A DNA stretch of 52,653 nucleotides, from UHGV virus genome UHGV-0083175. One strand, written 5' to 3'. Below the pieces are notes generated by a model. That model was given only the letters and a program-made list of their open reading frames with translations, did not search any database and was not told the origin of the DNA. Positions 1 through 52,653 of this stretch are shown here, piece by piece. The DNA is from a virus. The translations under genes and the position numbers were made by a program. How positions within the stretch are numbered: position 1 is the stretch's first letter; the number at the start of each line of letters is the position of its first letter.

Positions 1-49
1 TTTTGTTTACCTGCGGGTATTCTTTTGTTGTGTTTACTAAGGAGTAGTT

Positions 50-331
50 ATGGAAGAATTAAGAATATTTCTCAATTCTCTTTCGTCAGATGAACAGCGT
101 ATGTTTGCATGTGAGTGTGGTACTAGCATCGGTTATCTAAGAAAAGCATTGAGTAAAGGTCAAGTGTTAGGGGCATCGTTATGTGTCCTTATTGAGCGAG
201 CCAGTAATGGTGAAGTTACACGTCAGCAACTACGGCCTTTTGATTGGATGAACATTTGGCCTGAGCTGGAAGATACCCAAACGTTAACACAACCACTTTC
301 CAGGAGCTTGATTCATGAAAATCAAGCATGA
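50..331 (+). CDS. Cro/YdaS-family helix-turn-helix regulator
   Basis: 93-aa ORF; HTH-like segment GYLRKALSKGQVLGASLCVLIERASNGEVT resembles YdaS/Cro-type prophage regulators; first gene of the early rightward block. Confidence 0.55.
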   Translation: MEELRIFLNSLSSDEQRMFACECGTSIGYLRKALSKGQVLGASLCVLIERASNGEVTRQQLRPFDWMNIWPELEDTQTLTQPLSRSLIHENQA

Positions 332-752
332 ACATATCCGCATGGCAATGAATGCGTGGCTGCTTTATCCGAGGGTAGGGCGCAAAAAAATCGCTGATGA
401 TATAGCGACAGCATATTTTGAGCTTGAAATGACTTATCCACCAATGCATGACACCTCTACGACAGAGGGTATTGGATTGAACATACAAAATATTTTTCGC
501 TGGCTTGAAAAGGATACGCCTGATGCTGTTGAAAAAATTCAGGCACTAATTCCGGCTATCCTGACTGTTCTTCCGCGTGAACTGCGTTATCACCTCAGTA
601 TTTTTGACACTGTTGAGCGCCGTGCATTACTGGCGGCGCAGGAAGCGTTGAGCACGGCAATTGATGCACATGATGATGCAGTCCAGGCCGTTTACCGGAA
701 AGCGTATTTCAGCGACAGCGGGTCATCCGGCGAATCTGTTGTGGTGCATTGA
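315..752 (+). CDS. CII/YdaT-like prophage regulatory protein
   Basis: 145-aa ORF with AGGAG RBS; sits between Cro-like and replication genes as in Rac-type ydaS-ydaT-ydaU blocks. Confidence 0.4.
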   Translation: MKIKHEHIRMAMNAWLLYPRVGRKKIADDIATAYFELEMTYPPMHDTSTTEGIGLNIQNIFRWLEKDTPDAVEKIQALIPAILTVLPRELRYHLSIFDTVERRALLAAQEALSTAIDAHDDAVQAVYRKAYFSDSGSSGESVVVH

Positions 753-838
753 TATTTATGCCAGACCCCTGCTGATTCTGTTGATTGGGGAATCACAGAA
801 TATCACCAGAGGATGGTTCGTCACAAGATGAGGCAATT

Positions 839-1849
839 ATGGCCGCATTACCATACATGCAACTGTACATAGCTGATTACCTGGCTGACACCATGCATTT
901 GTCCGCAGAGGAGCACGGCGCGTATTTGTTGTTGATGTTCAATTACTGGCAAACAGGGAAACCAATACCTAAAAACAGGCTGGCAAAAATTTCCCGTCTG
1001 ACTAACGAGCGATGGGCTGATGTGGAACCATCCTTGCGGGAGTTTTTTTGCGATAACGGCGATGAATGGGTGCATCTTCGGATTGAGGAAGATCTGGCAT
1101 CAGTCAGGGAAAAATTAACCAAAAAATCAGCCGCCGGAAAAGCATCTGTTCAGGCCAGAAGAAGCAGAAAGGAAGCATATGTTCAAACAAAACAAGAGAG
1201 AGATTTAACAGGCGTTCAAACAAATGTTGGTGTTGTGTTTGAACATGACGCAAACACAAAAGCAACTAATAAAGATACAGATCTAAAAGAATTAAACCCC
1301 ACACATAACGTGCATGAACGCGAGAGTATTCCGACCAGTGAGTCGCATGGTGCGCCGTTGCAGACAGCCGAACCTGAATACCTGGACGGCCTGAGCGAAC
1401 CCATCGGGAAATTTTCGATGACTACTGTCTGGCAGCCGTCGCCGGATTTTCGACAACGGGCAGCAGTGTGGGGTATGGCTCTGCCTGAGCCGGAATTTAC
1501 ACCTGCTGAGCTTGCCGCATTCCGGGATTACTGGATGGCGGAGGGGAAGGTTTTCACGCAGGTTCAGTGGGAGCAGAAATTTGCCCGTCACGTGCAGCAC
1601 GTCAGGGCACAGGTAAAACCAGTCAGCAAGGGGGTAAGCCATGCAGCATCAGGTGGCACGGCATCACGGGCAGTTCAGGAAATCCGGGCAGCACGCGAAC
1701 AGTGGGAACGTGACAACGGATTTATCAGCAACGGAAACGGCCTGGAAGCTGTGGGAGCTTATGGGGGAGGTGTATTCGAACCGCTGGACTCAGAAGAACG
1801 GGGCCGCACCTTCGAAGCTCTGGATTGCCCAGATTGGTGCGATGACTGA
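839..1849 (+). CDS. replication initiation protein (DUF1376 N-domain, DnaT-like C-domain)
   Basis: ORF 785..1849; MAALPYMQLYIADYLADT motif typical of the DUF1376 N-terminus, so start placed at ATG 839; C-terminal FTPAELAAFRDYW resembles DnaT. Confidence 0.65.
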   Translation: MAALPYMQLYIADYLADTMHLSAEEHGAYLLLMFNYWQTGKPIPKNRLAKISRLTNERWADVEPSLREFFCDNGDEWVHLRIEEDLASVREKLTKKSAAGKASVQARRSRKEAYVQTKQERDLTGVQTNVGVVFEHDANTKATNKDTDLKELNPTHNVHERESIPTSESHGAPLQTAEPEYLDGLSEPIGKFSMTTVWQPSPDFRQRAAVWGMALPEPEFTPAELAAFRDYWMAEGKVFTQVQWEQKFARHVQHVRAQVKPVSKGVSHAASGGTASRAVQEIRAAREQWERDNGFISNGNGLEAVGAYGGGVFEPLDSEERGRTFEALDCPDWCDD

Positions 1850-2303
1850 ACAGCAAATCCGTCTGGTCTGCCGTCAGTGCATGGACCGCTGCCGGGCGGG
1901 TGAAACGTGGCCCCCGGACCTGGCTGAGTTTGTTGCGCTGATTTCGGAGAGTGGGGCAAATCCATTTGGTCTTACGGTGGATGCAGTGATGGAAGAGTAC
2001 CGGCGCTGGCGCAATGAATCCTGGCGATACGACGGGAGTGATAAATACCCGTGGCCACAGCCTGTGCTGTACCACATCTGCCTCGAAATGCGTACCAGAG
2101 GGATTGAGCGCCAGATGACGCAGGGTGAGTTAAAACGACTTGCGGAACGGCAACTGACGAAATGGGCAAAGCATGTTGGTAACGGGATGAGTGTTCCGCC
2201 AGTGCGACGACAACTGGAAGGGGCGAAACACCCGCAAGGGCCAACGCCAATTGAACGGCTGAAACAGGAATACGAACGCCGGAAGGCAGCTGGTTTTATT
2301 TGA
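1641..2303 (+). CDS. lambda P-like replication protein (helicase loader)
   Basis: 220 aa; C-terminal DKYPWPQPVLYHICLEMRTRG...GELKRLAERQL parallels lambda gpP; GGGGG RBS before ATG 1641; overlaps the upstream ORF by ~209 nt. Confidence 0.65.
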   Translation: MQHQVARHHGQFRKSGQHANSGNVTTDLSATETAWKLWELMGEVYSNRWTQKNGAAPSKLWIAQIGAMTEQQIRLVCRQCMDRCRAGETWPPDLAEFVALISESGANPFGLTVDAVMEEYRRWRNESWRYDGSDKYPWPQPVLYHICLEMRTRGIERQMTQGELKRLAERQLTKWAKHVGNGMSVPPVRRQLEGAKHPQGPTPIERLKQEYERRKAAGFI

Positions 2304-2336
2304 ATCTGAGAAACGATTTTGTCGGAGGAAATTTTA

Positions 2337-3053
2337 ATGGAAACCGTATTTGACGCACTGAAAGCACTGAAAAGAGCCTCTTCACAGGTAGTGGCGGCCC
2401 GCCTTGGAATCAGCCGTGAAGATGCGGTCAACGAACTGTGGAAACTGAAGCGCCGCGGTGAAGCGGATAACAAGGGTTCGATGTGGTGGCTGATTCAGGC
2501 TGGTGAAAGTGAACCGGTGTCACCGGTACCGAAAGTGACAGCGCAAATGCTGATTAAGGCGATTGAACAACATGGCCCACAAACGGCAGATGAGCTGGCA
2601 CTGATGTTCGGGATTACCTCCCGCCGGGCGAATTCATCGCTGGCCATGGCAATCAGCAAAGGGCGTCTGATTCGCGTGAATCAGGGCGGTAAATTTCGTT
2701 ACTGCATACCGGGCGCTGATTTACCGGCAGAGCCGGAAGCTGCATCCGTAGCGGAAACAGATGGTAAAGCCTTTCCTCAGCCAGCAGGTGTTGCGTTACC
2801 AGTCCGGGAAACGACGACACAGGAAGAAATGAAAACAGAAATCGTGGAAGACATTGTGAAGTTACAGCCATCGGTCACCGAAACGAAAGCAGATGACCTG
2901 ATTCTACCATCGCTGCATGTGGCTAACCGCGAGCTGCGCCGGGCAAAAGGTCAGGTTCAGAAGTGGGAGCGTGTCTGCGCCGCGCTGCGGGAACTGAACA
3001 AACACAGGGATATTCTCCGGGATATTACCGCCACCAGAGAGCTGCTGCGGTGA
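2337..3053 (+). CDS. hypothetical phage protein
   Basis: ORF 2319..3053; ATG 2337 has a GGAGGA RBS; no recognised catalytic motif. Confidence 0.45.
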
Positions 3054-3367
3054 GTGGCTGGAAGAAGTGGCGCTGGGCGGAAATTATGATACTCCGGCAG
3101 TGTGCGGGAACGATGACAGTCGAAAGCATCGGCAGTCTGATTGGCCGTAGTGGGGCTGCCGTCAGGACGAAAGCGCGGGAACTGGGTATCTGCATGATGT
3201 TACGGGGTGATTATCACCAGTCAGCCAAATGTTCACAGCGTGATATTGAGCTGGCGCGGCAACTGCATCAGCGTGGCGTACCCCGACGGGAAATTGCCGA
3301 AAAGTTTGGGATGAAGTTGGGCGCAGTGAATAACTACGTTTATTTCGACAGGAGGGTTCAGGCGTGA
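3050..3367 (+). CDS. putative HTH DNA-binding protein
   Basis: ORF in frame from GTG 3050 (alternative ATG 3086); C-terminal [21 protein letters not shown] resembles sigma-70 region 4 / LuxR-type HTH. Confidence 0.4.
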
Positions 3368-3705
3368 GGGTGAGAATTTATATCGCCGGTCCGATGACGG
3401 GATATGAAAATTTCAACCGTGAGGCGTTTCACAAGGCGGAAGAAGCACTGAAACAGGAAGGGCATACCGTATTAAATCCCGCAGTACTTCCGGACGGGCT
3501 GACTCAGCCACATTACATGGATATTTGCATGGCAATGATTCGTTGTGTGGATGCGGTTTATATGCTGAAAGGCTGGCAGCGGTCGGCAGGCGCTAAGGCA
3601 GAGCTGCACTGGCGGAGAAACTGGGGCATGCAGTTATTTTCCAGGAGGCAACCAGTGAGCGAAATTAATTACCAGGAACTACGGCAGGTGAAAGAGAAAG
3701 CATAA
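3364..3705 (+). CDS. DUF4406-family protein (nucleoside deoxyribosyltransferase-like fold)
   Basis: GTG start overlapping the upstream stop; N-terminal RIYIAGPMTGYENFNREAFHKAEE is characteristic of the phage DUF4406 family. Confidence 0.55.
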   Translation: MRVRIYIAGPMTGYENFNREAFHKAEEALKQEGHTVLNPAVLPDGLTQPHYMDICMAMIRCVDAVYMLKGWQRSAGAKAELHWRRNWGMQLFSRRQPVSEINYQELRQVKEKA

Positions 3706-3815
3706 TCCAGAACTGAATAATTAAAATCAGCACTGTAAATAAAATTTAATCCTTAACCGGAGGGATTCCTGCACCCTCAGAACATCAGGAGACCGCCCGG
3801 CAGGGCGGTAGTGAA

Positions 3816-3998
3816 ATGCGAAAGTTCAAAATAATTATTGAAACGGGAATCGCCGGTGGAGATTCCGAGGATGAATTCGAAGTGAATGATGATGCGACGC
3901 CTGATGAAATTCATAACGAAGCAAAAGAAATTTTCTTTAACTACTGCAATTACTCATATCACGAAATAAAAGACGAAGAGGAAGAACAAAATGGCTGA
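3816..3998 (+). CDS. hypothetical small acidic protein
   Basis: 60-aa ORF with GGCGGTAG-type RBS; highly acidic C-terminus. Confidence 0.35.
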   Translation: MRKFKIIIETGIAGGDSEDEFEVNDDATPDEIHNEAKEIFFNYCNYSYHEIKDEEEEQNG

Positions 3999-4167
3999 TT
4001 TTGGTTCAACTAAATACAACGTCAGTTTTGAAGAATGGCATGAACTGTTAATGGACTATGCAGAGTTACGTGGTGGAAGTGCCGCCGATGCTGAAGCATG
4101 GCGTGATGACTATGAAGCAGGAAAAACTCCGGTCGAAGCATATTGTGATGAGTGGGGCTATGAATGA
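3991..4167 (+). CDS. hypothetical small protein
   Basis: 58-codon ORF (MADFGSTKYNVSFEEWHELL...) not in the supplied track; ATGA overlaps with both neighbours suggest translational coupling. Confidence 0.35.
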   Translation: MADFGSTKYNVSFEEWHELLMDYAELRGGSAADAEAWRDDYEAGKTPVEAYCDEWGYE

Positions 4168-4679
4168 GCGAGATTAATTATCAGGAAGGGCATGAAACGG
4201 CAGGGCAGGCAAAACCAGTGGCATGGCGATATCGCTACGTGAAGAAAGACGTTACAGACTTTCAGGGGAAGCTGTGGGTTGGTGACTGGAAATATGTACC
4301 GACAAAAGAGGATTGCAACGACAGACCGAACTATGAAATTCAGGCCTTATTCATCGGCCCGCCAGTCCCGGTGACATCAGAAGGACTGGTTAAAGCTGTG
4401 CGCTTTTATGAACAGGTAAAGCGTGAGAATCCGCCAGTCGAAACAGGAGCATGGAAGGATGCTGTTGACTGGGTGCTCAGAGAGGCCTGCTGTGCTGCCA
4501 TTCTGGGTAAAGCCGACAATCCACCAGCATCCGGCAATCAGGTTAGCGAATTAGCAATGTGGGTTAAACGGCTGGTCAGCCAACTGAAAAAAGCGAAGCC
4601 GGACTGCAAATTACCGGATAAGGCGATGGACTACCTGAAGCGAAACGGACTGATAAACGAGGAGAATATTTTACGATGA
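4164..4679 (+). CDS. hypothetical phage protein
   Basis: 171-aa ORF, ATG overlapping the upstream stop; N-terminus MSEINYQE repeats the C-terminal motif of the DUF4406 gene. Confidence 0.45.
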   Translation: MSEINYQEGHETAGQAKPVAWRYRYVKKDVTDFQGKLWVGDWKYVPTKEDCNDRPNYEIQALFIGPPVPVTSEGLVKAVRFYEQVKRENPPVETGAWKDAVDWVLREACCAAILGKADNPPASGNQVSELAMWVKRLVSQLKKAKPDCKLPDKAMDYLKRNGLINEENILR

Positions 4680-4969
4680 CCTGGCCTGAAGCGTTCATAA
4701 CGGTAGGAATTGCAATGGCGGTGGCGCTGGTGGTGTATTCGATTTGCCGCTGGGGATAAAAACGGTTTGCGGGGAAAGAAGAGTTAAGTAGAATTGCTGC
4801 GGGTGCTTGAGGCTGTCTGCCTCGGGCATGCCGACGTAAGGCAGACAGAGAAAAGCCCCAGTTAACATTATGCGTCTTGCAGGACGCTTAACATTAATCT
4901 GAGGCCATATCTATGACTTGCACACTTAGATTAGCCTCTTATGCGCCGAAAGGCAAGGAGCAGCAGGCT

Positions 4970-5125
4970 ATGAAGCAGCAAAAGGCGATGCTAATCGCCC
5001 TGATCGTCATCTGTATTACCGTCGTTGTAACGGTACTGGTAACGAGGAAAGACCTCTGCGAGGTACGAATCCGAACCGGCCAGACGGAGGTCGCTGTCTT
5101 CACAGCTTACGAATCTGAGAAGTAA
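4970..5125 (+). CDS. hok: Hok/Gef-family membrane toxin (type I toxin)
   Basis: MKQQKAMLIALIVICITVVVTVLVTRKDLCEVRIRTGQTEVAVFTAYESEK is near-identical to HokD/RelF; internal Met of ORF 4913..5125. Confidence 0.85.
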   Translation: MKQQKAMLIALIVICITVVVTVLVTRKDLCEVRIRTGQTEVAVFTAYESEK

Positions 5126-5193
5126 GAGACCCGGCGAGGGAGAAATCCCTCGCCACCTCTGATGTGTCAGGCATCCTCAACGCACCCGCACTT

Positions 5194-5220
5194 AACCCGC
5201 TTCTGCGGGTTTTGTTTTTT
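5194..5220 (+). terminator. rho-independent terminator after hok
   Basis: AACCCGC-ttct-GCGGGTT stem-loop followed by TTGTTTTTT. Confidence 0.6.
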
Positions 5221-5273
5221 CCTGGCATTCTGGTTTACAATTCGCACGCCGGCCTGAACAACTGGCACCTGCT

Positions 5274-5564
5274 GTGTCACCGGAGAACCCGATGGCGCAA
5301 CGTATAAAATCCCACAATTCTGAAGCCGTCCCGGCCATTAAGCGGGGGCGGCATTCGCACGTATTTAAAACCGACTGGTACCAGCATCCCCCATGCACTG
5401 AAGAACAGGCCGAATGGCTGATTCAGTGTTACCGCAGGCGCGGATACGAGGTTAAGAAAGCCATCAGCCTCGATTATCGTCACTGGATAATCTCTGTCAG
5501 GCTCCCTTATTCCGAACATCCACCGCGTCCGTCCCGCACATTCCAGCAACGTATCTGGAGGTAA
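5274..5564 (+). CDS. hypothetical protein
   Basis: 96-aa ORF between hok and the DUF968 gene; start uncertain (ATG 5274 or 5292). Confidence 0.35.
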   Translation: MSPENPMAQRIKSHNSEAVPAIKRGRHSHVFKTDWYQHPPCTEEQAEWLIQCYRRRGYEVKKAISLDYRHWIISVRLPYSEHPPRPSRTFQQRIWR

Positions 5565-5565
5565 C

Positions 5566-6615
5566 GTGCGGGTATTACTTCGACCTGTTCTGGTGCCGGA
5601 ACTTGGCCTGGTGGTCCTTAAGCCTGGACGCGAATCACGGCCTGTTTTTCATTGCGGCAGGGTGCTGGTGGAGCCGGAACCGAAAAACATGCGCGGTCTG
5701 CCGTCCGGAGTCGTTCCTGCCGTTCGCCAGCCGCTGGCAGAGGATAAAACATTACTGCCATTTTTCAGCGATGAGCGGGTTATTCGTGCAGCAGGTGGTG
5801 CAGGTGCACTGTCTGACTGGTTATTACGTCACGTGAAATCCTGCCAGTGGCCACACGGCGATTATCATCACAGCGAAACCGTCATTCACCGTTATGGTAC
5901 CGGCGCGATGGTGTTGTGCTGGCACTGTGACAACCAGCTGCGCGACCAGACATCAGAATCACTCGATCAACTTGCTCAGCAGAATCTGGTTGCCTGGATG
6001 ATTGACGTCATCCGTCACGCAATAAGCGGTACGCAGGAGAGGGAGTTATCGCTGGCCGAATTATCCTGGTGGGCGGCCTGCAATCAGGTGGTGGATGCAC
6101 TACCTGAGGCAGTAGCGCGTTGTTCGCTGGGATTACCAGCGGAAAAAATCCGCTCCGTATACCGTGAGAGTGACATCGTACCGGGAGAACAGACAGCCAT
6201 CAGCATACTGAAGCAGCGCACAAAAAATATTGCGCTGCCACTTCACGTCCACCAGCAACAAAATCCACCACAGAAAAAAACGGTTGTCAGTATCGCCGTT
6301 GATCCGGAGTCTCCTGAATCGTTCATGAGGCGGCCTAAACGTCGCCGTTGGGTTAATGAGAAATACACGCGCTGGGTAAAGACACAGCCGTGTGCGTGTT
6401 GTGGTAAGCCAGCTGACGATCCGCATCACCTGATTGGTCATGGTCAGGGGGGAATGGGAACAAAGGCCCACGATATTTTCACGCTACCGTTGTGCCGGGA
6501 GCACCACAACGAACTTCATGCAGACCCGCAGGAGTTTGAGAAAAAGTACGGCTCTCAGATTGAGTTAATTTTTCGTTTTCTTGATCACGCCTTTGCGACT
6601 GGCGTGCTCGGGTAA
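5566..6615 (+). CDS. DUF968-family protein (YdfU-like, Cys/His-rich C-terminal domain)
   Basis: 349 aa, GTG start after GGAGGT; C-terminus CACCGKP...DPHHLIGHGQ...CREHHNELH; position upstream of rusA matches Qin-type nin regions. Confidence 0.65.
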   Translation: MRVLLRPVLVPELGLVVLKPGRESRPVFHCGRVLVEPEPKNMRGLPSGVVPAVRQPLAEDKTLLPFFSDERVIRAAGGAGALSDWLLRHVKSCQWPHGDYHHSETVIHRYGTGAMVLCWHCDNQLRDQTSESLDQLAQQNLVAWMIDVIRHAISGTQERELSLAELSWWAACNQVVDALPEAVARCSLGLPAEKIRSVYRESDIVPGEQTAISILKQRTKNIALPLHVHQQQNPPQKKTVVSIAVDPESPESFMRRPKRRRWVNEKYTRWVKTQPCACCGKPADDPHHLIGHGQGGMGTKAHDIFTLPLCREHHNELHADPQEFEKKYGSQIELIFRFLDHAFATGVLG

Positions 6616-6627
6616 AAGAGGTGACTG

Positions 6628-6990
6628 ATGCTCATAGATTTGGTTTTACCTTACCCGCCGACGGTGAACACTTACTGGCGACGCCGTGGCAGCACATATT
6701 TTGTATCAAAAGCCGGGGAGCGTTATCGCCGGGCAGTGGCGCTTATTGTTCGCCAGCAGCGGCTGAAATTAAGACTGTCCGGACGGCTGGCAATAAAAAT
6801 TATTGCAGAGCCACCGGATAAGCGTCGTCGTGACCTGGACAATTTTCTGAAAGCGCCGCTGGATGCGCTGACGCATGCAGGAATGTTAATGGACGATGAG
6901 CAGTTTGATGAAATCAATATTGTACGTGGCAAGCCAGTATCTGGTGGACGGCTGGAGATAAGAATTACAGAGGTGGGTGTGCATGAATAA
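6628..6990 (+). CDS. rusA: Holliday junction resolvase RusA
   Basis: 120 aa; RRRDLDNFLKAPLDALTHAGMLMDDEQ and GGRLEIRITE align with E. coli RusA. Confidence 0.9.
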   Translation: MLIDLVLPYPPTVNTYWRRRGSTYFVSKAGERYRRAVALIVRQQRLKLRLSGRLAIKIIAEPPDKRRRDLDNFLKAPLDALTHAGMLMDDEQFDEINIVRGKPVSGGRLEIRITEVGVHE

Positions 6991-7648
6991 CCAGTATTTA
7001 CAGTTTGTTCGTGAGCAACTCATGATTGCCACTGCGGATCTTAGTGGGTCGACAAAAGGCCAGCTGGAAGTCTGGCAGGAAAATGCCCTGTTCGATACAG
7101 GGCGTTACAGACGCAAAAAAATTCGTTACCGCGATGAGGTAACCGGAAAAATGATCACGCGGGATAATCCCCCGATCCCGGGTAAACAATCACTGGCGAA
7201 AGGCTCATCAATTGCCCTGGTCAGTCCGGTTGAGTTTTCGACATCATCATGGCGACGCGCCGTTCTGTCTCTTGAAGAACATCATAAAGCCTGGCTGCTG
7301 TGGTGTTACAGCGGTAGCATTTGCTGGGAGCATCAGATCGCGATAACGCAGTGGGCGTGGACTGAATTTAATGCTCAATCCGGTACCAGAAAAATTGCAG
7401 GAAAAACTCTGGTGCGCCTGAAGACGTTGATCTGGTTGGCGGCGCAGGCGGTAAAAGCTGAGCTTTTTGGTGGGGAAGGTTACGAATACCAGGAACTGGC
7501 GTTACTGGTGGGAGTAACAACCAAAAACTGGTCCAAGACATTTACTGGTCACTGGGTTGCAATGAAACACATTTTTCATCGGCTGGATAGTGAAGCTTTA
7601 TTGTTGGTGGAGGGAACTCGTTCAAAACAAAAGGCGGCATTTTCATAG
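6983..7648 (+). CDS. late-gene antiterminator Q-like protein
   Basis: ATG 6983 overlaps the rusA stop (ATGAATAA); ~220 aa; immediately upstream of a strong promoter and terminator, as expected for Q / PR' / tR'. Confidence 0.55.
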   Translation: MNNQYLQFVREQLMIATADLSGSTKGQLEVWQENALFDTGRYRRKKIRYRDEVTGKMITRDNPPIPGKQSLAKGSSIALVSPVEFSTSSWRRAVLSLEEHHKAWLLWCYSGSICWEHQIAITQWAWTEFNAQSGTRKIAGKTLVRLKTLIWLAAQAVKAELFGGEGYEYQELALLVGVTTKNWSKTFTGHWVAMKHIFHRLDSEALLLVEGTRSKQKAAFS

Positions 7649-7655
7649 CAAAGTA

Positions 7656-7684
7656 TTGCAAAAGTAGACAAAAAGGCATATATT
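7656..7684 (+). promoter_or_regulatory. candidate late promoter (PR'-like) sigma-70 promoter
   Basis: TTGCAA (7656-7661), 17-nt spacer, TATATT (7679-7684), directly downstream of the Q-like gene. Confidence 0.5.
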
Positions 7685-7735
7685 TCGTGTAAATCTGATA
7701 TTTTGCCGTTATTATACGTGATGGCAAAGCCACTA

Positions 7736-7760
7736 AAACCCGTGACCGAGCGGGTTTTTT
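7736..7760 (+). terminator. candidate tR'-like terminator
   Basis: AAACCCG-tgaccgag-CGGGTTT followed by a T-run, ~50 nt downstream of the candidate late promoter. Confidence 0.5.
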
Positions 7761-7901
7761 ACCCCCCAAAAAATGGCATAGACATTAAACGTGATGACGA
7801 TTGTGCCAATACTTTCTCCATCAATGACGCCCCTTGACTGCATGGAATCCAATTTGTTATGTAATGTGTGTTGATATTTTTGAGTTGTTAATGGTGTTAC
7901 T

Positions 7902-8615
7902 ATGGATGACAGTGCTCTGCTCAGAAACTCTTCACTTTTTGTCGCTTATATGGGCTGTCTCGGATGGGGGAGCGCTTATTTCTATGGATGGGGTACTTCA
8001 TTTTACTATGGCTTTCCATGGTGGGTTGTCGGGGCTGGTGTCGATGATGTAGCACGAAGTTTGTTTTATGCTGTGACAGTTATTGTTATATTCCTTATTG
8101 GATGGGGAGTTGGTATTGTTTTCTTTTTGGGCATAAAACAAAAGCGCAATATACAAAATTTGAGTTTTATCCGGCTTTTTCTCGCGATATTGCTGCTTTT
8201 TATTCCACCTGTTCTGGAGTTTTCTGTAATTCATCAGCATGTTGAGCCAGATGTACTGATTTTCTGCGTTCTTGCTGCCTTTGCAATCACGCTTTTTGTC
8301 AGGTCTGGAAGAAGACTTGTTTCAGTCAAATGTTTTTCGGAAATGTCTGTTATTCGCCATCACCGAATTGAGTTCATGATGGCTGGGTTTATGATTTATT
8401 TCTGGGCATTCTCTCTTATTGCCGGTTGGTACAAACCACAGTTTAAGAGGGAATATCAGGCGGTCCACTATGAGAATGTATGGTATTACATTATTGCGCG
8501 CTATGATGATCGTCTGGTGTTATCGAAATCATACAGGAGTGGGGGTAAGAAATTCGTTATATTTAATAGCGGAAATATTAATGATTTTGAAATTAATACT
8601 GTCAGAGTACGTTAA
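7902..8615 (+). CDS. AT-rich multi-pass membrane protein (moron)
   Basis: 237 aa with several hydrophobic Trp/Phe/Gly-rich segments; markedly AT-rich relative to flanking phage genes. Confidence 0.5.
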   Translation: MDDSALLRNSSLFVAYMGCLGWGSAYFYGWGTSFYYGFPWWVVGAGVDDVARSLFYAVTVIVIFLIGWGVGIVFFLGIKQKRNIQNLSFIRLFLAILLLFIPPVLEFSVIHQHVEPDVLIFCVLAAFAITLFVRSGRRLVSVKCFSEMSVIRHHRIEFMMAGFMIYFWAFSLIAGWYKPQFKREYQAVHYENVWYYIIARYDDRLVLSKSYRSGGKKFVIFNSGNINDFEINTVRVR

Positions 8616-8788
8616 AATTTCCTGAGTAATAAAGATTTTACTGCCCGGCATTGAGCGGTTTTTTTATGCCAGAAAAATGGTGCAGTACATAAAATGTGCA
8701 GGTGGTTATTAATACCGGTCTTTCAGCTTGCTGGCTTTTTTGACAAGAGTTACTGGTGTGTCACGTTAACCGGAAAAGGGAAAAAGAC

Positions 8789-8986
8789 ATGCTGAAACAG
8801 CAGGATATGACAGAAACCGCCAGAGTGGTGTTTAATGAATTAAGCGTCACCGAACCGGCGACAGTCGGGGAGATTGCACAGAATACGTACCTTTCACGCG
8901 AACGCTGTCAGTTAATACTGACCCAGCTTGTTATGGCGGGTCTGGCAGATTATCAGTTCGGTTGTTACAGACGCCTTCAGTCCTGA
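8789..8986 (+). CDS. small winged-helix regulator (FaeA/PapI-like)
   Basis: ORF 8756..8986, start taken at internal MLKQQ; TVGEIAQNTYLSRERCQLILTQLVMAGL resembles FaeA-like HTH proteins. Confidence 0.35.
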   Translation: MLKQQDMTETARVVFNELSVTEPATVGEIAQNTYLSRERCQLILTQLVMAGLADYQFGCYRRLQS

Positions 8987-8997
8987 AGGCTTTTTTA
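8973..8997 (+). terminator. rho-independent terminator
   Basis: GCCTTCAG-tcc-TGAAGGC stem followed by TTTTTT. Confidence 0.55.
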
Positions 8998-9136
8998 TTT
9001 GTGGTAAATGGGCGGCTGGTGGGTGTTAGGGGCACTCACCAGCCATCTGCTCATGCGTTGGGGTCACAAGCAAACCTCAGGCCCACTGCTTTGCGCAAAA
9101 GCAGAATGAGCCTATCAGAGACAGGCTTAATGATCC

Positions 9137-10195
9137 ATGCTTAATACTGTAAAAATATCCAGTTGTGAGTTAATCAACGCCGACTGCCTGGAATTTATCC
9201 GGTCGTTACCCGAAAATTCTGTTGACCTGATAGTCACGGACCCGCCGTACTTTAAAGTGAAGCCTGAGGGCTGGGATAACCAGTGGAAGGGCGACGATGA
9301 TTACCTGAAGTGGCTGGACCAGTGTCTGGCGCAGTTCTGGCGGGTGCTGAAACCTGCCGGAAGTCTTTACCTGTTCTGTGGCCATCGCCTGGCATCTGAT
9401 ATCGAAATCATGATGCGTGAACGCTTCAGTGTACTGAACCATATTATCTGGGCAAAGCCGTCCGGACGCTGGAACGGGTGCAACAAGGAAAGCCTGAGGG
9501 CGTATTTCCCCGCCACAGAGCGCATTCTGTTCGCGGAACATTATCAGGGGCCGTATCGTCCGAAAGATGCCGGGTATGAGGCGAAGGGCAGGGCACTGAA
9601 ACAGCATGTGATGGCTCCGCTGATTGCTTACTTTCGTGATGCGCGTGCTGCCCTGGGGATAACGGCAAAACAGATAGTGGATGCCACAGGAAAGAAAAAC
9701 ATGGTGTCGCACTGGTTCAGTGCCAGTCAGTGGCAGCTACCGAACGAAAGCGATTATCTGAAATTACAGGCGCTGTTTGCCCGGGTGGCAGAAGAGAAGC
9801 ATCAGCGCGGTGAACTGGAAAAGCCCCACCACCAGCTGCTGGAGACGTATACTTCACTGAACCGGCAGTATGCGGAACTGCAGAGTGAATATAAGCATCT
9901 GCGGCGGTATTTTGGCGTGACGGCGCAGGTGCCGTACACGGATGTGTGGACGCATAAACCGGTGCAGTACTATCCCGGGAAACATCCGTGCGAAAAACCG
10001 GCAGAAATGCTGCAGCAGATAATCAGCGCGAGCAGTCGTCCGGGGGACCTGGTTGCAGATTTTTTCATGGGGTCGGGTTCGACAGTCAAAGCCGCGATGG
10101 CGCTGGGGCGTCGTGCAACAGGCGTTGAGCTGGAGACTGAACGTTTTGAGCAGACGGTCAGGGAAGTTCAGGATTTAGCCAGTCAGAACGGATGA
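9137..10195 (+). CDS. DNA methyltransferase (N6-adenine/N4-cytosine class, DPPY motif)
   Basis: 352 aa; DLIVTDPPYF catalytic motif near the N-terminus and a C-terminal AdoMet-binding FFMGSGST segment. Confidence 0.8.
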   Translation: MLNTVKISSCELINADCLEFIRSLPENSVDLIVTDPPYFKVKPEGWDNQWKGDDDYLKWLDQCLAQFWRVLKPAGSLYLFCGHRLASDIEIMMRERFSVLNHIIWAKPSGRWNGCNKESLRAYFPATERILFAEHYQGPYRPKDAGYEAKGRALKQHVMAPLIAYFRDARAALGITAKQIVDATGKKNMVSHWFSASQWQLPNESDYLKLQALFARVAEEKHQRGELEKPHHQLLETYTSLNRQYAELQSEYKHLRRYFGVTAQVPYTDVWTHKPVQYYPGKHPCEKPAEMLQQIISASSRPGDLVADFFMGSGSTVKAAMALGRRATGVELETERFEQTVREVQDLASQNG

Positions 10196-10235
10196 TATTG
10201 CAGGATTAGTTACGTACCGTTATTATCCTGCGCCC

Positions 10236-10310
10236 GGCCCTTTAGCTCAGTGGTGAGAGCGAGCGACTCATAATCGCCAGGTCGCTGGTTCAAATCCAGC
10301 AAGGCCACCA
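10236..10310 (+). tRNA. tRNA with CAU anticodon (ileX-like tRNA-Ile2/Met), acceptor stem one nt short
   Basis: Hand-folded cloverleaf: D-arm GCTC/GAGC, anticodon loop CTCATAA, T-arm GCTGG-TTCAAAT-CCAGC, 3' ACCA; 3' acceptor strand AAGGCC versus expected AAGGGCC. Confidence 0.55.
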
Positions 10311-10319
10311 TATCACATA

Positions 10320-10396
10320 CCGCCATTAGCTCATCGGGATAGAGCGCCAGCCTTCGAAGCTGGCTGCGCGGGGTTCGAGTCCTCGATGGCGGTCCA
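10320..10396 (+). tRNA. tRNA-Arg (anticodon UCG)
   Basis: Complete 77-nt cloverleaf: acceptor CCGCCAT/ATGGCGG, anticodon loop CTTCGAA, T-arm CGGGG-TTCGAGT-CCTCG, 3' TCCA. Confidence 0.8.
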
Positions 10397-10674
10397 TTAT
10401 CTGCATTATGCGTTGTTGGTTCTGATGAGTGAATCATTGTCTTTTGAGCAACAGGCTATCATATAAGATAGCCTCAGACTTCCTTGTTTATTCTCGCCGG
10501 ATGCTTCGTAGATATTTGCAGGCATCTGTATGCAGGGGTATTATTGCGGCATATATCATCCGGAAAAATAAAAACTACATGCTGATCCGGAGATGATAGT
10601 TACAAGTCCTCCCGGATCCCGCATATTTACTATATTTTATAGATAATTGTTCTTGTTAATATGGAGATGGATAA

Positions 10675-11103
10675 ATGTATTGCCGTGCTGTACCGGTTCT
10701 TGTTTTGATATTAGCCAGTCTGACAACTGGCTGCACAAAAGATGTATCGACAAATAATTATGATGCTTCTCTGTATCACTCAGATAAATTAATAAAGTCG
10801 CAAAATTTGAGCTCATCGGAACGTACCCCTGATGCCAGTGAAGAAATCCGGCTGTATGCCATTCAGGTCAGGAAAGCCATAGAAGAACAGTTAAAGGATG
10901 CGAGTAAGTATTCAGGAAAAGAGTGTTCACTGAGAATGTATATGGCCCCGAATGGTCTTCTGCTACAGGTTAAAAGAGAAAGCGGTGATCCCGATTTATG
11001 TCGTGAAGCGATGAATGCAGTAAAGAATGCTGATATACCATCACCACCGTCTTCAGGAGTATATAAAGCATTTAGAAATGGCGTGCTGGATTTTAAACTC
11101 TGA
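10675..11103 (+). CDS. lipoprotein with TolA C-terminal domain (TolA-III) homology
   Basis: Signal peptide with lipobox LTTGC; C-terminal ~90 aa (GKECSLRMYMAPNGLLLQVKRESGDPDLCREAM...VYKAFRNGVLDFKL) align with E. coli TolA domain III. Confidence 0.7.
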   Translation: MYCRAVPVLVLILASLTTGCTKDVSTNNYDASLYHSDKLIKSQNLSSSERTPDASEEIRLYAIQVRKAIEEQLKDASKYSGKECSLRMYMAPNGLLLQVKRESGDPDLCREAMNAVKNADIPSPPSSGVYKAFRNGVLDFKL

Positions 11104-11168
11104 CAGGGGGAGAAGATTTTCTCCTGTCCTGATGATTTTGGGGCGCTGGAAAGATATTGTGCTGTGAA

Positions 11169-11560
11169 GTGTTAAATCCCTCACAATTCAGTAAGTTGAC
11201 AGTTGCCTGTCAGACTGAGCATTTGTTAAAAAAATTTCGCATGGTGAATCCCCCTGTGCGGAGGGGCGACTGGTGAACGGTATGATCTCTTTGATGATCG
11301 TAAGCGAGAATACGCGGGTTTGGTGTCACCGGGCTGAACTCACCGGGAGGCACCCGGCACCATGCTCATGGTGATACAGAAATGCGGCTTCAGCCCCTCT
11401 CCGGAGGGGCTTTCTTATGGACAAAAAAAGCCCGCGCTGGGAGACGCGGGCGGCAAGGAATAAACAATAAAACGTGAAGTAATACTTCAACTGGCGAATA
11501 ATACCCGACAGTAATCACTCTGCGCAATAGCGCGGCCTTTTTCGAATTGCGGGCTGTAGT
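11169..11560 (+). repeat. structured repeat unit A (with 3' extension shared with unit D)
   Basis: Shares with three downstream units the blocks GTGTTAAATYCCTCACAATTCA, TTGTTAAAAAA, GCATGGTGAATCCCCCTGTGCGGAGGGG, CACCGGGAGGCACCCGGCA and a terminator hairpin. Confidence 0.8.
11239..11416 (+). ncRNA. candidate small RNA, repeat copy A
   Basis: Runs from conserved GCATGGTG to terminator GCCCCTCTCCGGAGGGGC + T-run; 5' CATGGTG can pair with 3' CACCATG; two internal hairpins. Confidence 0.35.
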
Positions 11561-11575
11561 CTCCCTTCTGCCGGG

Positions 11576-11735
11576 TGGCCTGGTTGCAGATTTCTTCATG
11601 GGGTAGGGTTCGGCAGTTAAAGCAGCGATGGCGCTGGGGCGTCGTGCAACTGGCGTTGAGCTGGATACCGGGCGTTTTGAACAGACTGCGCAGGAAATCA
11701 GGGATGTATTTAGCGGGAGCGGTTTGCAGAAGTAA
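11576..11735 (+). pseudogene. duplicated 3' fragment of the DNA methyltransferase gene
   Basis: ~150 nt nearly identical to 10041..10195; translates as GLVADFFMG*GSAVKAAMALGRRATGVELDTGRFEQ with an in-frame stop. Confidence 0.6.
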
Positions 11736-11798
11736 TCTCCCAAAATGCCATTTTTGGAATATACTGGTATTAAGTCTTTTTGCTCAGGTTAATTCAAA

Positions 11799-12524
11799 AT
11801 GGATGTTGCCTGCTCTGTGGTCCTGATTCGCTATCCGATAGATATTTTTCTTGAAAAAGAAAAAGTTTCACTCGATGCCGGAAGTGTTATGCTTGTTGCC
11901 AGAAATATAAGAGGGCTTTTCTGTGCTTATGCCGACAGAGTGAAAATGGCAGATATAAGTAACAGCGTCGTCAATCAGTATCTGGAAAGGGAGTGTGAAC
12001 TGACGGAGTATACACCGACAAAAATGCCTCTTTATTTGATGTCTGATATTTACAATACGGAACTGGCGGAGGCTTTAATAACCCAGCATAGTGAATCCAG
12101 TGATACTTTGAAGGATTTCTCTGTTATAACCGCATTTTCATGTATCTCCTTATTTGCAACAGACAGGCGTCTGCCATTATTTTTGTCCGGTGCTGTAAAT
12201 AATATCAGCTGTAAAGTAAGGGCTATAATTCAGACCGACATATCGGCAGGCTGGATGCTAGGTGTGATTGCATTACAATTGCATATGAGCGAAAGCTTGT
12301 TGAAGCGAAAACTTAAGGATGAAGGTTATAGCTTTAGTCGGTTGTTGCTGGAGGAGCGAATGCGTGTTGCTGTTAATCTTGTATGTTTCCAGCGAGAGTG
12401 TGGACAAGCGATAGCGGAAAAATGTGGTTACTCAAGTAAGTCCTATTTCATTTCTGTATTTCACCAGTATTATGGTGCACCACCTGAGAGCTATGCATAT
12501 TTGCAGAAAGCAGACGTTATCTGA
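11799..12524 (+). CDS. AraC-family transcriptional regulator (moron)
   Basis: 241 aa; C-terminal double HTH (GWMLGVIALQLHMSESLLKRKLKDEGYSFSRLL...IAEKCGYSSKSYFISVFHQYYGAPPESY); AT-rich. Confidence 0.6.
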   Translation: MDVACSVVLIRYPIDIFLEKEKVSLDAGSVMLVARNIRGLFCAYADRVKMADISNSVVNQYLERECELTEYTPTKMPLYLMSDIYNTELAEALITQHSESSDTLKDFSVITAFSCISLFATDRRLPLFLSGAVNNISCKVRAIIQTDISAGWMLGVIALQLHMSESLLKRKLKDEGYSFSRLLLEERMRVAVNLVCFQRECGQAIAEKCGYSSKSYFISVFHQYYGAPPESYAYLQKADVI

Positions 12525-12613
12525 TGTTTTTTCATCAGGCATATATTGATTGACTGTATTAGATATAGTCTGAATGTGTTCAGCATAAAAAGTTATAATC
12601 ATTTGGTGTTTGC

Positions 12614-12892
12614 GTGAATATTGATGAGAAAATCAGATGTAGCCAACTGTTACAGCGTATTGAAGCCGTCAATGTGGAACGAACAAAGGTCTTCAGTCGT
12701 CTGACAGTTTTATTTTGTACCCCTGATCGACGTTCAGGTCAGGAGATGGTTCTTCTGGATGTAGATGCACTTCGGAACGTCTGTGAGGAGTTCACCGCGG
12801 CTAATTCGGAGTTACTGAGTCTTGTTCAGGAGTACAACAGAATTGCAGGTAGTAACGGTTTTGATGAAATCAAAATTATATCCCGTGGATAA
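12614..12892 (+). CDS. hypothetical protein
   Basis: 92-aa ORF with GTG start downstream of the AraC-like gene; no recognised motif. Confidence 0.3.
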   Translation: MNIDEKIRCSQLLQRIEAVNVERTKVFSRLTVLFCTPDRRSGQEMVLLDVDALRNVCEEFTAANSELLSLVQEYNRIAGSNGFDEIKIISRG

Positions 12893-13210
12893 AACATATC
12901 CTGTATATTTATGTTGTTACATACAGGCGCTTTTAGTATCTGCCGCACGGCAGTTGTACTTTAGAATAAGATGCTTTTGTGACTGGTGGTGTTGTATCTG
13001 GGGTTAGCCAGGAGGCAGGTTCAGAGAGTCCGGTGGTAATTATGTGTATGCAGTGGTTGTTGCTGTACCGTGGGCAAGTTCTGGAACTGGCTTCGTCCAT
13101 TGTAGATGATTGTTAGCTGGATATCAGTTACCTCATGGAAATGTTAAATGACTCACAATTCGGTTGATGGACTATTGTCTGATCGATGGAAGTCTTGTAA
13201 AAACGAGCCA

Positions 13211-13377
13211 GCATAGTGAATCCCCCTGTGCGGAGGGGCGTCTGACATGGTCTCCATAGCGATGGTCACAATACGCAGATTCAGTAGTCAGGCTGAATCT
13301 ACCGGGAGGCACCCGGCACTATGCTGCTTATGGTGTATACATAGCGATCGGCCCCTCTCCGGAGGGGCTTTTTTTGT
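13211..13377 (+). ncRNA. candidate small RNA, repeat copy B
   Basis: GCATAGTG...CACTATGC long-range pairing (compensatory versus copy A), conserved hairpins, terminator GCCCCTCTCCGGAGGGGC + TTTTTTT. Confidence 0.35.
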
Positions 13378-13469
13378 GCGGGAAAAGGCTGTGTTGTTAA
13401 GTGTTAAATTCCTCACAGTTCAGATGGTTGATGCTTGCCTGTCTGAGGGGGAGTTGTTAAAAAAGTTCT

Positions 13470-13637
13470 GCATGGTGAATCCCCCTGAGCGGAGGGGCAT
13501 ATCAGCGCAGGTGTTTCTACTCTATCCTTTCTGTGCGGGTTCAGGTGCTGATACTGAACTCACCGGGAGGCACCCGGCATCATGCATATGGTTAACAGAC
13601 ACGTAGCGAAGCCCCTCTCCGGAGGGGCTTTTTTATG
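13470..13637 (+). ncRNA. candidate small RNA, repeat copy C
   Basis: GCATGGTG...CATCATGC pairing with one G-U wobble, conserved hairpins, terminator + T-run. Confidence 0.35.
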
Positions 13638-13729
13638 CAGGGAAAAGGCTGTGTTGTGAAATGTTAAATTCCTCACAATTCATGAGGTTGATGATTGTCT
13701 GATTGATGAGGAGTTTGTTAAAAAAAACG

Positions 13730-13884
13730 GCATGGTGAATCCCCCTGTGCGGAGGGGTGATATCGTATCATTTCATGTGTGGCCGACTGATATCACGGAC
13801 ATTTGTTCACCGGGAGGCACCCGGCACCTGCAGTATACAGAGATTAGGCATACATCCAGGCTCCTCATCGCAGGAGCCTTTTTA
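13730..13884 (+). ncRNA. candidate small RNA, repeat copy D
   Basis: Conserved 5' blocks; terminator replaced by compensatory variant GCTCCTCATCGCAGGAGC + TTTTT. Confidence 0.3.
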
Positions 13885-14115
13885 CATGTAAAAAAAACCG
13901 CTCCCGGGAAGAGCGGTTGGCAAGGAAGCAAGGAATAAATAACAAAACGTGAAGTAATTTATTCAGCACCCTAATAATACCTTAGAGTAATCACCTTGCG
14001 CAACTGTAAGGGCGTATTTCTTTTTTGCGGGCTGTTTTTCTGTGTGACTTTTGTGTTTCCGGAGGTCAGTCCGTGCCTTCTCTGACTCAGAACATTATCC
14101 CGGCCGGGAGGATTC

Positions 14116-16053
14116 ATGGCATTTAAACACTACGATGTGGTCAGGGCGGCATCGCCGTCAGACCTTGCTGAACGACTGACACAAAAACTGAAGGAGGGCT
14201 GGCAGCCATTTGGCAGTCCGGTGGTCATCACGCCTTATACCCTGATGCAGGCCATTGCGGCGGAAGGTGATGTCACCACACCAGTGGCGGTGACCGGTAA
14301 TGAGGGTAAGGCGGTGGCTGTCAGTGCCACCAGCGACCCGGAGTATTACTTTGTTGTGGTTCTGGCAGGGCAGTCAAATGGCATGTCGTATGGTGAAGGT
14401 CTTCCGCTGCCGGAGACATATGACCGTCCGGACCCGCGTATTAAGCAGCTGGCGCGCCGCAGTACGGTGACACCGGGCGGTGTCGCCTGTAAATATAACG
14501 ACATCATTCCGGCGGACCATTGTCTGCATGATGTGCAGGACATGAGCCGTCTTAACCATCCGAAAGCGGACCTGTCAAAGGGGCAGTACGGAACCGTGGG
14601 GCAGGGGCTGCATATCGCCAAAAAACTGCTGCCGTTTATACCGGCGAATGCGGGTATTCTGCTGGTTCCGTGCTGTCGTGGTGGTTCAGCGTTCACCACC
14701 GGAGCTGATGGCACATACAGTGACGCGAGTGGTGCCTCGGAGAATTCAGCGCGCTGGGGTGTGGACAAGCCGCTGTATAAGGACCTTATCGGTCGAACAA
14801 AAGCAGCACTGAAGAAGAACCCGAAAAATGTGCTGTTTGCCGTGGTGTGGATGCAGGGGGAATTTGATTTTGACGGCACGCCCGGAAATCACGCAGCACA
14901 GTTTGGTGCGCTGGTTGATAAATTCCGTGCAGACCTGACGGATATGGCAGGTCAGTGCGTTGGTGGCTCTGCTGGCGGTGTTCCCTGGATATGCGGGGAC
15001 ACGACGTATTTCTGGAAGCAGAAGAACGAATCCACCTGCCAGATGGTGTACGGCAGCTATAAAAACAAAACGGAAAAGAATATCCATTTCGTACCGTTCA
15101 TGACGGATGAGAACGGGGTGAATGTGCCGACGAACAAACCGGAAGAAGACCCGGACATTCCGGGTATCGGGTATTACGGTTCGAAATGGCGTGACAGCTC
15201 AGCCACCTGGACGTCACAGGACAGGGCGAGCCATTTCAGCACCTGGGCACGCCGGGGGATTATTTCCGACCGTCTGGCAACGGCGATTCTGATTCATGCA
15301 GGACGAACCACAGTAAAAGTCGATGCTCCATCTTCTGAAACTGGCGCACCGACGCCATCACCGTCAGAAAATGAAGCGGTAAGCACAACAACACTGCTGT
15401 CTTACCGTGCCAGTGAGTCTGAAGGGAGGCTGACCGAACAGGGCTGGAGTGCTGGCGGAGGTAAAGCGGAAATTGTTGCTGATGAAGGTGCAACAGGTGG
15501 TACCGCGATGAAGCTGAGCAAGGAGACAGGAGTGGGGTCATGGTATCTGGAGCATGATGCCGGTACTGGCGCTGAACTGCTGAAAAATGGCGGTTTAATC
15601 AGCTGCCGCTTTAAGGCATCCGGTGAACTGGTAGCAAATCAGTATGTCATTGCACTTTACTGGCCGGTTTCCTCTCTGCCGCAGGGTGTCACCCTGACAG
15701 GGGATGCAGGGAATAATCTGCTGGCAGCGTTTTACATCCAGACAGATGCAAAAGACCTGAATGTGATGTACCACAATGCGAAGGTGGCGACAAATAACCT
15801 GAAACTGGGAAGCTTTGGCGCATTTGATAACGAATGGCATACGCTGGCTTTCCGCTTTGCCGGGAATAACAGCCTTCAGGTGACGCCGGTTATTGATGGT
15901 CAGGATGGCACACCGTTCACGCTGACGCAGTCACCGGTCAGTGCATTTTCGGCGGATAAGTTGCATGTGACAGACATTACCAAAAGTGCGACTTACCCGG
16001 TACTGATAGACAGCATTGCGGTGGTAGTGAATAACGCGGACGCCGCGGCATGA
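14116..16053 (+). CDS. nanS-p: NanS-p-like sialate O-acetylesterase (SGNH/SASA hydrolase)
   Basis: 645 aa; VVVLAGQSNGMSYGEG active-site region; size and position (upstream of the lysis cassette) match nanS-p of Stx phages. Confidence 0.75.
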   Translation: MAFKHYDVVRAASPSDLAERLTQKLKEGWQPFGSPVVITPYTLMQAIAAEGDVTTPVAVTGNEGKAVAVSATSDPEYYFVVVLAGQSNGMSYGEGLPLPETYDRPDPRIKQLARRSTVTPGGVACKYNDIIPADHCLHDVQDMSRLNHPKADLSKGQYGTVGQGLHIAKKLLPFIPANAGILLVPCCRGGSAFTTGADGTYSDASGASENSARWGVDKPLYKDLIGRTKAALKKNPKNVLFAVVWMQGEFDFDGTPGNHAAQFGALVDKFRADLTDMAGQCVGGSAGGVPWICGDTTYFWKQKNESTCQMVYGSYKNKTEKNIHFVPFMTDENGVNVPTNKPEEDPDIPGIGYYGSKWRDSSATWTSQDRASHFSTWARRGIISDRLATAILIHAGRTTVKVDAPSSETGAPTPSPSENEAVSTTTLLSYRASESEGRLTEQGWSAGGGKAEIVADEGATGGTAMKLSKETGVGSWYLEHDAGTGAELLKNGGLISCRFKASGELVANQYVIALYWPVSSLPQGVTLTGDAGNNLLAAFYIQTDAKDLNVMYHNAKVATNNLKLGSFGAFDNEWHTLAFRFAGNNSLQVTPVIDGQDGTPFTLTQSPVSAFSADKLHVTDITKSATYPVLIDSIAVVVNNADAAA

Positions 16054-16188
16054 TAAAAAAAGCCGCCAGTTACCGGAATGGACTGGCGGTGGTAATACCT
16101 ATGGAGAAAAAATAAAGGAACGATACTTTCGTACTCTGTTTTTTTAAATGAAAACAGTTCTTATTGTCAACAATAACGGTAAGAAATT

Positions 16189-16368
16189 ATGACTTTTATT
16201 CATCAGGTGATGCTGTACTTCTGTACGGCAGTCTGTGTGCTGTATCTCCTTTCGGGCGGATACCGGGCCATGCGTGACTTCTGGCGCAGACAGATTGACA
16301 AAAGGGCCGCTGAGAAAATCAGCGCCAGTCAGTCAGCCGGAAGCAAACCCGAAGAGCCGCTCATTTAG
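16189..16368 (+). CDS. small single-pass membrane protein
   Basis: 59-codon ORF (MTFIHQVMLYFCTAVCVLYLLSGGY...) not in the supplied track; hydrophobic N-terminus. Confidence 0.3.
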   Translation: MTFIHQVMLYFCTAVCVLYLLSGGYRAMRDFWRRQIDKRAAEKISASQSAGSKPEEPLI

Positions 16369-16408
16369 CGGCAACTTTCTTAATCACACCTTTCGACGAG
16401 AAAATCCC

Positions 16409-16654
16409 ATGTCAGAAATTACATCCCTGGTCACTGCTGAAGCAGTGAAGGACGTCCTGCGCTCTGAAGAAGTCCTGAGCGCACTGAAACAGAAACTTCG
16501 CCATAACCTGGAAGCGCGTCTTGATGCAGAAGTGGATGCCATTCTGGATGAACTGCTGGGCGCACCGGCAGTTCCGGAGCCGGAAGGTATCGCGGGTGAG
16601 GGGAGTGCTTCAGATGGCGGTGACCCCACACCTGACAGCGACATGATGATGTAA
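16409..16654 (+). CDS. hypothetical acidic protein
   Basis: Internal ATG of ORF 16235..16654 giving 81 aa ([21 protein letters not shown]...). Confidence 0.4.
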
Positions 16655-16730
16655 GCATGCGCAAGGGACCATCGGTGTGTGCCGGTGGTCTTTATATTGT
16701 TGTGAGCTTCCGGATTGCGGGAGACGGGGT

Positions 16731-16946
16731 ATGTACCAGATGGAAAAAATCACAACAGGTGTGTCATACACCACGTCAGCGGTGGGAACGGGCTACTGGT
16801 TCCTGCAGTTGCTGGACAGGGTTTCCCCGTCTCAGTGGGCGGCAATAGGCGTGCTGGGGAGTCTGCTGTTTGGGCTGCTGACATATCTGACGAACCTGTA
16901 TTTCAAAATTAAAGAAGACCGGCGTAAGGCGGCGCGGGGAGAGTAG
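16731..16946 (+). CDS. class II holin / pinholin (phage 21 S-like)
   Basis: [10 protein letters not shown] dual-start motif; [51 protein letters not shown] closely matches S21. Confidence 0.8.
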
Positions 16947-16949
16947 ACG

Positions 16950-17741
16950 ATGAATAAACAATACGAACTGGTTGTTAAAGGGATAAATATTTACCCGGAT
17001 AAGATTACTGTTACTGTGGCGCTGGAAACTGGTGGGTATACGTCACTGTTGTTGCCAAATGTGGTGATTGATCTTGATCGTGTTGAAGGTGCCCCGCTGG
17101 AGTTTTACGAAGCTGAGGCGAAAAAGAAGGCGAAGCAGTTTTTCATGGATATTGCTGCCGGGTTATGTGAAGGGAACGAACCGTTGCCGGAAAAGCGCCT
17201 CTGTTCAGAAGAGCGGTATACCATACAAATTAACAATGCATATAACACGATACAGTCAGAAAAAGATGATATCGAATCACGCATTGAAAAACTGGAGAAC
17301 AGCGTCGTTGAACTGAATAAAAAACTGTCGGTGCAGATCCCTTCCGAAGGTGAAAAAAAACGCCGTGATGAGCAGTTCGCGGCGTTTTACGATTATTGCC
17401 GGAAAGTGATGAGCAGAAATCTCGCAGAGTGTTTCCGTATTCAAAAAAACAGAGAGCGCTCTGCAAATAGTGAGATTCTGGATAATTTTTTAAAGGGGAC
17501 GCATCTCGCCAGTGATTGTTTCATTGCTCATTCTTTTGGTGGCTTTCATGAGGCCATCAAACATGATGTTGAGAGAAGTCCAGGTATCCTCTGTTCCATT
17601 CCCGTAAGCATCGAAATAGACACAAATACGATAACCGGTGAACTCGTTACCGCCGGAGTCGGTATATTCCGTCATGAGGGGAACGATGCCAAAGGTTCCT
17701 TTACAAAAATCGGGCCGTTCTTTCTGAAGGTAGAGCGATAG
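16950..17741 (+). CDS. hypothetical protein inserted between holin and endolysin
   Basis: 263-aa ORF starting 4 nt after the holin stop with GGGGAGAG RBS; its 3' 252 nt overlap the convergent gene. Confidence 0.5.
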   Translation: MNKQYELVVKGINIYPDKITVTVALETGGYTSLLLPNVVIDLDRVEGAPLEFYEAEAKKKAKQFFMDIAAGLCEGNEPLPEKRLCSEERYTIQINNAYNTIQSEKDDIESRIEKLENSVVELNKKLSVQIPSEGEKKRRDEQFAAFYDYCRKVMSRNLAECFRIQKNRERSANSEILDNFLKGTHLASDCFIAHSFGGFHEAIKHDVERSPGILCSIPVSIEIDTNTITGELVTAGVGIFRHEGNDAKGSFTKIGPFFLKVER

Positions 17742-18122
17742 TTTGTTAAGTACCCATCCGACAGCTCGCTCATTTTGGTTTATTTTCGTATCGCGAAACA
17801 AAAATTCGAAGCGGCCAGATGACGCATGGGTGCAACCAAATACCGGGGCGTATTCATCAACCTTTGGTGTTCCTGAAAACATGCAGTCCGTGCTCTCGAA
17901 TGCAGATGAATTGCTGTTGATCCACTTAACAAAAGAAAAAAAGGTCTGAATCGCTTGTCTGTCTGAATATTCAACAAAATCCTCAAGGTGTGTCTCGATC
18001 AGTTCCGGGTGTTTACGAAAGTCATAATATTGACCGGGACGATATTTATGAGTGGTTGTTTTATCCCATGGTTGTGCTCTGCGTCCCTGTAAACGGAGGT
18101 CTGCCGCTGGATAGATAAGCAT
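17490..18122 (-). CDS. hypothetical protein, antisense to the lysis operon
   Basis: Minus-strand ORF; start at internal Met (MLIYPAADL...) with strong AGGAGA RBS; 210 aa. Confidence 0.5.
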   Translation of the reverse strand: MLIYPAADLRLQGRRAQPWDKTTTHKYRPGQYYDFRKHPELIETHLEDFVEYSDRQAIQTFFSFVKWINSNSSAFESTDCMFSGTPKVDEYAPVFGCTHASSGRFEFLFRDTKINQNERAVGWVLNKLSLYLQKERPDFCKGTFGIVPLMTEYTDSGGNEFTGYRICVYFDAYGNGTEDTWTSLNIMFDGLMKATKRMSNETITGEMRPL

Positions 18123-18252
18123 AAGTAATCTCCTGGTGGAATGTAATCCACGATCATCCGGGGAAATTAAGAACCCGCCAGTGCCCACCACTGGTGGGGT
18201 GAAGGCTTAACATATCCAGGGATTCGGAACCGATAAATCCTGATAAATATCC

Positions 18253-18786
18253 ATGAACACCAAAATAAAATACGGCCTGTCGGCTGCCGTTCTGGCGCTG
18301 ATTGCCGCAGGGGCGCCTGCGCCTGATATTCTCGACCAGTTTCTGGATGAAAAAGAAGGTAACCACACCACGGCATACCGTGATGGTGCGGGTATCTGGA
18401 CCATTTGTCGTGGTGCCACCAGGGTGGATGGCAAACCTGTCGTCCCGGGCATGAAGTTGTCGAAGAAAAAATGCGACCAGGTTAACGCCATTGAGCGTGA
18501 TAAGGCGCTGGCATGGGTGGAGAAAAACATCCGGGTGCCACTGACCGAACCCCAGAAAGCGGGGATCGCGTCATTCTGCCCGTATAACATTGGCCCCGGT
18601 AAGTGTTTCCCGTCGACGTTTTATAAACGAATTAATGCAGGCGATCGCAGGGGAGCGTGTGAAGCGATTCGCTGGTGGATTAAGGACGGTGGCAGGGACT
18701 GCCGTATCCGCTCAAATAATTGTTATGGTCAGGTATCCCGTCGTGACCAGGAGAGCGCGCTGGCGTGCTGGGGTATCGACAGATAA
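18253..18786 (+). CDS. SAR endolysin (phage lysozyme with signal-anchor-release domain)
   Basis: N-terminal Gly/Ala-rich SAR helix GLSAAVLALIAAGA; E...D...T catalytic motif region EGNHTTAYRDGAGIWTICRG. Confidence 0.85.
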   Translation: MNTKIKYGLSAAVLALIAAGAPAPDILDQFLDEKEGNHTTAYRDGAGIWTICRGATRVDGKPVVPGMKLSKKKCDQVNAIERDKALAWVEKNIRVPLTEPQKAGIASFCPYNIGPGKCFPSTFYKRINAGDRRGACEAIRWWIKDGGRDCRIRSNNCYGQVSRRDQESALACWGIDR

Positions 18787-18875
18787 GCAGAATATTTTGC
18801 TGAAAAATGAGGTTTGCTTACATGGACGGATAACACGAAATCCTGCGAACTGGCAAAATGTAAGTGAATAAAAGT

Positions 18876-18912
18876 AAAAACCCCGTTTGTTGGCAGCAAG
18901 CGGGGTTTTGTG
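18876..18912 (+). terminator. candidate stem-loop terminator between endolysin and Rz
   Basis: AAAAACCCCG...CGGGGTTTTGTGTTT hairpin with T-rich tail. Confidence 0.4.
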
Positions 18913-19006
18913 TTTCTGACCTTGGATAAGGCAAGGGAGAAATTATGGGTAGGGAGGTGCTTTCCCTGTGAGGAAGTATAAAAGATTCTTTCTGAGGTTG
19001 TCCATT

Positions 19007-19120
19007 ATGAAAGGCATTGAAGTGGAGACGCCAGCCAGTCTGGATTTAACAAGAGCGGCAGCTTTTGCCATTCGTATTGTGGCCATTGCTGTTCTGGTCT
19101 GGGCAATCCGTTGGTGGTGA
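19007..19120 (+). CDS. possible 37-aa membrane peptide
   Basis: Short [40 protein letters not shown] ending 1 nt before the Rz start; weak RBS. Confidence 0.25.
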
Positions 19121-19121
19121 T

Positions 19122-19589
19122 ATGAACCGTGTTCTGTGTGTGGTGATTATTGTCCTGCTGGTAGCCTGTGGTGTGCTTAGTCTGGGGCTGAATCATTACT
19201 GCGATAACGCCATCACCTATAAAGCGCAGCGCGATAAAAAAGCCAGAGAGCTGGAGCTGGCAAACGCAACCATTACTGACATGCAGCAGCGCCAGCGTGA
19301 TGTTGCAGCGCTCGATGCCAGATACTCGAGGGAATTAGCCGATGCGAGAGCTGAAAATGAAACTCTGCGTGCTGACGTTGCCGCTGGTCACCGCAGCCTG
19401 CGGATCAACGCCACCTGTCCAGGTCCCGTGCGTGAAGCCACCGGCACCTCCGGTGTGGATAATGCAACCGGGCCCCGACTGGCAGACACCGCTGAACGGG
19501 ATTATTTCATCCTCAGAGAACGGTTGATGACAATGCAGAAGCAGCTGGAAGGGGCGCAGGAATATATCCGCACTCAGTGTATTAACTAG
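19122..19589 (+). CDS. Rz: Rz (i-spanin)
   Basis: ATG 19122 with GGTGGTGA RBS; N-terminal TM helix then coiled-coil-rich periplasmic domain; contains the embedded Rz1 frame. Confidence 0.7.
19357..19527 (+). CDS. Rz1: Rz1 (o-spanin lipoprotein), embedded in Rz
   Basis: +1-frame ORF inside Rz; lipobox LVTAAC followed by a proline-rich segment. Confidence 0.6.
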
Positions 19590-19612
19590 TATTTTTGTTA
19601 TCCGGAGGATGC

Positions 19613-19837
19613 ATGAAGAAATTACTGGTAACCGTAAAGCCTTTTCAGGGAACAATTCCGTTCCGTATTTTGCAGCGTGGTCGTGTTCTTGTTGAAGGTT
19701 CGTTCAGTGGTAAATGTACGCAATTACACTCCCGGACCTTTCAGGTGAATGCCACGAATGAAGAGCTAACCGTTGAGTGTACGATGAATGCCGCTAAATG
19801 CCGTATGGTATCGGCTGCATTACAGCCAGTGTGTTGA
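19613..19837 (+). CDS. hypothetical small Cys-containing protein
   Basis: ATG 19613 preceded by GGAGGA; 74 aa. Confidence 0.4.
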   Translation: MKKLLVTVKPFQGTIPFRILQRGRVLVEGSFSGKCTQLHSRTFQVNATNEELTVECTMNAAKCRMVSAALQPVC

Positions 19838-20175
19838 GCGACCTTATTATCCATGCGCGGTATTGTCGCCGTATTCCCGTATTAACAGAGACCGCAGCCC
19901 GACAGGGAGACTCCTCTGCGCGAGTGTGCGGGGATAATCAAAAACGATACACACCGGGGTTTACCGCGTTAACGGAGCGCGGCGTTGTCCTCTCATGGTC
20001 GCTGGTCCGGTGCGATGGTGGAAGAAACCTGACGATGTGTTACCTCACAAGACCTGTTATGTCATGTGTCTGATTTGTGATTTAAGTCGGATAATTGTCG
20101 TTGCCATTAAGCAGAGGATTGATGGCCGACAGGGTGGCATTGTTAGAATAAGACTTATTCTTATCTGTGCCGGGA

Positions 20176-20508
20176 ATGAAAATGAAAAGAAATCTTCCGT
20201 TAATTATTTTGTTGTCTTCTCTGGTTATGGGCTGTACGCAACATAAAACAGATATGCCCCGACAGTTGGTTAAGGCATTACCACAATATCCGGCCTATGC
20301 AGCGGCAAATTATATAAAGGGACGGGTTGATGTGAAGTTTGATATTGGTGCTGATGGTACTGTCACCCGAATTGAGTTTATCCGTTCAGAGCCGCACCAT
20401 CTGTTTGATGAGCAGGTTGTAAAGGCGATGGCAAAATGGCGATTTGAGAAGGACAGGCCGCGTAAAGGCGTGAAGAAAACGTTTATCTTTAGTCCTTCTG
20501 CACCCTGA
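20176..20508 (+). CDS. lipoprotein with TonB C-terminal domain homology
   Basis: Signal peptide with lipobox LVMGC; PQYPAYAAANYIKGRVDVKFDIGADGTVTRIEF...VVKAMAKWRFE parallels the TonB C-terminal domain. Confidence 0.65.
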   Translation: MKMKRNLPLIILLSSLVMGCTQHKTDMPRQLVKALPQYPAYAAANYIKGRVDVKFDIGADGTVTRIEFIRSEPHHLFDEQVVKAMAKWRFEKDRPRKGVKKTFIFSPSAP

Positions 20509-20639
20509 TTATTTCATCAGAAATTAATTATCACTCTGTTGTTATTCTGTACATCCCGGCTGGGTAAGTCTTGTTCCGCCGGGTATGAAGATGAAATATT
20601 GTTGGAGGACAGTGGGTACCTGCTCCTGTAACCGAACGT

Positions 20640-20840
20640 TCATTTCTCGTTATTTGTCATGCTGGCCGGACGCAGATGCGTTGCATCTGTTGCCAGCCTT
20701 CTCCTGCAGGCTTCAATAACCCACGCTGAAAAGTTACCGGACCCTTTATGCTCAAGGGCGATGTTGATCTGTTCAATCATGTGATTGGGGAAACGGATAT
20801 TGCGGGTTGTGGTTCTGCGGGTCCGGTTTTTCGATGACAT
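20640..20840 (-). CDS. ribbon-helix-helix (Arc/CopG-like) DNA-binding protein
   Basis: Internal start MSSKNR...; RNIRFPNHMIEQINIALEHKGSGNFSAWVIEACRRRL; homologous to the N-terminus of the satellite gene at 24057..24419. Confidence 0.5.
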   Translation of the reverse strand: MSSKNRTRRTTTRNIRFPNHMIEQINIALEHKGSGNFSAWVIEACRRRLATDATHLRPASMTNNEK

Positions 20841-20881
20841 ATTTATTTCCTTTACTGATTGCCATATGACGGGGATTTTAC

Positions 20882-21247
20882 ATGGCTGAGCTTCGTACAC
20901 TCCAGAGCAGAATCAAAACACTGAATACCCGACGGGTGAATATTCTGAAGGGTGAACAGCGTCGTGTCAGTGGCAGTGCACGTGTTTCCCTCAAGCGTCA
21001 TATCTGGCTCAGGGATGCCGGGCAGTGCTGTCTCTGTGGTCGTGTGGTTGACCTCTGTGACAGTGAACTCGATCACCGAATTGCACTTCAGTTCGGTGGT
21101 GGTAATGAGGAGACGAATCTCTGGACGCTCTGTACCGAATGCCATCGACAAAAGTCTGCTCGTGAAGCGGCGGGTGGTATGCCGGACCCGACGCTGCCGG
21201 AGGTGTCCGGAGGTAGTGGCAGAGCGGACGACATCATCGGACTGTAA
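20882..21247 (+). CDS. HNH endonuclease (packaging-associated)
   Basis: CLCGRVVD...ELDHRIALQFGG...NLWTLCTECH HNH motif; immediately upstream of a cos-like site and terS. Confidence 0.8.
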   Translation: MAELRTLQSRIKTLNTRRVNILKGEQRRVSGSARVSLKRHIWLRDAGQCCLCGRVVDLCDSELDHRIALQFGGGNEETNLWTLCTECHRQKSAREAAGGMPDPTLPEVSGGSGRADDIIGL

Positions 21248-21249
21248 CC

Positions 21250-21312
21250 CGACCGGGGGGGGGGAATCATTCGGGGTAAAAAACGATCGCTCCGGACACC
21301 CCCCCCCCTCTC
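21250..21312. other. candidate cos (cohesive-end packaging) site of the prophage
   Basis: G10 run and complementary C10 run flanking AACGATCGCTCCGGACACC, between HNH and terS; paralogous site at 30051..30112. Confidence 0.45.
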
Positions 21313-21538
21313 ACCCAGAGAAAAAATTCCCGTTTCAGGTCAGTTAACATGTTAACTGGCTTCACGGGCATTTTTGCAGTTTTTATCTTTATTATTCAGT
21401 TTGTTGCGCGGAAAAAATGTTAACAGGCTTTTTCAGCAAATGTTAACCAGGCAGCAGTTAACATTTGCGGCATGAGACGCCGGGAAAAATGGGCTGAACC
21501 ATACCCGGCTGAGTGCATTCTGGACCCGGGAGGAGGCT

Positions 21539-22102
21539 GTGCTGACAACGCAAAAACGAAAATTTGCGCTGGCGCTCATGTCCGGGAAAAACAAAACAGC
21601 GTCAGCCATTGCCGCCGGTTATTCGGCGAAGACAGCCAGGGTTAAAGGCTCGCAGCTGGCAAAAGATCCGGAGGTGCTCGCGTTTATAGCCCGTAAGCAG
21701 TGCGAGACGGTAGAGGTGGATGAGGTTCCTGTTTACCGGCAGAAAAAATCAGAGCAGGAGGATAAACCCCGTCGCCGTGAGGCGGCTGCAATACCACAGC
21801 CGGACGAAACAAATCCGGAGATGCCTCTGCCCGTGGTGATATCTCCTGGTATTGAGTATATGGATGACGGTCTTCCCGATCCGGTGAAAGCGATGGGGCG
21901 TCTTCTGGTGGAGAACATTAATACCGACCCCAGGCTGGCGCTGGATGTGGCTTATAAGCTGGCACAGTTCACGCACCACAAAAAAGGGGATGCCGGTAAA
22001 AAATCGGCAAAAGGTGACGCGGCGAAAAAAGCGGCTAACCGTTTTGCGGTGCCACCACCCCCCCGACTGGTGGTGAATAATGATAATGAGGGCAGCGGAT
22101 GA
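21539..22102 (+). CDS. terminase small subunit
   Basis: N-terminal HTH KRKFALALMSGKNKTASAIAAGYSAKTARVKGSQLAKDPEV; directly upstream of the terL N-terminal fragment. Confidence 0.8.
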   Translation: MLTTQKRKFALALMSGKNKTASAIAAGYSAKTARVKGSQLAKDPEVLAFIARKQCETVEVDEVPVYRQKKSEQEDKPRRREAAAIPQPDETNPEMPLPVVISPGIEYMDDGLPDPVKAMGRLLVENINTDPRLALDVAYKLAQFTHHKKGDAGKKSAKGDAAKKAANRFAVPPPPRLVVNNDNEGSG

Positions 22103-22380
22103 TACCTGTGTGGAGCACGGCCTGCCCGGACTGGGCAGAGCGCCTGAAAAAGGGGCTGTCGATTATTCCGGCTCCGATTTACCCGGACCAGGCCGCACAT
22201 GCCCTGGCGATTTTTAAACAACTGCGGATTGTGGATGCACCGGGCAGCCCGACGTTCGGGGAGTCCTGTGCACCGTGGGTGTTTGATCTGGTGGCTGCCC
22301 TGTTTGGCTCCTACGATGCGCAGACCGGTGTACGCCATATAAAGGAAGTGTTCATTCTGATACCGAAAAATAATAGATAA
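22099..22380 (+). CDS. terminase large subunit, N-terminal fragment (gene split by satellite insertion)
   Basis: 93 codons ending ...KEVFILIPKNNR*; the remaining terL sequence resumes in frame ~9.5 kb downstream (...IPKKNSKSTLAAG...). Confidence 0.7.
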   Translation: MIPVWSTACPDWAERLKKGLSIIPAPIYPDQAAHALAIFKQLRIVDAPGSPTFGESCAPWVFDLVAALFGSYDAQTGVRHIKEVFILIPKNNR

Positions 22381-22543
22381 TAAAAAAACAAATAAAGTGT
22401 TTATTTGTTTTTTTCTACGTTTTATCAAATAGTTATGGTTATCTTTGCTCTATGTTTTTATGTGTTGCTAACGGCAGATTTTAACGCTTTGTTGTTGACA
22501 TGGACTAACCGATGAACCATAAACTTTATCTGTAGGGGCATTT

Positions 22544-23779
22544 ATGCTAATCAAACCGTTAAGCCATGTTGAAGTAAAGAACGCAAAACCAAAGGATAAA
22601 GATTACTCGCTTCATGATGGATTTGGGTTGTTGTTATATGTTTCAAGAAAAGGCTGTAAAACATGGCGTTTCAGGTATCAGCACCCCGACACCAAAAAAA
22701 GACAAACGCTTACCATTGGTCGTTATCCAGATTATTCAATAGCTGAGGCAAGAGAGGAAAGGGATAAAGCAAGGAAATTACTTTCAAGAGGTGTGGATCC
22801 TAATGAGTCTAAGCGCAAGGCAAAATCTGAACGAATTATGCTGAGGTCACAGACCTTTGAAAAAATAACAAATAACTGGTTTGAATTGTATTTAAAGGGA
22901 AGCAGAAGGGAAAATACAGTAAAAACAGTTAGCAGAGTTATTAAAGTTTATATTATTCCTGATTTTGGGGGTTGGACGATTTATGATATACGTGCTGATA
23001 ATGTATTGTCAGTTATTAGAAAATATGACGAAACGCCTGCACAGCAACGAAAAATAGTACAGGTTATGCGTCTTGTTATGGATTATGCCGTGAATGCTGG
23101 AATTGTTCAGTTTAATCCGTTGTCTCGTATTCATAAAGCGCTTCCACCTATGGAAGAGAAAAGCTTTAAGGCGCTGCCCATAGAAAGATTACCCGCTTTT
23201 CTTAATTGGCTTGAGTCAGAAAGTTGTCATCCATCAATAACATATGGTCTTCTTTTTATGATGCTGACAATGACCAGACCTAACGAGGCATTAGGTGCCA
23301 AATGGTCAGAACTGGACGTTGACAGAAAACTATGGACCATTCCAGCAGAGAGGATGAAGGGGAAAAGAGAACACATTATTCCTTTATCTTTACAGGCTGT
23401 TGAAGTGATAATGCGAATGAGAAAAATAAAACAAAGTGAGTATGTTTTTTTTGGTGCTCATTCAGTTGCAAAGGCAATAACGAGAGATGCTATTGTCAGT
23501 AGGGTTAATAAAAGCGAGTTTGCAAAGGAAATGACAGTACACGGATTCAGGTCAATGTGGAGCACATTACTCAATGAAGAGGGATTTAACCCCGATGTTA
23601 TAGAGGCTGCACTTGCACATAAGAGCGGAAATACTGTAAGGGATATTTATAACAGGACGTCATATATTGAACAGCGGGTAATAATGATGCAATGGATAGG
23701 TGATTTTGTCGATTCTGCAAGACGTGGGGTTATTGTTAGGACGCATGGTAAACGCGGTTTAAAATTGGTAAATGAATAA
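22544..23779 (+). CDS. int: tyrosine integrase (P4-type)
   Basis: 411 aa; P4-integrase-type N-terminus and C-terminal catalytic domain (HGFRS...LAH...Y); adjacent to the left junction. Confidence 0.85.
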   Translation: MLIKPLSHVEVKNAKPKDKDYSLHDGFGLLLYVSRKGCKTWRFRYQHPDTKKRQTLTIGRYPDYSIAEAREERDKARKLLSRGVDPNESKRKAKSERIMLRSQTFEKITNNWFELYLKGSRRENTVKTVSRVIKVYIIPDFGGWTIYDIRADNVLSVIRKYDETPAQQRKIVQVMRLVMDYAVNAGIVQFNPLSRIHKALPPMEEKSFKALPIERLPAFLNWLESESCHPSITYGLLFMMLTMTRPNEALGAKWSELDVDRKLWTIPAERMKGKREHIIPLSLQAVEVIMRMRKIKQSEYVFFGAHSVAKAITRDAIVSRVNKSEFAKEMTVHGFRSMWSTLLNEEGFNPDVIEAALAHKSGNTVRDIYNRTSYIEQRVIMMQWIGDFVDSARRGVIVRTHGKRGLKLVNE

Positions 23780-23791
23780 GGTGTACAATAT

Positions 23792-23998
23792 ATGAATGAT
23801 ATAAATAATAGTCAGATTTTGTTGCGTGATGATGTGATGAAAAAATTGCGATACAACAACGCGGCTGCTTTTCATATGTTTTTTAACAGAACGCCGGACT
23901 TTCCAAAGCCCTTCAAGATAGGCCGTCGCAATGCCTGGTATGAAGAGGATGTGCAAAATTGGCTTGATGAACAGCGAAGAAAAGCCCTTGAGGAGTGA
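23792..23998 (+). CDS. alpA: AlpA-family excisionase / transcriptional regulator
   Basis: 68 aa; FPKPFKIGRRNAWYEEDVQNWL matches the AlpA/Xis HTH signature; immediately downstream of int. Confidence 0.7.
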   Translation: MNDINNSQILLRDDVMKKLRYNNAAAFHMFFNRTPDFPKPFKIGRRNAWYEEDVQNWLDEQRRKALEE

Positions 23999-24056
23999 AC
24001 GTAAAAGAACAGGCGTCCTTAAAGGTCGCCTGTTATGTAGTAGTGGAATATTACAA

Positions 24057-24419
24057 TCATGTTTTTTTTGATGCTATGTAAGCAAGAATGCACGGTTCCT
24101 TTGCCAGTTGTGACCCTTTCGATCTGGCTGTTTTCGCACTGTATCCAGCAAGAATAGCGCACTGTGTCTGATTCAGCCCTTTCATCATGTAATCAGCAAA
24201 TTTCTTTTTTTGCTTCGTCAGCTTGTTTGTTTGGTCGTTTTTATCATCGTTTGCGGTAAAAACATTAGATGTGGTCTTAAGCTGATGTTTACAGGCTTCA
24301 ATTACCCACGATGAGAAGTTGGAGTGCGCTTTATCTCTTTCTATGCGTTTTTCAATATCAGCTAATAAGTCAGGCGGGAAGCGGATCCCCTTAAGTATCG
24401 CTTTGCGTGTTTTGTCCAT
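24057..24419 (-). CDS. RHH domain fused to a terS-like HTH domain (putative satellite regulator)
   Basis: N-terminal GIRFPPDLLADIEKRI...NFSSWVIEACKHQL (RHH); C-terminal KKKFADYMMKGLNQTQCAILAGYSAKTARSKGSQLAKEP near-identical to the helper TerS N-terminus. Confidence 0.55.
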   Translation of the reverse strand: MDKTRKAILKGIRFPPDLLADIEKRIERDKAHSNFSSWVIEACKHQLKTTSNVFTANDDKNDQTNKLTKQKKKFADYMMKGLNQTQCAILAGYSAKTARSKGSQLAKEPCILAYIASKKT

Positions 24420-24692
24420 TCATGGCCCCAAAATAAGTAGTGTTAACTTGTTACTATTTAACAGTTTTTGAGGGTGTGTTAAACAAAAAACTGGTTTGTG
24501 TTTAACGAAAATCGCTTCGTGTTAAACACGTTGCCTAGTTAGTGGGGACAGATGACGAGTTGATCAAACCTGCCGGATAACAGGCAAAGAAAAGGCCACC
24601 TGTCACGGTGGCCCTTCGACACAAATTTCGCGTTATCCCCAACGCATGAGCATCGCCGACAATGCCACATTTACGGCTGGTGGACAAGGCTA

Positions 24693-24920
24693 TCAGCCAG
24701 GCGGTCGGTTTTTAGTGGCTTTTAACCGCCGTGGGTATTTCTCGACAAAATCTTCAAGGGCAAATTTTTCTGGTGGCATTAAGCGCGGCGCTGGTGGTGG
24801 TATTTTTGTTCTGGTTAGTTCTTCCTCAACTCTGGCGCAGGCTTCTGACTGCCTTTGCCGGATGATTTCATCATCTTGCGTTTGCGTGTCTTGTATTGGT
24901 GATAGTGTGTTGTTGGTCAT
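24693..24920 (-). CDS. hypothetical protein
   Basis: 75-aa minus-strand ORF downstream of the small RHH gene; weak RBS. Confidence 0.3.
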   Translation of the reverse strand: MTNNTLSPIQDTQTQDDEIIRQRQSEACARVEEELTRTKIPPPAPRLMPPEKFALEDFVEKYPRRLKATKNRPPG

Positions 24921-24977
24921 GATACTGCCCTGTAAAGCAATGCGCCGTAGTACCTCACACCACGGCGCTGATAGTGA

Positions 24978-25157
24978 TTATTCTGATTCTTTGGCCTTGC
25001 GGCGCTGGCGGCGTTTGATCTCGCCTTTTGCTGCCGTAACTAGAAATCCGGCGGTACTTTCGCCAGGTTCTTTAAGTTGCTCAATATCGGTCATTACCTC
25101 ATGCGGGATTCTGACCGTTGTCATTTGTGATTTTGCGTTCTTTGCACCTGTTGCCAT
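24978..25157 (-). CDS. small DNA-binding protein (possible satellite repressor)
   Basis: 59-aa ORF with AGGAGA RBS (MATGAKNAKSQMTTVRIPHEVMTDIEQL...); faces a divergent promoter region containing inverted repeats. Confidence 0.45.
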   Translation of the reverse strand: MATGAKNAKSQMTTVRIPHEVMTDIEQLKEPGESTAGFLVTAAKGEIKRRQRRKAKESE

Positions 25158-25177
25158 TTCTGGTTCTCCTGATAATC

Positions 25178-25270
25178 GGTGTATTTCAGTATACGCAAAA
25201 AAAAAGATAAAAAAAGTCTTGCGGTGTATTTCACCTGAATGTAGATTTAAAAATGAAGGTGAAATACACC
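25178..25270. promoter_or_regulatory. operator-like inverted repeats in the satellite divergent control region
   Basis: GGTGTATTTCACC (25223-25235) and its exact reverse complement GGTGAAATACACC (25258-25270), plus a third half-site GGTGTATTTCAG at 25178. Confidence 0.45.
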
Positions 25271-25343
25271 TAAAACAACAACGCCCCGCAGTGATGGGAA
25301 CACATACGGGGCGTCTAACCAACAACGTAAACGAGGAGCCGTT

Positions 25344-25541
25344 ATGGTTGCCGTAAATCATATACCACACCTTGTACACACACAAACGGCCTTTGTGTGG
25401 CGTTTTCTGGCACTGAGTGCCGGAGAATCTCAAATCATCCACGTAACCGCCTGGACGGAACGCGAAGCGCGTAACCGTTGCCCGTCCGGTTGTGTTGCTG
25501 TATTTGCCGCCCGTATTCGTCAGGAGGTGCGCCATGATTAA
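25344..25541 (+). CDS. hypothetical protein (first gene of the satellite rightward operon)
   Basis: 65-aa ORF with GAGGAG RBS. Confidence 0.35.
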   Translation: MVAVNHIPHLVHTQTAFVWRFLALSAGESQIIHVTAWTEREARNRCPSGCVAVFAARIRQEVRHD

Positions 25542-25746
25542 TCTGTCACTTACTGACCTTAACCGCATTCAGTTTCGTGAGAAATTCACAGGGCAGCTAC
25601 TGGTCAATGTGGATAAAGGTCGCGTGGTGTGTAATTACCACTTACCAGATGAAGCAATTGTCGCCACAAGGGAATCATTACAGGAAATCACAAAACGTGC
25701 CGGAATGATTAACACGAATATTCAGGGGATGCTTTATGCACAATAA
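25534..25746 (+). CDS. hypothetical protein
   Basis: Internal ATG with CAGGAGGTG RBS; 70 aa. Confidence 0.4.
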   Translation: MINLSLTDLNRIQFREKFTGQLLVNVDKGRVVCNYHLPDEAIVATRESLQEITKRAGMINTNIQGMLYAQ

Positions 25747-25975
25747 AACCACACCGGACGCAGCCGCCGAAGCCATCAAAACGCTGATGCACGCGCTGAT
25801 TGATATTTCTGTTATCGCGGACAGGGCACATAAGCACGCCACCAGCGAAACAGAATATGCCGGTGCTTTCGTTCCTCACTCACTGGCTGTCATGCAATTT
25901 AGTGCTGATACGGCGCTGAATGAGGCCAAAGCTATCCTGATTGCTGATTGTGAAAATGGGGGGGGTTATGCGTGA
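25736..25975 (+). CDS. hypothetical protein
   Basis: 79-aa ORF, translationally coupled to neighbours. Confidence 0.35.
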   Translation: MHNKTTPDAAAEAIKTLMHALIDISVIADRAHKHATSETEYAGAFVPHSLAVMQFSADTALNEAKAILIADCENGGGYA

Positions 25976-26201
25976 TGATCGTTTTAATTCCCTGAAACAG
26001 GAATTTTCCGGCGTTCCTGATGATGCGGCTGATGCGCTTTCGTCAATGCCAGAACTTATTAGAGCGGCTTTTTTCTTACTTTCCACGAGAGAATATAAAT
26101 CAACGGGGCTTGATGTACTGAATATCGCCGCCGATTATGCGGAATATGTGGCAGAGGCGCGTTATAGAAGAAAATTTCCTGAGGATGTAAGCCATGCGTG
26201 A
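25968..26201 (+). CDS. hypothetical protein
   Basis: Internal start MRDDRF... of ORF 25941..26201. Confidence 0.35.
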   Translation: MRDDRFNSLKQEFSGVPDDAADALSSMPELIRAAFFLLSTREYKSTGLDVLNIAADYAEYVAEARYRRKFPEDVSHA

Positions 26202-26427
26202 TATTTACCACCAAACAATAGACCGCGCATTTCTTGCACTTTCTCACAGTGAAAACATGATGGAAATATTGCGCATATGGCTTGAAACACTTGGCGACAA
26301 TGAACGCGACAAACAAAAATCAAGAATTGCCACGGCATTAATAACGCTTCTTGAGCCTGTAATAATGGAACTGCAAGAAATAGATCTATTGCACGACAGA
26401 TATAAAGAACAGCACATCGGAGAATAA
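26194..26427 (+). CDS. hypothetical protein
   Basis: 77-aa ORF overlapping the upstream stop. Confidence 0.35.
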   Translation: MRDIYHQTIDRAFLALSHSENMMEILRIWLETLGDNERDKQKSRIATALITLLEPVIMELQEIDLLHDRYKEQHIGE

Positions 26428-26432
26428 AAATA

Positions 26433-26732
26433 ATGAAACTTAAATATTCTGGCTTAACTGCCAGTGGCAACACTCACCCTAAATTTACGCGCGGTGATAT
26501 TTACCGCGACCAGTACGGCGGCACGGTAATGATTAAGGGCGTGGCGGGACGGTGCGTAACTTACCGCCGTGAAGGTTACGAATATGATTGCGTGATGCCT
26601 GTTTATCAGTTCCGGCGTGATTTTTCTCTGGTACAGACCGCGCCGCATAACGTGCCCACCAGCAACGCCAGGGCACGGGCAAACATCCAGAAGCTGAAAA
26701 CCATGATTAACGGATTCAGGGGTAAAAAATGA
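26433..26732 (+). CDS. hypothetical protein
   Basis: 99-aa ORF immediately upstream of the primase-helicase gene. Confidence 0.4.
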   Translation: MKLKYSGLTASGNTHPKFTRGDIYRDQYGGTVMIKGVAGRCVTYRREGYEYDCVMPVYQFRRDFSLVQTAPHNVPTSNARARANIQKLKTMINGFRGKK

Positions 26733-28126
26733 AACTGGCACCGAATGTAAAACTGTTACCGAAAGATAAACACACCGAAGCGGTTATTTTTGCGGGTGAT
26801 AATGCTCACTCATTTGCAGAGCACTACATCATTGCACAGGCCAAAAAAGCAGGCGATCCAGTCCCTCCCGTTTACCTGGGGCGTTATCAGTTAAGCGAAC
26901 TGGATAACTTGCAGATTGTTGATAAAGGTCGGTTCAGGGCGAAAGTGATACGTGCCGGAAATATTGACGAAGTGCAGTTGTTAACCATCGCCACGAAACT
27001 GGCAATCGCAGGAGTCCAGGAAGCGCGCCTGTTTTCTGAAAATTTCGAATTGCTGGAGGAATGGAGCGACCAGCTTACACGGCTTAGGGAGACATGGGAA
27101 CGCGGGGAAAGCCTGAGCCACCAGCGAAAAACAAAGCTACCGATGAGCGTTGGATCTGCCGGATACGACACGCAATTAGATTACGTGGTAAAGGGGATTA
27201 TTCCGGCATCGTCGCTATGCAGCATATACGGGGCGAGCGGTTCATATAAATCGTTCCTTGCGGGTTCGTGGGCGTGTCACGTTTCCACGGGCCGCCAGTG
27301 GGGAGGCCGCAGGGTTGCACATGGTGCAGTTCTCTATGTGGTTGGTGAAGGCGGTATTGGTGTTCCGCGTCGTGTAAAAGCCTGGGAGGTTGTGCACGGT
27401 GAGCAGGTGAAAAATCTGTATCTGGTAAACCGTCCCATCTTTCCGGCTGTCCCGCTTGATGTTGATGAAATGGTTATCGCTGCCCGCCAGGTGGAACGGG
27501 AAACCGGTAAACCTGTACGCATGATTATTCTGGATACGCTGGCGCGTTGCTTTGGCGGCAATGATGAAAATGACTCCCGCGACATGGGGGCATTTATCCG
27601 TGGTTGTGACGAGCTTAAACGGCGCACAGGGGCCACTGTGCTGGTGGTTCACCATTCCGGCAAGGATGAAACAAAGGGGGCGCGTGGTTCCAGTGCATTT
27701 CGTGCTTCGCTGGATGCTGAATACCGGATACGCAGGGAGGACGCAGGAAGCGAAGCGCTGGTTATCTCATGCACCAAAATGAAGGACGCGGAGGAACTCA
27801 AAGAGGCTGCCTATGATTTGCGGGTGGTGGAGCTTTTTACCGACGCTGACGGGGAGTTAATCACGTCGCTGGTGGTGGTGGATAAGTCGCGCCCTCCCGT
27901 TGAACTGGAGCGCATCGAAGAGGCAGGCAACAAGACGGAAAACCATACCGCGCTATGGGGGTGTATCCGTTCACGCACACAGAACGGCGACAAGTGCACG
28001 ATCCCGCTGTTACGTGATGACATGAAAAAACTGGGGTACGAAATAAAGCACTTCCGGCGCTGGCTGGGCAAGCTGGAAAAAGACGGCGTTATCTATGTTG
28101 ACGGCGATGATGTAGGGCCACTGTAA
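26729..28126 (+). CDS. satellite replication protein (RecA-fold primase/helicase-type ATPase)
   Basis: 465 aa; Walker A-like GASGSYKSFLAG, Walker B region MIILDTLARCFGGNDEND and VLVVHHSGKD. Confidence 0.75.
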   Translation: MKLAPNVKLLPKDKHTEAVIFAGDNAHSFAEHYIIAQAKKAGDPVPPVYLGRYQLSELDNLQIVDKGRFRAKVIRAGNIDEVQLLTIATKLAIAGVQEARLFSENFELLEEWSDQLTRLRETWERGESLSHQRKTKLPMSVGSAGYDTQLDYVVKGIIPASSLCSIYGASGSYKSFLAGSWACHVSTGRQWGGRRVAHGAVLYVVGEGGIGVPRRVKAWEVVHGEQVKNLYLVNRPIFPAVPLDVDEMVIAARQVERETGKPVRMIILDTLARCFGGNDENDSRDMGAFIRGCDELKRRTGATVLVVHHSGKDETKGARGSSAFRASLDAEYRIRREDAGSEALVISCTKMKDAEELKEAAYDLRVVELFTDADGELITSLVVVDKSRPPVELERIEEAGNKTENHTALWGCIRSRTQNGDKCTIPLLRDDMKKLGYEIKHFRRWLGKLEKDGVIYVDGDDVGPL

Positions 28127-28328
28127 AAAGTGGGGGGCAAAAGTGGTGGGCATGGGGAATTTAACAAAATTTAAACACGACCCCCCACTTTTTGACCTGT
28201 ATACATCCCAAAAAGTGGGGAGCAAAAAAATACTTATGAAACAGCATGATAAAAATTACAAATCCCACGCCTTTAACGAGATGGGGAATTGTGAAAAGTG
28301 GGGAGTAAAAGTGGGTATAGGTGGGGAG
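28127..28328. repeat. iteron cluster (candidate satellite replication origin)
   Basis: Repeated AAAGTGGGG(A/G) motifs at 28127, 28140, 28210, 28294, 28307, 28320 plus inverted copy CCCCCCACTTTTTG at 28181, directly after the replication gene. Confidence 0.5.
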
Positions 28329-28580
28329 ATGACACAAAAACGCAGAGACAGAACACAGCCAAAATATAAAGCGTTAGACATGACAGAGCACGCTTTAAAG
28401 GTGGCAATCAGAACGATAGACCGCCACGCGGGGGAAGGATACGCGAAGGAACATCCCGACCTGATAAGCGCATTCATGACCACAGCGGCGGCAAACTTTG
28501 CCACGCTGACAGAACGGGAGATTGCCGAAGCGGAACAGGTAACAACCATCAACGTTAAAACCGGAGAGTTGGAATCATGA
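28329..28580 (+). CDS. hypothetical protein
   Basis: Internal start MTQKRRD... chosen because upstream codons lie in the iteron region. Confidence 0.35.
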   Translation: MTQKRRDRTQPKYKALDMTEHALKVAIRTIDRHAGEGYAKEHPDLISAFMTTAAANFATLTEREIAEAEQVTTINVKTGELES

Positions 28581-28882
28581 GCGAACCAAAATTTGGTGAA
28601 AAACTTTACAAGCACAACGGACGGATCACGATTCTGCAAATAAGCGCAGCTACACCAGGCTGGTGGGTTGAAACAGACGAAGGATCCTCACCCGTGGCAT
28701 CATGGGCGCTTTGTGCGCTTAGTTACCCTGACCGCGATGTGTATCAGGATATTCTGCCTGTGATATCCACTGACAAAGGCATGAAACCCGTAGACATCAA
28801 AAACATGGGTTTTCAGTGCGTAATGCTCACTGAAAAAATGATGGAAGAGATGAAAAAGAACAACGCCGGATCGCTTCACTGA
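28577..28882 (+). CDS. hypothetical protein
   Basis: 101-aa ORF overlapping the upstream stop. Confidence 0.4.
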   Translation: MSEPKFGEKLYKHNGRITILQISAATPGWWVETDEGSSPVASWALCALSYPDRDVYQDILPVISTDKGMKPVDIKNMGFQCVMLTEKMMEEMKKNNAGSLH

Positions 28883-28891
28883 GGTGGCAAT

Positions 28892-29290
28892 ATGACAGCA
28901 CAAATTGCAGCTTACGGGCGGCTGGTGGACGACCCGCAGGTAAAACAGACCAGCAAGGGCACACCGATGACGCTGGCGCGTATGGCGGTATCTTTGCCAT
29001 GCAGCCAGGCACAGGACGGACAGGCGACGTTATGGTTATCGGTCATCGCATTTGGCAAACAGGCCGACTTCCTGGCTAAACATCAAAAAGGAGATGTTGC
29101 CAGCGTATCCGGCACGATGCAGGTAAGCCAGTGGACAGGCCAGAACGGCGAAACGCGGCAGGGCTGGCAGGTTATCGCAGACAGCGTAATCAGTGCCCGA
29201 GGCGGGAACAGACGCAAAACCACAGGCACACAGGGTAATCAGCCACCAGCGGGAGGCGATGACCCTTACGGTGATGGTATTCCGTTCTGA
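28892..29290 (+). CDS. ssb: single-stranded DNA-binding protein
   Basis: OB-fold-like core (LARMAVS...LWLSVIAFGKQAD...) and acidic C-terminal tail ending DDPYGDGIPF. Confidence 0.7.
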   Translation: MTAQIAAYGRLVDDPQVKQTSKGTPMTLARMAVSLPCSQAQDGQATLWLSVIAFGKQADFLAKHQKGDVASVSGTMQVSQWTGQNGETRQGWQVIADSVISARGGNRRKTTGTQGNQPPAGGDDPYGDGIPF

Positions 29291-29300
29291 GGGGGTGAGG

Positions 29301-29573
29301 ATGGTACATGACCGCATAGCGGAGGAACTCGAGGCGAAAGGATTTTACCGGAGGGCGGCGGCGCGATGGGGTGAAGTCATGCAGCTGGTGGAGACAGACA
29401 AGGAACGGTATCAGGTTACGATGCGACGGCTGGAATGTTCCAGGAAGGCACAGAAGCCACCGGAGCCGCCGGATAACTTCGGAGACCTGAGAAAGGCAGT
29501 CGATCGCACTTATGCTGAAATGGGTATAGATGGTGCAGGCGATGAAGTATGGCGTAATTACCCAGACAGCTAA
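29301..29573 (+). CDS. PerC-family transcriptional regulator-like protein
   Basis: Internal ATG 29301; AEELEAKGFYRRAAARWGEVM resembles the PerC/Pch N-terminal motif. Confidence 0.45.
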   Translation: MVHDRIAEELEAKGFYRRAAARWGEVMQLVETDKERYQVTMRRLECSRKAQKPPEPPDNFGDLRKAVDRTYAEMGIDGAGDEVWRNYPDS

Positions 29574-29579
29574 GCACAT

Positions 29580-29603
29580 AGCCGGAGCAATCCGGCTTTT
29601 TTT
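29580..29603 (+). terminator. rho-independent terminator
   Basis: AGCCGGA-gcaa-TCCGGCT stem followed by TTTTTTT. Confidence 0.6.
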
Positions 29604-29691
29604 CGATCTCACATATCTTTAAAAATGGTTGATTGATTATAATCTATCGAAAATAATGATTATGAGATGATAAGCATCAGGAGGAAACAAA

Positions 29692-29886
29692 GTGGAACAG
29701 ATAAAGCAAAGCGCTACCGTGATGATTGATCACGAGATCCTAAACGAGCTTAAAAAACTTCAATTCGATGTTATTCGCCGGATGAATGAAGCTGGTATAT
29801 ACGGCAGAGCCGCCACGCCAACAGTAGGCCATCTTGCTCGCGTGCTGTTACGCGAACGCCTGGGCATTGCAACAGGTGAGGAATAA
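29692..29886 (+). CDS. hypothetical protein
   Basis: GTG start after AGGAGGA RBS; 64 aa. Confidence 0.35.
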   Translation: MEQIKQSATVMIDHEILNELKKLQFDVIRRMNEAGIYGRAATPTVGHLARVLLRERLGIATGEE

Positions 29887-29888
29887 CA

Positions 29889-30050
29889 ATGGTTATCACA
29901 GAACGCGAGGCAAGCATCATTAAAGCCATTGGCGAGGAAACAAGAGACACGATAGCGCCATTAATGGAAAAGATCGCAGAGCTTGAGACACGAATAAACA
30001 AGCTGAGTGATGAAGTTGAAGGCCTGATCTCGTTACTCGGTGAGCAATGA
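29889..30050 (+). CDS. small protein resembling the N-terminus of the helper head-associated repeat protein
   Basis: 53 aa, MVITEREASIIKAIGEE... versus MNERELSIIRALGEEF... at 36907; ends at the satellite cos-like site. Confidence 0.35.
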   Translation: MVITEREASIIKAIGEETRDTIAPLMEKIAELETRINKLSDEVEGLISLLGEQ

Positions 30051-30112
30051 CAGGGGGGGGGGAGTGTTCCGGCCGGAAAGTCGATCGCCCTGGACACCGC
30101 CCCCCGTCTCAT
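30051..30112. other. candidate cos site of the satellite
   Basis: G-run, GTCGATCGCCCTGGACACC core and C-run, paralogous to 21250..21312. Confidence 0.45.
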
Positions 30113-30180
30113 TCGTAGAAAATTTTGCTTTTCAAAAAAGTTACACGAAAAGTTACACCCCCTCAAAACGAGGTTTTTGC

Positions 30181-30669
30181 ATGGCATTAACGACCAAAAA
30201 AAAGCGGTTTGCTGATGCGTTATCAAGGGGCGCAAATCCCACGGAAGCCGCTATACATGCGGGATACAGCGAAAAGACCGCAAGGGTTAAAGGCTGGCAG
30301 CTATCCAACGATCCTGAGGTGAAAAAGTATCTTAAGGTTGTCACTCCTGATGTAACTTTTCAGGTTACAAAACCGAAAAAAGTTACAAAGAAAGTTACCG
30401 AAAAAGTTACACCGGAACGGGCATCAATCAGCACCATAGAACGGATGGACAACGGCTTGCCCGACCCTATCAAAGCTATGGGCAGGATACTGGCTGACAA
30501 CATAGACACAGATCCAAAACTGGCTTTAGATGCCGCGTTTAAGCTGGCCCAGTTCACCCACCGCAAGATCGGCAGCATTGGGAAAAAAGAGGTTAAAAAA
30601 CTCAATGCCGCGAATGTCTCCTCAAATCGGTTCCCCATCCCTAAGCCACCAACAGGCTTAAAACACTGA
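30181..30669 (+). CDS. terminase small subunit (satellite copy)
   Basis: Internal ATG 30181; N-terminal HTH KKRFADALSRGANPTEAAIHAGYSEKTARVKGWQLSNDPEV and C-terminal LALDAAFKLAQFTH homologous to the helper TerS. Confidence 0.75.
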   Translation: MALTTKKKRFADALSRGANPTEAAIHAGYSEKTARVKGWQLSNDPEVKKYLKVVTPDVTFQVTKPKKVTKKVTEKVTPERASISTIERMDNGLPDPIKAMGRILADNIDTDPKLALDAAFKLAQFTHRKIGSIGKKEVKKLNAANVSSNRFPIPKPPTGLKH

Positions 30670-30680
30670 GGTAGCGAACT

Positions 30681-30842
30681 ATGAACGAATACATCACAGA
30701 CCCTATTGATGTACTCACGGAAATCATGAACGACAAGCAGCAGCCAACCGAAATACGGTTACAGGCTGCCGCTGTTCTGATGCCATATTTTCACGAAACT
30801 CTAACCCCATGTTACCAGGAGGAAGAAGATGATGATTTCTAA
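30681..30842 (+). CDS. hypothetical small acidic protein
   Basis: 53-codon ORF between satellite terS and the MCP-like gene; not in the supplied track. Confidence 0.3.
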   Translation: MNEYITDPIDVLTEIMNDKQQPTEIRLQAAAVLMPYFHETLTPCYQEEEDDDF

Positions 30843-31755
30843 AAACATGAAAGGCGTGTCGGCAGTTCGCGCCGCCAGCGTGCTTACATCGTGTAAATTC
30901 AGCCATGCAGACGCAATTGAAATGACGAAAAAAAATGATCCGGCAGTATCGAAATTTCTTGAAAAATCCATTGTTGCCGGAATGACTACGGATAATATGC
31001 CGTCGCTGGTGGCAGAGCCGATAGTAAGAGAGCTTGGCGAGTATATTTTTTCGCAGTCTGTACCAGGCAAGCTAATCAGCAGCGCGCTGAATCTTCCGTT
31101 TGGCGCAAAATTGCAGTCAATATCAGGCAAGGGTAGTAAATGGCTTAAAGAAGCCGAAGAAATCCCTGTCAAAGAGGGAGAAGTAAACGAAAGTGCGCTA
31201 AAACTGTGCAAACTTGGCGCTATTGTGATGCTGAATAACGAGCTAATCAAATTTAGCACCCCTGGTACCAATTCAGCGATCAGAGACTTGATCACATCGG
31301 AATCGGTGAAAGAAATAGATAAAAAATTTCTTTCCAGTGACCAGGAGTTGGCGGGCGTATCCCCTGAGGGCGTGCTTAATGGTGCTGATGAGGCCGAAAA
31401 CTTCATAGAGCTTTTCAAAAAGCACATAGCGAACGGTAACACGCTTGCCACGTCGTCGCTAATCTTGCCCGTAGAAAACGCCTTACAGCTTACTGATGCT
31501 GAGTTCTGGCAGATAGAGCTTTTGAGAATACCGGTAATTGTGAGCGAACAGGCGGATCGCATGATGCTGATAGACGCTCAAAAGCTGATTATTAACGTTG
31601 AAGCCACGGTTATAACCCCAACTGATGAGGCGGTAATAAAAACCGAATCAGGGACGGTTAGCCTTTTCCAGAATGACGCTACAGCGTTCAGGGCAATCAC
31701 CTATTGCGGATGGCAAAAACTCGATAAGGCCGTCACCGTTCTGGCGCAATCTTGA
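30829..31755 (+). CDS. major capsid protein homolog (HK97-fold MCP domain only)
   Basis: 308 aa with AGGAGGA RBS; aligns along its length with the MCP portion of the helper protease-MCP fusion (AGMTTD/AGTTTD, LGAIVMLNNELIKFSTPG / VSAIAVLTEELIRFSSPA, IPVIVSEQ / LPVIVSQY). Confidence 0.65.
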   Translation: MMISKNMKGVSAVRAASVLTSCKFSHADAIEMTKKNDPAVSKFLEKSIVAGMTTDNMPSLVAEPIVRELGEYIFSQSVPGKLISSALNLPFGAKLQSISGKGSKWLKEAEEIPVKEGEVNESALKLCKLGAIVMLNNELIKFSTPGTNSAIRDLITSESVKEIDKKFLSSDQELAGVSPEGVLNGADEAENFIELFKKHIANGNTLATSSLILPVENALQLTDAEFWQIELLRIPVIVSEQADRMMLIDAQKLIINVEATVITPTDEAVIKTESGTVSLFQNDATAFRAITYCGWQKLDKAVTVLAQS

Positions 31756-31974
31756 TGTAGTGCGCCGCATTACTGGTTATGTGAATGCGGCGCATAGGGC
31801 CTACGAAAAACAAAATTAGTTTACGTTATCTTATGTAACCATATTTAACGGAGAAGACTAAAACGCGGACTATTTAGTGTCAGTGCGTGAGCCTAACAGC
31901 ATAATAAACAAGATATTAAGATAGCTTTACGCATACCCAAAAAAAACAGCAAGTCCACGCTGGCTGCCGGGATC

Positions 31975-33333
31975 ATGATGACGGCGCTGTTACTGAACTG
32001 GCGGCAGGCGGCGGGCTACACCATTCTGGCCCCGACCGTGGAGGTGGCGGCTAATGCCTTCAATCCTGCCAGGGATATGGTACGACGGGACGATGATCTG
32101 GATGACCTCTGTCAGGTGCAGACACATATCCGGACCATCACCCATCGGGTGACGGACACCACCCTGAAGGTGGTGGCAGCCGATCCGAATACGGTGTCCG
32201 GTATCAAGTCCGTGGGGACACTGATTGATGAACTGTGGCTGTTTGGCAAGCAGTACAAAGCGGAGGACATGTTACGTGAAGCCATAGGTGGCCTTGCCTC
32301 CCGCCCGGAAGGGTTTGTGGTGTATACGACCACCCAGTCGAATGAACCGCCCGCCGGGGTGTTCAGACAGAAACTGCAGTACGCCCGGGATGTGCGCGAC
32401 GGCAAAATTCATGATCCGCACTTTCTGCCGGTGATATTTGAGCATCCGCCGGAGATGGTGGAGCGCGGTGAGCACCTGCTGATGGAAAACCTCGCCATGG
32501 TCAATCCGAATCTCGGTTATTCGGTGGATGAGGCCTTTCTGTACCGGGAGTATCGTAAAGCCCGGGAAGCCGGTGAAGATACATTCCGGGGGTTCATGTC
32601 AAAACACGCCAATGTGGAAATTGGTCTTGCCCTGCGTTCTGACCGCTGGGCGGGTGCGGATTTCTGGGAGCAGCAGGGCAGGCGCGTCAGCCTGGACGAT
32701 ATTCTGCAGCGCGCTGATGTGGTGACGGTGGGGATTGACGGCGGGGGCCTGGATGATCTGCTGGGAATGTACGTGATTGGCCGTGACAGGGAAACCCGCG
32801 AATGGCTGGGCTGGGGCCATGCCTGGGCGCATGAAACCGCGGTGGTCAGACGGAAGAGTGAGGCATCCCGTTTTCAGGATTTTGTGGCCTGTGGAGACAT
32901 GACGATTGTCCGTCGGGTCGGGGATGACACGGCGGAAGTGGCGGAGTATGTGCGTCGTATTCATGAGGCTGAGTTACTGGATCATATCGGTATTGACCCG
33001 TCAGGTGTGGGGCAGATTCTGGATTCACTGGCGGAAGCCGGGATCCCCGACGGAATTGTTGTGGGGATAAGCCAGGGCTGGAAGCTGGGCGGGGCCATCA
33101 AAACCACCGAGCGCAAACTGGCTGAGGGAGTGCTGGTGCATGGTGGTCAGCCACTGATGGCCTGGTGCGTTGGCAATGCCCGGGTGGAGCCTAAAGGTAA
33201 CGCCATCCTTATTACCAAACAGGCCAGCGGACGGGGGAAAATTGACCCGCTGATGGCGCTGTTCAATGCGGTATCCCTGATATCCCTGAATCCGGAGCCC
33301 AAAAAGAAAGAATATGCGGTTTTTTTCATATAA
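31975..33333 (+). CDS. terminase large subunit, C-terminal portion (split gene)
   Basis: Frame open upstream to 31897 with no start codon, encoding ...IPKKNSKSTLAAGIMM (Walker A-like); LIDELW Walker B, nuclease motifs VTVGIDGGG and IGIDPSG. Confidence 0.7.
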   Translation: MMTALLLNWRQAAGYTILAPTVEVAANAFNPARDMVRRDDDLDDLCQVQTHIRTITHRVTDTTLKVVAADPNTVSGIKSVGTLIDELWLFGKQYKAEDMLREAIGGLASRPEGFVVYTTTQSNEPPAGVFRQKLQYARDVRDGKIHDPHFLPVIFEHPPEMVERGEHLLMENLAMVNPNLGYSVDEAFLYREYRKAREAGEDTFRGFMSKHANVEIGLALRSDRWAGADFWEQQGRRVSLDDILQRADVVTVGIDGGGLDDLLGMYVIGRDRETREWLGWGHAWAHETAVVRRKSEASRFQDFVACGDMTIVRRVGDDTAEVAEYVRRIHEAELLDHIGIDPSGVGQILDSLAEAGIPDGIVVGISQGWKLGGAIKTTERKLAEGVLVHGGQPLMAWCVGNARVEPKGNAILITKQASGRGKIDPLMALFNAVSLISLNPEPKKKEYAVFFI

Positions 33334-33396
33334 CCCTGTTCACCCTGTAACCATCATGGACCGCTGCGGCGGTTTTTTTATTTTCAGGAGGCTGAT

Positions 33397-35334
33397 GTGA
33401 CTCTTAAACGGGCCTGCTCCCTGCTGACGGTGAAATCCTTCAGTGAGGATGAGCGGGTGATCACCGGGATTGCGTCAACGCCTTCTCCGGATCGGGATGG
33501 TGACATCCTGGAGCCGGAGGGCGCGGAGTTTGGCAGTGCGATCCCGTTTCTCTGGCAGCATGACCATTCCCGCCCGGTGGGGCAGTGTACGGTGCGCCGG
33601 GTCAGCGAAGGGCTGGAAATCACGGCAACACTGGTGAAGCCCGTGCCGGATATGCCGTCGCAACTGGCTGCCCGGCTGGATGAGGTCTGGGCGGCCATTA
33701 AGACCGGGCTGGTCAGGGGGCTGTCCGTGGGCTTCCGTCCCCATGAATACACCTTTCTGGACGGAGGTGGACTGCATTTTCTGCGCTGGGAGCTGATGGA
33801 GGTGTCTGCCGTTACCGTGCCCGCGAATGCGGAATGCACCATCCGGACCATTAAATCTTACGACCGCCCGTTTTCTGCCGCGTCCGGCAACCGGAAACCG
33901 GTGGTGAAAATCGCATCTTCTGCCGGCGCTGCGGCACAGTCAACAACCGTTTTTCATAAGGAAAAGACCATAATGAATATTGGCGAACAGATTAAAAGTT
34001 TTGAAAACAAGCGTGCAGCGCTGGCAGCCTCCCTTGAGGAGGTCATGACCAAAGCCGCAGAGGAAGGGCGCACGCTGGATGTGGAGGAGGAGGAGCATTA
34101 CGACAACACCGCAGCGGAAATCCGTCAGGTGGATGCGCACCTGAAGCGCCTGCGTGAACTGGAAGCCGGTAAGGCCGCCACGGCGCAGCCAGTGAAACAG
34201 GCCGGTAACGGGAATGTGGCCGCGGTGGCTTCTGCGCCGGTGATCCGTGTGGAGCAGAAACTGGATAAGGGGATTGGTTTCGCACGTTTTGCCAAATCGC
34301 TGGCTGCGGCTAAAGGTGTCCGCTCTGAAGCCCTGGAAGTGGCCCGTCGTCAGTATCCGGATGACAGTCGTCTGCATCATGTCCTGAAATCGGCAGTGGG
34401 CGCGGGGACCACCACGGATCCGCAGTGGGCAGGCAGCCTGTCTGAATATCAGGAATACGCACAGGACTTTATTGATTACCTGCGTCCTCAGACCATTATC
34501 GGGCGATTTGGTCAGGGCGGGATCCCTGCACTTCGTCAGGTGCCGTTCAATATCCGTGTGCACGCCCAGGTGTCCGGCGGTGCTGCCGGCTGGGTGGGTG
34601 AGGGTAAGGCAAAACCCCTGACGAAGTTTGATTTTGAATCCATCACCTTCAGTCATGCGAAGGTGTCGGCCATTGCGGTACTGACGGAAGAATTGATCCG
34701 TTTTTCCAGTCCGGCTGCTGATGCACTGGTCCGTAATGCGCTGGCGGAAGCGGTGGTGGCGCGTCTGGATACAGACTTTGTGGACCCGAAAAAAGCGGCG
34801 GTGGCAGATGTCTCCCCGGCGTCCATCACCCATGATGTGAAGGGCACGGCATCAAGCGGTAACCCGGATGCGGATGCAGAGGCTGCGTTTGGACAGTTTG
34901 TGGCAGCAAACCTGCAGCCCACCGGTGCGGTCTGGCTGATGTCCAGCACAAATGCCCTGGCACTGTCCATGCGTAAAAATGCGCTGGGTCAGAAAGAATA
35001 CCCGGACATGACCCTGCTGGGTGGCTCCTTCCAGGGGCTGCCGGTGATTGTCTCTCAGTACGTGGGTGACCAGCTGGTGCTGGTGAATGCCCCGGATATT
35101 TATCTGGCGGATGACGGCGGCGTGGCAGTGGATATGTCCCGCGAGGCATCACTGGAAATGCAGTCTGAGCCGACCGGCGACAGTACCACGCCGTCGCCGG
35201 TGGAGCTGGTTTCCATGTTCCAGACAGGCAGCGTGGCCATCCGTGCGGAGCGCTGGATCAACTGGCGTCGTCGCCGTACCGCGGCGGTGGCGGTGATCAC
35301 CGGAGTGAACTATGGCAGTGCGTCCGGCGGCTGA
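33397..35334 (+). CDS. prohead protease fused to major capsid protein (HK97 type)
   Basis: N-terminal S78-protease-like region (GIASTPSPDRDGDILEP...LWQHD...SAVTVPAN), then scaffold-like coiled coil and HK97-fold MCP domain. Confidence 0.8.
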   Translation: MTLKRACSLLTVKSFSEDERVITGIASTPSPDRDGDILEPEGAEFGSAIPFLWQHDHSRPVGQCTVRRVSEGLEITATLVKPVPDMPSQLAARLDEVWAAIKTGLVRGLSVGFRPHEYTFLDGGGLHFLRWELMEVSAVTVPANAECTIRTIKSYDRPFSAASGNRKPVVKIASSAGAAAQSTTVFHKEKTIMNIGEQIKSFENKRAALAASLEEVMTKAAEEGRTLDVEEEEHYDNTAAEIRQVDAHLKRLRELEAGKAATAQPVKQAGNGNVAAVASAPVIRVEQKLDKGIGFARFAKSLAAAKGVRSEALEVARRQYPDDSRLHHVLKSAVGAGTTTDPQWAGSLSEYQEYAQDFIDYLRPQTIIGRFGQGGIPALRQVPFNIRVHAQVSGGAAGWVGEGKAKPLTKFDFESITFSHAKVSAIAVLTEELIRFSSPAADALVRNALAEAVVARLDTDFVDPKKAAVADVSPASITHDVKGTASSGNPDADAEAAFGQFVAANLQPTGAVWLMSSTNALALSMRKNALGQKEYPDMTLLGGSFQGLPVIVSQYVGDQLVLVNAPDIYLADDGGVAVDMSREASLEMQSEPTGDSTTPSPVELVSMFQTGSVAIRAERWINWRRRRTAAVAVITGVNYGSASGG

Positions 35335-35545
35335 GTCTGATAAGGAGGACGGGAGGCGTGTGCCTCCCGTAACAGGTTATGGCAAAGATCCGATATCTGC
35401 AGGGCACGCATGATGCCCGGGCCGGGGATATCCGTGATGTGGCACAGCCGTGTGCGGAGGTGCTGGTTCGCCTGGGAAAGGCGGAGTACATCACGGTGCG
35501 ACGTCCGGCAGGTCAGAAAAAGAAACGTGATGCGGAGCATGGCGA

Positions 35546-52653: not shown

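Follow-up and report, generated by a model that had tools for sequence, protein, structure and literature searches.

The window analysed here, the whole stretch of 52,653 nucleotides from the virus genome UHGV-0083175, contains among its early genes a small gene coding for a Hok-like toxin. The question raised by this locus is whether the toxin is under the control of an antisense RNA, as in the hok/mok/sok systems, or belongs to the HokD/RelF type, in which such a leader is lacking. An initial annotation of the region had leaned towards hok/mok/sok-type control but could not locate the antisense RNA. From its sequence we consider it highly probable that the segment 4770-5220 of the window is a type I toxin-antitoxin cassette of the hok/mok/sok kind, complete, to all appearances functional, and belonging to the hokW-sokW subgroup. 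Every sequence-level feature that defines the hok/sok family and could be tested here was found at this locus.

Toxin gene, mok frame and leader

The toxin gene (hok, 4970-5125, plus strand) codes for a protein of 51 aa (MKQQKAMLIALIVICITVVVTVLVTRKDLCEVRIRTGQTEVAVFTAYESEK) and is preceded by a Shine-Dalgarno sequence, AAGGAG, at 4955-4960. The product matches the Pfam family PF01848 (HOK_GEF) with 81.2 bits (E 3.9e-23, cut-off 22) and PHROG 251, described as 'MokW-like host killing', with an E value of 2.6e-32. Its score against the NCBIfam Hok subfamily, 51 bits, falls below a 73-bit cut-off that was built on R1-type proteins. The 175-nt leader upstream of hok (4801-4975, plus strand) was recovered by the Rfam model RF01794 with 113.3 bits (E 1.7e-26), against a gathering score of 59. 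In spite of its name ('sok'), this model describes the sense-strand hok leader, since it stops at the hok AUG. For comparison, the hokW locus of phage 933W scores 113.5 bits and the R1-type locus of an IncF plasmid 87.2 bits with the same model. No second hok locus at or above the Rfam threshold was found across the whole 52.6-kb window.

In order to compare the locus with its relatives, a genome scan with the Hok peptide was carried out. It returned 36 loci, 23 of which, selected for a recognizable leader and an intact 3' UTR, were aligned with MAFFT together with the window and 933W. These 25 homologues span five genera, and the structure obtained for the full-length RNA of the window was mapped onto their alignment.

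The in-frame extension upstream of hok that had been described in the initial annotation is the mok frame. This is a 70-codon reading frame (4913-5125, plus strand) that begins at an ATG located 19 codons 5' of the hok start, shares the hok stop codon and is preceded by a GAGG Shine-Dalgarno sequence at 4901-4904; its length is that of the annotated mokW. Among the homologues, an ATG lies 6-10 nt past the conserved GAGG in 23 of 25, and in 22 of those 23 the frame crosses the hok start, with lengths of 55-70 codons and in either frame 0 or frame +1 relative to hok. The published conclusion is that what matters in mok is the act of translation and not the Mok product, and the use of both frames seen in these sequences would fit this idea.

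Architecture of the hok mRNA

A generic scan for sigma-70 consensus promoters on both strands of 4600-5400 found none, and for this reason the hok and sok promoters were placed by homology; each of their hexamers agrees with the consensus at 3-4 of the six positions. The putative hok promoter is weak (4767-4794, plus strand), with a -35 hexamer TTGCGG (4767-4772), a 16-nt spacer and a -10 hexamer TAGAAT (4789-4794), so placed that transcription would start near G4801. A TAnAAT-like hexamer is present in most homologues, typically 6-7 nt before the conserved GGG of the start, and in several of these it is weaker but still recognizable (e.g., TAAGAT, TAGACT or TACACT). The full-length mok-hok mRNA would run from 4801 to 5221 (about 420 nt). 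Its 5' end was set by the start of the Rfam model and by alignment to the R1-type and 933W loci, and its 3' end by the terminator.

The first nucleotides of this putative transcript form the translational activator element (tac, GGGUGCUUGAGG, 4801-4812). It is followed by the perfect hairpin CTGTCTGCCTCGGGCATGCCGACGTAAGGCAGACAG (4813-4848) already noticed in the initial annotation, which we could identify as an apical hairpin capping the conserved tac stem; its homologue in R1-type hok is CUUUCUGCC/GGCAGAAAG. The stem of the hairpin is a perfect 10 bp (4813-4822 with 4839-4848), the loop measures 16 nt, and a repeat search extends the arms to 4802-4822 and 4839-4859. While the transcript is growing, tac is predicted to pair with 4819-4832 in a transient (metastable) 5' hairpin, and the ucb or anti-SD box (AAGCCCC, 4853-4859) is invariant in the alignment. 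Further downstream, the mok Shine-Dalgarno sequence is part of the predicted Sok-target hairpin (4901-4938), which appears in the folds of the 140- and 175-nt 5' fragments as well as in the Rfam consensus structure. The stems of this hairpin pair 4901-4905 with 4934-4938 (the mok Shine-Dalgarno sequence with dcb) and 4909-4913 with 4927-4931, leaving a loop at 4914-4926 with the motif CUUG at 4917-4920.

Past the hok stop codon, the 3' UTR contains a hairpin with perfect 9-bp arms (5133-5154) that, by analogy with work on R1 (PMC9841398), would probably form the 3' end of the processed mRNA and protect it. The fold-back inhibitory element (fbi, CCUCAACGCACCC, 5175-5187) comes next and is predicted to form a duplex of -19.8 kcal/mol with tac. 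The intrinsic terminator of the hok mRNA (5194-5221), also claimed initially, was recovered as a 7-bp GC-rich stem (5194-5211) followed by a run of T.

The segment 5134-5215 gave in addition a match of 29.3 bits to the small RNA IsrK (Rfam RF01394), below the threshold of 50. We take isrK to lie between STM2616 and STM2617 of Gifsy-1, an interval situated just downstream of Q. We considered whether IsrK could have arisen from the 3' end of a hok gene and dropped this possibility: no hok is annotated in the Gifsy-1 record, and the IsrK paper never mentions hok.

The antisense RNA and its promoter

The sokW annotation of 933W made it possible to place the antisense gene by homology. The alignment to 933W is gapless through this segment, so that sokW maps to positions 4921->4851 on the minus strand of the window and predicts a Sok RNA of 71 nt (GCAAGUCAUAGAUAUGGCCUCAGAUUAAUGUUAAGCGUCCUGCAAGACGCAUAAUGUUAACUGGGGCUUUU). 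Its predicted fold (-27.6 kcal/mol, z = -5.1) consists of a single-stranded 5' tail of 15 nt (GCAAGUCAUAGAUAU), a long hairpin and a U-run at the 3' end (GGGGCUUUU). The predicted sok promoter (4956-4928, minus strand) has a -35 hexamer TTGCCT (4956-4951), a 17-nt spacer and a -10 hexamer TAATCT (4933-4928) that stops 6 nt short of the Sok start. This -10 fits the consensus at just 3 of 6 positions, which is why the generic scan missed the promoter. The corresponding promoter of the R1-type plasmid is TTGCGC, 17 nt, TATCCT. A layout of -35, spacer of 17-18 nt and -10 recurs in the parsed homologues from Escherichia, Kluyvera, Photorhabdus and Pantoea, a conservation that is confounded because the -35 overlaps the hok Shine-Dalgarno sequence and the spacer overlaps the dcb box. 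In the case of three rows of hokC type, where the script settled on a wrong TTG, the -35 (TTGACC) was identified by eye. With the mok frame present and both the promoter and the U-run-ended RNA placed on the minus strand, the hok/mok/sok-type control proposed in the initial annotation is supported.

Experiments on the homologous segment of the Sakai phage Sp5 (VT2-Sakai), nearly identical to 933W and like it an Stx2 phage, give a glimpse of what can be expected from these elements. The hokW-sokW system carried by Sp5 was shown to work as a type I toxin-antitoxin, and northern blots probed for this segment revealed SokW (Takada et al. 2021, PMC8621323). Replacement of the homologous sok -10 (TAACCT) with the 'pro-less' primers YO-421/422 unleashed the toxicity of HokW, which was partially rescued by SokW supplied in trans (PMC8621323). 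HokW is toxic and located in the inner membrane, and a partial requirement for RNase III was observed, along with smaller hokW RNAs that might be 3'-processed forms (PMC8621323).

Alternative folds of the mRNA

In the model developed for R1, the full-length mRNA is closed by the tac/fbi stem with ucb lying over the mok Shine-Dalgarno sequence, and in the nascent RNA tac is held by a transient hairpin (PMC9841398). The folding of the hok mRNA suggested in the initial annotation returned all three published states, closed, open and transient, as predicted structures of the window sequence. The full-length RNA (419 nt) folds with -173.5 kcal/mol (z = -6.4 versus shuffles) into the closed state, in which tac (4801-4812) is predicted to pair with fbi (5175-5187) and the GCC of ucb with the GGC of the mok Shine-Dalgarno region. 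Fragments of 60-175 nt from the 5' end are predicted to adopt the open state, with a tac/ucb stem capped by the 4813-4848 hairpin, and in these 5'-fragment folds the Sok-target hairpin also forms. The Rfam structure agrees with the alternative pairings of ucb. The transient state appears in the first 35 nt, where nucleotides 1-13 would pair with nucleotides 19-32 (that is, tac with 4819-4832) at -21.2 kcal/mol.

Constrained folding allowed us to estimate what the switch between these states would cost. Enforcing tac/ucb pairing costs 8.4 kcal/mol in the full-length RNA, 0.3-0.9 kcal/mol in RNAs ending at 5165-5172, just 5' of fbi, and 5.2 kcal/mol in an RNA ending at 5158. According to these predictions, loss of fbi would release the switch: only without fbi does the open state become nearly isoenergetic. 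We had expected the open tac/ucb structure to be the minimum of the truncated mRNA, and this expectation had to be rejected: folded to its minimum energy, the RNA truncated at its 3' end retains a closed or transient 5' hairpin, which lies 0.3-5.2 kcal/mol below the open state depending on the end point, and this counts against the model. The predicted energetics of truncation are consistent with the R1 switch, short of proving it.

Covariation among homologues

When the predicted pairs were mapped onto the alignment, 85.1% of the cells contained standard pairs, compared with 38-48% when the partners were slid by 1-3 columns. Pairs altered on both sides numbered 36, versus 12-21 in the slid controls and 25.4 in shuffles, none of which (0/500) reached 36. 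By helix, the share of paired cells was 92% in tac/fbi (helix 1), 96% in the 4813-4848 hairpin (helix 2, with three pairs altered on both sides), 88% in the Sok-stem hairpin and 96% in the 3' UTR hairpin (helix 17, with compensatory changes). The tac/fbi pairing was recomputed on the raw sequences because MAFFT had misaligned the fbi of Photorhabdus, which has no bulge. In these unaligned sequences the duplex was found in 25/25 homologues and in the R1-type locus, with energies from -15.8 to -26 kcal/mol and with compensatory changes from GGGUGC/GCACCC to GGGCGC/GCGCCC and from GAGG/CCUC to GAGA/UCUC (U-A to C-G and G-C to A-U, respectively). Taken together, the comparative data indicate that the folding pathway published for R1 holds across loci of Escherichia, Kluyvera, Photorhabdus and Pantoea.

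The least conserved segment of the leader is the target of the Sok tail with its loop (4907-4927). Within the close clade its column identity is 0.64-0.71, versus 0.87-0.95 in the segments that flank it. Such variability is consistent with what would be expected of a determinant of recognition specificity among co-resident paralogues; genomes that carry matches do so at a median of 2 places and a maximum of 10.

Proposed mechanism

The sequence elements, the predicted alternative pairings and the covariation are established for the cassette of the window. That it works by the classical hok/sok mechanism is, in our judgement, very likely, with transcription, processing and toxicity inferred by analogy and the individual steps taken by homology from hok/sok of plasmid R1, where 3' processing of the mRNA, cleavage of the duplex by RNase III and toxicity at the membrane are known (PMC9841398).

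The hok mRNA made from the weak promoter would be stable and about 420 nt long. During its synthesis, the transient hairpin would keep the 5' tac box occupied. In the finished RNA, tac would pair with fbi at the 3' end and ucb would cover the mok ribosome-binding site, allowing neither translation nor binding of Sok. Slow trimming from the 3' end would then take off fbi, upon which tac would pair with ucb and expose both the mok start and the Sok-target hairpin. As long as the unstable Sok RNA of 71 nt is being made from its convergent promoter, it would pair with the target region. We propose that this pairing would block translation of mok and therefore the coupled translation of hok, and that the duplex would be destroyed. 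If synthesis of Sok stops, the pool of processed mRNA would be translated and the 51-aa Hok would damage the inner membrane.

Genomic context

The cassette is located among the early genes of a lambda-like E. coli prophage, in the nin region, as the initial annotation had stated of the latter. On its 5' side are found YdaT, a DnaT-like replication protein, a lambda-P-like protein, DUF1627 and DUF4406, and on its 3' side DUF968, RusA and the antiterminator Q; the cassette is co-oriented with the flanking replication genes and with Q. The same nin-region cassette, in the same orientation, is present in at least three other lambdoid phages (mEp460_ev081, PPompW_132418 and Tritos), in which the copies are already annotated as MokW, as gef 'phage maintenance protein' or as HokD toxin.

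Immediately upstream is a hydrophobic small ORF of 27 aa (MTWPEAFITVGIAMAVALVVYSICRWG, 4676-4759, plus strand), the left edge of the block in common with the hokW region of 933W. The homology to 933W begins precisely at the ATG of this ORF, which overlaps the stop of the preceding one (ATGA), and can be followed to about 5189; further upstream the two genomes have unrelated genes. A tblastn search found the 27-aa ORF in 88 phage records at 63-96% identity. It may lie outside the toxin-antitoxin mechanism.

The 451-nt region of the cassette is found at 100% identity in at least 10 complete E. coli genomes, mostly named or typed STEC, and at 99% identity or more in at least 27 records among the matches listed. 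One identical copy lies in an Stx2a prophage (NZ_CP027584), whose RefSeq annotation records only a 'Hok/Gef family protein' and omits mok, Sok and the 27-aa ORF, so that coordinates for these three should be useful. Over 10 kb, the best complete E. coli genome matches the window at 97% identity and 93% coverage, and none is identical. Just after the tRNAs of the window, the position occupied by stx in NZ_CP027584, no ORF of 90 aa or more was found except a TolA-like one.

Possible role in the phage life cycle

By analogy with Sp5, the most likely role of the cassette would be to help host lysis after induction and/or to kill cells that lose the prophage. In Sp5, SokW disappears after RecA-dependent induction and HokW appears about an hour before the endolysin (PMC8621323). 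Release of the phage halves in the absence of the hokW-sokW cassette (PMC8621323). The paralogue from which this role is extrapolated is placed elsewhere in its phage genome. Prophage addiction is a plausible role too, and so is abortive infection directed at lytic phages.

A different emphasis would keep the same mechanism and make abortive infection the main role, with addiction and help in lysis as secondary ones: a lytic superinfecting phage would stop host transcription, Sok would decay and Hok would kill the cell. The accessory regions of prophages often hold defence genes, which speaks in favour of such a role. In the values quoted in the text of the Sp5 study, R1 hok/sok on a high-copy plasmid reduced the plating of T4 by 42% and its plaque size by about 85% (PMC8621323). 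Nevertheless, the sole test of a phage-borne cassette showed a positive effect on the release of the carrier phage itself (PMC8621323), and the sequence of the window does not discriminate between roles. We regard abortive infection as the main role as rather unlikely, and help in lysis and/or killing of prophage-losing cells as the better reading.

A still more doubtful proposal is that the recurrent, co-oriented placement in the nin region wires the cassette as a sensor of induction. Once the prophage is induced, transcription from pR, antiterminated by N, would pass through the cassette, ignoring the hok terminator, and would run head-on into the convergent sok promoter; if this were true, Sok would therefore fall and Hok would appear early in the lytic cycle. 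In uninduced cells, or without N, the terminator of the cassette would act as one of the nin terminators that keep Q dependent on N. Such placement was seen in the window and in the three phages mEp460_ev081, PPompW_132418 and Tritos. On this reading, the linked 27-aa gene for a membrane peptide could likewise belong to the unit that is transferred.

One could also ask whether the cassette is an inactive relic, in which the sequence looks right and the killing has been lost. Decayed relatives do exist, such as a locus with a mutated tac (L006), another with a frameshifted Hok (L032) and a third with a replaced 3' UTR (L013), and several phage homologues (H1-H4) have a mobile element annotated at or beside the locus. 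In K-12, several chromosomal hok loci are disabled by insertion sequences or point mutations, as Pedersen and Gerdes reportedly described in 1999. Against this, the cassette of the window is colinear with the functional hokW-sokW, free of insertions in the alignment and open in both reading frames, its tac/fbi duplex has its full strength of -19.8 kcal/mol, and many genomes still carry identical copies. Since no element is damaged, we consider a relic very unlikely and retain the reading of a functional cassette.

Finally, that the gene is a HokD/RelF-type toxin expressed from the early-right operon free of antisense control, the hairpin being an unrelated terminator or structural element, can be dismissed as extremely improbable: Hok is about 90% identical to HokD-type proteins and the gene runs in the same direction as the early genes around it, but the true hokD loci have no tac, ucb or mok where the leader of the window scores 113 bits, and the hairpin, which is not followed by a T-run, covaries as part of the leader (helix 2).

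Comparison with known systems

The closest known system is hokW/mokW/sokW of 933W, with 88.5% DNA identity over 418 nt and 46 of 51 residues (90%) identical between HokW and the Hok of the window. Both have a 70-codon in-frame mok, a 71-nt antisense span (annotated in 933W as 'SokW antisense RNA'), an extra GC-rich tip on the Sok hairpin and the upstream 27-aa ORF as part of the block. They differ in location: in 933W the cassette is found at the right end of the genome, beyond the hypothetical gene L0134 of about 8.4 kb and on the opposite strand, whereas in the window it is in the nin region. The 5' tail of Sok and its target also differ at many positions (GCAAGUCAUAGAUAU in the window, GUUCAGCAUGGAUUG in 933W), and past fbi the terminator region of the window is unrelated to that of 933W. 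The cassette is a distinct allele inside the hokW-sokW subgroup.

The hok/mok/sok (parB) locus of R1/IncF plasmids belongs to the same Rfam family and has all the named elements in the same order, namely tac, the apical hairpin, ucb, the Sok hairpin, the mok Shine-Dalgarno sequence with the target hairpin, the sok promoter overlapping the hok Shine-Dalgarno sequence, hok, the 3' hairpin and fbi. Here the carrier is a phage instead of a plasmid, only 23 residues (45%) are identical between the two Hok proteins, the Sok hairpin of the window has a GC-rich insertion of 16-18 nt and its fbi has a one-base bulge. The hokC (gef)/mokC/sokC loci of Escherichia (L011, L014) have the same architecture with an in-frame mok and a Hok that is 82% identical, and the GC-rich insertion of the Sok hairpin is absent from their leaders.

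The 'HokD/RelF-like' label of the initial annotation is right for the protein and wrong for the locus. Prophage Qin encodes HokD (RelF) within its relBEF operon, and this protein shares about 90% identity with the toxin of the window, while K-12-type hokD loci (L007, L019) have unrelated upstream sequence without the tac/ucb/mok/sok leader. For this reason the gene is not of the HokD/RelF type in the regulatory sense: instead of a hok lying downstream of relBE without a mok/sok leader, the window presents the full leader.

Little new is added by this locus to what was known, since the hok/sok loci of lambdoid and Stx phages had already been annotated (as gef, MokW, HokD or 'phage maintenance protein') and one of them has been characterized experimentally. 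The type of element, its occurrence in lambdoid phages and its site in the nin region are all on record, and the cassette of the window is an ordinary intact copy of a well-known RNA-controlled killer-gene system.

Variability of the Sok target and architecture of the antisense hairpin

The most variable stretch of the hok leader is the target of the 5' tail of Sok, the minus-strand antisense RNA, together with the loop (4907-4927; columns about 107-131 of an alignment of 25 homologues comprising 23 loci from the genome scan, the window and the Stx2 phage 933W). Among close relatives, column identity falls to 0.64-0.71 at this target and loop, versus 0.87-0.95 in the flanks. The E. coli genomes that carry matches have them at a median of 2 places and at up to 10. 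This variability and the presence of several places per match-carrying genome suggest that divergence of the target may restrict each of several co-resident Sok RNAs to its cognate hok mRNA.

At its tip the Sok hairpin is lengthened by a GC-rich insertion of 16-18 nt, which in the window is GCGUCUUGCAGGACGC (4872-4887, plus strand; alignment columns 73-92). It is found in 13 of the 25 homologues, namely those of the phage hokW type, Kluyvera and an unclassified Enterobacteriaceae isolate; the hokC-type, Pseudocitrobacter, Photorhabdus, Pantoea and R1-type loci are without it.

Some records carrying the locus are peculiar. Nearly identical hok loci of the E. coli type are found on very short contigs under the names Acinetobacter idrijaensis (275 bp) and Xanthomonas pisi (431 bp), and the record called Actinobacillus phage vB_Apl-pPE4 has another at 92% identity (all among scan loci L015 and L024 and phage-record match H7). 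These occurrences likely reflect contaminated assemblies or wrong labels and not a true host range. In four Escherichia phage records (matches H1-H4) the annotation places a 'mobile element protein' at the site of the hok match. In vB_EcoM-606R7 the match comes in two parts across 1046 bp, a break that points to an insertion, perhaps of an IS.

Flanking sequences of the hok locus

Upstream of hok lies an unannotated hydrophobic ORF of 27 aa, MTWPEAFITVGIAMAVALVVYSICRWG (4676-4759, plus strand), whose start overlaps the stop of the preceding 171-aa ORF (ATGA). Its ATG is exactly the left edge of the homology with the hokW block of 933W, and the genes further upstream differ. By tblastn, 88 phage records contain matches to it (63-96% identity), some of them close to the record's left end and apparently not beside hok. 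The PHROG match was weak (phrog_4612, E 0.009).

At the other end, the stretch of the hok 3' UTR comprising hairpin, fbi (the 3' box that pairs with the 5' tac) and terminator (5134-5215, plus strand) matches the Hfq-binding sRNA IsrK in Rfam at 29.3 bits, below the gathering score of 50. In Gifsy-1, isrK presumably occupies the STM2616-STM2617 interval, which lies directly downstream of Q in a record with no annotated hok, so that the match probably reflects nothing more specific than a shared 'hairpin plus terminator' layout.

The region downstream of Q

Four plus-strand copies of another Rfam sRNA family, STnc100 (RF02076), were detected at 119-172 bits (gathering score 47). Three of them (13182-13377, 13441-13640 and 13702-13889) lie almost in tandem, downstream of the Q/tRNA region; the fourth is at 11210-11422. 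The genes for tRNA-Met(cat) and tRNA-Arg(tcg) (10235-10396, plus strand) are 3' of Q and a DNA methylase. After both tRNAs comes a 142-aa ORF that matches the TolA C-terminal domain (10675-11103, plus strand; Pfam E 4.6e-22). In the related prophage of NZ_CP027584 this position is occupied by stx2, and in the window no ORF of stx size was seen immediately after the tRNAs.

Follow-up and report, generated by a model that had tools for sequence, protein, structure and literature searches.

A probable phage-82-type late switch with an adjoining membrane-protein moron of the TfpB/STM1630 family in viral genome UHGV-0083175

The late control region

The window, by which we mean the whole 52,653-nucleotide stretch of viral DNA analyzed here (UHGV virus genome UHGV-0083175), carries a Q antiterminator gene followed by a late promoter, an intrinsic terminator, a gene for a predicted inner-membrane protein and further late genes. 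All features annotated below lie on the plus strand. The Q gene (6983–7648) starts at a conserved ATG at 6983, the program-made open reading frame beginning at GTG 6977, and its stop codon is TAG 7646–7648. Its product matched PF06323 in the Pfam profile search (E 1.3e-90, 216 of 220 profile positions) and phrog_304, "anti-termination protein Q-like", corresponds to RefSeq CDS WP_001064918.1, and is 77% identical to the Q protein of phage 82 (X92588). PF06323 has been equated with the Q82 family (PMC9388147), and these matches identify the product of 6983–7648 as a Q82-family antiterminator. Comparison of the C termini showed that it is 8 codons shorter than Q of 82, 434 and 606R7.

The promoter PR′ (7656–7684) consists of the −35 hexamer TTGCAA (7656–7661), which begins 8 nt past the Q stop codon, a 17-nt spacer and the −10 hexamer TATATT (7679–7684). 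The two hexamers match the consensus at 9 of 12 positions (4/6 and 5/6). A promoter scan found 7 sites of this quality in 4.5 kb compared with 5.5 ± 2.4 in shuffled sequences, so the PR′ hexamers alone are not above chance, and the case for the promoter lies in its conservation and in the pause signature downstream of it rather than in the hexamer match. Across five phages (434, 606R7, PPompW, PhiR47_2 and the window), the −35 is invariant and the −10 reads TATAYT. The strict pattern TATAYTNNRTGYAAATCTGATAT was matched in the genomes of 32 enterobacterial species; TTGCA(A/G/T) lies 17 nt upstream of it in 29 of these 32 loci, which keep both the promoter and the initial transcribed region, and the end of a Q82-like gene precedes +1 by 45–54 nt in 27.

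The sequence downstream of the −10 was compared with the published 82 pR′, in which pausing involves an extended −10-like element, GCC at +15–17, U at +25 and a pause at +25/26 (PMC5001585). These features fit the window at exact offsets if +1 is set at 7691, and we infer A7691 as the start site of PR′. The predicted initial transcribed region with its sigma70-dependent pause signal (7691–7716) would then comprise TG at +6/+7 (7696–7697), the −10-like TATTTT at +9–14 (7699–7704), GCC at +15–17 (7705–7707) and a predicted pause site formed by T at +25 and A at +26 (7715–7716). From +1 to +17 the window is identical to PhiR47_2, whose Q shares 96.9% identity with Q of phage 82. The Q-binding element has been located between the −35 and the −10 (PMC4914094); the 17-nt spacer of PR′ is its putative site here, and spacers fall into two sequence types, each of which goes with one of two Q subgroups, a suggestive pattern. 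A lambda CII box at 7648–7661 was considered as a paQ-like antisense promoter but was given little weight: one consensus match compares with 3.7 that chance would produce across the window, and the palindromic −35 hexamer supplies half of the box.

Fifty nucleotides past the −10 hexamer begins the intrinsic terminator tR′ (7735–7760), with the stem AAAACCCGT/GCGGGTTTT, the loop GACCGA and a T-run at 7755–7760. Its fold has a dG of −11.9 kcal/mol and a z of −3.5, and none of 200 shuffles folded as well. The terminator scan made no call at this site, the likely cause being an A-U extension of the stem that uses up most of the T-run. Equivalent terminators end at +54 to +80 in 22 other Q82-type units listed; a terminator in this interval is conserved in four related phages and present in 19 of the 19 species-genome loci listed, while the stems of Q82-unit terminators fall into several unrelated sequences. 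The leader region as a whole (7691–7775) folds with a dG of −24.1 and a z of −4.4. By fold and alignment, it includes a first leader hairpin (7701–7729, +11 to +39), which 606R7 and PPompW also have; 434 has lost it by deletion, so it is probably dispensable. The leader RNA ending at tR′ would be about 67–71 nt long.

Taken together, these results agree with most of what the preliminary description had claimed for this region. It had placed TTGCAA-17-TATATT just after a Q-like gene, and the hexamers are found there; an intrinsic terminator about 50 nt downstream of the promoter, which corresponds to the hairpin and T-run at 7735–7760; and a PR′/tR′ arrangement, which is borne out by the Q82-family Q upstream, the conserved promoter and terminator, and the matched pause features of 82 pR′. 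Its term "near-consensus" for the promoter was an overstatement, as sites with a 9/12 match occurred at chance-level frequency in the scan.

The membrane-protein gene and its junctions

The next open reading frame on the plus strand after tR′ (7902–8615) encodes a predicted inner-membrane protein of 237 aa. Its dN/dS is about 0.18 at dS 0.57–0.82, and its start codon and length are kept in 25 aligned homologues, which marks it by sequence as a genuine gene under purifying selection. The protein matched phrog_1521 (E 2.6e-85, profile positions 1–221 of 222), and PF27470, "TfpB", is precomputed on 104 of 104 homologues, including those 95–97% identical to the window protein. A 98%-identical allele bears the RefSeq name "STM1630 family protein". 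Our own Pfam/NCBIfam profile search of the protein gave no match, the Pfam release used lacking PF27470; the family assignment is recognised only in newer resources. The statement that the protein had no recognised family was thus wrong or out of date.

Megablast of 7600–8700 against 50,697 phage records yielded no match, and tblastn against phage records found 434 and 2B8 as carriers of a related gene. A profile search of a word-indexed protein collection returned almost no relatives outside Enterobacterales, and an exhaustive HMM search of 1.84 billion proteins recovered only 71 representatives; the distant relatives are 230–260 aa long with the same motif and layout. Within E. coli, 1197 of 5426 complete genomes (about 22%) carry a member. 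A literature search on the PF27470/STM1630/phrog_1521 family found no account of its function.

Family members share an architecture of about 237–240 aa with five helices, a C-terminal beta domain and the N-terminal motif SS..AY.G..GW..AY.YGWG...YYG.PWW, and the window protein shows all of it in alignments (31–38 invariant columns) and in the model. The hydropathy profile has four clear hydrophobic segments and an aromatic/Gly-rich N-terminal segment. The AlphaFold2 model, of moderate quality (pLDDT 66, pTM 0.49), contains five long helices (about 4–36, 47–79, 89–111, 116–139 and 155–181) and a C-terminal five-strand beta domain (184–235). From the hydropathy profile, the loop charges and this model we infer that the N terminus would be cytoplasmic and the small beta domain periplasmic, although the 11 Lys/Arg of the C-terminal domain argue against a periplasmic location. 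The open reading frame and its multi-pass character had been described correctly beforehand, as the four clear segments by hydropathy and the five helices in the model bear out. The description of the gene as strongly AT-rich stood in part: its GC content of 0.40 (GC3 0.37) is low relative to the neighboring genes (0.49–0.54) and the whole window (0.51), but with a gap of about 11 GC points to the window mean the deviation is only moderate.

Upstream of the gene lies a conserved block that may serve as its own promoter (7834–7863), with TTGACT at 7834–7839, a 17-nt spacer and TTATGT at 7857–7862; an alternative candidate −10 is TATGTA at 7858–7863, preceded by TG at 7855–7856. The −35 of this candidate is good but its −10 is poor, and the promoter scan did not pick it up. 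The block CTTGAC(T/G)-17-TTATG is conserved 5′ of the gene in 434, O157:H7, a Stx2j prophage and an ETEC plasmid, and an alignment pairs it with the promoter region of STM1630 in Salmonella, for which a start site and a −10 box have been mapped (PMC6785131). Dual expression of the 237-aa gene, by Q read-through or from its own promoter, is plausible.

The gene is flanked by two copies of the tR′ module, an intact one in front and a decayed one behind. On the 5′ side, DNA homology to 606R7 and PPompW stops at 7758–7760, the end of tR′, and is followed by a segment (7761–7806, containing ..AAAAATGG..ACATTAAACGTG..) that is conserved after tR′ in many lambdoid phages, as seen in the alignment with SfV, 1720a-02 and phiP27 and in the direct repeats D1/D2. 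On the 3′ side, repeat D2 (74% over 34 nt) and alignment with the same three phages point to a decayed second tR′ module (8640–8700, T-run 8659–8665), and homology to Stx2 phages, phiP27 and SfV starts at 8632–8655. The stretch at 8640–8700 aligns with the annotated post-Q terminator of SfV; it retains the T-run and the downstream segment, and its hairpin is destroyed (dG −5.1, z about 0, versus −14.0 in SfV). By alignment, the cargo gene gives way to the following module at this point. The possibility that 8640–8665 is a terminator belonging to the moron was rejected, since shuffled sequences fold equally well; a functional terminator of the 237-aa gene was not found at this site (fold z about 0), and the classical moron layout of promoter, gene and terminator is therefore incomplete.

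Beyond the junction lie late genes recognized by profile matches (8789–10195), namely a small winged-helix-like protein (phrog_331, 8789–8986) and a DNA methyltransferase (9137–10195). In SfV and 1720a-02, Q and tR′ are joined directly to this phrog_331/methylase module, and in phiP27 a GIY-YIG nuclease gene lies between them. Another 23 Q82-type units could be followed for 1.2 kb or more downstream, and the 237-aa gene was found in none of them. In 606R7 and PPompW, the terminator is followed by tRNAs without it, and PhiR47_2 passes straight from the late switch to the holin gene. Related genes occur behind a Q82-type Q in phage 434 and O157:H7, behind a Q21-family Q in Yersinia, and behind a 273-aa antiterminator upstream of stx2j; outside prophages, an ETEC plasmid carries one next to eltAB, and in Salmonella the neighbor of sseJ is one (STM1630). 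The gene had been proposed to be a moron, and this reading is supported by its absence from close relatives, its deviant composition, the several antiterminator contexts of its family and the presence of the family outside prophages as well. We identify it from these sequence features as a TfpB/STM1630-family moron. It probably entered by a recombination event in the conserved tR′ module that left the decayed second copy behind.

Among the classical morons of lambdoid phages, some of them in the post-Q slot, are stx, Qin cspB/cspF, lambda bor/lom and HK97 gene 15. Like them, the 237-aa gene is an addition whose composition deviates and which separates modules that adjoin each other in relatives, and it occupies the cargo hot spot just downstream of tR′. 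It differs in that a terminator of its own was not found and its own promoter is represented by the conserved block only.

A model of the locus and the role of the membrane protein

Overall, we consider it probable from the sequence data that the locus is the late switch of a lambdoid E. coli prophage of the phage 82 type, and that the membrane-protein gene directly behind it is an accessory moron. In our model, host sigma70 RNA polymerase would initiate at PR′ near 7691, and sigma70 would rebind to the extended −10-like element at +6 to +14, causing the polymerase to pause near +25 (7715). Without Q, the transcript would stop at tR′ (about 7757–7761) and an IsrJ-like leader RNA of about 70 nt would be produced continuously in the lysogen. 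PR′ is described as always active and as yielding a short RNA in lysogens in an earlier report (PMC7547250). After induction, accumulating Q would bind between the −35 and the −10 and load onto the paused polymerase, which in its Q-modified form would pass tR′ and transcribe the 237-aa gene, the phrog_331 gene, the methylase gene, the tRNAs, and the lysis and morphogenesis genes. The 237-aa gene would probably also be transcribed at a low level from the 7834–7863 block.

One point that speaks against this model is that Q lacks the last 8 residues of characterized Q82 proteins. Together with the chance-level match of the hexamers, the shortened Q would be in keeping with PR′ and the terminator being inactive relics in a cryptic prophage, their motifs kept through recent common descent. 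We regard this as very improbable. Different genera retain the unit even though its flanks and terminator sequences have been exchanged, which argues for selection on function; the window holds a full late gene set, including lysis genes and large later open reading frames; and the shortened Q allele is itself a RefSeq protein that occurs with the same late unit in about 200 genomes. That the 237-aa protein is a genuine late lytic function, such as a modulator of lysis timing or a membrane-remodeling factor expressed by Q read-through only, and hence not a moron, also appears improbable, if less so. In every case the gene has the same orientation as the late operon, in several phage types it directly follows the antiterminator, and no functional terminator separates it from the downstream late genes. 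Nonetheless, it is absent from all 23 other Q82-type units and from close relatives, purifying selection also maintains the family away from phages (as in Salmonella, C. rodentium and plasmids), and the holin, endolysin and Rz genes are separate and lie further downstream.

With the gene taken as a moron, our tentative guess, somewhat unlikely as it stands, is that the protein has an envelope-level function that benefits the lysogen, for example by blocking superinfecting phage at the inner membrane. Prophage inner-membrane exclusion proteins provide a precedent for a superinfection-exclusion or anti-phage factor. Such a factor would use its conserved periplasmic face, made up of the beta domain and an aromatic/Gly-rich loop in which D48 and R52 are invariant, to block DNA entry or an inner-membrane receptor that incoming phages use. 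Lysogens would produce the protein, and its synthesis would be strong late in infection. The position and composition of the gene fit this possibility, as do the polytopic membrane character of the protein, the location of its most conserved part at the predicted periplasmic side, and the widespread but patchy distribution of the family in prophages of E. coli and its relatives. We nevertheless hold it to be unlikely in this specific form: there was no significant match among 5027 PADLOC defence models (best AbiC, E 0.24, 8.9 bits), a structural search gave no analogue, and the distant relatives are single genes among housekeeping genes on small chromosomes, which suggests a cellular role independent of phages. 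The protein might instead be a lysogenic-conversion factor associated with host fitness or virulence that alters envelope physiology, with a regulated promoter of its own that works regardless of the phage cycle. STM1630, which is 47% identical and lies beside sseJ, groups with the SPI-2 and virulence regulons (PMC2639726); intra-macrophage RNA-seq data led to its selection for study, its expression being lower in D23580 than in 4/74 during macrophage infection, and a start site and −10 box of its own are known (PMC6785131). In a screen, the deletion mutant was hypermotile, with 1.72-fold swimming and 1.62-fold swarming (PMC4219756), and the E. coli copies of the family adjoin stx2j and eltAB. 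We find this reading doubtful nonetheless, since a strain deleted for STM1630 replicated normally in macrophages and grew normally in LB (PMC6785131), ST313 strains have lost the STM1630 promoter without obvious cost, and the accessible text of a motility follow-up that re-tested the deletion reports no confirmed phenotype (PMC4534456). The adjacency to toxin genes, moreover, may only reflect a common post-Q cargo slot.

Relation to known late regions and leader RNAs

The late region of phage 82 is closely similar in its PF06323 Q (77%), in TTGCAA/TATATT with equal spacing and in the pause signature; the initial transcribed sequence was compared through PhiR47_2 as a proxy, since X92588 ends at the Q stop codon. 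The window differs in its spacer, AAGTAGA...GGCA, which is of the second type (the 82 type being AACTGGATTAAAA..CA) and goes with a Q subgroup 74–77% identical to the 82 subgroup, in its Q, which is 8 residues shorter, and in the sequence of its terminator. The regulatory part of the locus is textbook lambdoid biology, to which the window adds one natural variant of Q82-type Q/spacer pairing.

The same gene order, with a Q82-type Q, PR′, a terminator and a TfpB-family gene, is found in phage 434 (CPT_434_67/CPT_434_68, the latter a "putative membrane protein") and in O157:H7 prophages, and in 434 a promoter-like block likewise precedes the TfpB-family gene. However, the membrane proteins of 434 and the window are only 55.7% identical, the 434 leader is about 20 nt shorter, and a DUF3927 "TciB" gene and others follow in place of the tR′ remnant, phrog_331 and the methylase. 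STM1630 of S. Typhimurium is similar to the window protein in length (238 aa), sequence (47% identity), PF27470 membership and the N-terminal aromatic motif, but it is a fixed chromosomal gene outside an intact prophage, with no Q, PR′ or tR′ upstream. One E. coli protein is labeled "protein tfpB", and Moraxella TfpB, a name associated with the pilin-inversion locus, is presumably the source of the Pfam name for PF27470. The cargo family thus spans 434, O157:H7 prophages, the stx2j lineage, an ETEC LT plasmid and Salmonella STM1630, and the first position of the 237-aa gene behind tR′ leads us to predict its co-induction with toxin and lysis genes.

The leader RNA bears on a further known family. 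The Rfam family isrJ (RF01393) gave a weak full-length match to the window leader (7688–7759, 20.0 bits, E 0.08–0.9) with the covariance model, below the gathering score of 37 bits, so that the window leader is not an isrJ member by the Rfam criterion. In contrast, related Q82-type leaders scored 43.6–80.2 bits, and the gathering score was passed exactly at the PR′ leader in 13 of 18 Q82-type loci; the isrJ family sits exactly at Q82-type PR′ leaders. The window leader shares with isrJ the first 14 nt, the length and the two hairpins, but its first hairpin is of another sequence. IsrJ of Gifsy-1, StxS (the short PR′ transcript of Stx phages) and the window leader are all about 70–77 nt long, end at an intrinsic terminator and lie in the late-regulatory region of lambdoid prophages. 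In Gifsy-1, isrJ has been placed after anrP and not directly after antQ (PMC4825925). The position of isrJ at Q82-type PR′ leaders bears on the annotation "island-encoded sRNA" in Salmonella and other Enterobacteriaceae. We speculate that the TfpB/STM1630 protein represents a new class of prophage inner-membrane effector, acting in superinfection exclusion or envelope remodeling and switched on by Q together with toxin or late genes, and that the constitutive PR′ leader is a trans-acting IsrJ-like sRNA; we regard these readings as unlikely. If the leader did act in trans, Rfam isrJ would be the general leader RNA of all Q82-type prophages. A 44-aa open reading frame at 7703–7837, which carries the annotation "hypothetical" in 606R7, runs across the terminator and is unlikely to be a real gene.

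Prophage setting and the late promoter

The window is a lambdoid prophage of a Shiga-toxin-type E. coli; the chromosome of strain STEC435 shows 100% identity to positions 7600-8700, a region with near-identical copies in approximately 200 complete genomes. The surrounding genes lie on the + strand, replication and nin-region genes first, and a DUF968 gene (5566-6615) and a RusA gene (6628-6990) precede the antiterminator gene Q (6983-7648). Window Q matches Pfam PF06323 (E 1.3e-90), the Q82 family, which is one among three unrelated Q families (PMC9388147), and is 77% identical to the authentic phage 82 Q (X92588), to which the PhiR47_2 Q is 96.9% identical. The window allele ends with TAG at 7646-7648, 8 codons short of the Q stop in phages 82, 434, 606R7 and PhiR47_2, in which the Q frame crosses the -35 hexamer of the late promoter PR' (..QQNIAKLD; window equivalent 7622-7669).

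The preliminary description placed a near-consensus promoter directly after this gene. TTGCAA (7656-7661), a 17-nt spacer and TATATT (7679-7684) are indeed present. However, "near-consensus" was an overstatement: the hexamers agree with the consensus at just 9 of 12 positions, and a promoter scan returned 7 sites of this quality in 4.5 kb compared with 5.5 +/- 2.4 in shuffled sequence, so the hexamers alone are no proof. When PR' was aligned with its counterparts in phage 434, vB_EcoM-606R7, PPompW and PhiR47_2, both the -35 TTGCAAAA block and the block AAAT.TG.TAT.TTG at the start of the transcript were invariant, the -10 region read CATATAYT, and other positions varied. Phage 82 pR' is known to combine an extended -10-like pause element with a GCC "discriminator" at +15-17 and an AT-rich stretch, and to pause at +25/+26, with U at +25 (PMC5001585). 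With A7691, 7 nt 3′ of the -10 hexamer, as the inferred +1, the promoter region shows each of four features at its published offset (TG at +6/+7, TATTTT at +9-14, GCC at +15-17, T at +25), and PhiR47_2 has the same sequence from +1 to +17. A strict pattern composed of the -10 hexamer and the initial transcribed sequence matched 32 species-representative genomes, with TTGCA(A/G/T) 17 nt upstream in 29 and the end of a Q82-like gene 45-54 nt before +1 in 27. Three matches, with neither a -35 element nor a Q82-like gene, were discarded as chance. On these comparisons, we regard the window PR' as a genuine promoter despite its weak hexamers.

The Q-binding element is located between -35 and -10 (PMC4914094). 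There, the window, 606R7 and PPompW share one spacer type (AAGTAGA...GGCA), and 82, PhiR47_2 and 434 share another (AACTGGATTAAAA..CA); the two types track two Q subgroups. A cognate Q-binding element, which we infer the spacer may hold, would be expected to produce such tracking.

The lambda CII-box consensus TTGCN6TTGC occurs once in the 52.6-kb window (7648-7661, - strand), where it overlaps the palindromic -35 TTGCAA in a position corresponding to the annotated paQ/CII site of phage 434; chance alone would give approximately 3.7 matches in the window, whose immunity region is YdaS/YdaT-like in appearance, not lambda-like.

The terminator and its leader RNA

The intrinsic terminator proposed after the promoter proved to be real: the stem-loop AAAACCCGT-GACCGA-GCGGGTTTT followed by TT at 7735-7760 (tR') has a folding energy of -11.9 kcal/mol (z = -3.5). 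A terminator scan did not call tR', probably because an A-U extension of the stem consumes the T-run. Across 23 Q82-type units, window included, the intrinsic terminator ends at +54 to +80 and is built from several unrelated stem sequences, indicating that its position is kept while its sequence is replaced. The regulatory unit is of the phage 82 type, an already known kind.

In the absence of Q, transcription would stop at ~7757-7761 and release an RNA of ~70 nt with two hairpins. The Rfam isrJ model aligned at full length with 7688-7759, and the first 14 nt of the window leader are identical to isrJ; the score of 20 bits is below the gathering score of 37. Of 18 enterobacterial Q82-type loci scanned (comparison loci L028-L051), 13 gave an isrJ match above this threshold (43.6-80.2 bits), placed exactly on the PR' leader. 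The isrJ family, described as a Gifsy-1 sRNA abundant in all conditions (PMC7067206, PMC4825925), therefore coincides with the terminated leader of Q82-type late promoters. It appears to be the leader that Q82-type prophages terminate in general, and we read the window leader as a divergent, sub-threshold variant. Part of the significance of the finding lies in this correspondence. StxS provides a precedent for a constitutive PR' leader that acts as a small RNA (PMC7547250); a trans-acting role of the window leader is a speculative possibility. A 44-aa ORF (7703-7837), whose counterpart in vB_EcoM-606R7 bears a hypothetical-protein annotation, covers the leader and terminator and was in all likelihood called spuriously.

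A TfpB-family membrane-protein gene as late-region cargo

The 237-aa ORF at 7902-8615 (+) has a GC content of 0.40 and a GC3 of 0.37, compared with 0.49-0.54 in its neighbors. It was initially described as having no recognized family, which did not hold: it matches phrog_1521 (E 2.6e-85), the precomputed PF27470 ("TfpB") assignment covers 104 of 104 homologues, and a 98%-identical RefSeq allele is labeled "STM1630 family protein". A Salmonella cluster (47% identity, 2681 member sequences) adjoins the Sif/GDSL-lipase gene sseJ, which identifies it as STM1630. The start codon and length are kept across 25 aligned homologues, conservation is extreme in the N-terminal third (SS..AYMG.LGWGSAYFYGWG.SFYYGFPWW..G..D..ARSLF) and also evident in the C-terminal region, and pairwise dN/dS is 0.18 at unsaturated dS (0.57-0.82). 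The ORF is a real gene of a named but uncharacterized family. Only 71 relatives emerged when 1.84 billion representatives were searched exhaustively with a profile; full-length distant relatives retain the motif, and those that could be placed are single genes among housekeeping genes.

Window DNA homology to 606R7 and PPompW stops at 7758-7760, the last bases of tR', where tRNA genes follow in those phages, and PhiR47_2 continues from Q-PR'-tR' to a holin gene. We looked for a TfpB-family homologue in 23 other Q82-type units that have 1.2 kb or more of sequence downstream; none carries one, and the first ORF downstream differs from unit to unit. With its deviating GC content, this bears out the earlier reading of the gene as a moron behind a PR'/tR' late switch, and its distribution marks it as cargo rather than core, in the usual cargo slot.

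Family members also lie behind a Q82-type Q in phage 434 and O157:H7, and behind a Q21-family Q in Yersinia. In strain 2012C-4221 (L016 1935-5309), a 273-aa antiterminator, the TfpB-family gene, tRNA-Ile and stx2j follow one another in that order; in this Stx2j prophage, the gene would share a transcript with the toxin genes. On the ETEC1721 plasmid (L015 982-3709), it lies ~870 bp from eltAB in divergent orientation. C. rodentium (L007) and Salmonella (L017) carry it in the same chromosomal neighborhood, followed by a zinc alcohol dehydrogenase, a Tar-like chemoreceptor and a LysR regulator, and preceded by LpxR fragments and sseJ, respectively. Since intact lpxR lies just upstream of Q in phage 434 and O157:H7 prophages, these chromosomal copies look like remnants of the late region of an old prophage. 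By blastn, the gene was found in 1197 of 5426 complete E. coli genomes. The finding also draws weight from the breadth and toxin-adjacent placement of this unstudied membrane-protein family.

SfV and 1720a-02 have the phrog_331 and methylase module directly behind Q, whereas in the window the 237-aa gene lies between them. Homology to this module of SfV, 1720a-02 and phiP27 starts at 8632-8655, and the 60 nt 3′ of the ORF (8640-8700), at the junction with the module, are a second tR' module copy that aligns with the terminator annotated behind Q in SfV and with the equivalent regions of 1720a-02 and phiP27. Its stem is destroyed (dG -5.1, z ~0, compared with -14.0 in SfV) and its T-run is kept. 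An intact tR' thus stands on one side of the gene and a decayed copy on the other, which, read from the alignments, is the expected footprint of recombination within widely shared tR' sequence; the shared terminator module appears to be a recombination joint between late-region cassettes.

Expression, possible roles and the downstream region

The E. coli copies share a conserved upstream block, CTTGAC(T/G)-17-TTATG (7834-7862 in the window), which aligns with the promoter region of STM1630, for which a start site and -10 box have been mapped (PMC6785131). Owing to its poor -10, we consider a promoter of the gene's own here only plausible. Expression would then combine a basal level from this promoter with strong, late Q-dependent transcription.

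An AlphaFold2 model (pLDDT 66), taken with hydropathy and the charges of the loops, points to five helices and, at the C terminus, a beta domain of five strands. Loops 78-88 and 134-156 carry strong positive charge and are predicted to face the cytoplasm; the N terminus would accordingly be cytoplasmic and the beta domain periplasmic, with the caveat that this domain contains 11 Lys/Arg. Neither our analysis nor the literature assigns a function to the family. We ranked an envelope-level benefit to the lysogen above a core lytic role, which is improbable for a gene missing from related units. Such a benefit could be superinfection exclusion, a possible though doubtful reading; fold searches with the protein gave nothing usable and a defense-model search gave nothing. 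Modulation of host fitness or virulence is a similarly doubtful reading. STM1630 groups with SPI-2 and virulence regulons (PMC2639726) and its deletion was hypermotile in one screen (PMC4219756). The gene was selected for study from intra-macrophage RNA-seq data, but deleting it had no effect on intramacrophage replication (PMC6785131).

Downstream, the + strand continues with the small phrog_331 gene (8789-8986), a DNA methyltransferase gene (9137-10195) and tRNA-Met and tRNA-Arg (10235-10396). An AT-rich insert (10400-12600, GC ~0.37-0.44) then occupies the stx position of Stx phages and encodes a TolA-C-terminal/TonB_2-like lipoprotein (142 aa, 10675-11103) and an AraC-type regulator (241 aa, 11799-12524); a NanS-p-like esterase and the holin, lysozyme, Rz and morphogenesis genes follow. 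A total of 78 complete E. coli genomes carry the insert at ≥80% coverage.

Follow-up and report, generated by a model that had tools for sequence, protein, structure and literature searches.

A methyltransferase pseudogene in the Shiga toxin slot of a lambdoid prophage as the probable scar of an unequal crossover between two phages

Genes and features of the slot

The stretch of DNA analysed here (hereafter, the window) comprises 52,653 nucleotides of the virus genome UHGV-0083175. It contains the late region of a lambdoid prophage, and the locus of interest lies between Q/pR' and the lysis genes, in the slot that is occupied by stx in Stx phages. The Q gene is located at 6977-7648 (Pfam, E=1.3e-90), and the collinear ST130 prophage encodes an esterase, a holin and a lysozyme downstream. 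All features described below are on the plus strand, unless indicated otherwise. An intact gene (9137..10195) encodes a beta-class N6/N4 DNA methyltransferase of 352 aa (Pfam PF01555, E=5.8e-44, residues 29-340), which retains the catalytic motif IV, TDPPY, and is annotated as DNA-methyltransferase in near-identical genomes; its 3' end is referred to as the A tail. It is followed by a tRNA with a CAT anticodon (10235-10309; ARAGORN, Rfam tRNA model and PGAP, the latter assigning tRNA-Ile, ileZ type) and by tRNA-Arg(TCG) (10320-10396; ARAGORN and Rfam tRNA model). The cargo of this first module is a 142-aa protein with a TolA C-terminal domain (10675..11103; PF06519, E=4.6e-22) and a lipoprotein-like N-terminus, the lipobox of which was judged by eye only. 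Next to it is a predicted small RNA of the STnc100 family (11210..11422; Rfam RF02076, 172.4 bits, E=6.5e-40, gathering threshold 47 bits), which covers model positions 1-206 and ends in an intrinsic terminator predicted by a terminator scan at 11392-11411. The module terminates with the truncated leader of a sialate-esterase gene of the nanS-p type (11423..11572), identified by alignments to the Stx2a phage L001 and to the tolA phage L006; in intact relatives, this leader runs for another 70 nt beyond 11572, to the ATG of the esterase.

The second module starts with a methyltransferase remnant at 11573..11735, followed by its cargo, an AraC cassette (11761..13049; alignment and annotation). 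The cassette includes a gene for an AraC-family regulator (11799-12524; Pfam HTH_18 and HTH_AraC), which one source names "AraC family transcriptional activator of adiA", and a 92-aa ORF (12614-12892). Three more predicted STnc100 copies (13182-13377, 13441-13640 and 13702-13889; Rfam, 119-141 bits) precede a sialate O-acetylesterase-type gene (14116..16053; Pfam DUF1737, SASA and DUF6645, and annotation in relatives), the conserved right-hand anchor of the slot. Thus, four predicted STnc100 copies, all scoring above the Rfam gathering threshold, lie beside the esterase gene, and their number varies among relatives, with one fewer in strain SMBL. This arrangement resembles the STnc100/PasD prophage sRNA systems, in which STnc100 copies likewise adjoin an esterase gene: STnc100 hits are frequent in the flanks of PasD-family sRNA genes near esterase genes, and homologous recombination around the esterase gene has been suggested (Zhu, Shabalina and Storz, bioRxiv 10.64898/2026.05.13.724894). 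The methylase remnant, tolA and the AraC cassette are not mentioned in that work.

The slot of Stx2-converting phages contains Q, a small ORF, a DNA methylase, the ileZ-argN-argO tRNAs, stx2AB, an sRNA region, a nanS-p/yjhS esterase and a holin. The gene order in the window is the same, and its methylase, its first two tRNAs and the stretch after stx2B up to 11572 are 94-96% identical at the nucleotide level. Alignment to L001 showed that the homology spans the methylase and both tRNAs, to about 10410, and that the Stx2a region downstream of stx corresponds to 11180-11572 of the window. There are two differences, namely, (i) the TolA-domain gene occupies the place of argO, the third tRNA, and stx2AB, and (ii) the second module, with the methylase remnant, the AraC-like regulator and the three additional STnc100 copies, is intercalated before the esterase.

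A diverged direct repeat of the methyltransferase 3' end

The last 156 nt of the intact methylase gene (10040-10195) recur downstream. A repeat scan of the window detected a direct repeat of 138 nt, 83% identical without gaps, between 10040-10177 and 11571-11708, and within-window blastn aligned 10040-10155 with 11571-11686 (88.8% over 116 nt, E=2e-38); the methylase gene had no further significant match in this search across the 52.6 kb. The copies are separated by 1,531 nt. A second copy of the methylase 3' end had been claimed in the original prediction, made from the sequence alone, and is borne out at practically the coordinates given there. The in-frame stop (TAG at 11604-11606) and the contents of the intervening block were also recovered, that is, two tRNAs, the TolA-domain protein and one repeat unit, then called unit A and recognized here as an STnc100 copy. 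The description of the copies as nearly identical, however, does not hold: there are 33 mismatches among 156 aligned positions, and these are distributed unevenly, with 90% identity in the first 81 nt (10040-10120) and 67% in the last 75 nt (10121-10195). The coding tail of the downstream copy is also 3 codons longer, and we designate it the B tail. The lower identity of the tails, together with the greater length of the B tail, changed the interpretation of the repeat. Because the tail is only 67% identical to that of the local gene, the downstream copy is not a recent local duplication. The copies, being direct repeats only 1,531 nt apart, might also have arisen in a single phage if its methylase 3' end had been duplicated in tandem, by slippage or unequal sister exchange, with subsequent divergence and later cargo insertion; such a history is contradicted by the concentration of the divergence in the tail, by the occurrence of the intervening block as a complete module on its own in other phages, and by the identity of the B tail to that of an intact methylase located beside the same AraC gene in other phages. 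We consider such a duplication extremely improbable.

The downstream copy is 163 nt long and consists of the last 53 codons and the stop codon of a 355-codon B-tail allele. Translated in the frame of the full gene, it reads PGGLVADFFMG, a stop codon, GSAVKAAMALGRRATGVELDTGRFEQTAQEIRDVFSGSGLQK, and the stop codon of the allele itself (TAA at 11733-11735). The premature TAG replaces the TCG (Ser) of the full gene and disrupts the AdoMet-binding motif I (FxGxG), which becomes DFFMG-stop-GS. When the stop is read as Ser, the stub matches profile positions 181-219 of 221 of the Pfam N6_N4_Mtase family (E=6e-9). No in-frame start codon is available for the stub, and no DPPY motif IV was found near it, the upstream sequence being the esterase leader. 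Judged from its sequence, the stub would not qualify as a functional beta-class N6/N4 DNA methyltransferase (PF01555), with neither motif IV nor an ORF containing an intact motif I. Given the missing catalytic DPPY half, the missing start codon and the nonsense codon, the stub is likely to have no coding function and appears to be a scar.

The existing annotation is in agreement with this assessment. PGAP flags the segment as a pseudogene ([quoted passage not shown]), and the RefSeq/PGAP entries FZ043_RS10840 (ST130) and JFX52_RS28340 (STEC2018-607) have the same coordinates and the same call as determined here, but are silent on the origin of the stub, on the junction and on the parental phages. 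In strain N51, the stub tail is annotated as a 36-aa hypothetical protein, which is probably spurious. The repaired 54-aa stub, used as a protein query, returned only short partial proteins, because the full-length genes belong to one large 90% cluster. The lack of a full-length protein with the residues private to the remnant (PGG, GSGSA) among the eight matches read is weak negative evidence. The same query also revealed a conversion variant without the stop (P0055). A search for structured RNAs (Rfam, E<=0.1) over the region yielded none overlapping the stub; apart from the two tRNAs and the STnc100 copies, it gave a single match, below threshold and on the minus strand, over the first tRNA.

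A sharp junction shared by many genomes

The left edge of the remnant is a breakpoint that can be assigned to a single nucleotide. The homology that the esterase leader shows to tolA-type and Stx2a phages extends precisely to 11572, and methylase homology begins at 11573; this join lies inside the triplet that corresponds to codon 302, and the microhomology there amounts to just 2 nt (CC). The two independent comparators, L001 (Stx2a) and L006 (tolA), read CTTCTGCC up to the breakpoint and continue with ATTGTCC and on to the esterase ATG, whereas the window reads CTTCTGCC followed by GGGTGGCCTGGTT. An 80-nt probe across the join was fully covered in 88 of the 5,426 complete E. coli genomes, and in 222 other E. 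coli genomes, the match stopped exactly at probe position 40, which corresponds to 11572 in the window. Such an abrupt end of homology at one nucleotide, shared by many comparisons, is expected of a mosaic junction.

Other mechanisms of insertion were considered as well. No gene for a transposase or an integrase lies between 6.9 and 16 kb, and a repeat scan found no inverted repeats flanking the block. These observations, along with the length (138-163 nt) and identity (83%) of the repeat and the different tail alleles of its copies, led us to reject a scar of transposition or site-specific insertion. Chi sites are present at 9015, 9829 and 14327, with none at the junction.

Parental-type arrangements and variants

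Both arrangements that flank the junction were found separately in other phages. The first parental type, exemplified by S1-CAM-02-A, has the order methylase, tRNA-Ile, tRNA-Arg, tolA, STnc100 and esterase, with no remnant; L006 is of this type. The tolA block without the remnant is present in about 36 genomes, a number obtained by subtraction (123 minus 87), with one genome inspected. The second parental type (L005, L009 and L010) is represented by strain SMBL, in which the same AraC gene lies 63 nt behind a methylase of 355 aa; with the exception of one STnc100 unit, SMBL is collinear with 11571-14130 of the window at about 99.5% identity. The stub tail allele is 99.5% identical over 1.3 kb to this intact methylase-AraC arrangement. 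In the IMG/VR contigs L009 and L010, the intact B-tail methylase likewise precedes AraC, with no tRNAs. A comparison with related prophages lacking the tRNA/TolA block had been suggested in the original prediction; in SMBL, L009 and L010, the B-tail methylase lies directly before the AraC gene. The very same protein of 355 aa has been recorded from 60 contigs, and the intact B-tail methylase beside AraC is rare among complete genomes (1/5,426). The exact 31-nt B-tail pattern was detected in nine IMG/VR contigs, two with intact genes and seven with remnants. We also sought a donor outside E. coli; the pattern was absent from all 185,579 GTDB species-representative genomes.

The remnants examined (those of the window, L002, L003, L004, seven IMG/VR contigs and L019) have the same junction with tRNA genes upstream, and tolA was confirmed upstream in seven of them. 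They share the TAG and the private substitutions, except that in L019 an A-type patch spans at least 11605-11681 and the stop codon is missing. In strain N51, the remnant is present and there is no full-length methylase. In STEC2018-607, the remnant is retained and the whole AraC cassette is absent, with indel edges that share only "AT".

Homologous exchange within the methylase gene is evident from the comparison of SMBL with the window. The two are about 98% identical through the methylase up to 10120, and then the tail and the downstream cargo switch. All three intact B-tail genes display a pattern of an A core joined to a B tail. Between SMBL and the remnant there are six differences, every one of them in the interval 11578-11624, and none in the next ~1,280 nt. 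SMBL itself could therefore be a secondary recombinant (A-type core with a B tail) rather than a parent.

Origin of the junction

We consider it very probable that the stub is the scar of one unequal, non-homologous crossover that joined the cargo regions of two related lambdoid prophages of E. coli. Two such phages would have met and recombined unequally in the late-operon cargo slot, at 2 nt of microhomology. The first phage would have contributed the left part, namely, Q, the A-tail methylase, tRNA-Ile, tRNA-Arg, the TolA-like gene, one STnc100 copy and the esterase leader, which breaks off 70 nt short of the ATG, and the second phage the right part, namely, the B-tail methylase from codon 303, the AraC-like cassette, STnc100 copies, the esterase and the lysis genes, so that the product would contain both cargo modules in tandem. 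Subsequently, the scar would have been spread and edited by homologous recombination, and it is now found behind different Q and methylase backgrounds, with or without the AraC cassette. Gene conversion with full-length copies can patch the stub, which could also recombine with the upstream gene, in which case the tRNA/TolA block would be deleted and an intact chimeric methylase rebuilt. From the repeat, the exact breakpoint, the two parental-type arrangements, the junction shared by many genomes and the conversion variant, all of which were observed, we infer a single event as the maker of the junction, as well as the direction of the events.

The original prediction of a recombinational scar of cassette exchange can be retained in part. 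The stub does appear to be a scar in a hot spot of cargo exchange, and the statement that a block was inserted is just one description of a single unequal crossover that stacks two modules; homologous recombination at the methylase 3' end, on the other hand, is not compatible with the non-homologous left edge. An insertion or exchange of the tRNA/TolA/STnc100 cassette by homologous recombination at this site, with the duplicate as its footprint, is consistent with the methylase gene being a real point of homologous exchange, as shown by the switch after 10120 in the SMBL comparison, and with gene conversion between remnants and full-length copies. However, a reciprocal homologous exchange swaps the downstream part without generating a second copy, so homologous recombination alone cannot produce the duplication; moreover, the left edge of the stub abuts an unrelated esterase leader with only 2 nt in common, and the copies carry different tail alleles, 67% identical. 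This scenario appears very unlikely.

A similarly low probability, if anything slightly lower, is assigned to an insertion with two junctions, in which the 3' end of the B-tail methylase and the AraC cassette would have landed in the leader of the esterase gene of a tolA-type phage. The left junction is indeed within that leader, and the comparison with STEC2018-607 shows the AraC cassette to be an indel in its own right, with 2-nt edges, but the leader of the first phage (ATTGTCCTGTAACTTCC...) never resumes rightward. From 11573 up to the start of the esterase gene, the window remains collinear with SMBL-type sequence, and the entire leader is present there in a diverged version, so that one crossover suffices.

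A different possibility, compatible with the origin of the stub as a crossover scar, is that it has been kept because it is useful, either by supplying the AraC-like gene with a promoter or 5' UTR or by acting as a homology hinge for the gain and loss of the tRNA/TolA module. In the intact arrangement, 63 nt separate the stop codon of the methylase from the start of the AraC gene, the control region of which may thus extend into the 3' end of the methylase; in addition, 88 genomes have kept the junction. Furthermore, a block of 26 nt, located 3' of the TAG, is perfectly identical between the copies (10094-10119 and 11625-11650), and the intact B-tail genes (3/3) match the product of a crossover there. 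Conversely, STEC2018-607 retains the stub without the AraC cassette, and neutral hitch-hiking explains its retention equally well. A promoter scan found no sigma-70-like site on the plus strand at 11573-11799, where no Rfam family matched either, and we rejected a promoter of the AraC-like gene inside the stub. Overall, we regard retention for a useful role as doubtful. The specific proposal that a RecA-mediated crossover in the 26-nt block excises the tRNA/TolA/STnc100 module and rebuilds a chimeric methylase before the AraC-like gene is somewhat less doubtful, but still unlikely. If it were true, the rare intact arrangement would be a revertant rather than a parent, the cargo of the stx slot would be gained and lost reversibly via the scar, and the private substitutions at 11578-11618 would be either all that survives of an unsampled methylase allele or the mark that error-prone repair left at the original join.

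Significance

The locus represents ordinary phage mosaicism, in a segment already annotated as a pseudogene in RefSeq. In lambdoid phages, the mosaic junctions and "morons" known from the work of Hendrix, Juhala and colleagues are sharp breaks in homology that result from non-homologous recombination and are followed by homologous shuffling at conserved flanks. The junction described here shares with them the sharp break at one nucleotide with 2-nt microhomology, the involvement of late-operon cargo genes, and the use of conserved flanks for exchange (the methylase on the left, STnc100 and the esterase on the right). It differs in that the break inside a gene leaves a recognisable pseudogene and in that both parental-type arrangements are still found in the databases.

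In practical terms, the finding is of modest value. Annotations should treat the stub as a pseudogene or scar rather than as a gene. The junction at 11572/11573 is a clean, single-origin marker of one prophage lineage that could be used for prophage typing, and many of the 88 junction-positive E. coli genomes are from STEC isolates of cattle or human origin. From the direct repeats, instability would be expected, in the form of deletion of the tRNA/TolA module. As the parental-type arrangements, the gene-conversion variant and the cassette-loss variants can all still be observed, the locus is a well-documented case in which the slot of the Shiga toxin gene can stack a second cargo module, in all probability through one non-homologous crossover.

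The Second Copy of the Methylase 3' End

A repeat search aligned 10040-10177 with 11571-11708 (138 nt, 83% identity, without gaps, spacing 1,531 nt), and blastn with the methylase gene as query returned a sole second match in the whole window (116 nt, 88.8%, E = 2e-38), with all remaining hits at E > 0.1. The second copy of the methylase 3' end is thus real and significant. The original prediction had called the two copies nearly identical; they are diverged instead, with 33 mismatches over 156 positions, the identity being 90% across 10040-10120 and only 67% across 10121-10195. The coding tail of the downstream copy is 3 codons longer. Translated in the full gene's frame, this copy reads PGGLVADFFMG, stop, GSAVKAAMALGRRATGVELDTGRFEQTAQEIRDVFSGSGLQK, stop. 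The first stop is the in-frame stop that had been predicted, TAG at 11604-11606, in place of the full gene's TCG (Ser of the FxGxG AdoMet motif), and the second is its own terminal TAA (11733-11735). The downstream copy matches positions 181-219 only of the Pfam profile, has neither the enzyme's DPPY half nor a start codon, contains a nonsense codon, and is annotated by PGAP as a pseudogene.

Gene Order and the Cargo Slot

The window is the late region of a lambdoid prophage. The Q antiterminator (6977-7648) is followed by two small or unassigned ORFs, the methylase (9137-10195), a tRNA(CAT) and a tRNA-Arg(TCG), and the TolA-like gene (10675-11103), which encodes a 142-aa TolA-C-terminal-domain protein. 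A full-length STnc100 copy (Rfam RF02076, 172 bits) separates this gene from the methylase stub (11573-11735). The two tRNAs, the TolA-domain protein and the repeat unit expected in the intervening DNA are all present. The stub is followed by an AraC-family regulator (11799-12524), a 92-aa ORF without a Pfam match (12614-12892), STnc100 copies 2-4 (three units, 13182-13889) and a sialate-esterase-type gene (14116-16053), downstream of which collinear genomes carry a holin and a lysozyme.

The cargo slot is the toxin slot of Stx2 phages, and its architecture in the window is that of the stx slot. Stx2a phages have the methylase and the first two tRNAs in common with the window, up to about 10410, but carry argO and stx2AB at the position of the TolA-like gene; homology returns at about 11180 and extends through 11572. 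The second tRNA (10320-10396) has the anticodon TCG at every tolA-linked locus examined, compared to TCT at the aligned position of its orthologue in the Stx2a phage L001, from which the window differs at two more sites in the 3' stem segment (GAGTCCTCGA vs. GAGCCCCCGA). A paralogue of 'tolA' (~81% identity) occurs in a different context in many other E. coli genomes. Any role of the TolA-domain protein as a decoy, whether for TolA-dependent colicins or for filamentous phages, is purely speculative. PMC10877973 reviews the prophage Psr/PatE group, of which the AraC-like gene may be a member. The repeat units are members of STnc100/PasD, whose association with esterase genes and recombination is discussed in bioRxiv 10.64898/2026.05.13.724894, with no mention of the methylase stub.

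Elsewhere in the prophage, a ~9.56-kb element (22371-31932), missing from the otherwise collinear ST130 prophage, splits the large-terminase gene near codon 88. Encoded on this element are a tyrosine integrase that has an Arm-DNA-binding domain (22544-23779), a primase/helicase-like protein of the AAA_25 type (26729-28126), an SSB (28892-29290), a small terminase (30040-30669) and a capsid-family protein (30829-31755). Imperfect att-like repeats flank it near 22359 and 31930, and the element resembles a PICI/P4-like phage satellite integrated in the terL of a potential helper. Its integrase-terL junction was found in one of 5,426 complete E. coli genomes (strain 90-3040). There are 20 Chi sites (GCTGGTGG) in the 52.6-kb window, compared to 2.1 expected from shuffles, and 12 of the 20 cluster at 24676-31005 within the satellite-like island. 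In the ST130 prophage, an ompC-type porin gene (36081-37244 of L018) is annotated amid tail genes, in a region collinear with the tail region of the window.

A Non-Homologous Join, Probably Between Two Phage Types

The left edge of the stub, at 11572/11573, is a non-homologous join. The window reads ...CTTCTGCC/GGGTGGCCTGGTTGCAG... (the slash marks the join), full-length methylases read ...GCAGTCGTCC/GGGTGACCTGGTTGCAG... at the corresponding site, and the Stx2a phage L001 and the tolA-carrying S1-CAM-02-A read ...GCGGGCTGTAGTCTCCCTTCTGCC/ATTGTCCTGTAACTTCC..., with the esterase ATG 70 nt further on. Microhomology across the join consists of "CC" only, and the join interrupts the counterpart of methylase codon 302. 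With an 80-nt probe centred here, 88 of the 5,426 complete E. coli genomes gave a full match, each at a single site, and 222 further genomes matched up to exactly probe position 40 (window 11572).

The stub probably derives from another methylase allele that is still extant intact. The SMBL prophage carries a 355-aa methylase, a 63-nt gap and then the same AraC-like gene as the window, with no tRNAs or tolA at this locus; from 11571 to the esterase start, the two are collinear at about 99.5%, SMBL having one STnc100 unit fewer. The full methylases of SMBL and the window share about 98% identity as far as 10120, beyond which each has its own tail. Two IMG/VR contigs (L009 and L010) have the SMBL arrangement, and the exact 355-aa methylase is on record for 60 contigs. 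The other arrangement is found in S1-CAM-02-A (methylase, tRNA-Ile, tRNA-Arg, tolA, STnc100 and esterase, without the stub); the tolA block without the stub occurs in about 36 genomes (by subtraction, 123 vs. 87; one inspected).

The structure is best explained by a single unequal crossover of a tolA-type with an AraC-type phage. This event would have joined the esterase leader of the tolA phage to methylase codon 302/303 of the AraC phage, resulting in a tandem pair of cargo modules, each consisting of a methylase 3' end, cargo, STnc100 and leader. A second junction is unnecessary: rightward from 11572, the window keeps to the SMBL type throughout, the complete leader being present there in a diverged version. 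Homologous recombination alone cannot generate the duplication, and local duplication is ruled out by the foreign tail allele of the stub; no transposase, integrase genes or inverted repeats were found around the tRNA/TolA block. The scar of cassette exchange proposed originally thus holds in part: it is a recombination scar, but not the product of a homologous mechanism, and the stub is not a copy of the local gene. In classic lambdoid-phage mosaicism, non-homologous joins are followed by homologous shuffling at conserved flanks. The formation of the stub would be the same process, and the stub is a new, well-resolved case of a known event type, its pseudogene status being already in RefSeq.

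Shared Remnants and Later Editing

We examined the remnants in the window, ST130, STEC2018-607, N51, seven IMG/VR contigs and AQGP01000109. All have the identical junction with tRNA genes upstream, and tolA upstream was confirmed in seven. The TAG, together with substitutions at 11594, 11613, 11618 and 11624, is present in all of them except AQGP01000109, which combines the usual junction with an A-type patch (that of the intact methylase of the window) over at least 11605-11681, without the stop codon. This patch is a gene-conversion tract with a full-length copy as the source. The remnants are likely to have a single origin and to have been edited later.

Remnant variants also show later shuffling. 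N51 has the stub without any full-length methylase, its tRNAs lying directly after Q and tR'. In STEC2018-607, the stub is more diverged (95%), and the AraC-like gene and the 92-aa ORF are precisely missing as one 1,289-nt cassette (11761-13049), the edges of this indel having 2 nt (AT) in common. STnc100 array copy number varies among near-identical prophages: SMBL has two units where the window and N51 have three, and STEC2018-607 has a fused or deleted form, a pattern compatible with unequal crossover among the ~260-nt units.

Substitutions Near the Join

All six differences between the window and SMBL fall in 11578-11624, with zero over the following ~1,280 nt; the chance of such clustering under a uniform rate is about 4e-9. 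A recombination boundary thus lies at 11625-11650. Other full-length alleles carry two of the six (11594 and 11624) as polymorphisms, and the other four (11578, the TAG at 11605, 11613 and 11618) are private to remnants and lie no more than 46 nt from the junction. At 11578, full genes have A, seven remnants have T, and the window and STEC2018-607 have G. The private cluster may reflect decay sheltered from homogenisation, an allele not yet sampled, or mutagenic repair of the join.

On one reading, the junction-proximal 50 nt of the remnant escaped homogenisation and then decayed. On the other, intact genes with an A core and a B tail (the tail allele of the stub and SMBL) arose by crossover of an A-type gene with a remnant. 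If such an exchange took place in the 26-nt identical block 10094-10119/11625-11650, exactly this "A core + B tail" gene would result, and the tRNA/TolA module would be removed.

Follow-up and report, generated by a model that had tools for sequence, protein, structure and literature searches.

Between the late antiterminator gene Q and stx, Stx phages carry a cluster of three tRNA genes in the order ileZ-argN-argO. The first of them, ileZ, is an accessory tRNA-Ile2 gene with a CAU anticodon, the product of which depends on lysidine and reads AUA. The names ileZ, argN and argO rest on the GenBank annotations of the phages 933W, Min27, Lahn2 and Stx2a_F765; a search of a limited literature collection returned nothing relevant on any of the three genes, nor on the allele described below. 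E. coli K-12 encodes a chromosomal tRNA-Ile2, ileX, with a CAU anticodon that is likewise modified with lysidine. A passage in PMC11947777 that cites Ikeuchi et al. 2005 reports that lysidinylation by E. coli TilS relies on the pairs 4:69 and 5:68. Without the modification, tRNAIle2(CAU) is a substrate of MetRS, and E. coli IleRS does not recognise it (PMC3575796).

The window, i.e., the whole stretch of 52,653 nucleotides analysed here (UHGV virus genome UHGV-0083175), contains an ileZ-type gene that lacks one G in the 3′ strand of its acceptor stem (the “GG” allele; Table 1). Taken as a whole, the evidence makes it likely that this is a real GG allele of the ileZ of a non-Stx lambdoid prophage of E. 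coli and that the gene is inactivated or badly impaired.

Table 1. Features of the tRNA locus and its surroundings (positions in the window)
Feature	Position	Strand	Basis and remarks
Late antiterminator Q gene	6977..7648	+	Pfam PF06323, E=1.3e-90
N6/N4 DNA methyltransferase (MTase) gene	9137..10195	+	Pfam PF01555, E=5.8e-44; directly upstream of the tRNAs
Candidate promoter, TTGCAG-N17-TATTAT, then GC-rich CCTGCGCCC	10198..10226	+	By eye only
ileZ-type tRNA gene, deletion (GG) allele	10236..10310	+	75 nt including encoded CCA; ARAGORN, Rfam
5′ acceptor strand GGCCCTT	10236..10242	+	Unchanged, without compensating deletion
3′ acceptor strand AAGGCC	10301..10306	+	6 nt versus 7; alignments with relatives
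argN-type tRNA-Arg gene, anticodon TCG at 10353-10355	10320..10396	+	Intact; ARAGORN, Rfam
argO 5′ remnant (tRNA-Arg UCU of Stx phages)	10410..10455	+	Alignment to argO of Stx2a_F765 and Lahn2
TolA C-terminal-like protein gene	10675..11103	+	Pfam PF06519; at the stx position of Stx phages
AraC-type gene	11799-12524		
NanS-p-like esterase gene	14116-16053		

Sequence and fold of the ileZ-type gene

From its 5′ end, the gene reads GGCCCTT (5′ acceptor strand), TA, a D arm of the form GCTC-AGTGGTGA-GAGC and a single G; an anticodon arm (AGCGA-CTCATAA-TCGCC), AGGTC and a T arm (GCTGG-TTCAAAT-CCAGC) follow, and the 3′ end consists of AAGGCC, the discriminator A (10307) and CCA (10308-10310). All arms of a class-I tRNA are present, with the anticodon CAT at 10269-10271. 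What the gene lacks is the canonical 7-bp acceptor stem with a 2-nt connector: the G-run at 10303-10304 is GG in the window, whereas the relatives have GGG (tRNA positions G68-G70). The initial annotation, which had described a 75-nt ileX-like tRNA with a CAU anticodon and a 3′ acceptor strand one nucleotide short, was accurate to the base, and its label “ileX-like” is borne out by the intact allele, which equals K-12 ileX at 68 of 76 positions. The body of the gene is that of a tRNA-Ile2, as judged by its CAU anticodon and its likeness to ileX, and not that of an elongator or initiator tRNA-Met; RefSeq names GGG and GG copies alike tRNA-Ile.

The prediction programs detect the gene, and neither returns a correct fold for it, in keeping with the defect noted initially. 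ARAGORN reports a tRNA-Met(cat) at 10235-10309, i.e., with the start moved one base upstream, the acceptor stem of which contains two non-pairs (one C.A at the top and one inside) and is followed by a connector of 3 nt instead of 2. The Rfam family RF00005 matches 10236-10307 with 59.8 bits (E=1.6e-10, gathering score 29), and its alignment puts the deletion in the 3′ acceptor strand; the intact ileZ allele scores 72.5 bits, so that 12.7 bits are lost with the missing G. The canonical fold cannot accommodate the loss of one base from the acceptor stem, a lesion of the kind that marks tRNA pseudogenes.

Distribution and authenticity of the deletion

When a 301-nt query around the tRNAs was searched against phage records and 5426 complete E. 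coli genomes, 284 phage records matched, nearly all of them from Stx-converting phages, with up to 98.9% identity and one extra base in the subject; prophage matches were found in 3058 of the 5426 genomes. Over the tRNA region, the identity is 98.9% across 268 nt to many Stx2 phages, and 933W reaches 97.6% over a shorter, 84-nt query. Alignments show GGG in the ileZ of Stx2a_F765, in four E. coli prophages, in phage Lahn2 and in K-12 ileX. As the comparison proposed in the initial annotation brought out, every aligned ileZ of Stx phages and prophages reads AAGGGCC at the point where the window reads AAGGCC, and the missing G is the sole difference within ileZ between the window and these relatives.

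The GG allele is rare. The 84-nt query, centred on the deletion and searched against the same 5426 complete genomes and against phage genomes, was found at 7169 places in 2948 E. coli genomes, and just one of these places, in the cerebrospinal fluid isolate E. coli N51, matched exactly over the full length; in the phage genomes, none of 289 places matched the GG form exactly. The exact 24-nt pattern across the deletion (GGTTCAAATCCAGCAAGGCCACCA) had no match in a set of contigs with one genome per species and none among the IMG/VR viral contigs. N51 is the best match of the whole collection for this module, with 99.9% identity to the window over 10206-15291; it is not the source of the window, from which it departs upstream of ~10206. 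In a four-way alignment with the two next-nearest genomes, the window and N51 agree against both at 19 derived sites, including the G deletion.

Further carriers were found by using the exact sequence of the TolA-like protein as a handle in a large assembly collection. All eight contigs that encode the identical protein have GG. Six of them are NCBI drafts and one is the complete genome CP027484.1; the eighth, from an ENA human-gut metagenome (ERZ918891, k127_19356, 64,790 nt), is 100% identical to window positions 7675-14103 and probably represents the source of the window or the same strain. The window, N51 and these eight contigs constitute a set of ten GG loci, which was compared with five GGG loci over 3195 columns (~3.2 kb); all gap columns had been removed, so that the deletion itself had no influence. 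The ten loci form one shallow clade with 0-6 differences among them and 12-20 differences to the GGG loci. The 5′ 67 nt of ileZ do not differ between any of the GG and GGG loci examined, and the ten GG copies show no further change in the tRNA. With a divergence of ~0.1% in the clade, fewer than 0.1 changes would be expected per 75 nt; the absence of further lesions is uninformative, because the clade is too young and shallow.

The deletion is almost certainly a real allele, as judged from these alignments. A length change in a mononucleotide run is a classic type of error, and the allele occurs in just 1 of the 5426 RefSeq complete genomes, as it might if the true sequence were GGG and a homopolymer miscall had dropped one G; such an artefact is nonetheless exceedingly improbable. 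GG is found in ten independent assemblies, one contig of which bears a name typical of short-read metagenome assemblers, it follows the clade of the flanking haplotype whether the deletion column is counted or not, and thousands of assemblies with identical local context read GGG. Since the allele tracks its haplotype across ten assemblies of different kinds, a miscall cannot explain it. The window also shows no second private indel: against the three closest RefSeq genomes, it has 16 private substitutions and this G as its one private indel in 6.3 kb, and the open reading frames (ORFs) flanking the tRNAs are full length. The initial suggestion of a sequencing error in the G-run is rejected on these grounds. 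The single clade suggests that the deletion arose once and was then moved between prophage backbones by recombination.

Several apparent carriers proved to be different. In phage Lahn2, the match of which has the same length as the query, the run is GGG and the length is due to a separate 1-nt deletion in the spacer between ileZ and argN. The 301-nt matches in 07-4299 and 88-3493 lack a C upstream of the tRNA and not the G. A single metagenome contig, OJHJ01000183.1, matched the 24-mer; this contig resembles neither the window nor N51 apart from an isolated 3′ tRNA half, and no tRNA is called by ARAGORN around the match. This half, at 2960-3010 of the otherwise unrelated contig, ends in ...GGTTCAAATCCAGCAAGGCCACCA and may be an att-type duplication of a tRNA 3′ end from another organism.

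Prophage context and exchange of the module

The Q gene upstream places the tRNAs in the late-regulatory region of a lambdoid prophage. Two small ORFs are located between Q and the MTase gene, and the lysis and structural genes lie beyond the NanS-p-like esterase gene; no stx is present between the tRNAs and this esterase gene. The TolA-C-like protein has 142 residues, bears the RefSeq label “cell envelope integrity protein TolA” and could interfere with Tol-dependent uptake of colicins or phages. In the early region of the prophage, a sok antisense RNA (RF01794, 113 bits) at 4801-4975 marks a locus of the hok/sok type of toxin-antitoxin systems.

The region of the candidate promoter ends 9 nt before position 1 of the tRNA. 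A promoter and terminator scan of 9900-10900 returned no site before the tRNA, and the TTGCAG-N17-TATTAT motif was below its threshold. The breakpoint of recombination with the N51-type backbone (~10206-10217) falls in the spacer of this motif. A minus-strand ORF of 75 residues (10210-10437) that runs over both tRNAs is confined to conserved tRNA sequence, and chance is the simplest explanation for it.

The GG module, with its 0-6 differences per 3.2 kb, is found behind at least five upstream architectures (loci L011-L018, L005 and the window): (i) a DUF1133 protein with a weak Phage_antitermQ match, followed by the MTase; (ii) a PF03589 antiterminator, followed by the MTase; (iii) in the window, the PF06323 Q, an ORF of 237 residues and the MTase; (iv) in N51, Q directly upstream of the tRNAs, with an identity to the window of only 88.6% further upstream of ~10206; and (v) Q, followed by a protein kinase and a PP2C phosphatase. 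The GG loci of the MTase type alone have three different antiterminator-type genes upstream. This arrangement suggests that lambdoid prophages have exchanged modules very recently, a process in which the GG allele would have been carried by recombination, together with a module of ~4-5 kb comprising the tRNAs and the TolA-like and AraC-type genes, into several prophage backbones.

Four copies of the prophage small RNA STnc100 (RF02076, 119-172 bits) are located within 2.7 kb downstream of the tRNAs, at 11210-11422, 13182-13377, 13441-13640 and 13702-13889, three of them in tandem. The last copy has a one-base deletion of an A at ~13828 (GGCACC-TGCA), in a long-range helix, which is common to the window and N51 and not present in HY220605 and STEC1587; with it, the haplotype has two structured RNA genes that have each lost a single base.

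The neighbouring tRNA genes

Downstream of Q, the window does not have the complete ileZ-argN-argO order; it has the deletion allele of ileZ, argN and a remnant of argO. The adjacent tRNA-Arg(UCG) is intact, as had been stated initially: argN has a perfect 7-bp acceptor stem in ARAGORN, and its Rfam score of 55.1 bits equals that of its relatives. The 21 nt 3′ of argN are identical to Stx2 phages, and the stretch that follows is ~69% similar to the 5′ part of argO. In this remnant of ~46 nt, a likeness to the D and anticodon arms and to the 5′ acceptor strand can still be made out, whereas nothing is left of the T arm or the 3′ acceptor strand; an Rfam tRNA search at 10410-10455 gave no match even at E<=10. 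The remnant is common to the window and all prophages of the TolA-like type that were examined. The tRNA cluster thus appears to be eroding stepwise, with argO affected first, ileZ next in the GG clade and argN still intact; the decay of argO would be earlier than the lesion in ileZ.

Predicted effect on tRNA function

Elongator tRNAs share a constant geometry of the acceptor and T arms; the 12-bp stack formed by these arms, likewise constant, is required by RNase P, EF-Tu and the ribosome, and lesions of the acceptor stem usually lower the levels of mature tRNA. The base deleted from the GG allele belongs to G68-G70, which pair with C5, C4 and C3. Paired in register, the shortened strand allows G1-C, G2-C, C3-G and C4-G, C5 is either bulged or opposite an A, and two U-A pairs follow. 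As to the pairs C4:G69 and C5:G68 attributed to TilS recognition, C5 has no G partner in register. With the cloverleaf imposed, ViennaRNA yields -29.7 kcal/mol for the intact allele and, for GG, -24.3 kcal/mol with the four top pairs only or -22.6 kcal/mol with the bulged stem, i.e., a loss of 5-7 kcal/mol for the GG stem. Structures had to be imposed for this comparison, because even the intact allele does not adopt a cloverleaf as its minimum free energy fold; the unconstrained folds, in which the acceptor helix decreases from 7 to 4 pairs, are of limited value, as neither allele gives a cloverleaf.

The sequence thus suggests that the ileZ of the window is quite probably functionally crippled, and the lesion could act in the following manner: The acceptor/T-arm stack of the GG tRNA would be shortened or kinked. 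The pairs C3:G70 and C4:G69 would preclude C5:G68, with little or no lysidine formed as a result. Processing by RNase P would presumably be poor and the stability of the tRNA low. Any tRNA that did mature would keep C34 and behave as a weak Met acceptor, not as a reader of AUA, and the AUA-decoding supplement of the prophage would be lost or nearly lost. Such a loss would be tolerated, because the host has an ileX of its own and the prophage lacks stx.

It is unlikely that the allele is a neutral variant whose product is still a functional, AUA-reading tRNA-Ile, with RNase P, TilS, IleRS and EF-Tu all tolerating a 6-bp or bulged 7-bp stem. In favour of this reading, the deletion has spared the D, anticodon and T arms, A73, the encoded CCA and the four top G-C pairs (C4:G69 among them), the Rfam score of 59.8 bits is far above the threshold of 29, and the allele has persisted and been spread by recombination. 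Yet C5:G68, one of the two pairs that TilS requires according to the passage cited above, cannot form in register, a helix that is one base short on one strand has an altered acceptor/T-arm geometry, the stem loses 5-7 kcal/mol and GG is absent from the 289 phage-genome places and from IMG/VR. The NCBI pipeline, which annotates the N51 copy as an ordinary 75-nt tRNA-Ile with no pseudogene flag, likewise speaks against a loss of function.

A switch of identity is very unlikely: the GG tRNA would escape TilS, be processed, keep C34 and be charged by MetRS to serve as an extra elongator tRNA-Met. The unmodified tRNAIle2(CAU) is indeed accepted by MetRS and not seen by IleRS (PMC3575796), and TilS, in the passage cited, needs acceptor-stem pairs that are disturbed in the GG allele; the bulged tRNA would, however, have to be stable and accepted by both MetRS and EF-Tu, and there is no apparent selective benefit, since AUG is not a limiting codon. 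That the GG tRNA is processed, stable and at work in vivo with a non-canonical stem (6 bp or bulged), be it still modified with lysidine or as a Met-accepting CAU tRNA that has escaped TilS, is distinctly unlikely. If true, bacteria would offer a natural case of an elongator tRNA that copes with the loss of a base from one strand of its acceptor helix and is maintained in circulating prophages; such a tRNA, unlikely as it is, would be a handy natural substrate to probe the tolerance of RNase P, TilS and IleRS to distortions of the acceptor stem.

A crippled ileZ agrees with the initial suggestion of a decaying phage tRNA, inasmuch as the acceptor-stem lesion is real and inherited and this lineage already has no more than a remnant of argO. 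The alternative suggestion of a tRNA in need of repair found no support: nothing in the locus points to repair or editing, and we know of no bacterial mechanism that restores an internal nucleotide of an acceptor stem. The GG allele is at least not strongly deleterious, because it has spread into several prophage backgrounds. It appears to be an ordinary disabling mutation and a case of ordinary gene decay.

Implications

Annotation pipelines label the GG copy a normal tRNA-Ile or tRNA-Met despite its defective acceptor stem. Because the defect goes unflagged, copies that are dead or impaired can enter counts of phage-supplied tRNAs for rare codons in E. coli prophages. The allele also illustrates the stepwise erosion of ileZ-argN-argO where the stx cargo is absent, and the occurrence of one shallow clade behind at least five upstream architectures indicates that a small module moves fast between lambdoid prophage backbones.

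Comparison with known systems

The ileZ genes of Stx phages (933W, VT2-Sakai and the Stx2a phages) are identical to the gene of the window over 75 nt except for the missing G. In Stx phages and in the window alike, argN follows after the same 9-nt spacer, and the genes lie downstream of Q and upstream of a NanS-p-like esterase and the lysis genes. Four differences set the window apart: (i) one G of G68-G70 is deleted; (ii) argO is present only as a remnant; (iii) stx is missing, and the TolA-C-like gene, the AraC-type gene and the STnc100 copies occupy that space; (iv) a DNA methyltransferase gene is inserted between Q and the tRNAs.

With K-12 ileX, the gene shares the CAU anticodon, a stem that starts with GGCC and contains C4 and C5, A73 and the layout of the D- and T-loops. 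Where the intact ileZ departs from the 68 of 76 positions it has in common with ileX, the change from C6:G67 to U6:A67 is compensated. In contrast, the allele of the window has one G fewer than ileX in the 3′ strand and cannot form a 7-bp stem; A27.C43 is found in place of the G27.U43 of ileX.

The sister prophages of the TolA-like type (for example, those of E. coli 2014C-3338, HY220605 and STEC1587) have the same module and gene order, with 99.0-99.3% identity and the same argO remnant, but carry GGG in a 76-nt tRNA that scores 72.5 bits, whereas the clade of the window carries GG. The gene of the window is a member of the known ileZ family and, because the 7-bp stem and the TilS pair C5:G68 both fail, is best filed as a defective allele of it, a probable pseudogene, and not as a new kind of tRNA.

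What the first reader, a model, noticed from the sequence alone, without database searches (positions are those of the whole stretch)
10675..11103. Lipoprotein with a TolA domain-III homolog occupying the position where Stx phages carry stx
The ORF has a lipoprotein signal peptide (lipobox LTTGC) followed by a C-terminal ~90 aa closely matching the E. coli TolA C-terminal domain (e.g. GKECSLRMYMAPNGLLLQVKRESGDPDLCREAM...VYKAFRNGVLDFKL versus the TolA tail ending ...LDFKP). It lies after the Q-dependent late promoter, methylase and tRNAs, the slot that holds stx in Stx phages, and upstream of nanS-p. Periplasmic TolA-III is known to titrate group A colicins and filamentous-phage g3p, so a prophage-encoded decoy could give the lysogen colicin tolerance or superinfection exclusion.
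Basis: partly seen in the sequence, partly recalled or inferred. Interest (0 to 1): 0.75.

Follow-up and report, generated by a model that had tools for sequence, protein, structure and literature searches.

The report
Prophage lipoprotein copy of TolA's tip
A lambdoid prophage carries, exactly where Shiga-toxin phages carry stx2, a small exported lipoprotein that is a free-standing copy of the tip domain of the host protein TolA, most likely a decoy that intercepts colicins and filamentous phages; the gene family is very common on E. coli phages and plasmids, is mis-named "TolA" in databases, and I found no study that tests its function.

Summary
ORF 10675-11103 (+) encodes 142 aa in three parts. 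There is a lipoprotein signal peptide (R4, hydrophobic core, L-T-T-G-C20, Thr at +2). A linker of about 33 aa is predicted disordered. A TolA domain-III fold follows (Pfam PF06519 E=5e-22; 45/89 ungapped identities to E. coli TolA 333-421; AF2 model matches TolA-III crystal structures, TM 0.87, rmsd 1.8 Å).

The slot claim holds to the base. Window 10418-11180 replaces argO+stx2A+stx2B of an otherwise 90-97% identical Stx2a-phage late region.

The protein is not TolA. It lacks the membrane anchor and the long helical domain, and it is not in the tol-pal operon.

It belongs to a large family of exported TolA-III-only proteins, mostly lipoproteins. Type 1 is in 895 of 5426 complete E. coli genomes. 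A divergent type 2 lies in tandem with it in mEp460-like prophages and also occurs on IncK, pO157-like and other plasmids. A Klebsiella bacteriocin plasmid pairs a TolA-III lipoprotein with an exported TonB-C protein. This prophage also encodes a TonB-C lipoprotein.

Best reading (0.45): an outer-membrane-tethered decoy of the TolA hub that blocks Tol-dependent bacteriocin and filamentous-phage import. Main rival (0.25): a late-expressed Tol-Pal saboteur that helps lysis. I found no functional study.

The parts
6977..7648 (+). Antiterminator Q, which defines the start of the late operon upstream of the cassette
   Evidence: Pfam Phage_antiter_Q E=1.3e-90
9137..10195 (+). N6/N4 DNA methylase, shared with Stx2 phages
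   Evidence: Pfam PF01555 E=6e-44. Window 8738-10417 is 97% identical to Stx2a phage 1447.
10235..10309 (+). tRNA with CAT anticodon (ileZ-type; RefSeq calls it tRNA-Ile)
   Evidence: ARAGORN, Rfam tRNA, RefSeq annotation of an identical region
10320..10396 (+). tRNA-Arg (TCG), argN-type; left border of the cassette
   Evidence: ARAGORN. Homology to the Stx2a phage ends at 10417, 8 nt into where argO would be.
10418..11180 (+). 763-bp cassette that occupies the place of argO+stx2A+stx2B (1446 bp) of Stx2a phage 1447. It is AT-rich, about 39-42% GC against 51.5% for the whole window.
   Evidence: blastn breakpoints: window 10417 = L007 3181 and window 11181 = L007 4628, which is 46 nt after the stx2B stop. 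Composition.
10663..10666 (+). Shine-Dalgarno GGAG, 8 nt before the ATG
   Evidence: read from the sequence
10675..10734 (+). Lipoprotein signal peptide and lipobox (aa 1-20: MYCRAVPVLVLILASLTTG|C), with Cys20 as the predicted acylated N-terminus
   Evidence: Sequence. The lipobox Cys is invariant in 45 diverse family members. 47 of 71 short representatives pass the strict lipobox rule and none has Asp at +2.
10735..10833 (+). Linker (aa 21-53), predicted disordered and less constrained than the domain
   Evidence: AF2 pLDDT below 50 for residues 1-51. dN/dS 0.36-0.87 against 0.23-0.36 for the domain.
10834..11103 (+). TolA domain-III homolog (aa 54-142) plus stop codon. It keeps the disulfide pair C84/C109 (= TolA C363/C388), the beta2 strand LLQVKR (= LLDIKP) and the beta3 strand GVLDFK (= APLDFK).
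   Evidence: Interface residues taken.
11102..11128 (+). 12-bp hairpin starting at the stop codon, followed by a U-rich tract; a possible weak terminator
   Evidence: RNA fold, -26 kcal/mol for the 91-nt stretch, z only -1.35. The terminator scan did not flag it.
11210..11422 (+). STnc100-family sRNA element with its terminator (11392-11411); right flank of the cassette, shared with Stx2 phages
   Evidence: Rfam RF02076, 172 bits; terminator scan; homology to the region downstream of stx2B
11799..12524 (+). AraC-family regulator, a neighbouring cargo gene that is absent from the Stx2a phage compared here
   Evidence: Pfam HTH_18/HTH_AraC; no match in L007
14116..16053 (+). NanS-p type sialate O-acetylesterase
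   Evidence: Pfam DUF1737+SASA+DUF6645; 90% identical to the Stx2a-phage gene
16731..16946 (+). Holin, the start of the lysis cassette downstream
   Evidence: RefSeq 'class II holin' in an equivalent prophage; marker tblastn
18253..18786 (+). Endolysin (lysozyme)
   Evidence: ORF list; RefSeq 'lysozyme' in the equivalent prophage
20176..20508 (+). Second envelope-hub mimic: a lipoprotein (MKMKRNLPLIILLSSLVMG|C) carrying a TonB C-terminal domain
   Evidence: Pfam TonB_C E=5e-15; translation. Present in 15 phage records including phage 21 and Stx1a phages, and in 415 of 5426 E. coli genomes.

Best explanation
The ORF encodes an exported lipoprotein predicted to be anchored in the inner leaflet of the outer membrane. 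It consists of a flexible tether of about 33 residues and a free-standing copy of TolA domain III.

It has no transmembrane domain I and no helical domain II, so it cannot be coupled to the TolQ-TolR motor. It does keep the fold, the disulfide and both edge strands. Through those strands TolA-III binds three kinds of ligand: the TolB N-terminus, the N1 domain of filamentous-phage g3p and colicin N on beta3, and colicin A on beta2.

The proposed mechanism is competitive decoy action. The protein sits where bacteriocin translocation domains and phage g3p emerge into the periplasm. It captures them in a dead-end complex, so Tol-dependent (group A) bacteriocins and TolA-dependent filamentous phages are not imported. 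The cell carrying the prophage becomes tolerant.

Shown here: the sequence, the fold, the lipobox, the cassette position, purifying selection, and the spread on mobile elements. Inferred: lipidation and outer-membrane sorting, ligand binding, expression in lysogens, and the phenotype.
For: - **Fold.** TolA-III is supported by sequence and by model: PF06519 E=4.6e-22; PDB TolA chains E about 1e-25, ungapped; AF2 residues 52-141 at pLDDT about 70-90 with the alpha-(short alpha)-beta-beta-alpha-alpha-beta topology; Foldseek best hits are all TolA-III, with 2X9A_B at TM 0.87 and rmsd 1.8 Å.
- **Binding surfaces.** The beta3 residues L417, D418, F419 and K420 are identical (LDFK) and invariant in the type-1 alleles. 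At the colicin A site, 5 of 8 contact residues are kept, including K379 and K396 and the backbone-mediated strand.
- **Export and anchoring.** The lipobox Cys is invariant across 45 diverse short homologs. None of 47 strict-lipobox representatives has the Asp(+2) inner-membrane retention signal.
- **Selection.** dN/dS is 0.23-0.36 on the domain.
- **Cargo on non-lytic elements.** A lysis role makes little sense on plasmids, yet 1331 plasmid records carry such an ORF. Examples are a ColRNAI bacteriocin plasmid where it is followed by an exported TonB-C protein, IncK/I-complex conjugative plasmids just after the relaxase, and a pO157-like plasmid. Filamentous phage IF1, known to me as specific for I pili, uses TolA-III as co-receptor (PDB 2X9A title).
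- **A matching partner.** The same prophage carries a TonB-C lipoprotein, the analogous mimic for the other import pathway.
- **Moron-like features.** GC is 41% against 51.5%. In the commonest allele the two-gene TolA-III unit has a 10/12 sigma-70-like promoter 30 nt upstream and a strong terminator before the holin.
- **Affinities.** Colicin N binds TolA-III at about 1 µM and colicin A at 1.3 µM, whereas TolB binds at about 40 µM. A decoy could therefore titrate invaders preferentially.
Against: - No experiment on this protein or any relative was found in 10 full-text searches.
- The gene lies in the Q-dependent late operon, directly upstream of the lysis genes, in all 80 viral loci examined. 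Its main expression may therefore come only after induction, when colicin tolerance is of little use.
- The promoter-like site for this allele is only a 9/12 match, and the region has no excess of such sites over shuffles.
- TolA K368, the partner of ColA Tyr58 that is essential for complex stability, is replaced (Y in this allele; H or N in others).
- Some distant short homologs sit at ordinary chromosomal sites with no mobile-element context. The family may therefore have a housekeeping role.
- Exported TolA-III makes E. coli leaky, which would be a cost in the bile-rich gut.
- There is no PADLOC defence-family hit.
Confidence: 0.45

Rival explanations
1. Late-gene saboteur of Tol-Pal. The protein is made in bulk from the Q-dependent late promoter. 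The tethered TolA-III binds the TolB N-terminus and competes with real TolA. Pal is then no longer released, the outer membrane loosens or vesiculates, and this helps spanin-mediated lysis and release of virions (and, in related phages, of toxin).
For: - The gene is always co-oriented with the holin and endolysin and lies 0.75-6 kb upstream of them, in the late operon.
- It occupies the slot of stx2, which by established knowledge is a late-transcribed gene.
- The TolB-binding strand beta3 (LDFK) is the best conserved surface.
- Exported TolA-III releases periplasmic proteins from E. coli.
- Point mutations that block TolA-TolB binding give a full tol phenotype.
Against: - The same architecture is abundant on plasmids that have no lysis programme and at chromosomal sites.
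- Most lambdoid phages lyse without it.
- The TolA-TolB affinity is weak, about 40 µM, so very high levels would be needed.
- In the commonest allele the gene pair is bracketed by its own promoter-like site and terminator.
Confidence: 0.25
2. A physiological modulator of the envelope rather than a defence or lysis factor. An outer-membrane-tethered TolA-III would tune TolB-Pal dynamics, vesicle production or porin and TolC function, for the benefit of the lysogen (for example stress tolerance, colonisation or OMV-borne virulence factor export).
For: - Short TolA-III lipoproteins also occur at non-mobile chromosomal loci in other Enterobacterales.
- The window allele is found chiefly in STEC strains from cattle and humans.
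Against: - No specific evidence supports this reading.
- It does not explain the pairing with TonB-C proteins.
- It does not explain the strong bias to phages and plasmids in E. coli.
Confidence: 0.15
3. A decaying fragment of a captured host tolA gene that has no function and hitch-hikes in the cassette.
For: Several database alleles are frameshifted or truncated (P0018, P0021, P0028, P0037, P0038). The host-like domain could have been picked up by illegitimate recombination.
Against: - The ORF is intact in 885 genomes at 80% coverage or more.
- dN/dS is well below 1.
- A signal peptide, lipobox and linker that real TolA lacks have been added and are conserved.
- GC is 41% and identity to E. 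coli TolA only 51%, so it is not a recent capture.
Confidence: 0.05
4. It is a genuine TolA ('cell envelope integrity protein TolA'), as RefSeq names it.
For: TIGR02794 scores 72.8 bits, above its cutoff of 59.45. RefSeq annotates every copy as tolA.
Against: - The match covers only profile positions 266-361 of 362.
- The stricter equivalog NF007065 scores 100 bits against a cutoff of 213.
- There is no membrane anchor or helical domain II, the protein is 142 aa against 421 aa, and the gene is in a prophage, not in the tol-pal operon.
Confidence: 0.01

Closest known systems
E. coli TolA, domain III (residues about 325-421; Pfam PF06519; PDB 1S62, 3QDP, 1TOL, 2X9A)
   Same: Same fold and 45/89 ungapped identities. 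The disulfide pair is the same. The beta3 LDFK strand (TolB, g3p and ColN site) and most of the beta2 strand (ColA site) are kept.
   Different: It has no TolQR-interacting transmembrane domain I and no 250-residue helical domain II. Instead it has a lipoprotein signal and a short disordered tether. It is encoded in a prophage late region at 41% GC. It cannot transduce force.
Engineered periplasmic TolA-III (Levengood-Freyermuth, Click & Webster 1993; Wan & Baneyx 1998)
   Same: An exported, free TolA-III domain, uncoupled from the motor. It makes cells leaky. From my recollection of the 1993 paper, which is not held in the library, it also makes them tolerant to colicins and Ff phage.
   Different: That construct is laboratory-made and soluble in the periplasm. 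This protein is natural, lipid-anchored, 51% identical, and under natural expression control.
Entry-blocking lipoproteins of mobile elements: T5 Llp, phi80/N15 Cor, F-plasmid TraT (own knowledge)
   Same: Small lipoproteins encoded by phages or plasmids that act in the envelope to stop incoming phages, colicins or DNA.
   Different: Those bind or mask an outer-membrane receptor such as FhuA or OmpA, and they are not homologs of a host protein. This one would mimic the periplasmic co-receptor and bind the invader itself.
Resident filamentous-phage g3p (pIII) causing superinfection immunity and colicin tolerance
   Same: It targets the same TolA-III/g3p-N1 interaction. Periplasmic pIII-N1 gives resistance to colicin A and a 4-log drop in sensitivity to phage uptake by sequestering TolA.
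   Different: It is the mirror image. There the ligand titrates the receptor and disturbs Tol-Pal. Here a spare receptor domain would titrate the ligand.
stx2AB cassette of Stx2 phages (for example Stx2a_1447, 933W-like)
   Same: Same insertion point between the tRNA genes and the STnc100 element upstream of nanS-p, with flanks 90-97% identical.
   Different: The cargo is unrelated. No locus or phage record examined carries both: 0 of 80 viral loci, and only one of 50,697 phage records has a TolA-like ORF, which is not an Stx phage.
PHROG 5772 and the RefSeq 'cell envelope integrity protein TolA' short proteins (WP_000271631.1 and relatives)
   Same: This ORF is a member: E=5e-57 against PHROG 5772, and 99-100% identical to RefSeq proteins.
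   Different: The PHROG is labelled unknown function, and the RefSeq name is a domain-level mis-transfer.

Membership tests
TolA (Tol-Pal system protein, equivalogs TIGR02794 / NF007065) | N-terminal transmembrane helix (domain I) that couples to TolQ-TolR | tested here: not met
   The N-terminus is a cleavable lipoprotein signal peptide ending in LTTG|C. NCBIfam matches cover only the last 90-96 or so profile positions.
TolA (Tol-Pal system protein, equivalogs TIGR02794 / NF007065) | Long Ala/Lys/Glu-rich helical domain II spanning the periplasm | tested here: not met
   Only a 33-aa linker, predicted disordered. Total length is 142 aa against 421 aa.
TolA (Tol-Pal system protein, equivalogs TIGR02794 / NF007065) | C-terminal globular domain III fold with a conserved disulfide | tested here: met
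   PF06519 E=4.6e-22. Foldseek TM 0.87 to 2X9A_B. C84/C109 align with C363/C388.
TolA (Tol-Pal system protein, equivalogs TIGR02794 / NF007065) | Encoded in the ybgC-tolQRA-tolB-pal-cpoB cluster | tested here: not met
   It lies between phage Q/tRNAs and nanS-p/lysis genes.
TolA (Tol-Pal system protein, equivalogs TIGR02794 / NF007065) | Score above the curated equivalog cutoff | tested here: inconclusive
   NF007065 scores 100.1 against a cutoff of 213 (fails). TIGR02794 scores 72.8 against 59.45 (passes, on the C-terminal quarter only).
Bacterial outer-membrane lipoprotein | Signal peptide with a positive n-region, a hydrophobic core and a lipobox [LVI][ASTVI][GAS]C | tested here: met
   R4, A5-L16, L-T-T-G-C20. 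The Cys is invariant in 45 homologs. The rule is met by 47 of 71 representatives.
Bacterial outer-membrane lipoprotein | No Asp at +2 (no Lol-avoidance signal), so the protein is sorted to the outer membrane | tested here: met
   Thr at +2. There are 0 Asp at +2 among 47 representatives. Whether sorting follows is inferred from the E. coli +2 rule (own knowledge).
Bacterial outer-membrane lipoprotein | Actual acylation and membrane localisation | not testable with these tools
   Needs globomycin or palmitate labelling and membrane fractionation.
Phage moron (independent cargo cassette) | Present or absent between conserved flanking genes in related phages | tested here: met
   The cassette 10418-11180 replaces argO+stx2AB between flanks that are 90-97% identical. 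The same cassette sits in a different phage backbone in strain N51.
Phage moron (independent cargo cassette) | Base composition deviates from the phage backbone | tested here: met
   ORF GC is 41.3% against 51.5% for the window.
Phage moron (independent cargo cassette) | Own promoter and terminator, allowing expression from the repressed prophage | tested here: inconclusive
   Window allele: a 9/12 promoter-like site at 10515-10544, with no excess over shuffles, and a hairpin after the stop with weak statistics. mEp460-type allele: a 10/12 site 30 nt upstream and a clear terminator.
Import decoy / superinfection-exclusion or colicin-tolerance factor | Binds colicin translocation domains or phage g3p-N1 | not testable with these tools
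   Only conservation of the binding strands could be checked. Complex prediction with outside sequences was not possible.
Import decoy / superinfection-exclusion or colicin-tolerance factor | Confers tolerance or resistance when expressed | not testable with these tools
   No experimental report was found.
Known anti-phage defence families (PADLOC-DB) | Match to a curated defence-protein model | tested here: not met
   No hit at E<=0.1 for the TolA-like, type-2 or TonB-like proteins.

The most novel reading that the evidence does not exclude
Exported stand-alone copies of the C-terminal hub domains of TolA and TonB, mostly lipoproteins, form a widespread and unrecognised class of mobile-element-borne import decoys. 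They would give broad-spectrum tolerance to Tol- and Ton-dependent bacteriocins and to phages that need these hubs. On conjugative plasmids they would offset the cost of displaying pili to TolA-dependent filamentous phages. In Stx-phage-like prophages the TolA-III decoy cassette and the stx cassette would be alternative cargos of the same recombination slot.
Probability: 0.35. Interest if true: 0.8.

Novelty: new variant of a known kind. Interest (0 to 1): 0.62.

Why it matters
If the decoy reading is right, roughly a sixth to a quarter of sequenced E. coli strains and well over a thousand plasmids carry a simple one-protein shield against group A bacteriocins and TolA-dependent phages. That shield has gone unnoticed because annotation pipelines call it TolA.

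It would add a new principle to envelope-level defence, namely mimicry of the periplasmic co-receptor rather than masking of the surface receptor. It would bear on attempts to use colicins, klebicins or filamentous phages as antimicrobials against STEC and Klebsiella. It would also show that the stx slot of lambdoid phages trades toxin cargo against competition or defence cargo.

If the lysis-helper reading is right instead, it would be a new accessory step in Gram-negative phage lysis that targets Tol-Pal.

Either way the test is cheap: one plasmid, standard colicin and phage spot assays, and SDS/deoxycholate sensitivity.

Tried and rejected
- **Genuine TolA.** Rejected on architecture.
- **EDL933 transcriptome claim.** PMC11125564 links EDL933_2012 of CP-933O, 32-fold up on ciprofloxacin, to TolA. 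Its supplement lists that gene only as 'tail fiber protein', so I do not use it as expression evidence.
- **Literature.** They found only passing mentions of 'TolA protein' in phage or plasmid gene lists and no functional work. The 1993 Levengood-Freyermuth paper is not held.
- **Wider genome scan.** The genome-contig scan was therefore not run. Contexts of distant homologs were sampled with the look-up of encoding contigs instead.
- **Tree.** A neighbour-joining tree of 141 TolA-III domains was uninformative about whether type 1 was captured from an Escherichia-like TolA. The only result is that its nearest neighbour outside its own cluster is E. coli TolA-III, at distance 0.44-0.48 against 0.49 or more for other short homologs.
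- **Promoter.** A relaxed scan of 10400-10680 gave nothing better than 9/12.
- **Type 2 in the window.** It is absent.
- **PADLOC.** No hits.
- **Complex modelling.** Modelling with colicins, g3p or TolB was not possible, because structure prediction accepts only window or hit sequences.
Full report

Yes. The + strand carries an ATG-initiated ORF at 10675-11103 (142 aa), with GGAG 8 nt upstream. Its first 20 residues, MYCRAVPVLVLILASLTTGC, have a basic residue, a 12-residue hydrophobic core and a lipobox (L-T-T-G-C), with Thr at +2.

Residues 52-140 match Pfam 'TolA C-terminal' (PF06519) at E=4.6e-22. Residues 54-141 align without a gap to E. coli TolA 333-420 in solved structures at E about 1e-25. 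That is 45 identities in 89 positions.

An AlphaFold2 model built on eight family members leaves residues 1-51 disordered. It folds 52-141 as helix, short helix, two strands, two helices and a strand. This is the topology described for TolA-III. Foldseek against the PDB returns only TolA-III structures at the top: 2X9A_B at TM 0.87 and rmsd 1.8 Å, then 3QDP, 3QDR and 1TOL.

**2. Context**

The window is a lambdoid prophage. The gene order is:

| Feature | Coordinates |
|---|---|
| DUF968 and RusA | 5566-6990 |
| Q antiterminator | 6977-7648 |
| 237-aa membrane ORF | 7902-8615 |
| N6/N4 methylase | 9137-10195 |
| tRNA(CAT) | 10235-10309 |
| tRNA-Arg | 10320-10396 |
| TolA-like ORF | 10675-11103 |
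| AraC-family gene | 11799-12524 |
| NanS-p type esterase | 14116-16053 |
| Holin, endolysin, spanin | further downstream |

A 9-kb query from Q to nanS-p hits 378 phage records, mostly Stx-converting phages, and stx2AB lies under the matched interval. I aligned the window to Stx2a phage 1447. Identity is 97% from 8738 to 10417, which covers the methylase, ileZ and argN. It resumes at 11181, which corresponds to 46 nt after the stx2B stop. So the 763 bp at 10418-11180 stand exactly where that phage has argO+stx2A+stx2B.

The cassette is AT-rich: the ORF is 41% GC against 51.5% for the window. Its right flank is an STnc100-family sRNA element (11210-11422). That element also follows stx2B in Stx phages and is repeated three more times before nanS-p.

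None of 80 IMG/VR loci carrying a relative of the ORF has stx within 6 kb. In all of them the gene is co-oriented with, and upstream of, the lysis genes. Only one of 50,697 phage records (mEp460_ev081) has a TolA-like ORF at all.

**3. What it is not**

RefSeq names every copy 'tolA: cell envelope integrity protein TolA'. This is a domain-level mis-transfer. The strict equivalog NF007065 scores 100 bits against a cutoff of 213. TIGR02794 passes only through its last 96 positions. There is no membrane anchor and no helical domain II, and the gene is not in the tol-pal operon. PHROGs files it as family 5772, 'unknown function'.

**4. The family**

Close relatives fall into three allele groups (A, which is the window type; B; and C). 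They are 65-99% identical. All have a lipobox, a conserved linker motif (VSTN...SSSERT) and the TolA-III domain.

- Type 1 is present in 895 of 5426 complete E. coli genomes. The window allele (99% or more) is mainly in STEC from cattle and humans. The C allele is in many commensal and avian strains.
- Pairwise dN/dS is 0.23-0.36 over the domain and 0.36-0.87 over the linker. The protein is therefore under purifying selection.
- In mEp460-type prophages the type-1 gene is followed in tandem by a second, very divergent TolA-III lipoprotein (type 2). Type 2 is 131 aa, 25% identical to type 1, and matches PF06519 at E=1e-14. The pair has a 10/12 sigma-70-like site 30 nt upstream and a clean terminator before the holin.
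- Type 2 is in 1269 of 5426 genomes, with 525 of its copies on plasmids. It sits after the nikA-nikB relaxase genes of IncK/I-complex conjugative plasmids and in the leading region of a pO157-like plasmid. The window lacks type 2.

An exhaustive phmmer search of 1.84 billion representatives gives 294 hits at E<=1e-3. Dozens of the 50%-identity clusters are 115-150-aa proteins. Of 71 full-length short representatives, 47 pass a strict lipobox rule. Several more have near-lipoboxes or plain signal peptides. None has Asp at +2. In an alignment of 45 diverse members the lipobox Cys and the two disulfide Cys are invariant.

tblastn finds such ORFs on 1331 plasmid records: Klebsiella 672, Escherichia 549. 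On a 10-kb ColRNAI Klebsiella plasmid the TolA-III lipoprotein gene overlaps the start of a gene for an exported TonB-C-domain protein. Both lie beside a colicin-like tRNase/immunity/lysis operon. One paper notes the presence of these genes without comment on function.

Distant members occur at the edge of a Serratia prophage and on a Rep3 plasmid. Others sit at ordinary chromosomal sites.

**5. A second mimic in the same prophage**

ORF 20176-20508, downstream of the lysis genes, encodes MKMKRNLPLIILLSSLVMG|C... followed by a TonB C-terminal domain (PF03544, E=5e-15). It occurs in phage 21, some Stx1a phages and 415 of 5426 E. coli genomes. This prophage therefore carries lipoprotein versions of the tip domains of both envelope energy transducers.

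**6. Mechanism**

TolA-III is the periplasmic hub that foreign proteins hijack:

- g3p-N1 of filamentous phages, colicin N and the TolB N-terminus add a strand to beta3 (A415-K420). D418 and K420 provide critical backbone hydrogen bonds.
- Colicin A adds a strand to beta2 (L375-P380), helped by K368, K379 and K396.

The alignment offset between TolA and the ORF is 279. In the ORF, beta3 is G-V-L-D-F-K, so L, D, F and K are identical, and they are invariant among type-1 alleles. Beta2 is L-L-Q-V-K-R. K379 and K396 are kept, while K368 is replaced by Tyr.

The protein cannot be energised because it lacks domains I and II. A lipid anchor without the Asp(+2) retention signal predicts outer-membrane localisation. 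That prediction rests on the E. coli sorting rule, which I cite from my own knowledge.

The simplest mechanism is a tethered decoy. It would bind incoming translocation domains or g3p at the inner face of the outer membrane and abort import. Invaders bind TolA-III at about 1 µM and TolB at about 40 µM, so moderate decoy levels could be selective.

The mirror experiment is known. Periplasmic g3p-N1 sequesters TolA and gives colicin A resistance and a 4-log drop in sensitivity to phage uptake. From my recollection of Levengood-Freyermuth et al. 1993, which is not held in the library, exported TolA-III makes cells colicin-tolerant. It also makes them leaky, a property exploited for protein release.

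The abundance of the architecture on plasmids favours a role that benefits the carrier cell rather than lysis. Three observations bear on this: the pairing with TonB-C proteins, the location on I-complex plasmids, and the moron-like promoter and terminator of the commonest allele. PDB entry 2X9A shows that filamentous phage IF1 uses TolA-III as co-receptor. That IF1 attaches to I pili is from my own knowledge.

**7. The main rival**

In every phage locus the gene lies in the Q-dependent late operon just upstream of the lysis genes, as stx2 does. For the window allele the promoter evidence is weak: a 9/12 match with no enrichment over shuffles. If the protein is made mainly after induction, a decoy against colicins is of little use.

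Mass production of a TolB-binding TolA-III would instead phenocopy a tol mutant. That would loosen the outer membrane and help release. The two models are not exclusive.

I assign 0.45 to the decoy, 0.25 to the lysis helper, 0.15 to a physiological envelope modulator, 0.05 to a non-functional remnant, and essentially nothing to 'genuine TolA'.

**8. Novelty and verdict**

The sequence family is catalogued (PHROG 5772 and the RefSeq 'TolA' proteins) and is common, so the ORF itself is not a discovery. PADLOC has no model for it.

As a mechanism it would be a new variant of the known theme of mobile-element lipoproteins that block entry (Llp, Cor, TraT). The difference is that it would work by mimicking the periplasmic co-receptor. 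Interest is moderate to high because the hypothesis is specific, broad in reach and cheap to test.

Noticed in passing
window 20176-20508 (+): A second small lipoprotein (lipobox LVMG|C) that carries a TonB C-terminal domain (PF03544, E=5e-15), downstream of the lysis genes. It is also in phage 21, Stx1a phages and 415 of 5426 E. coli genomes. It could be the Ton-pathway counterpart of the TolA-III lipoprotein.
   Followed up: partly
L002 (phage mEp460_ev081) 5933-6361 and 6512-6907; terminator 7033-7050: In the commonest prophage type the TolA-III lipoprotein is followed in tandem by a second, very divergent TolA-III lipoprotein (type 2, 131 aa, 25% identical). The pair is bracketed by a 10/12 promoter-like site and a strong terminator just before the holin. 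Type 2 is in 1269 of 5426 E. coli genomes, with 525 copies on plasmids.
   Followed up: partly
L004 (K. pneumoniae ColRNAI plasmid NZ_CP107381.1) 2883-3254 and 3251-3616: A TolA-III lipoprotein gene overlaps the start of a gene for an exported TonB-C-domain protein. Both lie next to a colicin-like tRNase bacteriocin, immunity and lysis operon on a 10-kb mobilizable plasmid.
   Followed up: partly
L098 and L099 (IncK/I-complex plasmids) 6947-7378; L005 (pO157-like pTA107) 5947-6378: The type-2 TolA-III lipoprotein gene sits immediately after the nikA-nikB relaxase genes on conjugative I-complex plasmids, and after psiB-psiA-hok in a pO157-like plasmid. PDB 2X9A shows that phage IF1 uses TolA-III as co-receptor; that IF1 attaches to I pili is from my own knowledge.
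   Followed up: no
window 11210-11422, 13182-13377, 13441-13640, 13702-13889 (+): Four copies of the Rfam STnc100 sRNA family (119-172 bits), each ending in a GC-rich terminator hairpin. The first forms the right border of the cassette and is shared with the region downstream of stx2B in Stx2 phages. In mEp460 a related sequence lies upstream of the TolA-like gene. These elements may be the recombination linkers for cargo exchange.
   Followed up: partly
window 11571-11686 and 11799-12524 (+): An 88%-identical 116-bp duplicate fragment of the methylase gene, followed by an AraC-family regulator gene (241 aa) and a 92-aa ORF (12614-12892). All are absent from the Stx2a phage compared here. This looks like a second cargo insertion between the cassette and nanS-p.
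   Followed up: no
window 7902-8615 (+): A 237-aa ORF with several hydrophobic segments and no Pfam match, lying between Q and the methylase. It is conserved at 100% in four related viral loci.
   Followed up: no
window 4801-4975 (+): Rfam sok antitoxin RNA (113 bits), indicating a hok/sok-type toxin-antitoxin locus in the early region of the prophage.
   Followed up: no
database relatives P0018, P0021, P0022, P0025, P0028, P0037, P0038: A number of type-1 alleles in public data are frameshifted or truncated in the last third of the TolA-III domain. The gene is therefore being lost, or mis-assembled, in some lineages.
   Followed up: no
RefSeq annotation of all copies (for example WP_000271631.1, WP_054626782.1): PGAP names these 142-aa prophage lipoproteins 'tolA: cell envelope integrity protein TolA', apparently because TIGR02794 passes its cutoff on the C-terminal domain alone. 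This is a systematic mis-annotation that affects thousands of records.
   Followed up: yes

Follow-up and report, generated by a model that had tools for sequence, protein, structure and literature searches.

Four copies of the STnc100 small RNA family in a lambdoid prophage, three of them in tandem, share a conserved 5' fold

Relatives of the RNAs considered here have been published as Hfq-bound small RNAs of E. coli. EcOnc27 (also termed sRNA103), located 3' of stx2B in the Sp5 prophage of E. coli O157 Sakai, was recovered as an Hfq-crosslinked small RNA; both its Hfq CRAC cluster and the corresponding Northern probe lie on the tail and terminator of the transcript, and the Northern bands correspond to approximately 235 and 247 nt, the longer one being destabilised without Hfq (PMC4104026). 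EcOnc27 is the Sp5 copy of STnc100 (207.7 bits with the Rfam model), and since its start and stop would predict an RNA of 174 nt, some transcripts must be extended at one end. PasD1 and PasD2 of EPEC likewise display Hfq-dependent stability and yield RIL-seq fragments from their last ~50 nt (PMC8550237); a predicted seed, UGUGAG, lies just upstream of their terminator, the 5' end published for PasD2 falls on the G of GCAUGGUG, 7 nt beyond TAAAAA, and a common origin of STnc100 and PasD has been proposed (Zhu, Shabalina and Storz 2026). In strain EDL933, eleven STnc100 copies were found to be expressed, one of them Northern-positive (PMC5331693), and the clinical outcome of O157 infection has been linked to promoter-region variants of the copy near stx2 (PMC12711010). 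In the literature on the STnc100 family, no description of tandem units was found.

The DNA analysed here (the 'window') is a stretch of 52,653 nucleotides from a viral genome collection (UHGV-0083175), in which an original prediction had described four paralogous structured units, one standing alone (A) and three in tandem (B, C and D). All four correspond to copies of the already catalogued STnc100 small RNA family of lambda-like E. coli prophages: a covariance scan with Rfam matched each of them to RF02076 on the plus strand over model positions 1-206, with E-values of 1e-25 to 3e-39 and scores well beyond the gathering score of 47 bits:

11210-11422, plus strand: Rfam STnc100 match, unit A, 172.4 bits
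13182-13377, plus strand: Rfam STnc100 match, unit B, 119.5 bits
13441-13640, plus strand: Rfam STnc100 match, unit C, 141.2 bits
13702-13889, plus strand: Rfam STnc100 match, unit D, 129.4 bits

At these coordinates STnc100 was the sole family reported among 4,227 Rfam families at E-values up to 1. A covariance model of our own, built from the 5' domain alone and run with filters off, returned exactly four matches in the 52.6-kb window (72-97 bits, unit A scoring 97.3), again on the plus strand and with the domain boundaries given below. The units are thus real but known; what is unusual is that three of them stand in tandem, and that all share a 5' fold whose conservation a seed function of the tails would not explain.

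The prophage is lambdoid, and the units occupy its 'moron' region, with the gene for the Q antiterminator on one side and those for the nanS-p esterase and lysis on the other:

6977-7648: Q antiterminator gene (PF06323, Pfam)
14116-16053: SASA esterase gene (Pfam), in the same orientation as unit D

This position is that of EcOnc27 in Sp5 and of PasD2 in E2348/69. The surrounding genes (Q, a methylase, tRNAs, the esterase and lysis genes) identify prophage DNA, and an E. coli chromosome matches the region at 99.9% identity. Neighbouring morons comprise a TolA-C-like ORF and an AraC-type regulator; stx genes are absent here. An Esr41-like unit stands downstream of the esterase, in place of a PasA-like small RNA, the PasA probe target being unmatched even with up to 3 mismatches. 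None of the RefSeq records examined contains an ncRNA feature for the STnc100 genes.

Each unit comprises a folded 5' domain, a short tail and a terminator. With starts placed by the predicted promoters described further below, the transcripts and their parts would be as follows:

11239-11417, plus strand: predicted transcript of unit A, 179 nt
11239-11365, plus strand: 5' domain of unit A, with closing helix P0 (GCAUGGUG/CACCAUGC), P1, a private arm, P3, P4 (CCGGG-AGGCA-CCCGG) and pseudoknot CUGGUGA/UCACCGG
11366-11391, plus strand: tail (candidate seed) of unit A, UCAUGGUGAUACAGAAAUGCGGCUUC
11392-11417, plus strand: intrinsic terminator of unit A, AGCCCCUCUCCGGAGGGGCU then UUCUUA, hairpin at 11392-11411
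13211-13376, plus strand: predicted transcript of unit B, 166 nt, with domain 13211-13324, tail 13325-13349 and terminator 13350-13369 plus seven U
13211-13324, plus strand: pairings of unit B, P0 GCAUAGUG/CACUAUGC and pseudoknot CUGAC/GUCAG
13470-13635, plus strand: predicted transcript of unit C, 166 nt, with domain 13470-13585, tail 13586-13609 and terminator 13610-13629 plus a U run
13470-13585, plus strand: pairings of unit C, P0 GCAUGGUG/CAUCAUGC containing a G-U pair, and pseudoknot UAUCAGCGC/GUGCUGAUA
13730-13884, plus strand: predicted transcript of unit D, 155 nt, with domain 13730-13831, tail 13832-13857 and terminator 13858-13879 plus five U
13730-13831, plus strand: pairings of unit D, a bulged P0, and a nested helix GUGAUAUC/GAUAUCAC with a mini-hairpin replacing the pseudoknot and P3

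The STnc100 consensus structure (closing helix, 5' hairpin, P3, CCGGG-AGGCA-CCCGG hairpin and terminator) is retained in the units, with unit D departing from it in its bulged closing helix and in the absence of a standard P3. The bulge arises because the 3' strand has lost 1 nt (CACC-UGC), and the orthologue of unit D in strain JNE082640 carries CACCAUGC as its 3' strand. Much of this architecture had been anticipated correctly: the four-copy alignment contains both of the shared hairpins that had been described, CCCC(C)UGWGCGGAGGGG and CCGGG-AGGCA-CCCGG, a private internal stem is found in the folds of every copy, and the long-range helix pairs in A, B and C exactly as had been reported. The segment that directly follows the first hairpin, rather than being merely single-stranded, pairs with the loop of the third hairpin as a pseudoknot; the Rfam STnc100 match has a nested structure line that does not include this pseudoknot, which was found in the present analysis.

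Comparison with relatives showed that the pairing is preserved. Among 40 diverse domains, 82.4% of cells pair, versus approximately 44% when the partners are slid, and the covariation score of 0.342 (versus approximately 0.10) was reached by none of 500 shuffles. P0 occurs in 33 strand combinations among the relatives, P4 displays the compensatory variants CCUGG/CCAGG and GGUGG/CCACC around an unchanged loop, and the pseudoknot extends to at least 6 bp in 82% of cognate pairs as compared with 16% of non-cognate pairs. The helices, the pseudoknot included, are preserved and covary across ~75 distinct relatives from several genera; in a 15-mer scan of genome contigs, most matches in GC-rich non-enterobacterial genomes lack the closing helix plus AAU and were excluded as chance. 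The loops and junctions of the 5' domain are near-invariant at the sequence level. For B, C and D the minimum-energy fold agrees with the consensus (stability z-scores -3.24, -3.44 and, for D, only -1.41), and that of unit A pairs P1 with the terminator and does not form the consensus.

The claim that every unit ends in a terminator was borne out by a terminator scan of 10400-14300, which returned 12 terminator-like sites versus 3.3 expected, four of the 12 being those of the units; the U tract of unit A is interrupted (UUUCUU). The stretch preceding each terminator, described originally as variable and some 25 nt long, has the stated length (24-26 nt), but its four versions proved to be related, as homologues that have diverged around a common (A)UACAGA-like core. 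By analogy with PasD and EcOnc27, these tails would serve as seeds. The pairing tail of EcOnc27 (CAGUAUACAGAGAUUAGGCAUA) is carried by unit D only, and A, B and C have other tails.

Upstream of the transcripts, the conserved block noted originally is present in all four units, as judged from sequence and the four-copy alignment, and it looks like a CRP site combined with an extended -10 promoter. The following elements were read from the sequence:

11170-11185, plus strand: CRP-like site of unit A, TGTTAaatcccTCACA, centre at -61.5 from the predicted start
13142-13157, plus strand: CRP-like site of unit B, TGTTAaatgacTCACA
13402-13417, plus strand: CRP-like site of unit C, TGTTAaattccTCACA
13662-13677, plus strand: CRP-like site of unit D, TGTTAaattccTCACA
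11203-11232, plus strand: putative promoter of unit A, -35 TTGCCT, 18-nt spacer, extended -10 TGtTAAAAA
13175-13203, plus strand: putative promoter of unit B, TTGTCT, 17-nt spacer, TAAAAA, the TGT short of one T
13435-13463, plus strand: putative promoter of unit C, TTGCCT, 17-nt spacer, TGtTAAAAA
13695-13724, plus strand: putative promoter of unit D, TTGTCT, 18-nt spacer, TGtTAAAAA

The block TTGT(T)AAAAA precedes all four units, and the geometry of the unit A promoter agrees with that of the PasD2 promoter and with the PasD2 5' end; the latter coincides with the position that had been proposed originally for 5' RACE. A generic sigma-70 scan reported no promoter at the proposed sites, because it demands T at the last position of the -10 hexamer and the hexamer here ends in A. 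The motif TGTTA-N6-TCACA occurs four times in the window, always in a unit's upstream block, versus 0.39 occurrences expected by chance; the sites agree with the core consensus at 9 of 10 positions and are centred at -61.5 or -60.5 relative to the predicted start in all four units. From their likeness to the consensus TGTGA-N6-TCACA and from the class I spacing, the units probably carry a class I CRP site near -61.5, with the qualification that the sites are paralogous, so that their conservation could reflect shared ancestry. The EcOnc13 Northern probe was also considered as a pointer to an upstream start; the probe listed in the supplement is unmatched at the Sakai Sp3 locus, and nothing can therefore be drawn from it.

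Taken as a whole, the evidence favours, with a probability of roughly 80%, the reading that the four units are separate STnc100 small RNA genes, kin of EcOnc27/sRNA103 and more distantly of PasD1/2, each with its own promoter, a folded domain, and a tail for contact with Hfq and targets. According to this reading, each unit would be transcribed from its own sigma-70 promoter, with a weak -35 element, an extended -10 element (TGTTAAAAA) and, at -61.5, what is probably a CRP site of class I, starting at or beside the G of GCAUGGUG. The first 100-127 nt would fold at once into a compact domain closed by the 8-bp helix P0, flush with the 5' end, and containing P1 with its conserved CUNNGCG loop, the pseudoknot in which the stretch following P1 pairs with the loop of P3, and P4 with its invariant loop AGGCA. 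The ~25-nt tail and a Rho-independent terminator would follow, releasing an RNA of 155-180 nt in which the terminator hairpin, the U tail and the tail segment would form the part that binds Hfq and pairs with targets; with four different tails, the four units should address different mRNAs. During lytic growth, Q-modified polymerase from PR' would be expected to pass all four terminators. Expression, Hfq binding and target contact through the 3' part have been demonstrated for homologues elsewhere, and would extend to the present copies by analogy. The originally proposed small RNA family, with a structured body and distinct 3' seed segments, is in this respect essentially the view of STnc100 homologues already held in the literature.

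That view does not account for the near invariance of loops and junctions in the 5' domain, since the same body also occurs with neither seed nor terminator. In other phages it precedes tRNAs (the tRNA genes beginning 5 nt downstream), with no tail or terminator, and elsewhere it precedes ORFs with a Shine-Dalgarno sequence, including dicB of E. coli K-12:

NC_000913.3 1649455-1649580: 5' domain relative in the dicF-dicB spacer of the Qin prophage, scoring under the Rfam threshold and lacking an annotation in the RefSeq record of K-12

Within the dic operon, the DicF terminator comes first and the domain second; cleavage of the dicBF transcript by RNases III and E was considered as a clue to the domain's role, and the published sites generate DicF 5' ends and are silent on what lies downstream. 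Our best guess is that the domain forms a protective or insulating 5' cap that also binds an undefined factor. More broadly, and only tentatively, the STnc100 5' body may be an autonomous pseudoknotted module of ~100-140 nt (its closing helix flush with the 5' end, a CUNNGCG loop on P1, a pseudoknot of post-P1 segment and P3 loop, and the invariant P4 GGAGGCACC) that serves as a portable leader for small RNA tails, tRNAs and ORFs in prophages of Enterobacterales, its invariant loops being the site for a conserved host or phage factor or for a ligand. If true, the factor or ligand binding this module would act on the fate of the transcript, whether its stability, processing or elongation.

The same observations bear on the possibility that the units act mainly in cis, as leaders resembling riboswitches or attenuators, in which the 5' domain would be a sensor or stabiliser for the downstream unit or the nanS-p esterase, and the 'sRNA' simply a terminated leader. 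The order of promoter, domain, terminator and gene is indeed attenuator-like, unit D, EcOnc27 and PasD2 lie directly upstream of an esterase gene in the same orientation, the domain elsewhere runs into tRNA genes or ORFs, its loops and junctions are conserved in the manner of ligand- or protein-binding RNAs, and an alternative fold of unit A pairs its P1 with the terminator. We nevertheless regard such a role as unlikely. What comes after unit A is a gene remnant, and after B and C the next units, so that none of the three precedes a gene to control; unit D is separated from the esterase by a convergent gene and a second terminator. The cargo found behind the domain is too diverse for one switching mechanism, no antiterminator pairing is conserved across tail types, no riboswitch or known aptamer family matched the units (Rfam, E-values up to 1), and the homologues act in trans on Hfq.

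A further suggestion, that the 5' domain would act like the put RNAs of phage HK022, binding the transcribing polymerase in cis and rendering it termination-resistant, draws on a resemblance only: a conserved, structured, promoter-proximal RNA in lambdoid phages whose operons contain terminators. The put RNAs consist of two stem-loops and, unlike the 5' domain, are not known to have a closing helix or pseudoknot; the HK022 genome matched neither the Rfam STnc100 model (E-values up to 1) nor our own model with filters off; a strong terminator follows the domain by ~25 nt, and the homologues accumulate as discrete terminated RNAs; and the position of the domain in the dic operon, after a terminator, is also at odds with this suggestion, which we consider very improbable. 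Finally, that the repeats code for protein, or are duplicated DNA with no function (boundary sequences of morons, dispersed by recombination), is scarcely credible, for although the units are clearly recombination substrates and ORFs of 119 aa (13247-13606, across units B and C) and 68 aa (in D) are present, the former has no Pfam match, the copies are distinguished by indels of lengths not divisible by three and do not conserve a reading frame, and what is kept in the ~75 relatives is base pairing rather than frame, as originally claimed, the homologues moreover being expressed RNAs.

The tandem arrangement may offer a view of how STnc100 genes diversify. Units B, C and D stand head to tail, with start-to-start spacings of 260 and 260 bp, and the tandem junction is present in 85 of 5,426 complete E. 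coli genomes. Strains that carry the array include N51, 05-3629 and RM10466, and the number of tandem units, three or four, varies between strains. In JNE082640 the fourth tandem unit combines a D domain with a C tail; a tail of the EcOnc27 type was found on five different domain interiors, and the interior of unit C with seven different tails. Recombination thus joins tails and 5' domains freely.

On the opposite strand, a short candidate small RNA gene converges on unit A and another on unit D:

11423-11527, minus strand: candidate facing unit A, putative promoter TTGCGC-18-TATTAT at 11527-11498, predicted RNA from 11491 to 11423 (69 nt)
11451-11430, minus strand: terminator of the candidate facing unit A, followed by seven U
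13888-14003, minus strand: candidate facing unit D, putative promoter TTGCGC-18-TATTAT at 14003-13974, predicted RNA from 13967 to 13888 (80 nt)
13918-13896, minus strand: terminator of the candidate facing unit D, followed by eight U, the RNA containing a duplicated UUCCUUGC

The block facing unit D is homologous to that after unit A, and the minus-strand RNA facing unit A resembles the EPEC RIL-seq candidate E2348C_1409.E2348C_1408.IGR, with seed CUUGCG. AsxR and AgvB were considered as their identities, membership being defined by a match to RF02703 or RF02702 (that is, by the conserved 3' ~42 nt); neither model matched in 10400-17500 at E-values up to 1, as compared with 88 bits for the Sakai AsxR.

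As first reported, the finding adds little, since these are curated family members that would be labelled in any annotation drawing on Rfam; in practice it serves to recall that RefSeq leaves such genes unannotated, even though variants of the stx2-linked copy are tied to clinical outcome. Four by-products of the analysis would, if confirmed, be of interest to specialists: (i) a testable regulatory input, CRP at -61.5; (ii) a pseudoknot to be added to the STnc100 family model; (iii) a case of seed diversification by tail shuffling and unequal crossover in a tandem array; and (iv) in the dicF-dicB spacer relative of K-12, a tractable model for the role of the 5' domain.

EcOnc27 is among the closest known systems. 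Its promoter block is almost identical to that of unit A, the first 22 nt of its tail are identical to those of unit D, with a terminator that differs by compensatory changes, and it lies just upstream of an esterase gene and faces a convergent small RNA, as here; the present locus differs in the absence of stx, in the D interior, which is a nested helix and not a pseudoknot, and in a convergent partner that is not AsxR. PasD1 and PasD2 of EPEC E2348/69 (EcOnc13 in Sakai Sp3) occupy the same place between Q and the esterase or lysis genes, and have the promoter geometry and the 5' end at GCAUGGUG in common with the units. The PasD core is decayed, with a P1 that lacks the GCG loop and a P4 reduced to AGCGGGAGGCGCC (PasD2 scores 31.4 bits with our own domain model and falls below the Rfam threshold), and its tail of ~60 nt has the seed UGUGAG and a different terminator, whereas the tails in the window are short and different and the core is full; an assignment of the window units to PasD, which would entail close identity including the long UGUGAG-seed tail, was accordingly rejected. 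The short minus-strand units facing A and D recall the small RNA 'dyads' of AsxR and AgvB (Tree et al. 2014): the candidate facing unit A sits at the relative place of AsxR/AgvB in Sakai, as does that facing D, the region upstream of the promoter is homologous, and the terminators stand back to back with those of STnc100, but the transcribed sequence is unrelated. The eleven STnc100 copies of EDL933 are all far apart, unlike the tandem B-C-D. Side-by-side paralogous small RNA genes, each with its own promoter and terminator and with diverged pairing regions, are familiar from OmrA/B, PrrF1/2 and Qrr. The present array is like them in consisting of adjacent paralogous small RNA genes with promoters and terminators that would be their own, and unlike them in residing in a prophage, in varying in copy number between strains, and in being built from shuffled modules.

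The four repeated structured units of this prophage (A, alone, and B, C and D in tandem, all on the plus strand) belong to an already known family of prophage small RNAs, STnc100, which was first predicted in Salmonella. An Rfam scan matched all four at full length to STnc100 (RF02076), with scores of 172.4 (A), 119.5 (B), 141.2 (C) and 129.4 bits (D) against a gathering score of 47, and a separate covariance model, trained on the 5' domains of 40 relatives and run with its filters off, returned precisely the same four units in the 52.6-kb window and no other match. Alignment of the units gave a mean column identity of 65%, with long invariant runs covering two conserved hairpins, and a terminator-like hairpin with a T run closes every one of them (a regional scan found 12 such sites, against 3.3 expected). 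The long-range helix varies among the units precisely as the original prediction had described; unit D has lost one base from its 3' strand, which is intact in the orthologue of another strain. The observation of four paralogous, terminator-ended structured units was thereby confirmed, and its interpretation as a small-RNA family with variable 3' segments is supported. The tandem arrangement, a pseudoknot, a CRP-like site and a wider use of the 5' domain, as read from sequence, may serve as new leads of moderate interest.

Features of the window (unit positions by reading of the sequence; strand where assigned)
4801-4975, plus: hok/sok-type toxin-antitoxin locus, with an ORF at 4913-5125 and a sok RNA match (RF01794) of 113 bits
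6977-7648: antiterminator Q (PF06323)
9137-10195: intact DNA methylase
10675-11103, plus: secreted-looking ORF with a TolA C-terminal domain
about 11170-11420, plus: unit A
11423-11527, minus: small-RNA candidate facing A; promoter TTGCGC-18-TATTAT, 69-nt RNA with CCUUGC, strong terminator
11520-11535, plus: second terminator-like hairpin
11575-11735, plus: DNA methyltransferase gene remnant (3' end)
11799-12524, plus: AraC-family regulator (HTH_18/HTH_AraC)
about 13140-13890, plus: units B, C and D, head to tail
13888-14003, minus: small-RNA candidate facing D; promoter TTGCGC-18-TATTAT, 80-nt RNA with CCUUGC, strong terminator
13994-14011, plus: second terminator-like hairpin
16055-16170, minus: further convergent small-RNA-like unit, with TTGACA-17-TTAAAA

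The window is an E. coli lambdoid prophage and shares 99.9% identity with strain N51 between 11100 and 14120; N51 also carries a Hok/Gef gene at the place matching the hok/sok locus. Antiterminator Q is followed by two small ORFs, the DNA methylase, tRNA-Met(CAT) and tRNA-Arg, the TolA-C-like ORF and unit A, then by a methylase remnant, the AraC-type regulator, a small ORF and units B, C and D, and finally by a SASA/DUF1737 esterase (nanS-p type) and the lysis genes. This stretch, downstream of the late promoter, is the region into which 'morons' insert, where the TolA-type ORF and the AraC-type regulator are moron cargo among the small-RNA genes, and over which RefSeq records contain no RNA annotation. 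Related genomes list the methyltransferase remnant as a pseudogene; its presence is a sign that an earlier recombination event fused two moron regions, placing B-D beside A.

Relatives of the 5' domain were gathered by scanning viral contigs, and one genome per species, for the 15-mer of hairpin P4, and matches were kept where a closing helix (P0) was followed by AAU. Genuine members were found in Escherichia, Citrobacter, Enterobacter, Superficieibacter, Lelliottia, Siccibacter and Pantoea. Among 40 domains of less than 90% identity, 82.4% of cells were paired, against approximately 44% with slid partners, and the covariation score was 0.342 against approximately 0.10, values attained by none of 500 shuffles. 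P0 occurs in 33 strand combinations (for example GCAUGGUG/CACCAUGC, UUGCGGUG/CACCGCAA and GAGCGGUG/CACCGCUC), of which only the variety counts as evidence, since P0 pairing was itself a selection criterion. Hairpin P1, in its best register (U11-G29, 12-28, 13-27, 15-26), is 98.8% paired, with CCC/GGG replaced by GCG/CGC or CCA/UGG around a retained CUNNGCG loop motif. The sequence of P4 was fixed in this collection by the search pattern; model matches outside the exact pattern display CCUGG/CCAGG and GGUGG/CCACC around a retained AGGCA loop.

The segment directly 3' of P1 pairs with the loop of hairpin P3 to form a pseudoknot (A: CUGGUGA/UCACCGG; B: CUGAC/GUCAG; C: UAUCAGCGC/GUGCUGAUA; elsewhere, many further types), and at least six contiguous pairs were found in 82% of cognate combinations against 16% of non-cognate ones. 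This pseudoknot is absent from the nested structure line of the Rfam match, and unit D has a nested helix and a mini-hairpin in its place. When folded thermodynamically, B, C and D match the nested consensus (z = -3.2, -3.4 and -1.4, respectively); the minimum-energy fold of A (z = -2.3) does not, its P1 pairing instead with the look-alike terminator.

The published 5' end of PasD2, a small RNA of EPEC, corresponds to the G of GCAUGGUGAAUCC (position 741157), with a TAAAAA hexamer 7 nt before it and TTGACT a further 18 nt upstream. Units A-D share this geometry: a predicted -35 element (TTGCCT or TTGTCT), 17-18 nt of spacer, a predicted -10 element of TGtTAAAAA in A, C and D (B is one T short), and a predicted start at a G 6-7 nt past the hexamer. 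The generic promoter scan misses these predicted promoters, since the last base of the hexamer is A. Farther upstream lies a conserved block, TGTTA-N6-TCACA, which matches the CRP core consensus at 9 of 10 positions and is centred, relative to the predicted start, at -61.5 in A, B and D and at -60.5 in C (a class I position). Within the window TGTNA-N6-TCACA is found at four places, all of them at the four units, against 0.39 expected. Of 76 distinct sequences from upstream of relatives, 28 score at least 8 as a CRP site (only 2.7% of shuffled sequences do so) and 27 of these are centred between -60.5 and -62.5, with the caveat of shared ancestry, since all of the high-scoring sites come from one promoter lineage. 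From the consensus match and the class I spacing we infer that the units may be under CRP control.

A terminator follows within 110 nt of the domain in 72 of 103 distinct combinations of domain and tail (the stretch preceding the terminator), after a median spacer of 26 nt. Tails are exchanged among domains: the type of tail seen in EcOnc27, a copy in the Sakai prophage Sp5, is attached to interiors of five types, and seven different tails are found with the unit C interior. Strain JNE082640 carries four tandem units, the additional one being a D domain fused to a C tail at the invariant core, the signature of unequal crossover. The junction between tandem units was found in 85 of 5,426 complete E. 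coli genomes, in most cases two junctions to a genome. A tandem triple of STnc100-type units, 257 bp apart, also lies on the minus strand of Superficieibacter electus (locus L151, NZ_PQGD01000029.1); it is an independent triple that differs from the E. coli array in promoters, tails and terminators, so that E. coli is not alone in having tandem expansion of the family.

The best-supported reading of these observations is that A-D are four independent, Hfq-dependent, trans-acting small-RNA genes. Tails and terminators would carry out target pairing and Hfq binding, and during the lytic cycle Q-modified polymerase would override the terminators of the units. The 5' domain is conserved beyond the needs of a scaffold, and is also found lacking tail and terminator in three settings: before phage tRNAs, before ORFs, and between dicF and dicB. 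On the IMG/VR viral contig L072, such domains lie at 339-458, 686-802 and 1312-1423, and tRNA-Arg at 810 (with tRNA-Gly next) and tRNA-Met at 1431 begin 8 nt past a domain, according to model and ARAGORN coordinates. On contigs L035, L069, L110, L063 and L071 the domain directly precedes ORFs with a Shine-Dalgarno sequence.

A complete relative is present in the dicF-dicB spacer of Qin-type prophages, as in E. coli K-12 MG1655 (NC_000913.3 1649455-1649580, equal to L246 1456-1581) and at a further locus (L024 2931-3056, minus strand), with P0 AUGUGGUG/CACUGCAU, pseudoknot CAGUUAA/UUAACUG and P4 CCUGG-AGGCA-CCAGG. The MG1655 copy scores 71.8 bits with the model built here and 34.4 bits, below threshold, with that of Rfam; the K-12 RefSeq record has no feature over it, and it is not considered in the published studies of dicBF processing. 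A query comprising the spacer plus dicB had matches in 4,651 of 5,426 complete E. coli genomes. The excess conservation and the tail-less occurrences together keep live a cis-acting role for the 5' domain, as a stabiliser, sensor or factor-binding site, whether as a rival or as an additional function. There is little support for a put-like antiterminator, for protein coding or for inert repeats.

Alongside the independent small-RNA genes, homologous blocks lie 3' of A and of D, but not of B or C, and each encodes a minus-strand small-RNA candidate whose terminator stands back to back with that of STnc100. A second plus-strand hairpin, CUGCGCAAUAGCGCGG followed by CCUUUUU, stands after each dyad; in PasD-type relatives its homologue is the terminator of a long-tailed small RNA. 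The further convergent unit directly past the esterase stop ends in the terminator CCGCCAGU...ACUGGCGG and seven U; it matches Esr41 weakly (23.8 bits, where the threshold is 102), and a search for a PasA match found none. The candidates facing A and D are in the position of AsxR/AgvB, without a match to the Rfam models of either, and resemble an EPEC RIL-seq candidate with the seed CUUGCG.

Several homologues have been studied directly. E. coli O157:H7 EDL933 carries eleven transcribed STnc100 copies, one of them confirmed by Northern blot (PMC5331693). EcOnc27, the Sp5 copy 3' of stx2B and sRNA103 of EDL933, is an Hfq-crosslinked small RNA that faces the anti-sRNA AsxR on the opposite strand (PMC4104026, PMC7873438), and Tree et al. 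described convergent pairs of this kind in eight Sakai prophages. The EcOnc27 locus scores 207.7 bits as STnc100, and its Hfq read cluster, after correction for a coordinate offset between genome versions, spans the 3' 80 nt. With a probe antisense to the tail, its Northern bands were approximately 235/247 nt, whereas the start and stop predicted here give 174 nt; the transcript must then either be extended at its 5' end or read through to just past the AsxR-complementary stretch. Variants at +90 and +103 after stx2B are among features predictive of haemolytic uraemic syndrome (PMC12711010), and by our reading of the Sp5 sequence would map near where the promoter and start of that unit lie. 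PasD1 and PasD2 of EPEC are Hfq-dependent small RNAs of 172-173 nt recovered by RIL-seq, with chimeric fragments from the last ~50 nt and a predicted seed, UGUGAG (PMC8550237). A 2026 preprint proposed a common ancestor for PasD and STnc100 and described the Pas copies as dispersed rather than tandem.

Follow-up and report, generated by a model that had tools for sequence, protein, structure and literature searches.

An 800-bp mobile cassette interrupting ydfR in a phage lysis operon probably carries a pair of antisense-overlapping protein-coding genes

Introduction

In the virus genome UHGV-0083175, two open reading frames (ORFs) run towards one another between the holin and endolysin genes, and their 3' ends overlap over a long stretch in which neither frame is interrupted. 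This arrangement raises the question of whether both strands of the same DNA encode proteins or one of the frames is open by accident, and of what an antisense gene might do within a late lysis operon. The locus is analyzed here in the window, by which the whole stretch of 52,653 nucleotides is meant, and in its homologs in other genomes.

Results

Layout of the locus

The plus ORF occupies 16950..17741 (263 aa, ATG start). The sequence GGGGAGAG is located 7 nt upstream of its ATG, which is separated from the holin stop codon TAG (16944-16946) by a gap of 3 nt. The minus ORF, termed gene A, occupies 17490..18122 and yields 210 aa from the ATG at 18122; a GTG-extended form would reach 18191, but the ATG was taken as the start because Met1 is conserved among homologs. 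Both frames are open throughout their overlap at 17490-17741 (252 nt), which is codon-aligned, every plus codon being the reverse complement of one minus codon. The features of the locus are as follows.

16731..16946, plus strand: S21-type class II holin (PF04971, E = 7.2e-33; PGAP name, class II holin), upstream neighbour in the late lysis operon
16950..17446, plus strand: ydfR', YdfR/DUF1327 codons 1-165, with the C-terminal domain replaced by the cassette (PF07041, phrog_2091, insert-free locus L023)
17447..18246, no strand assigned: 800-bp inserted cassette (moron) carrying genes A and B (BLAST breakpoints against L023/L024)
17449..17464, minus strand: hairpin resembling a terminator, with a U7 tract, located 26 nt past the A stop at the left cassette edge (scan: GCAGAGCGCTCTCTGT then TTTTTTT)
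17478..17741, plus strand: gene B, ~88 codons, stop TAG at 17739-17741 (stop avoidance, pS, recoding null, start signals)
17490..18122, minus strand: gene A, 210 aa, whose family is large and uncharacterised and whose orientation opposes that of the late operon (full-length homologs)
17929..17936, no strand assigned: A8/T8 homopolymer in A codons 63-65, outside B, its length varying between genomes (variant genomes)
18129..18134, minus strand: AGGAGA, serving gene A as Shine-Dalgarno sequence, 6 nt from its ATG (read from sequence)
18209..18244, minus strand: conserved element ATCAGGAT-N22-TATGTT upstream of A (recurs in homologous loci)
18253..18786, plus strand: endolysin, a phage lysozyme (PF00959, E = 7.3e-25), downstream neighbour

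Re-reading confirmed the coordinates of the two ORFs, their ribosome-binding sites and the 252-nt 3' overlap that a sequence-only reading had reported, as well as the antisense position of the minus-strand gene relative to the late lysis transcript. Among 5426 complete E. coli genomes, 133 carry the DNA of gene A (17490-18122) at an identity of 99% or more, the locus is also present in 8 deposited Stx phage genomes, and the exact sequences of both proteins each occur on ~1000 or more public contigs. An assembly artefact or a sequencing frameshift, the latter a check set beforehand, is rejected by the concordance of the 133 complete E. coli genomes.

The plus ORF begins as resident ydfR

The N-terminal part of the plus ORF belongs to the YdfR/DUF1327 family: PF07041 (DUF1327) matches aa 1-96 with E = 7.5e-34 (116.3 bits against a cutoff of 25), and the match to phrog_2091 spans aa 1-168. 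In comparison with the insert-free S-ydfR-R locus L023, DNA identity is 98.7% up to nt 17446. Furthermore, ydfR' lies between an S21-type holin and an endolysin, in the same order as essQ-ydfR-rrrQ of K-12 Qin (ydfR = b1555) and as in L023/L024. It had been supposed that the endolysin directly follows the holin in such cassettes; given the Qin order and the existence of insert-free S-ydfR-R loci, this is not the rule here.

The likeness to the family thus consists of the first 165 residues of the plus ORF and its canonical position between holin and lysozyme, and the difference lies in what follows. Long YdfR forms (287-296 aa) continue from NLAECF with SIHNDN...LTYLKVRI, whereas the window continues from NLAECF with RIQKNRER. 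The C-terminal domain of the long forms (WECNRPSFVV...LTYLKVRI, ~122 aa) is absent from the window, having been swapped after residue ~165 for the non-homologous gene B, which is joined in frame to YdfR codons 1-165 to give the 263-aa ORF. PGAP labels ydfR' as a pseudogene, incomplete and with its C-terminus missing, and in most RefSeq genomes neither A nor the full-length plus ORF is annotated. The fusion junction is in frame behind at least three distinct ydfR N-terminal alleles (263, 305 and 161 aa), and a recombinant exists in which A is destroyed and B is joined in frame at both of its ends. The possibility that B is a diverged YdfR C-terminal domain was rejected: the endings are alike (GPFYLKV and GLTYLKV), but the hhalign probability is 0.2%.

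By these comparisons, the plus gene of 263 aa did not arrive as a whole but is a resident ydfR/DUF1327 N-terminus with a tail from the cassette. Of the two-gene insert proposed in the sequence-only reading, the foreign insert between holin and endolysin stands, but the first 165 codons of the plus ORF are resident and only the last ~88 were inserted. Neither product had been assigned to a known family; this no longer holds for the plus ORF, which is DUF1327, and remains correct for the minus ORF, but with respect to curated libraries only, its family being large and unnamed.

Borders, mobility and flanking signals of the cassette

BLAST breakpoints against the insert-free loci L023/L024 fall at 17446/17447 and 18246/18247, the cassette replacing 397 bp of the insert-free locus; the flanks of these empty sites are 98.7% identical on the left and ~93% on the right. 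GC content is 0.41-0.49 in the cassette vs 0.55-0.58 in the flanks. In Enterobacter-type prophages, a ~786-bp cassette with diverged homologs of A and B is located between tail genes I and J. An empty site exists in E. coli ES5; the flanks of the empty I-J site L062 are 92-97% identical. The empty sites L023 (S-ydfR-R) and L062 (I-J) show that A and B come and go as one cassette. It is carried, at several insertion sites, by phages from five or more enterobacterial genera, and A is antisense to the late genes in all phage contexts (ydfR-R, Q-S, I-J and beside the tape-measure gene), B being co-oriented with the late operon in all of them. The term moron is used here in the sense quoted in PMC2629481, that of an independently expressed insert in a phage operon.

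The hairpin at the left edge folds weakly, with a local 6-bp stem, an MFE of -7.1 kcal/mol and a z of -0.83; an analogous hairpin is present in L049 at its own cassette edge. At the other end, the TATGTT of the upstream element ends 86 nt before the A ATG. The element recurs with the same 22-nt spacing in L018, L046 and L049, with a near-match in L068, and in the copies outside the window its 5' part is palindromic (CTGAT-N5-ATCAG). It may serve as a promoter or operator, or else mark a conserved end of the cassette; a strict scan for sigma-70 promoters gave no match.

Gene A

The family of gene A comprises 251 cluster representatives, and its AlphaFold (AF2) model has a pLDDT of 95.8. Searches of Pfam, PHROGs, PADLOC and NCBIfam gave no match, either for A alone or for 103 family members; in PADLOC-DB v2, A and the full-length plus ORF had 0 matches and the 103 members gave three isolated ones at E ~0.008. 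No sequence match and no close fold were found in the PDB, and TM values of at most 0.37 were obtained with the model by Foldseek against BFVD. With pN of 0.16-0.35 vs pS of 0.44-0.99, sequence comparison shows purifying selection along the whole length of A, as for a real gene.

Distant homologs have no conserved operon partner and stand alone among unrelated chromosomal genes, and a scan of genome contigs with alignment A1 gave no match. Kiwa adjoins one Salmonella homolog of gene A. At the A8/T8 homopolymer, +1 and -1 nt variants (complete genomes L002 and L003) carry a frameshifted A and an intact plus ORF. Copies of gene A of 632 bp occur among complete E. coli genomes, and the fragment proteins P0004 and P0022 correspond to frameshifted alleles. 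Such frameshifts in some genomes imply that the host can do without A.

Evidence for coding on the opposite strand

The stop codon TAG of B is the reverse complement of CTA, the codon of Leu128 in A, and 83 codons of B, in the codon-aligned frame, run antisense to A within its 3' third. Across lineages, the length of B is ~88-100 aa and that of the overlap is conserved at 249-276 nt. Avoidance of stops was assessed from the stop-making codons TTA, CTA and TCA among the Leu and Ser codons of A in 14 phage-borne homologs of 38-65% identity. These codons account for none of 179 in the overlap vs 70 of 222 upstream. When eligible alignment columns are counted, 0 of 39 contain them in the overlap vs 27 of 52 upstream (Fisher p = 4.9e-9), and the long 3' overlap with both frames open, described earlier from the letters, is on this evidence real and selected. 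The column-based Fisher test is the fair one; a product probability of 2e-22 is an overstatement because the lineages are not fully independent. Over A codons 1-128, the same frame contains 5-15 stop-making codons per phage-borne lineage, or 3-4 in the GC-richer P0008 clade, and afterwards 0. In the window itself, 0 of 10 are found in the overlap vs 6 of 17 upstream. The probability of an open antisense frame in the window is 0.017 with codon usage from the rest of gene A, and 0.08-0.25 with whole-gene or window-wide codon usage. Calculated per lineage, this probability (P0) ranges from <0.0001 to 0.017 in B-intact lineages and is 0.13 in L008.

Constraint on the overlap can be observed in both proteins. 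In all 21 pairs, A has a reduced pS within the overlap and an unaltered pN. B protein identity is 0.34-0.66 vs 0.23-0.35 in the recoding null (z 2.7-7.5, mean 4.4); for the control region in A, z averages -0.01. The excess in B identity persists in deeper clades, where the control is 0.10, and the window compared with the I-J clade gives z of 2.8-6.5, as high as within that clade. B identity and pS suppression are non-independent signals. Moreover, a Shine-Dalgarno sequence and an ATG for B are present at the homologous position in 9 lineages with unrelated flanks; the window, where B has CTG at this place, is the one phage-borne lineage examined that lacks the ATG. Residues P37, L58, P82-F83 and L85 of B are invariant.

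In comparison with the closest relatives of the window, the Salmonella homologs P0002 and P0003, no drop in pS is observed, and B is broken or truncated in both, with no nearby ATG, indicating that B may be decaying in this subclade. The B frame also carries stops in L005, a Salmonella chromosomal copy beside a prophage remnant, and in three of the four non-phage homologs with DNA. No match was found for B in Pfam or among PDB sequences, nor for the tail of the plus ORF in Pfam or PHROGs. With RNAalifold, the overlap gave -13.8 kcal/mol for 273 alignment columns and a covariation term of -1.3, too weak a signal for a conserved RNA structure, and the constraint is not attributed to one. On these comparisons, B is more conserved as a protein than the constraint on A alone explains.

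Discussion

The explanation that we consider likely is that ydfR has been interrupted by an 800-bp mobile cassette in which each strand of a shared stretch encodes a protein, a strand-switch module. Three other explanations have to be weighed against it. In the simplest, A is the sole gene and B is a chance shadow ORF in a codon-aligned antisense frame that is intrinsically stop-poor. The higher values of P(open), obtained with the broader codon usages, and the lack of a Pfam or PHROG match for the plus-ORF tail speak for it. However, the stop-making codons that are common in A codons 1-128 (scarcer in the P0008 clade) are absent after them, z rises from ~0 in the control to 4.4 in the overlap, and the start signals of B are conserved; the pS of 0.44-0.95 argues against a near-clonal set of homologs. 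Chance read-through of the plus-ORF tail was rejected, the same frame being open in every phage-borne homolog. An accidental frame is scarcely credible. A constraint on nucleotides, with the residues of B irrelevant, is very unlikely too. It could take the form of an antisense regulatory RNA, an mRNA-stability element, a recombination site, or ribosome cover of the late mRNA. Any third-position constraint on A would yield both the B identity excess and the drop in pS, third-position identity rises merely from 0.38 to 0.45, and B has no known fold or family. Yet avoidance of exactly three stop-creating codons in one frame (0/179 vs 70/222) would be left unexplained, as would the start signals (Shine-Dalgarno sequence and ATG) kept independently in nine lineages whose upstream DNA is unrelated, and no conserved RNA structure was detected. 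Ribosome cover alone would leave unexplained that ~380 nt antisense to A and the spacer before J stay untranslated.

The remaining alternative concerns the window rather than the family, and it carries more weight, although we still hold it to be somewhat unlikely. The A/B pair would be real elsewhere, and the ydfR'::B fusion here would be a dead pseudogene, its frame still open because the joining is recent, with only A, or nothing, functional. It draws on the CTG in place of ATG, on the pseudogene call of PGAP for want of the YdfR C-terminus, and on pS, which is not suppressed between the window and the Salmonella relatives with their broken or truncated B. Identity among the E. coli copies is 99% or more, which makes selection within the lineage unmeasurable. 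Against a relic stand the 0 of 10 stop-making codons in the window overlap with its P0 of 0.017, and the z of window B against the I-J clade, which matches within-clade values. Furthermore, the junction is in frame behind the several ydfR alleles, the recombinant keeps the frame of B and loses A, and the fusion has a strong Shine-Dalgarno sequence, its ATG 3 nt beyond the holin stop.

If the strand-switch module is real, the following process may be envisaged. A would be transcribed from its own promoter in the lysogen, where the late operon is silent. B starts <30 nt from the edge of the cassette and so has no room for a promoter, for which reason it would be translated only from the late transcript, in lytic growth. 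Late transcription would meet A head-on and make RNA antisense to A; one product would then belong to lysogeny and the other to lytic growth. The overlap would also render the two genes genetically inseparable. A candidate role of the cassette in defence or exclusion, with lysogen-only expression, fits the antisense orientation in all phage contexts and the Kiwa neighbour. More speculatively, A could be a prophage-expressed effector, either an exclusion/defence protein or a host-modifying enzyme, and B its late-expressed partner or antagonist; as neither protein has a functional homolog, this logic is drawn from the anatomy of the locus. Tight linkage and putatively opposite expression programmes suggest a toxin-antitoxin or effector-immunity pairing of A and B. 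In its fullest form, which we regard as unlikely, the module would be of the effector/antidote kind. In the lysogen, A would be made from its own promoter as an anti-phage or host-modifying enzyme, with a harmful effect on the resident phage as well. After induction, late transcription would silence A, both by convergence and through antisense RNA, and would also supply B, a small protein that would neutralise A. An antidote inside the effector gene, on its opposite strand, could not be separated from it by recombination, and each product would be tied to one phase. If this were so, B would have been overprinted after capture of a cellular gene by a phage, because stops interrupt the B frame in three of the four non-phage homologs compared at the DNA level.

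Several known systems share parts of this design. Among lambdoid morons, bor of lambda is transcribed against the late genes, and P22 carries the 'ant moron'. The cassette resembles these in its presence or absence at the same site in close relatives, in GC below that of the flanks, and in having its own ribosome-binding site, a weak terminator-like hairpin and a conserved upstream element that is a candidate promoter. It is likewise dispensable for lysis and morphogenesis, and gene A, like bor, is opposite to the late genes. The difference is a second gene on the late-sense strand, nested in the first. We know of no moron with a nested second gene on the opposite strand, and a literature search on DUF1327, ydfR and antisense morons returned nothing on this cassette and no moron of such design.

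Nested determinants are found in sieB/esc of P22 and in BstA with its aba element, which are defence or exclusion genes with an internal determinant of self-immunity; esc is an in-frame internal product and aba a DNA element. As in the A/B cassette, a prophage gene in the position of a moron contains a second determinant that recombination cannot separate from it, and the nested partner is placed to act in the lytic cycle of the phage itself. The nested B differs in being on the opposite strand, and an exclusion or immunity role of A/B is putative.

Antisense overlapping genes (OLGs) have been reported from E. coli O157:H7 and Pseudomonas aeruginosa, namely ano/ECs2385 (PMC5960689), asa (PMC6294744), three novel OLGs (PMC9927249) and olg1/olg2 (PMC8850804). 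In the titles and abstracts of these papers, they are called novel or evolutionarily novel, and the main evidence is ribosome profiling. As described there, they resemble B in being ORFs of ~250 nt antisense in a longer gene, with their own Shine-Dalgarno sequence and start codon and with purifying selection. The A/B pair, in contrast, is known from sequence alone, through comparative evidence, and it is old by the side of genes so described, having been kept in five or more genera and at various insertion sites while A diverged to 38-65% identity. It further differs in being mobile as a unit, and its two strands would belong to different phage expression programmes.

Conclusions

Whether real long antisense-overlapping protein-coding genes exist in bacteria and phages is disputed, and the A/B pair is a rare testable case, since either gene can be knocked out by changes that are synonymous in the other. 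Most proposed antisense OLGs are young, confined to one lineage and based on ribosome profiling. The evidence here is purely comparative, comprising frame-specific stop avoidance, kept start signals and protein conservation against an internal control, and the pair has persisted as A diverged to 38% identity, through transfer among at least five enterobacterial genera and insertion at several sites. RefSeq has no annotation over ~1 kb in most of the 133 complete E. coli carriers, many of which are Shiga-toxin producers; elsewhere only one strand is annotated, and the fusion has spread the wrong name 'DUF1327' to an Enterobacter B protein. A and B represent two families that are nameless in curated libraries, A with a confident model and no close solved fold. 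If the two strands do serve lysogeny and lytic growth, respectively, the cassette would represent a regulatory design in which prophages package accessory functions in a hitherto unseen manner.

Organization of the overlapping ORFs

Two open reading frames lie between an S21-type holin gene (S, PF04971) and a phage lysozyme gene (R, PF00959). Their coordinates and their overlap of 252 nt, described in the sequence-only reading, are confirmed in the sequence, while its interpretation is partly supported.

Features of the locus (coordinates, strand, description)
16950..17741, plus: plus ORF, 263 aa; GGGGAGAG 7 nt upstream of the ATG, which starts 3 nt past the holin stop
17490..18122, minus: minus ORF (gene A), 210 aa from ATG; AGGAGA 6 nt upstream
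17478-17741, plus: gene B, delimited by homology with B of relatives

The two frames are codon-aligned, and only TTA, CTA or TCA codons in one make stops in the other. Among 5426 complete E. coli genomes, 133 carry the sequence of gene A at 99% identity or more; many of these strains produce Shiga toxin, and one genome can hold up to four copies. Both Stx1a and Stx2a phages were found to carry the locus as well.

The plus ORF is a YdfR chimera

It had been assumed that the endolysin directly follows the holin, a premise that fails for this cassette type because ydfR separates holin and lysozyme in K-12 Qin (essQ-ydfR-rrrQ). The plus ORF hits DUF1327 over residues 1-96 (E = 7.5e-34) and phrog_2091 over residues 1-168. 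In long YdfR proteins (287-296 aa) the sequence is ...NLAECF|SIHNDN...WECNRPSFVV...LTYLKVRI, versus ...NLAECF|RIQKNRERSAN... in the window. An insert-free locus composed of S, a 287-aa ydfR and R matches the window at 98.7% identity through nt 17446, and identity of ~93% resumes from nt 18247; thus 17447-18246 (800 bp) stands in place of 397 bp, the ydfR C-terminal domain. Since the B frame is continuous with ydfR codons 1-165, the 263-aa ORF is YdfR(1-165), a short linker and B, instead of the inserted gene proposed earlier. The start of B, ATG GAT AA(C/A) in relatives, is CTG GAT AAT here. Several N-terminal alleles of ydfR lead into this same junction, and the resulting proteins are 161, 263 and 305 aa long. 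In a recombinant (L012, GCA_043577185.1 contig, 1-733), A is cut to its 3' 245 nt, and B, still in frame, links the N-terminal part of YdfR to its C-terminal domain. As regards annotation, PGAP labels the ydfR remnant a pseudogene and leaves the next ~1 kb without annotation in most RefSeq genomes; other pipelines predict the 263-aa ORF and miss A.

Gene A family

The claim that neither product belongs to a recognized family does not hold for the plus ORF; it stands for A, which has no coverage in Pfam, PHROGs, NCBIfam or PADLOC. Gene A is nevertheless a real gene. Full-length homologs (210-219 aa, 53-65% identity) have Met1 and many invariant residues in common, and a profile search gave 251 cluster representatives, 183 of them at E 1e-10 or better, nearly all of ~200-215 aa. 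Conservation of charged residues (R15, E47, D48, E76, D79, R104, E106, R110, N115, R165) suggests a putative enzyme-like site. The distant members of the family stand alone on the chromosomes of environmental bacteria, and no constant neighbour gene was found beside those examined.

In several complete genomes of E. coli, an A8/T8 homopolymer at 17929-17936 (A codons 63-65, outside B) is one nucleotide longer or shorter, which puts A out of frame while the plus ORF remains intact. Public fragment proteins of 113-122 aa match such alleles. Phase variation could account for the different lengths, and so could sequencing error in the homopolymer.

Evidence for selection on gene B

The plus-strand tail was initially expected to be an accidental open frame, and the homologs showed the opposite. 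No phage-borne lineage has a stop in the codon-aligned antisense frame over the last ~82 codons of A; the frame ends at a stop from Leu127/128, or at codon 114 or 121 in the clade of homolog P0008. Upstream in A, the frame contains 5-15 stop-making codons, only 3-4 in the GC-richer P0008 clade. Among Leu and Ser codons of 14 sequences, TTA, CTA or TCA account for 70/222 in A codons 1-113 versus 0/179 from codon 129 on; counting each alignment column once, 27/52 columns are stop-making upstream versus 0/39 in the overlap (p = 4.9e-9). Nine lineages have a Shine-Dalgarno sequence and ATG just beyond the 3' end of A (e.g. AGGAGGaaaaATG, AGGAGcaccctcATG, GGAGGcaatATG), in DNA otherwise unrelated between lineages. 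Their B proteins (89-100 aa) all carry ...GPFYL(K/E/Q)(V/I)... near the C-terminus; the B alignment also includes the 107-aa form of the P0008 clade.

Seven lineages give 21 pairs, and in each of them synonymous divergence of A (pS) is reduced within the overlap (0.44-0.69, against 0.73-0.95 elsewhere in A), with nonsynonymous divergence (pN) unchanged. B identity is 0.34-0.66, against 0.23-0.35 expected when the synonymous codons of A are redrawn (z 2.7-7.5, mean 4.4); the control region, A codons 40-121, gave a mean z of -0.01. With deeper clades, mean z was 2.9 in the overlap versus 0.10 in the control. RNAalifold gave no convincing conserved RNA structure in the overlap. The B frame has stops in a Salmonella chromosomal copy beside a prophage remnant and in three of the four non-phage homologs whose DNA was examined. 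The overlap is a conserved, selected feature. B is decayed in the closest Salmonella relatives of the window; stop avoidance in the window's own overlap (P0, the chance of an open antisense frame, = 0.017) and B identity to distant clades argue for a constraint on this copy that would be recent or continuing.

B ORFs appear in public databases as 'hypothetical protein' in Enterobacter, Hafniaceae and Yersinia, which with Escherichia and Salmonella makes five genera of carriers. An 85-aa Enterobacter B protein is labelled 'DUF1327 domain-containing protein, partial'. None of the B proteins scanned matches DUF1327, and the E. coli fusion is the probable source of the name.

Insertion sites and cassette ends

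In Enterobacterales, A recurs as a prophage moron whose orientation is invariably antisense to the late operon; the proposed antisense placement in the lysis operon is borne out, and the orientation is the same in the other prophage contexts.

Genomic contexts of A
Window (E. coli): inside ydfR, between S and R
Salmonella P22-like prophage: between Q and holin, adjoining Kiwa
Salmonella chromosome: beside tail-gene remnant and sodC
More than 12 IMG/VR contigs: between tail genes I and J
Other contigs: adjoining tape-measure gene
Two deeper clades (~38% identity): alongside tail genes, an assignment based solely on the size and order of genes

In an E. coli prophage with an empty site (flanks up to 97% identical), J starts 53 nt after the I stop, exactly where an Enterobacter-type contig carries a ~786-bp cassette. 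The cassette is shown to be mobile and to carry two genes, both frames being under selection and the orientation relative to late transcription fixed. A terminator-like hairpin downstream of A lies exactly at the cassette edge. An element, ATCAGGAT-N22-TATGTT, is conserved ~70-95 nt upstream of the A ATG (window 18209-18244, minus strand; also loci L018, L046, L049 and L068); outside the window, the 5' part of this element is palindromic (CTGAT-N5-ATCAG) and lies at the very end of the cassette. The element may function as a promoter and operator, or represent a terminus of the cassette that has been conserved.

On the late strand, a GC-rich hairpin with T-run (AGCCACC-N4-GGTGGCT-TTTTT) is present in empty (L062 770-795) and filled (L049 4865-4890) I-J sites, and the cassette is inserted immediately upstream of it. 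In the P22-like prophage (L008), Kiwa (KwaA/KwaB, 9618-11257) lies ~3 kb from the A homolog P0003, on the same strand, in the Q-to-holin region and opposite to the late genes. In related phages the ydfR-R slot holds other short genes on the minus strand, of 86 aa and 106 aa (PhiR12_1, L004 1726-2145; L012 726-1046), neither with a Pfam match; the PhiR12_1-type insert has its right-hand 70 bp in common with the window (18177-18246). Because other antisense genes occupy the same site and this right end is common to both, ydfR-R appears to be a site that repeatedly receives antisense cargo and has a shared junction.

Other features of the window

Four copies of STnc100 sRNA (Rfam RF02076, 119-172 bits; 11210-11422, 13182-13377, 13441-13640, 13702-13889) surround the position of stx in Stx phages. 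No stx genes are present at that position, which holds an AraC-family regulator (11799-12524) and unannotated small ORFs instead. Just downstream of two tRNA genes, a 142-aa ORF (10675-11103) contains a C-terminal domain of TolA (PF06519, E = 4.6e-22); such cargo is not usual in this part of a lambdoid prophage. A sok antitoxin RNA (4801-4975; RF01794, 113 bits) points to a hok/sok-type module within the prophage.

Proposed expression and significance

With its own ribosome-binding site, edge hairpin and conserved upstream element, A should, by analogy with other antisense morons, be expressed while the late operon is not transcribed. The start of B lies within 30 nt of the cassette edge, and B would be expressed only from the late transcript, because there is no room for a promoter of its own; late transcription would at the same time oppose that of A. 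From this arrangement it would follow that one product is assigned to lysogeny and the other to lytic growth, the two being inseparably linked. The most attractive reading, though we consider it improbable, is that A and B might form an effector/antidote pair.

The cassette has the structure by which a moron is defined in PMC2629481, and by the sequence-based criteria of PMC5960689, PMC9927249 and PMC8850804 the pair qualifies as antisense overlapping genes. In contrast to the published pairs described there, A/B is old, mobile and spread across genera. No description of the cassette was found in the literature search; it is rated a variation on known kinds, not a new category. Its conserved, selected overlap makes the locus more interesting than it appeared at first sight.
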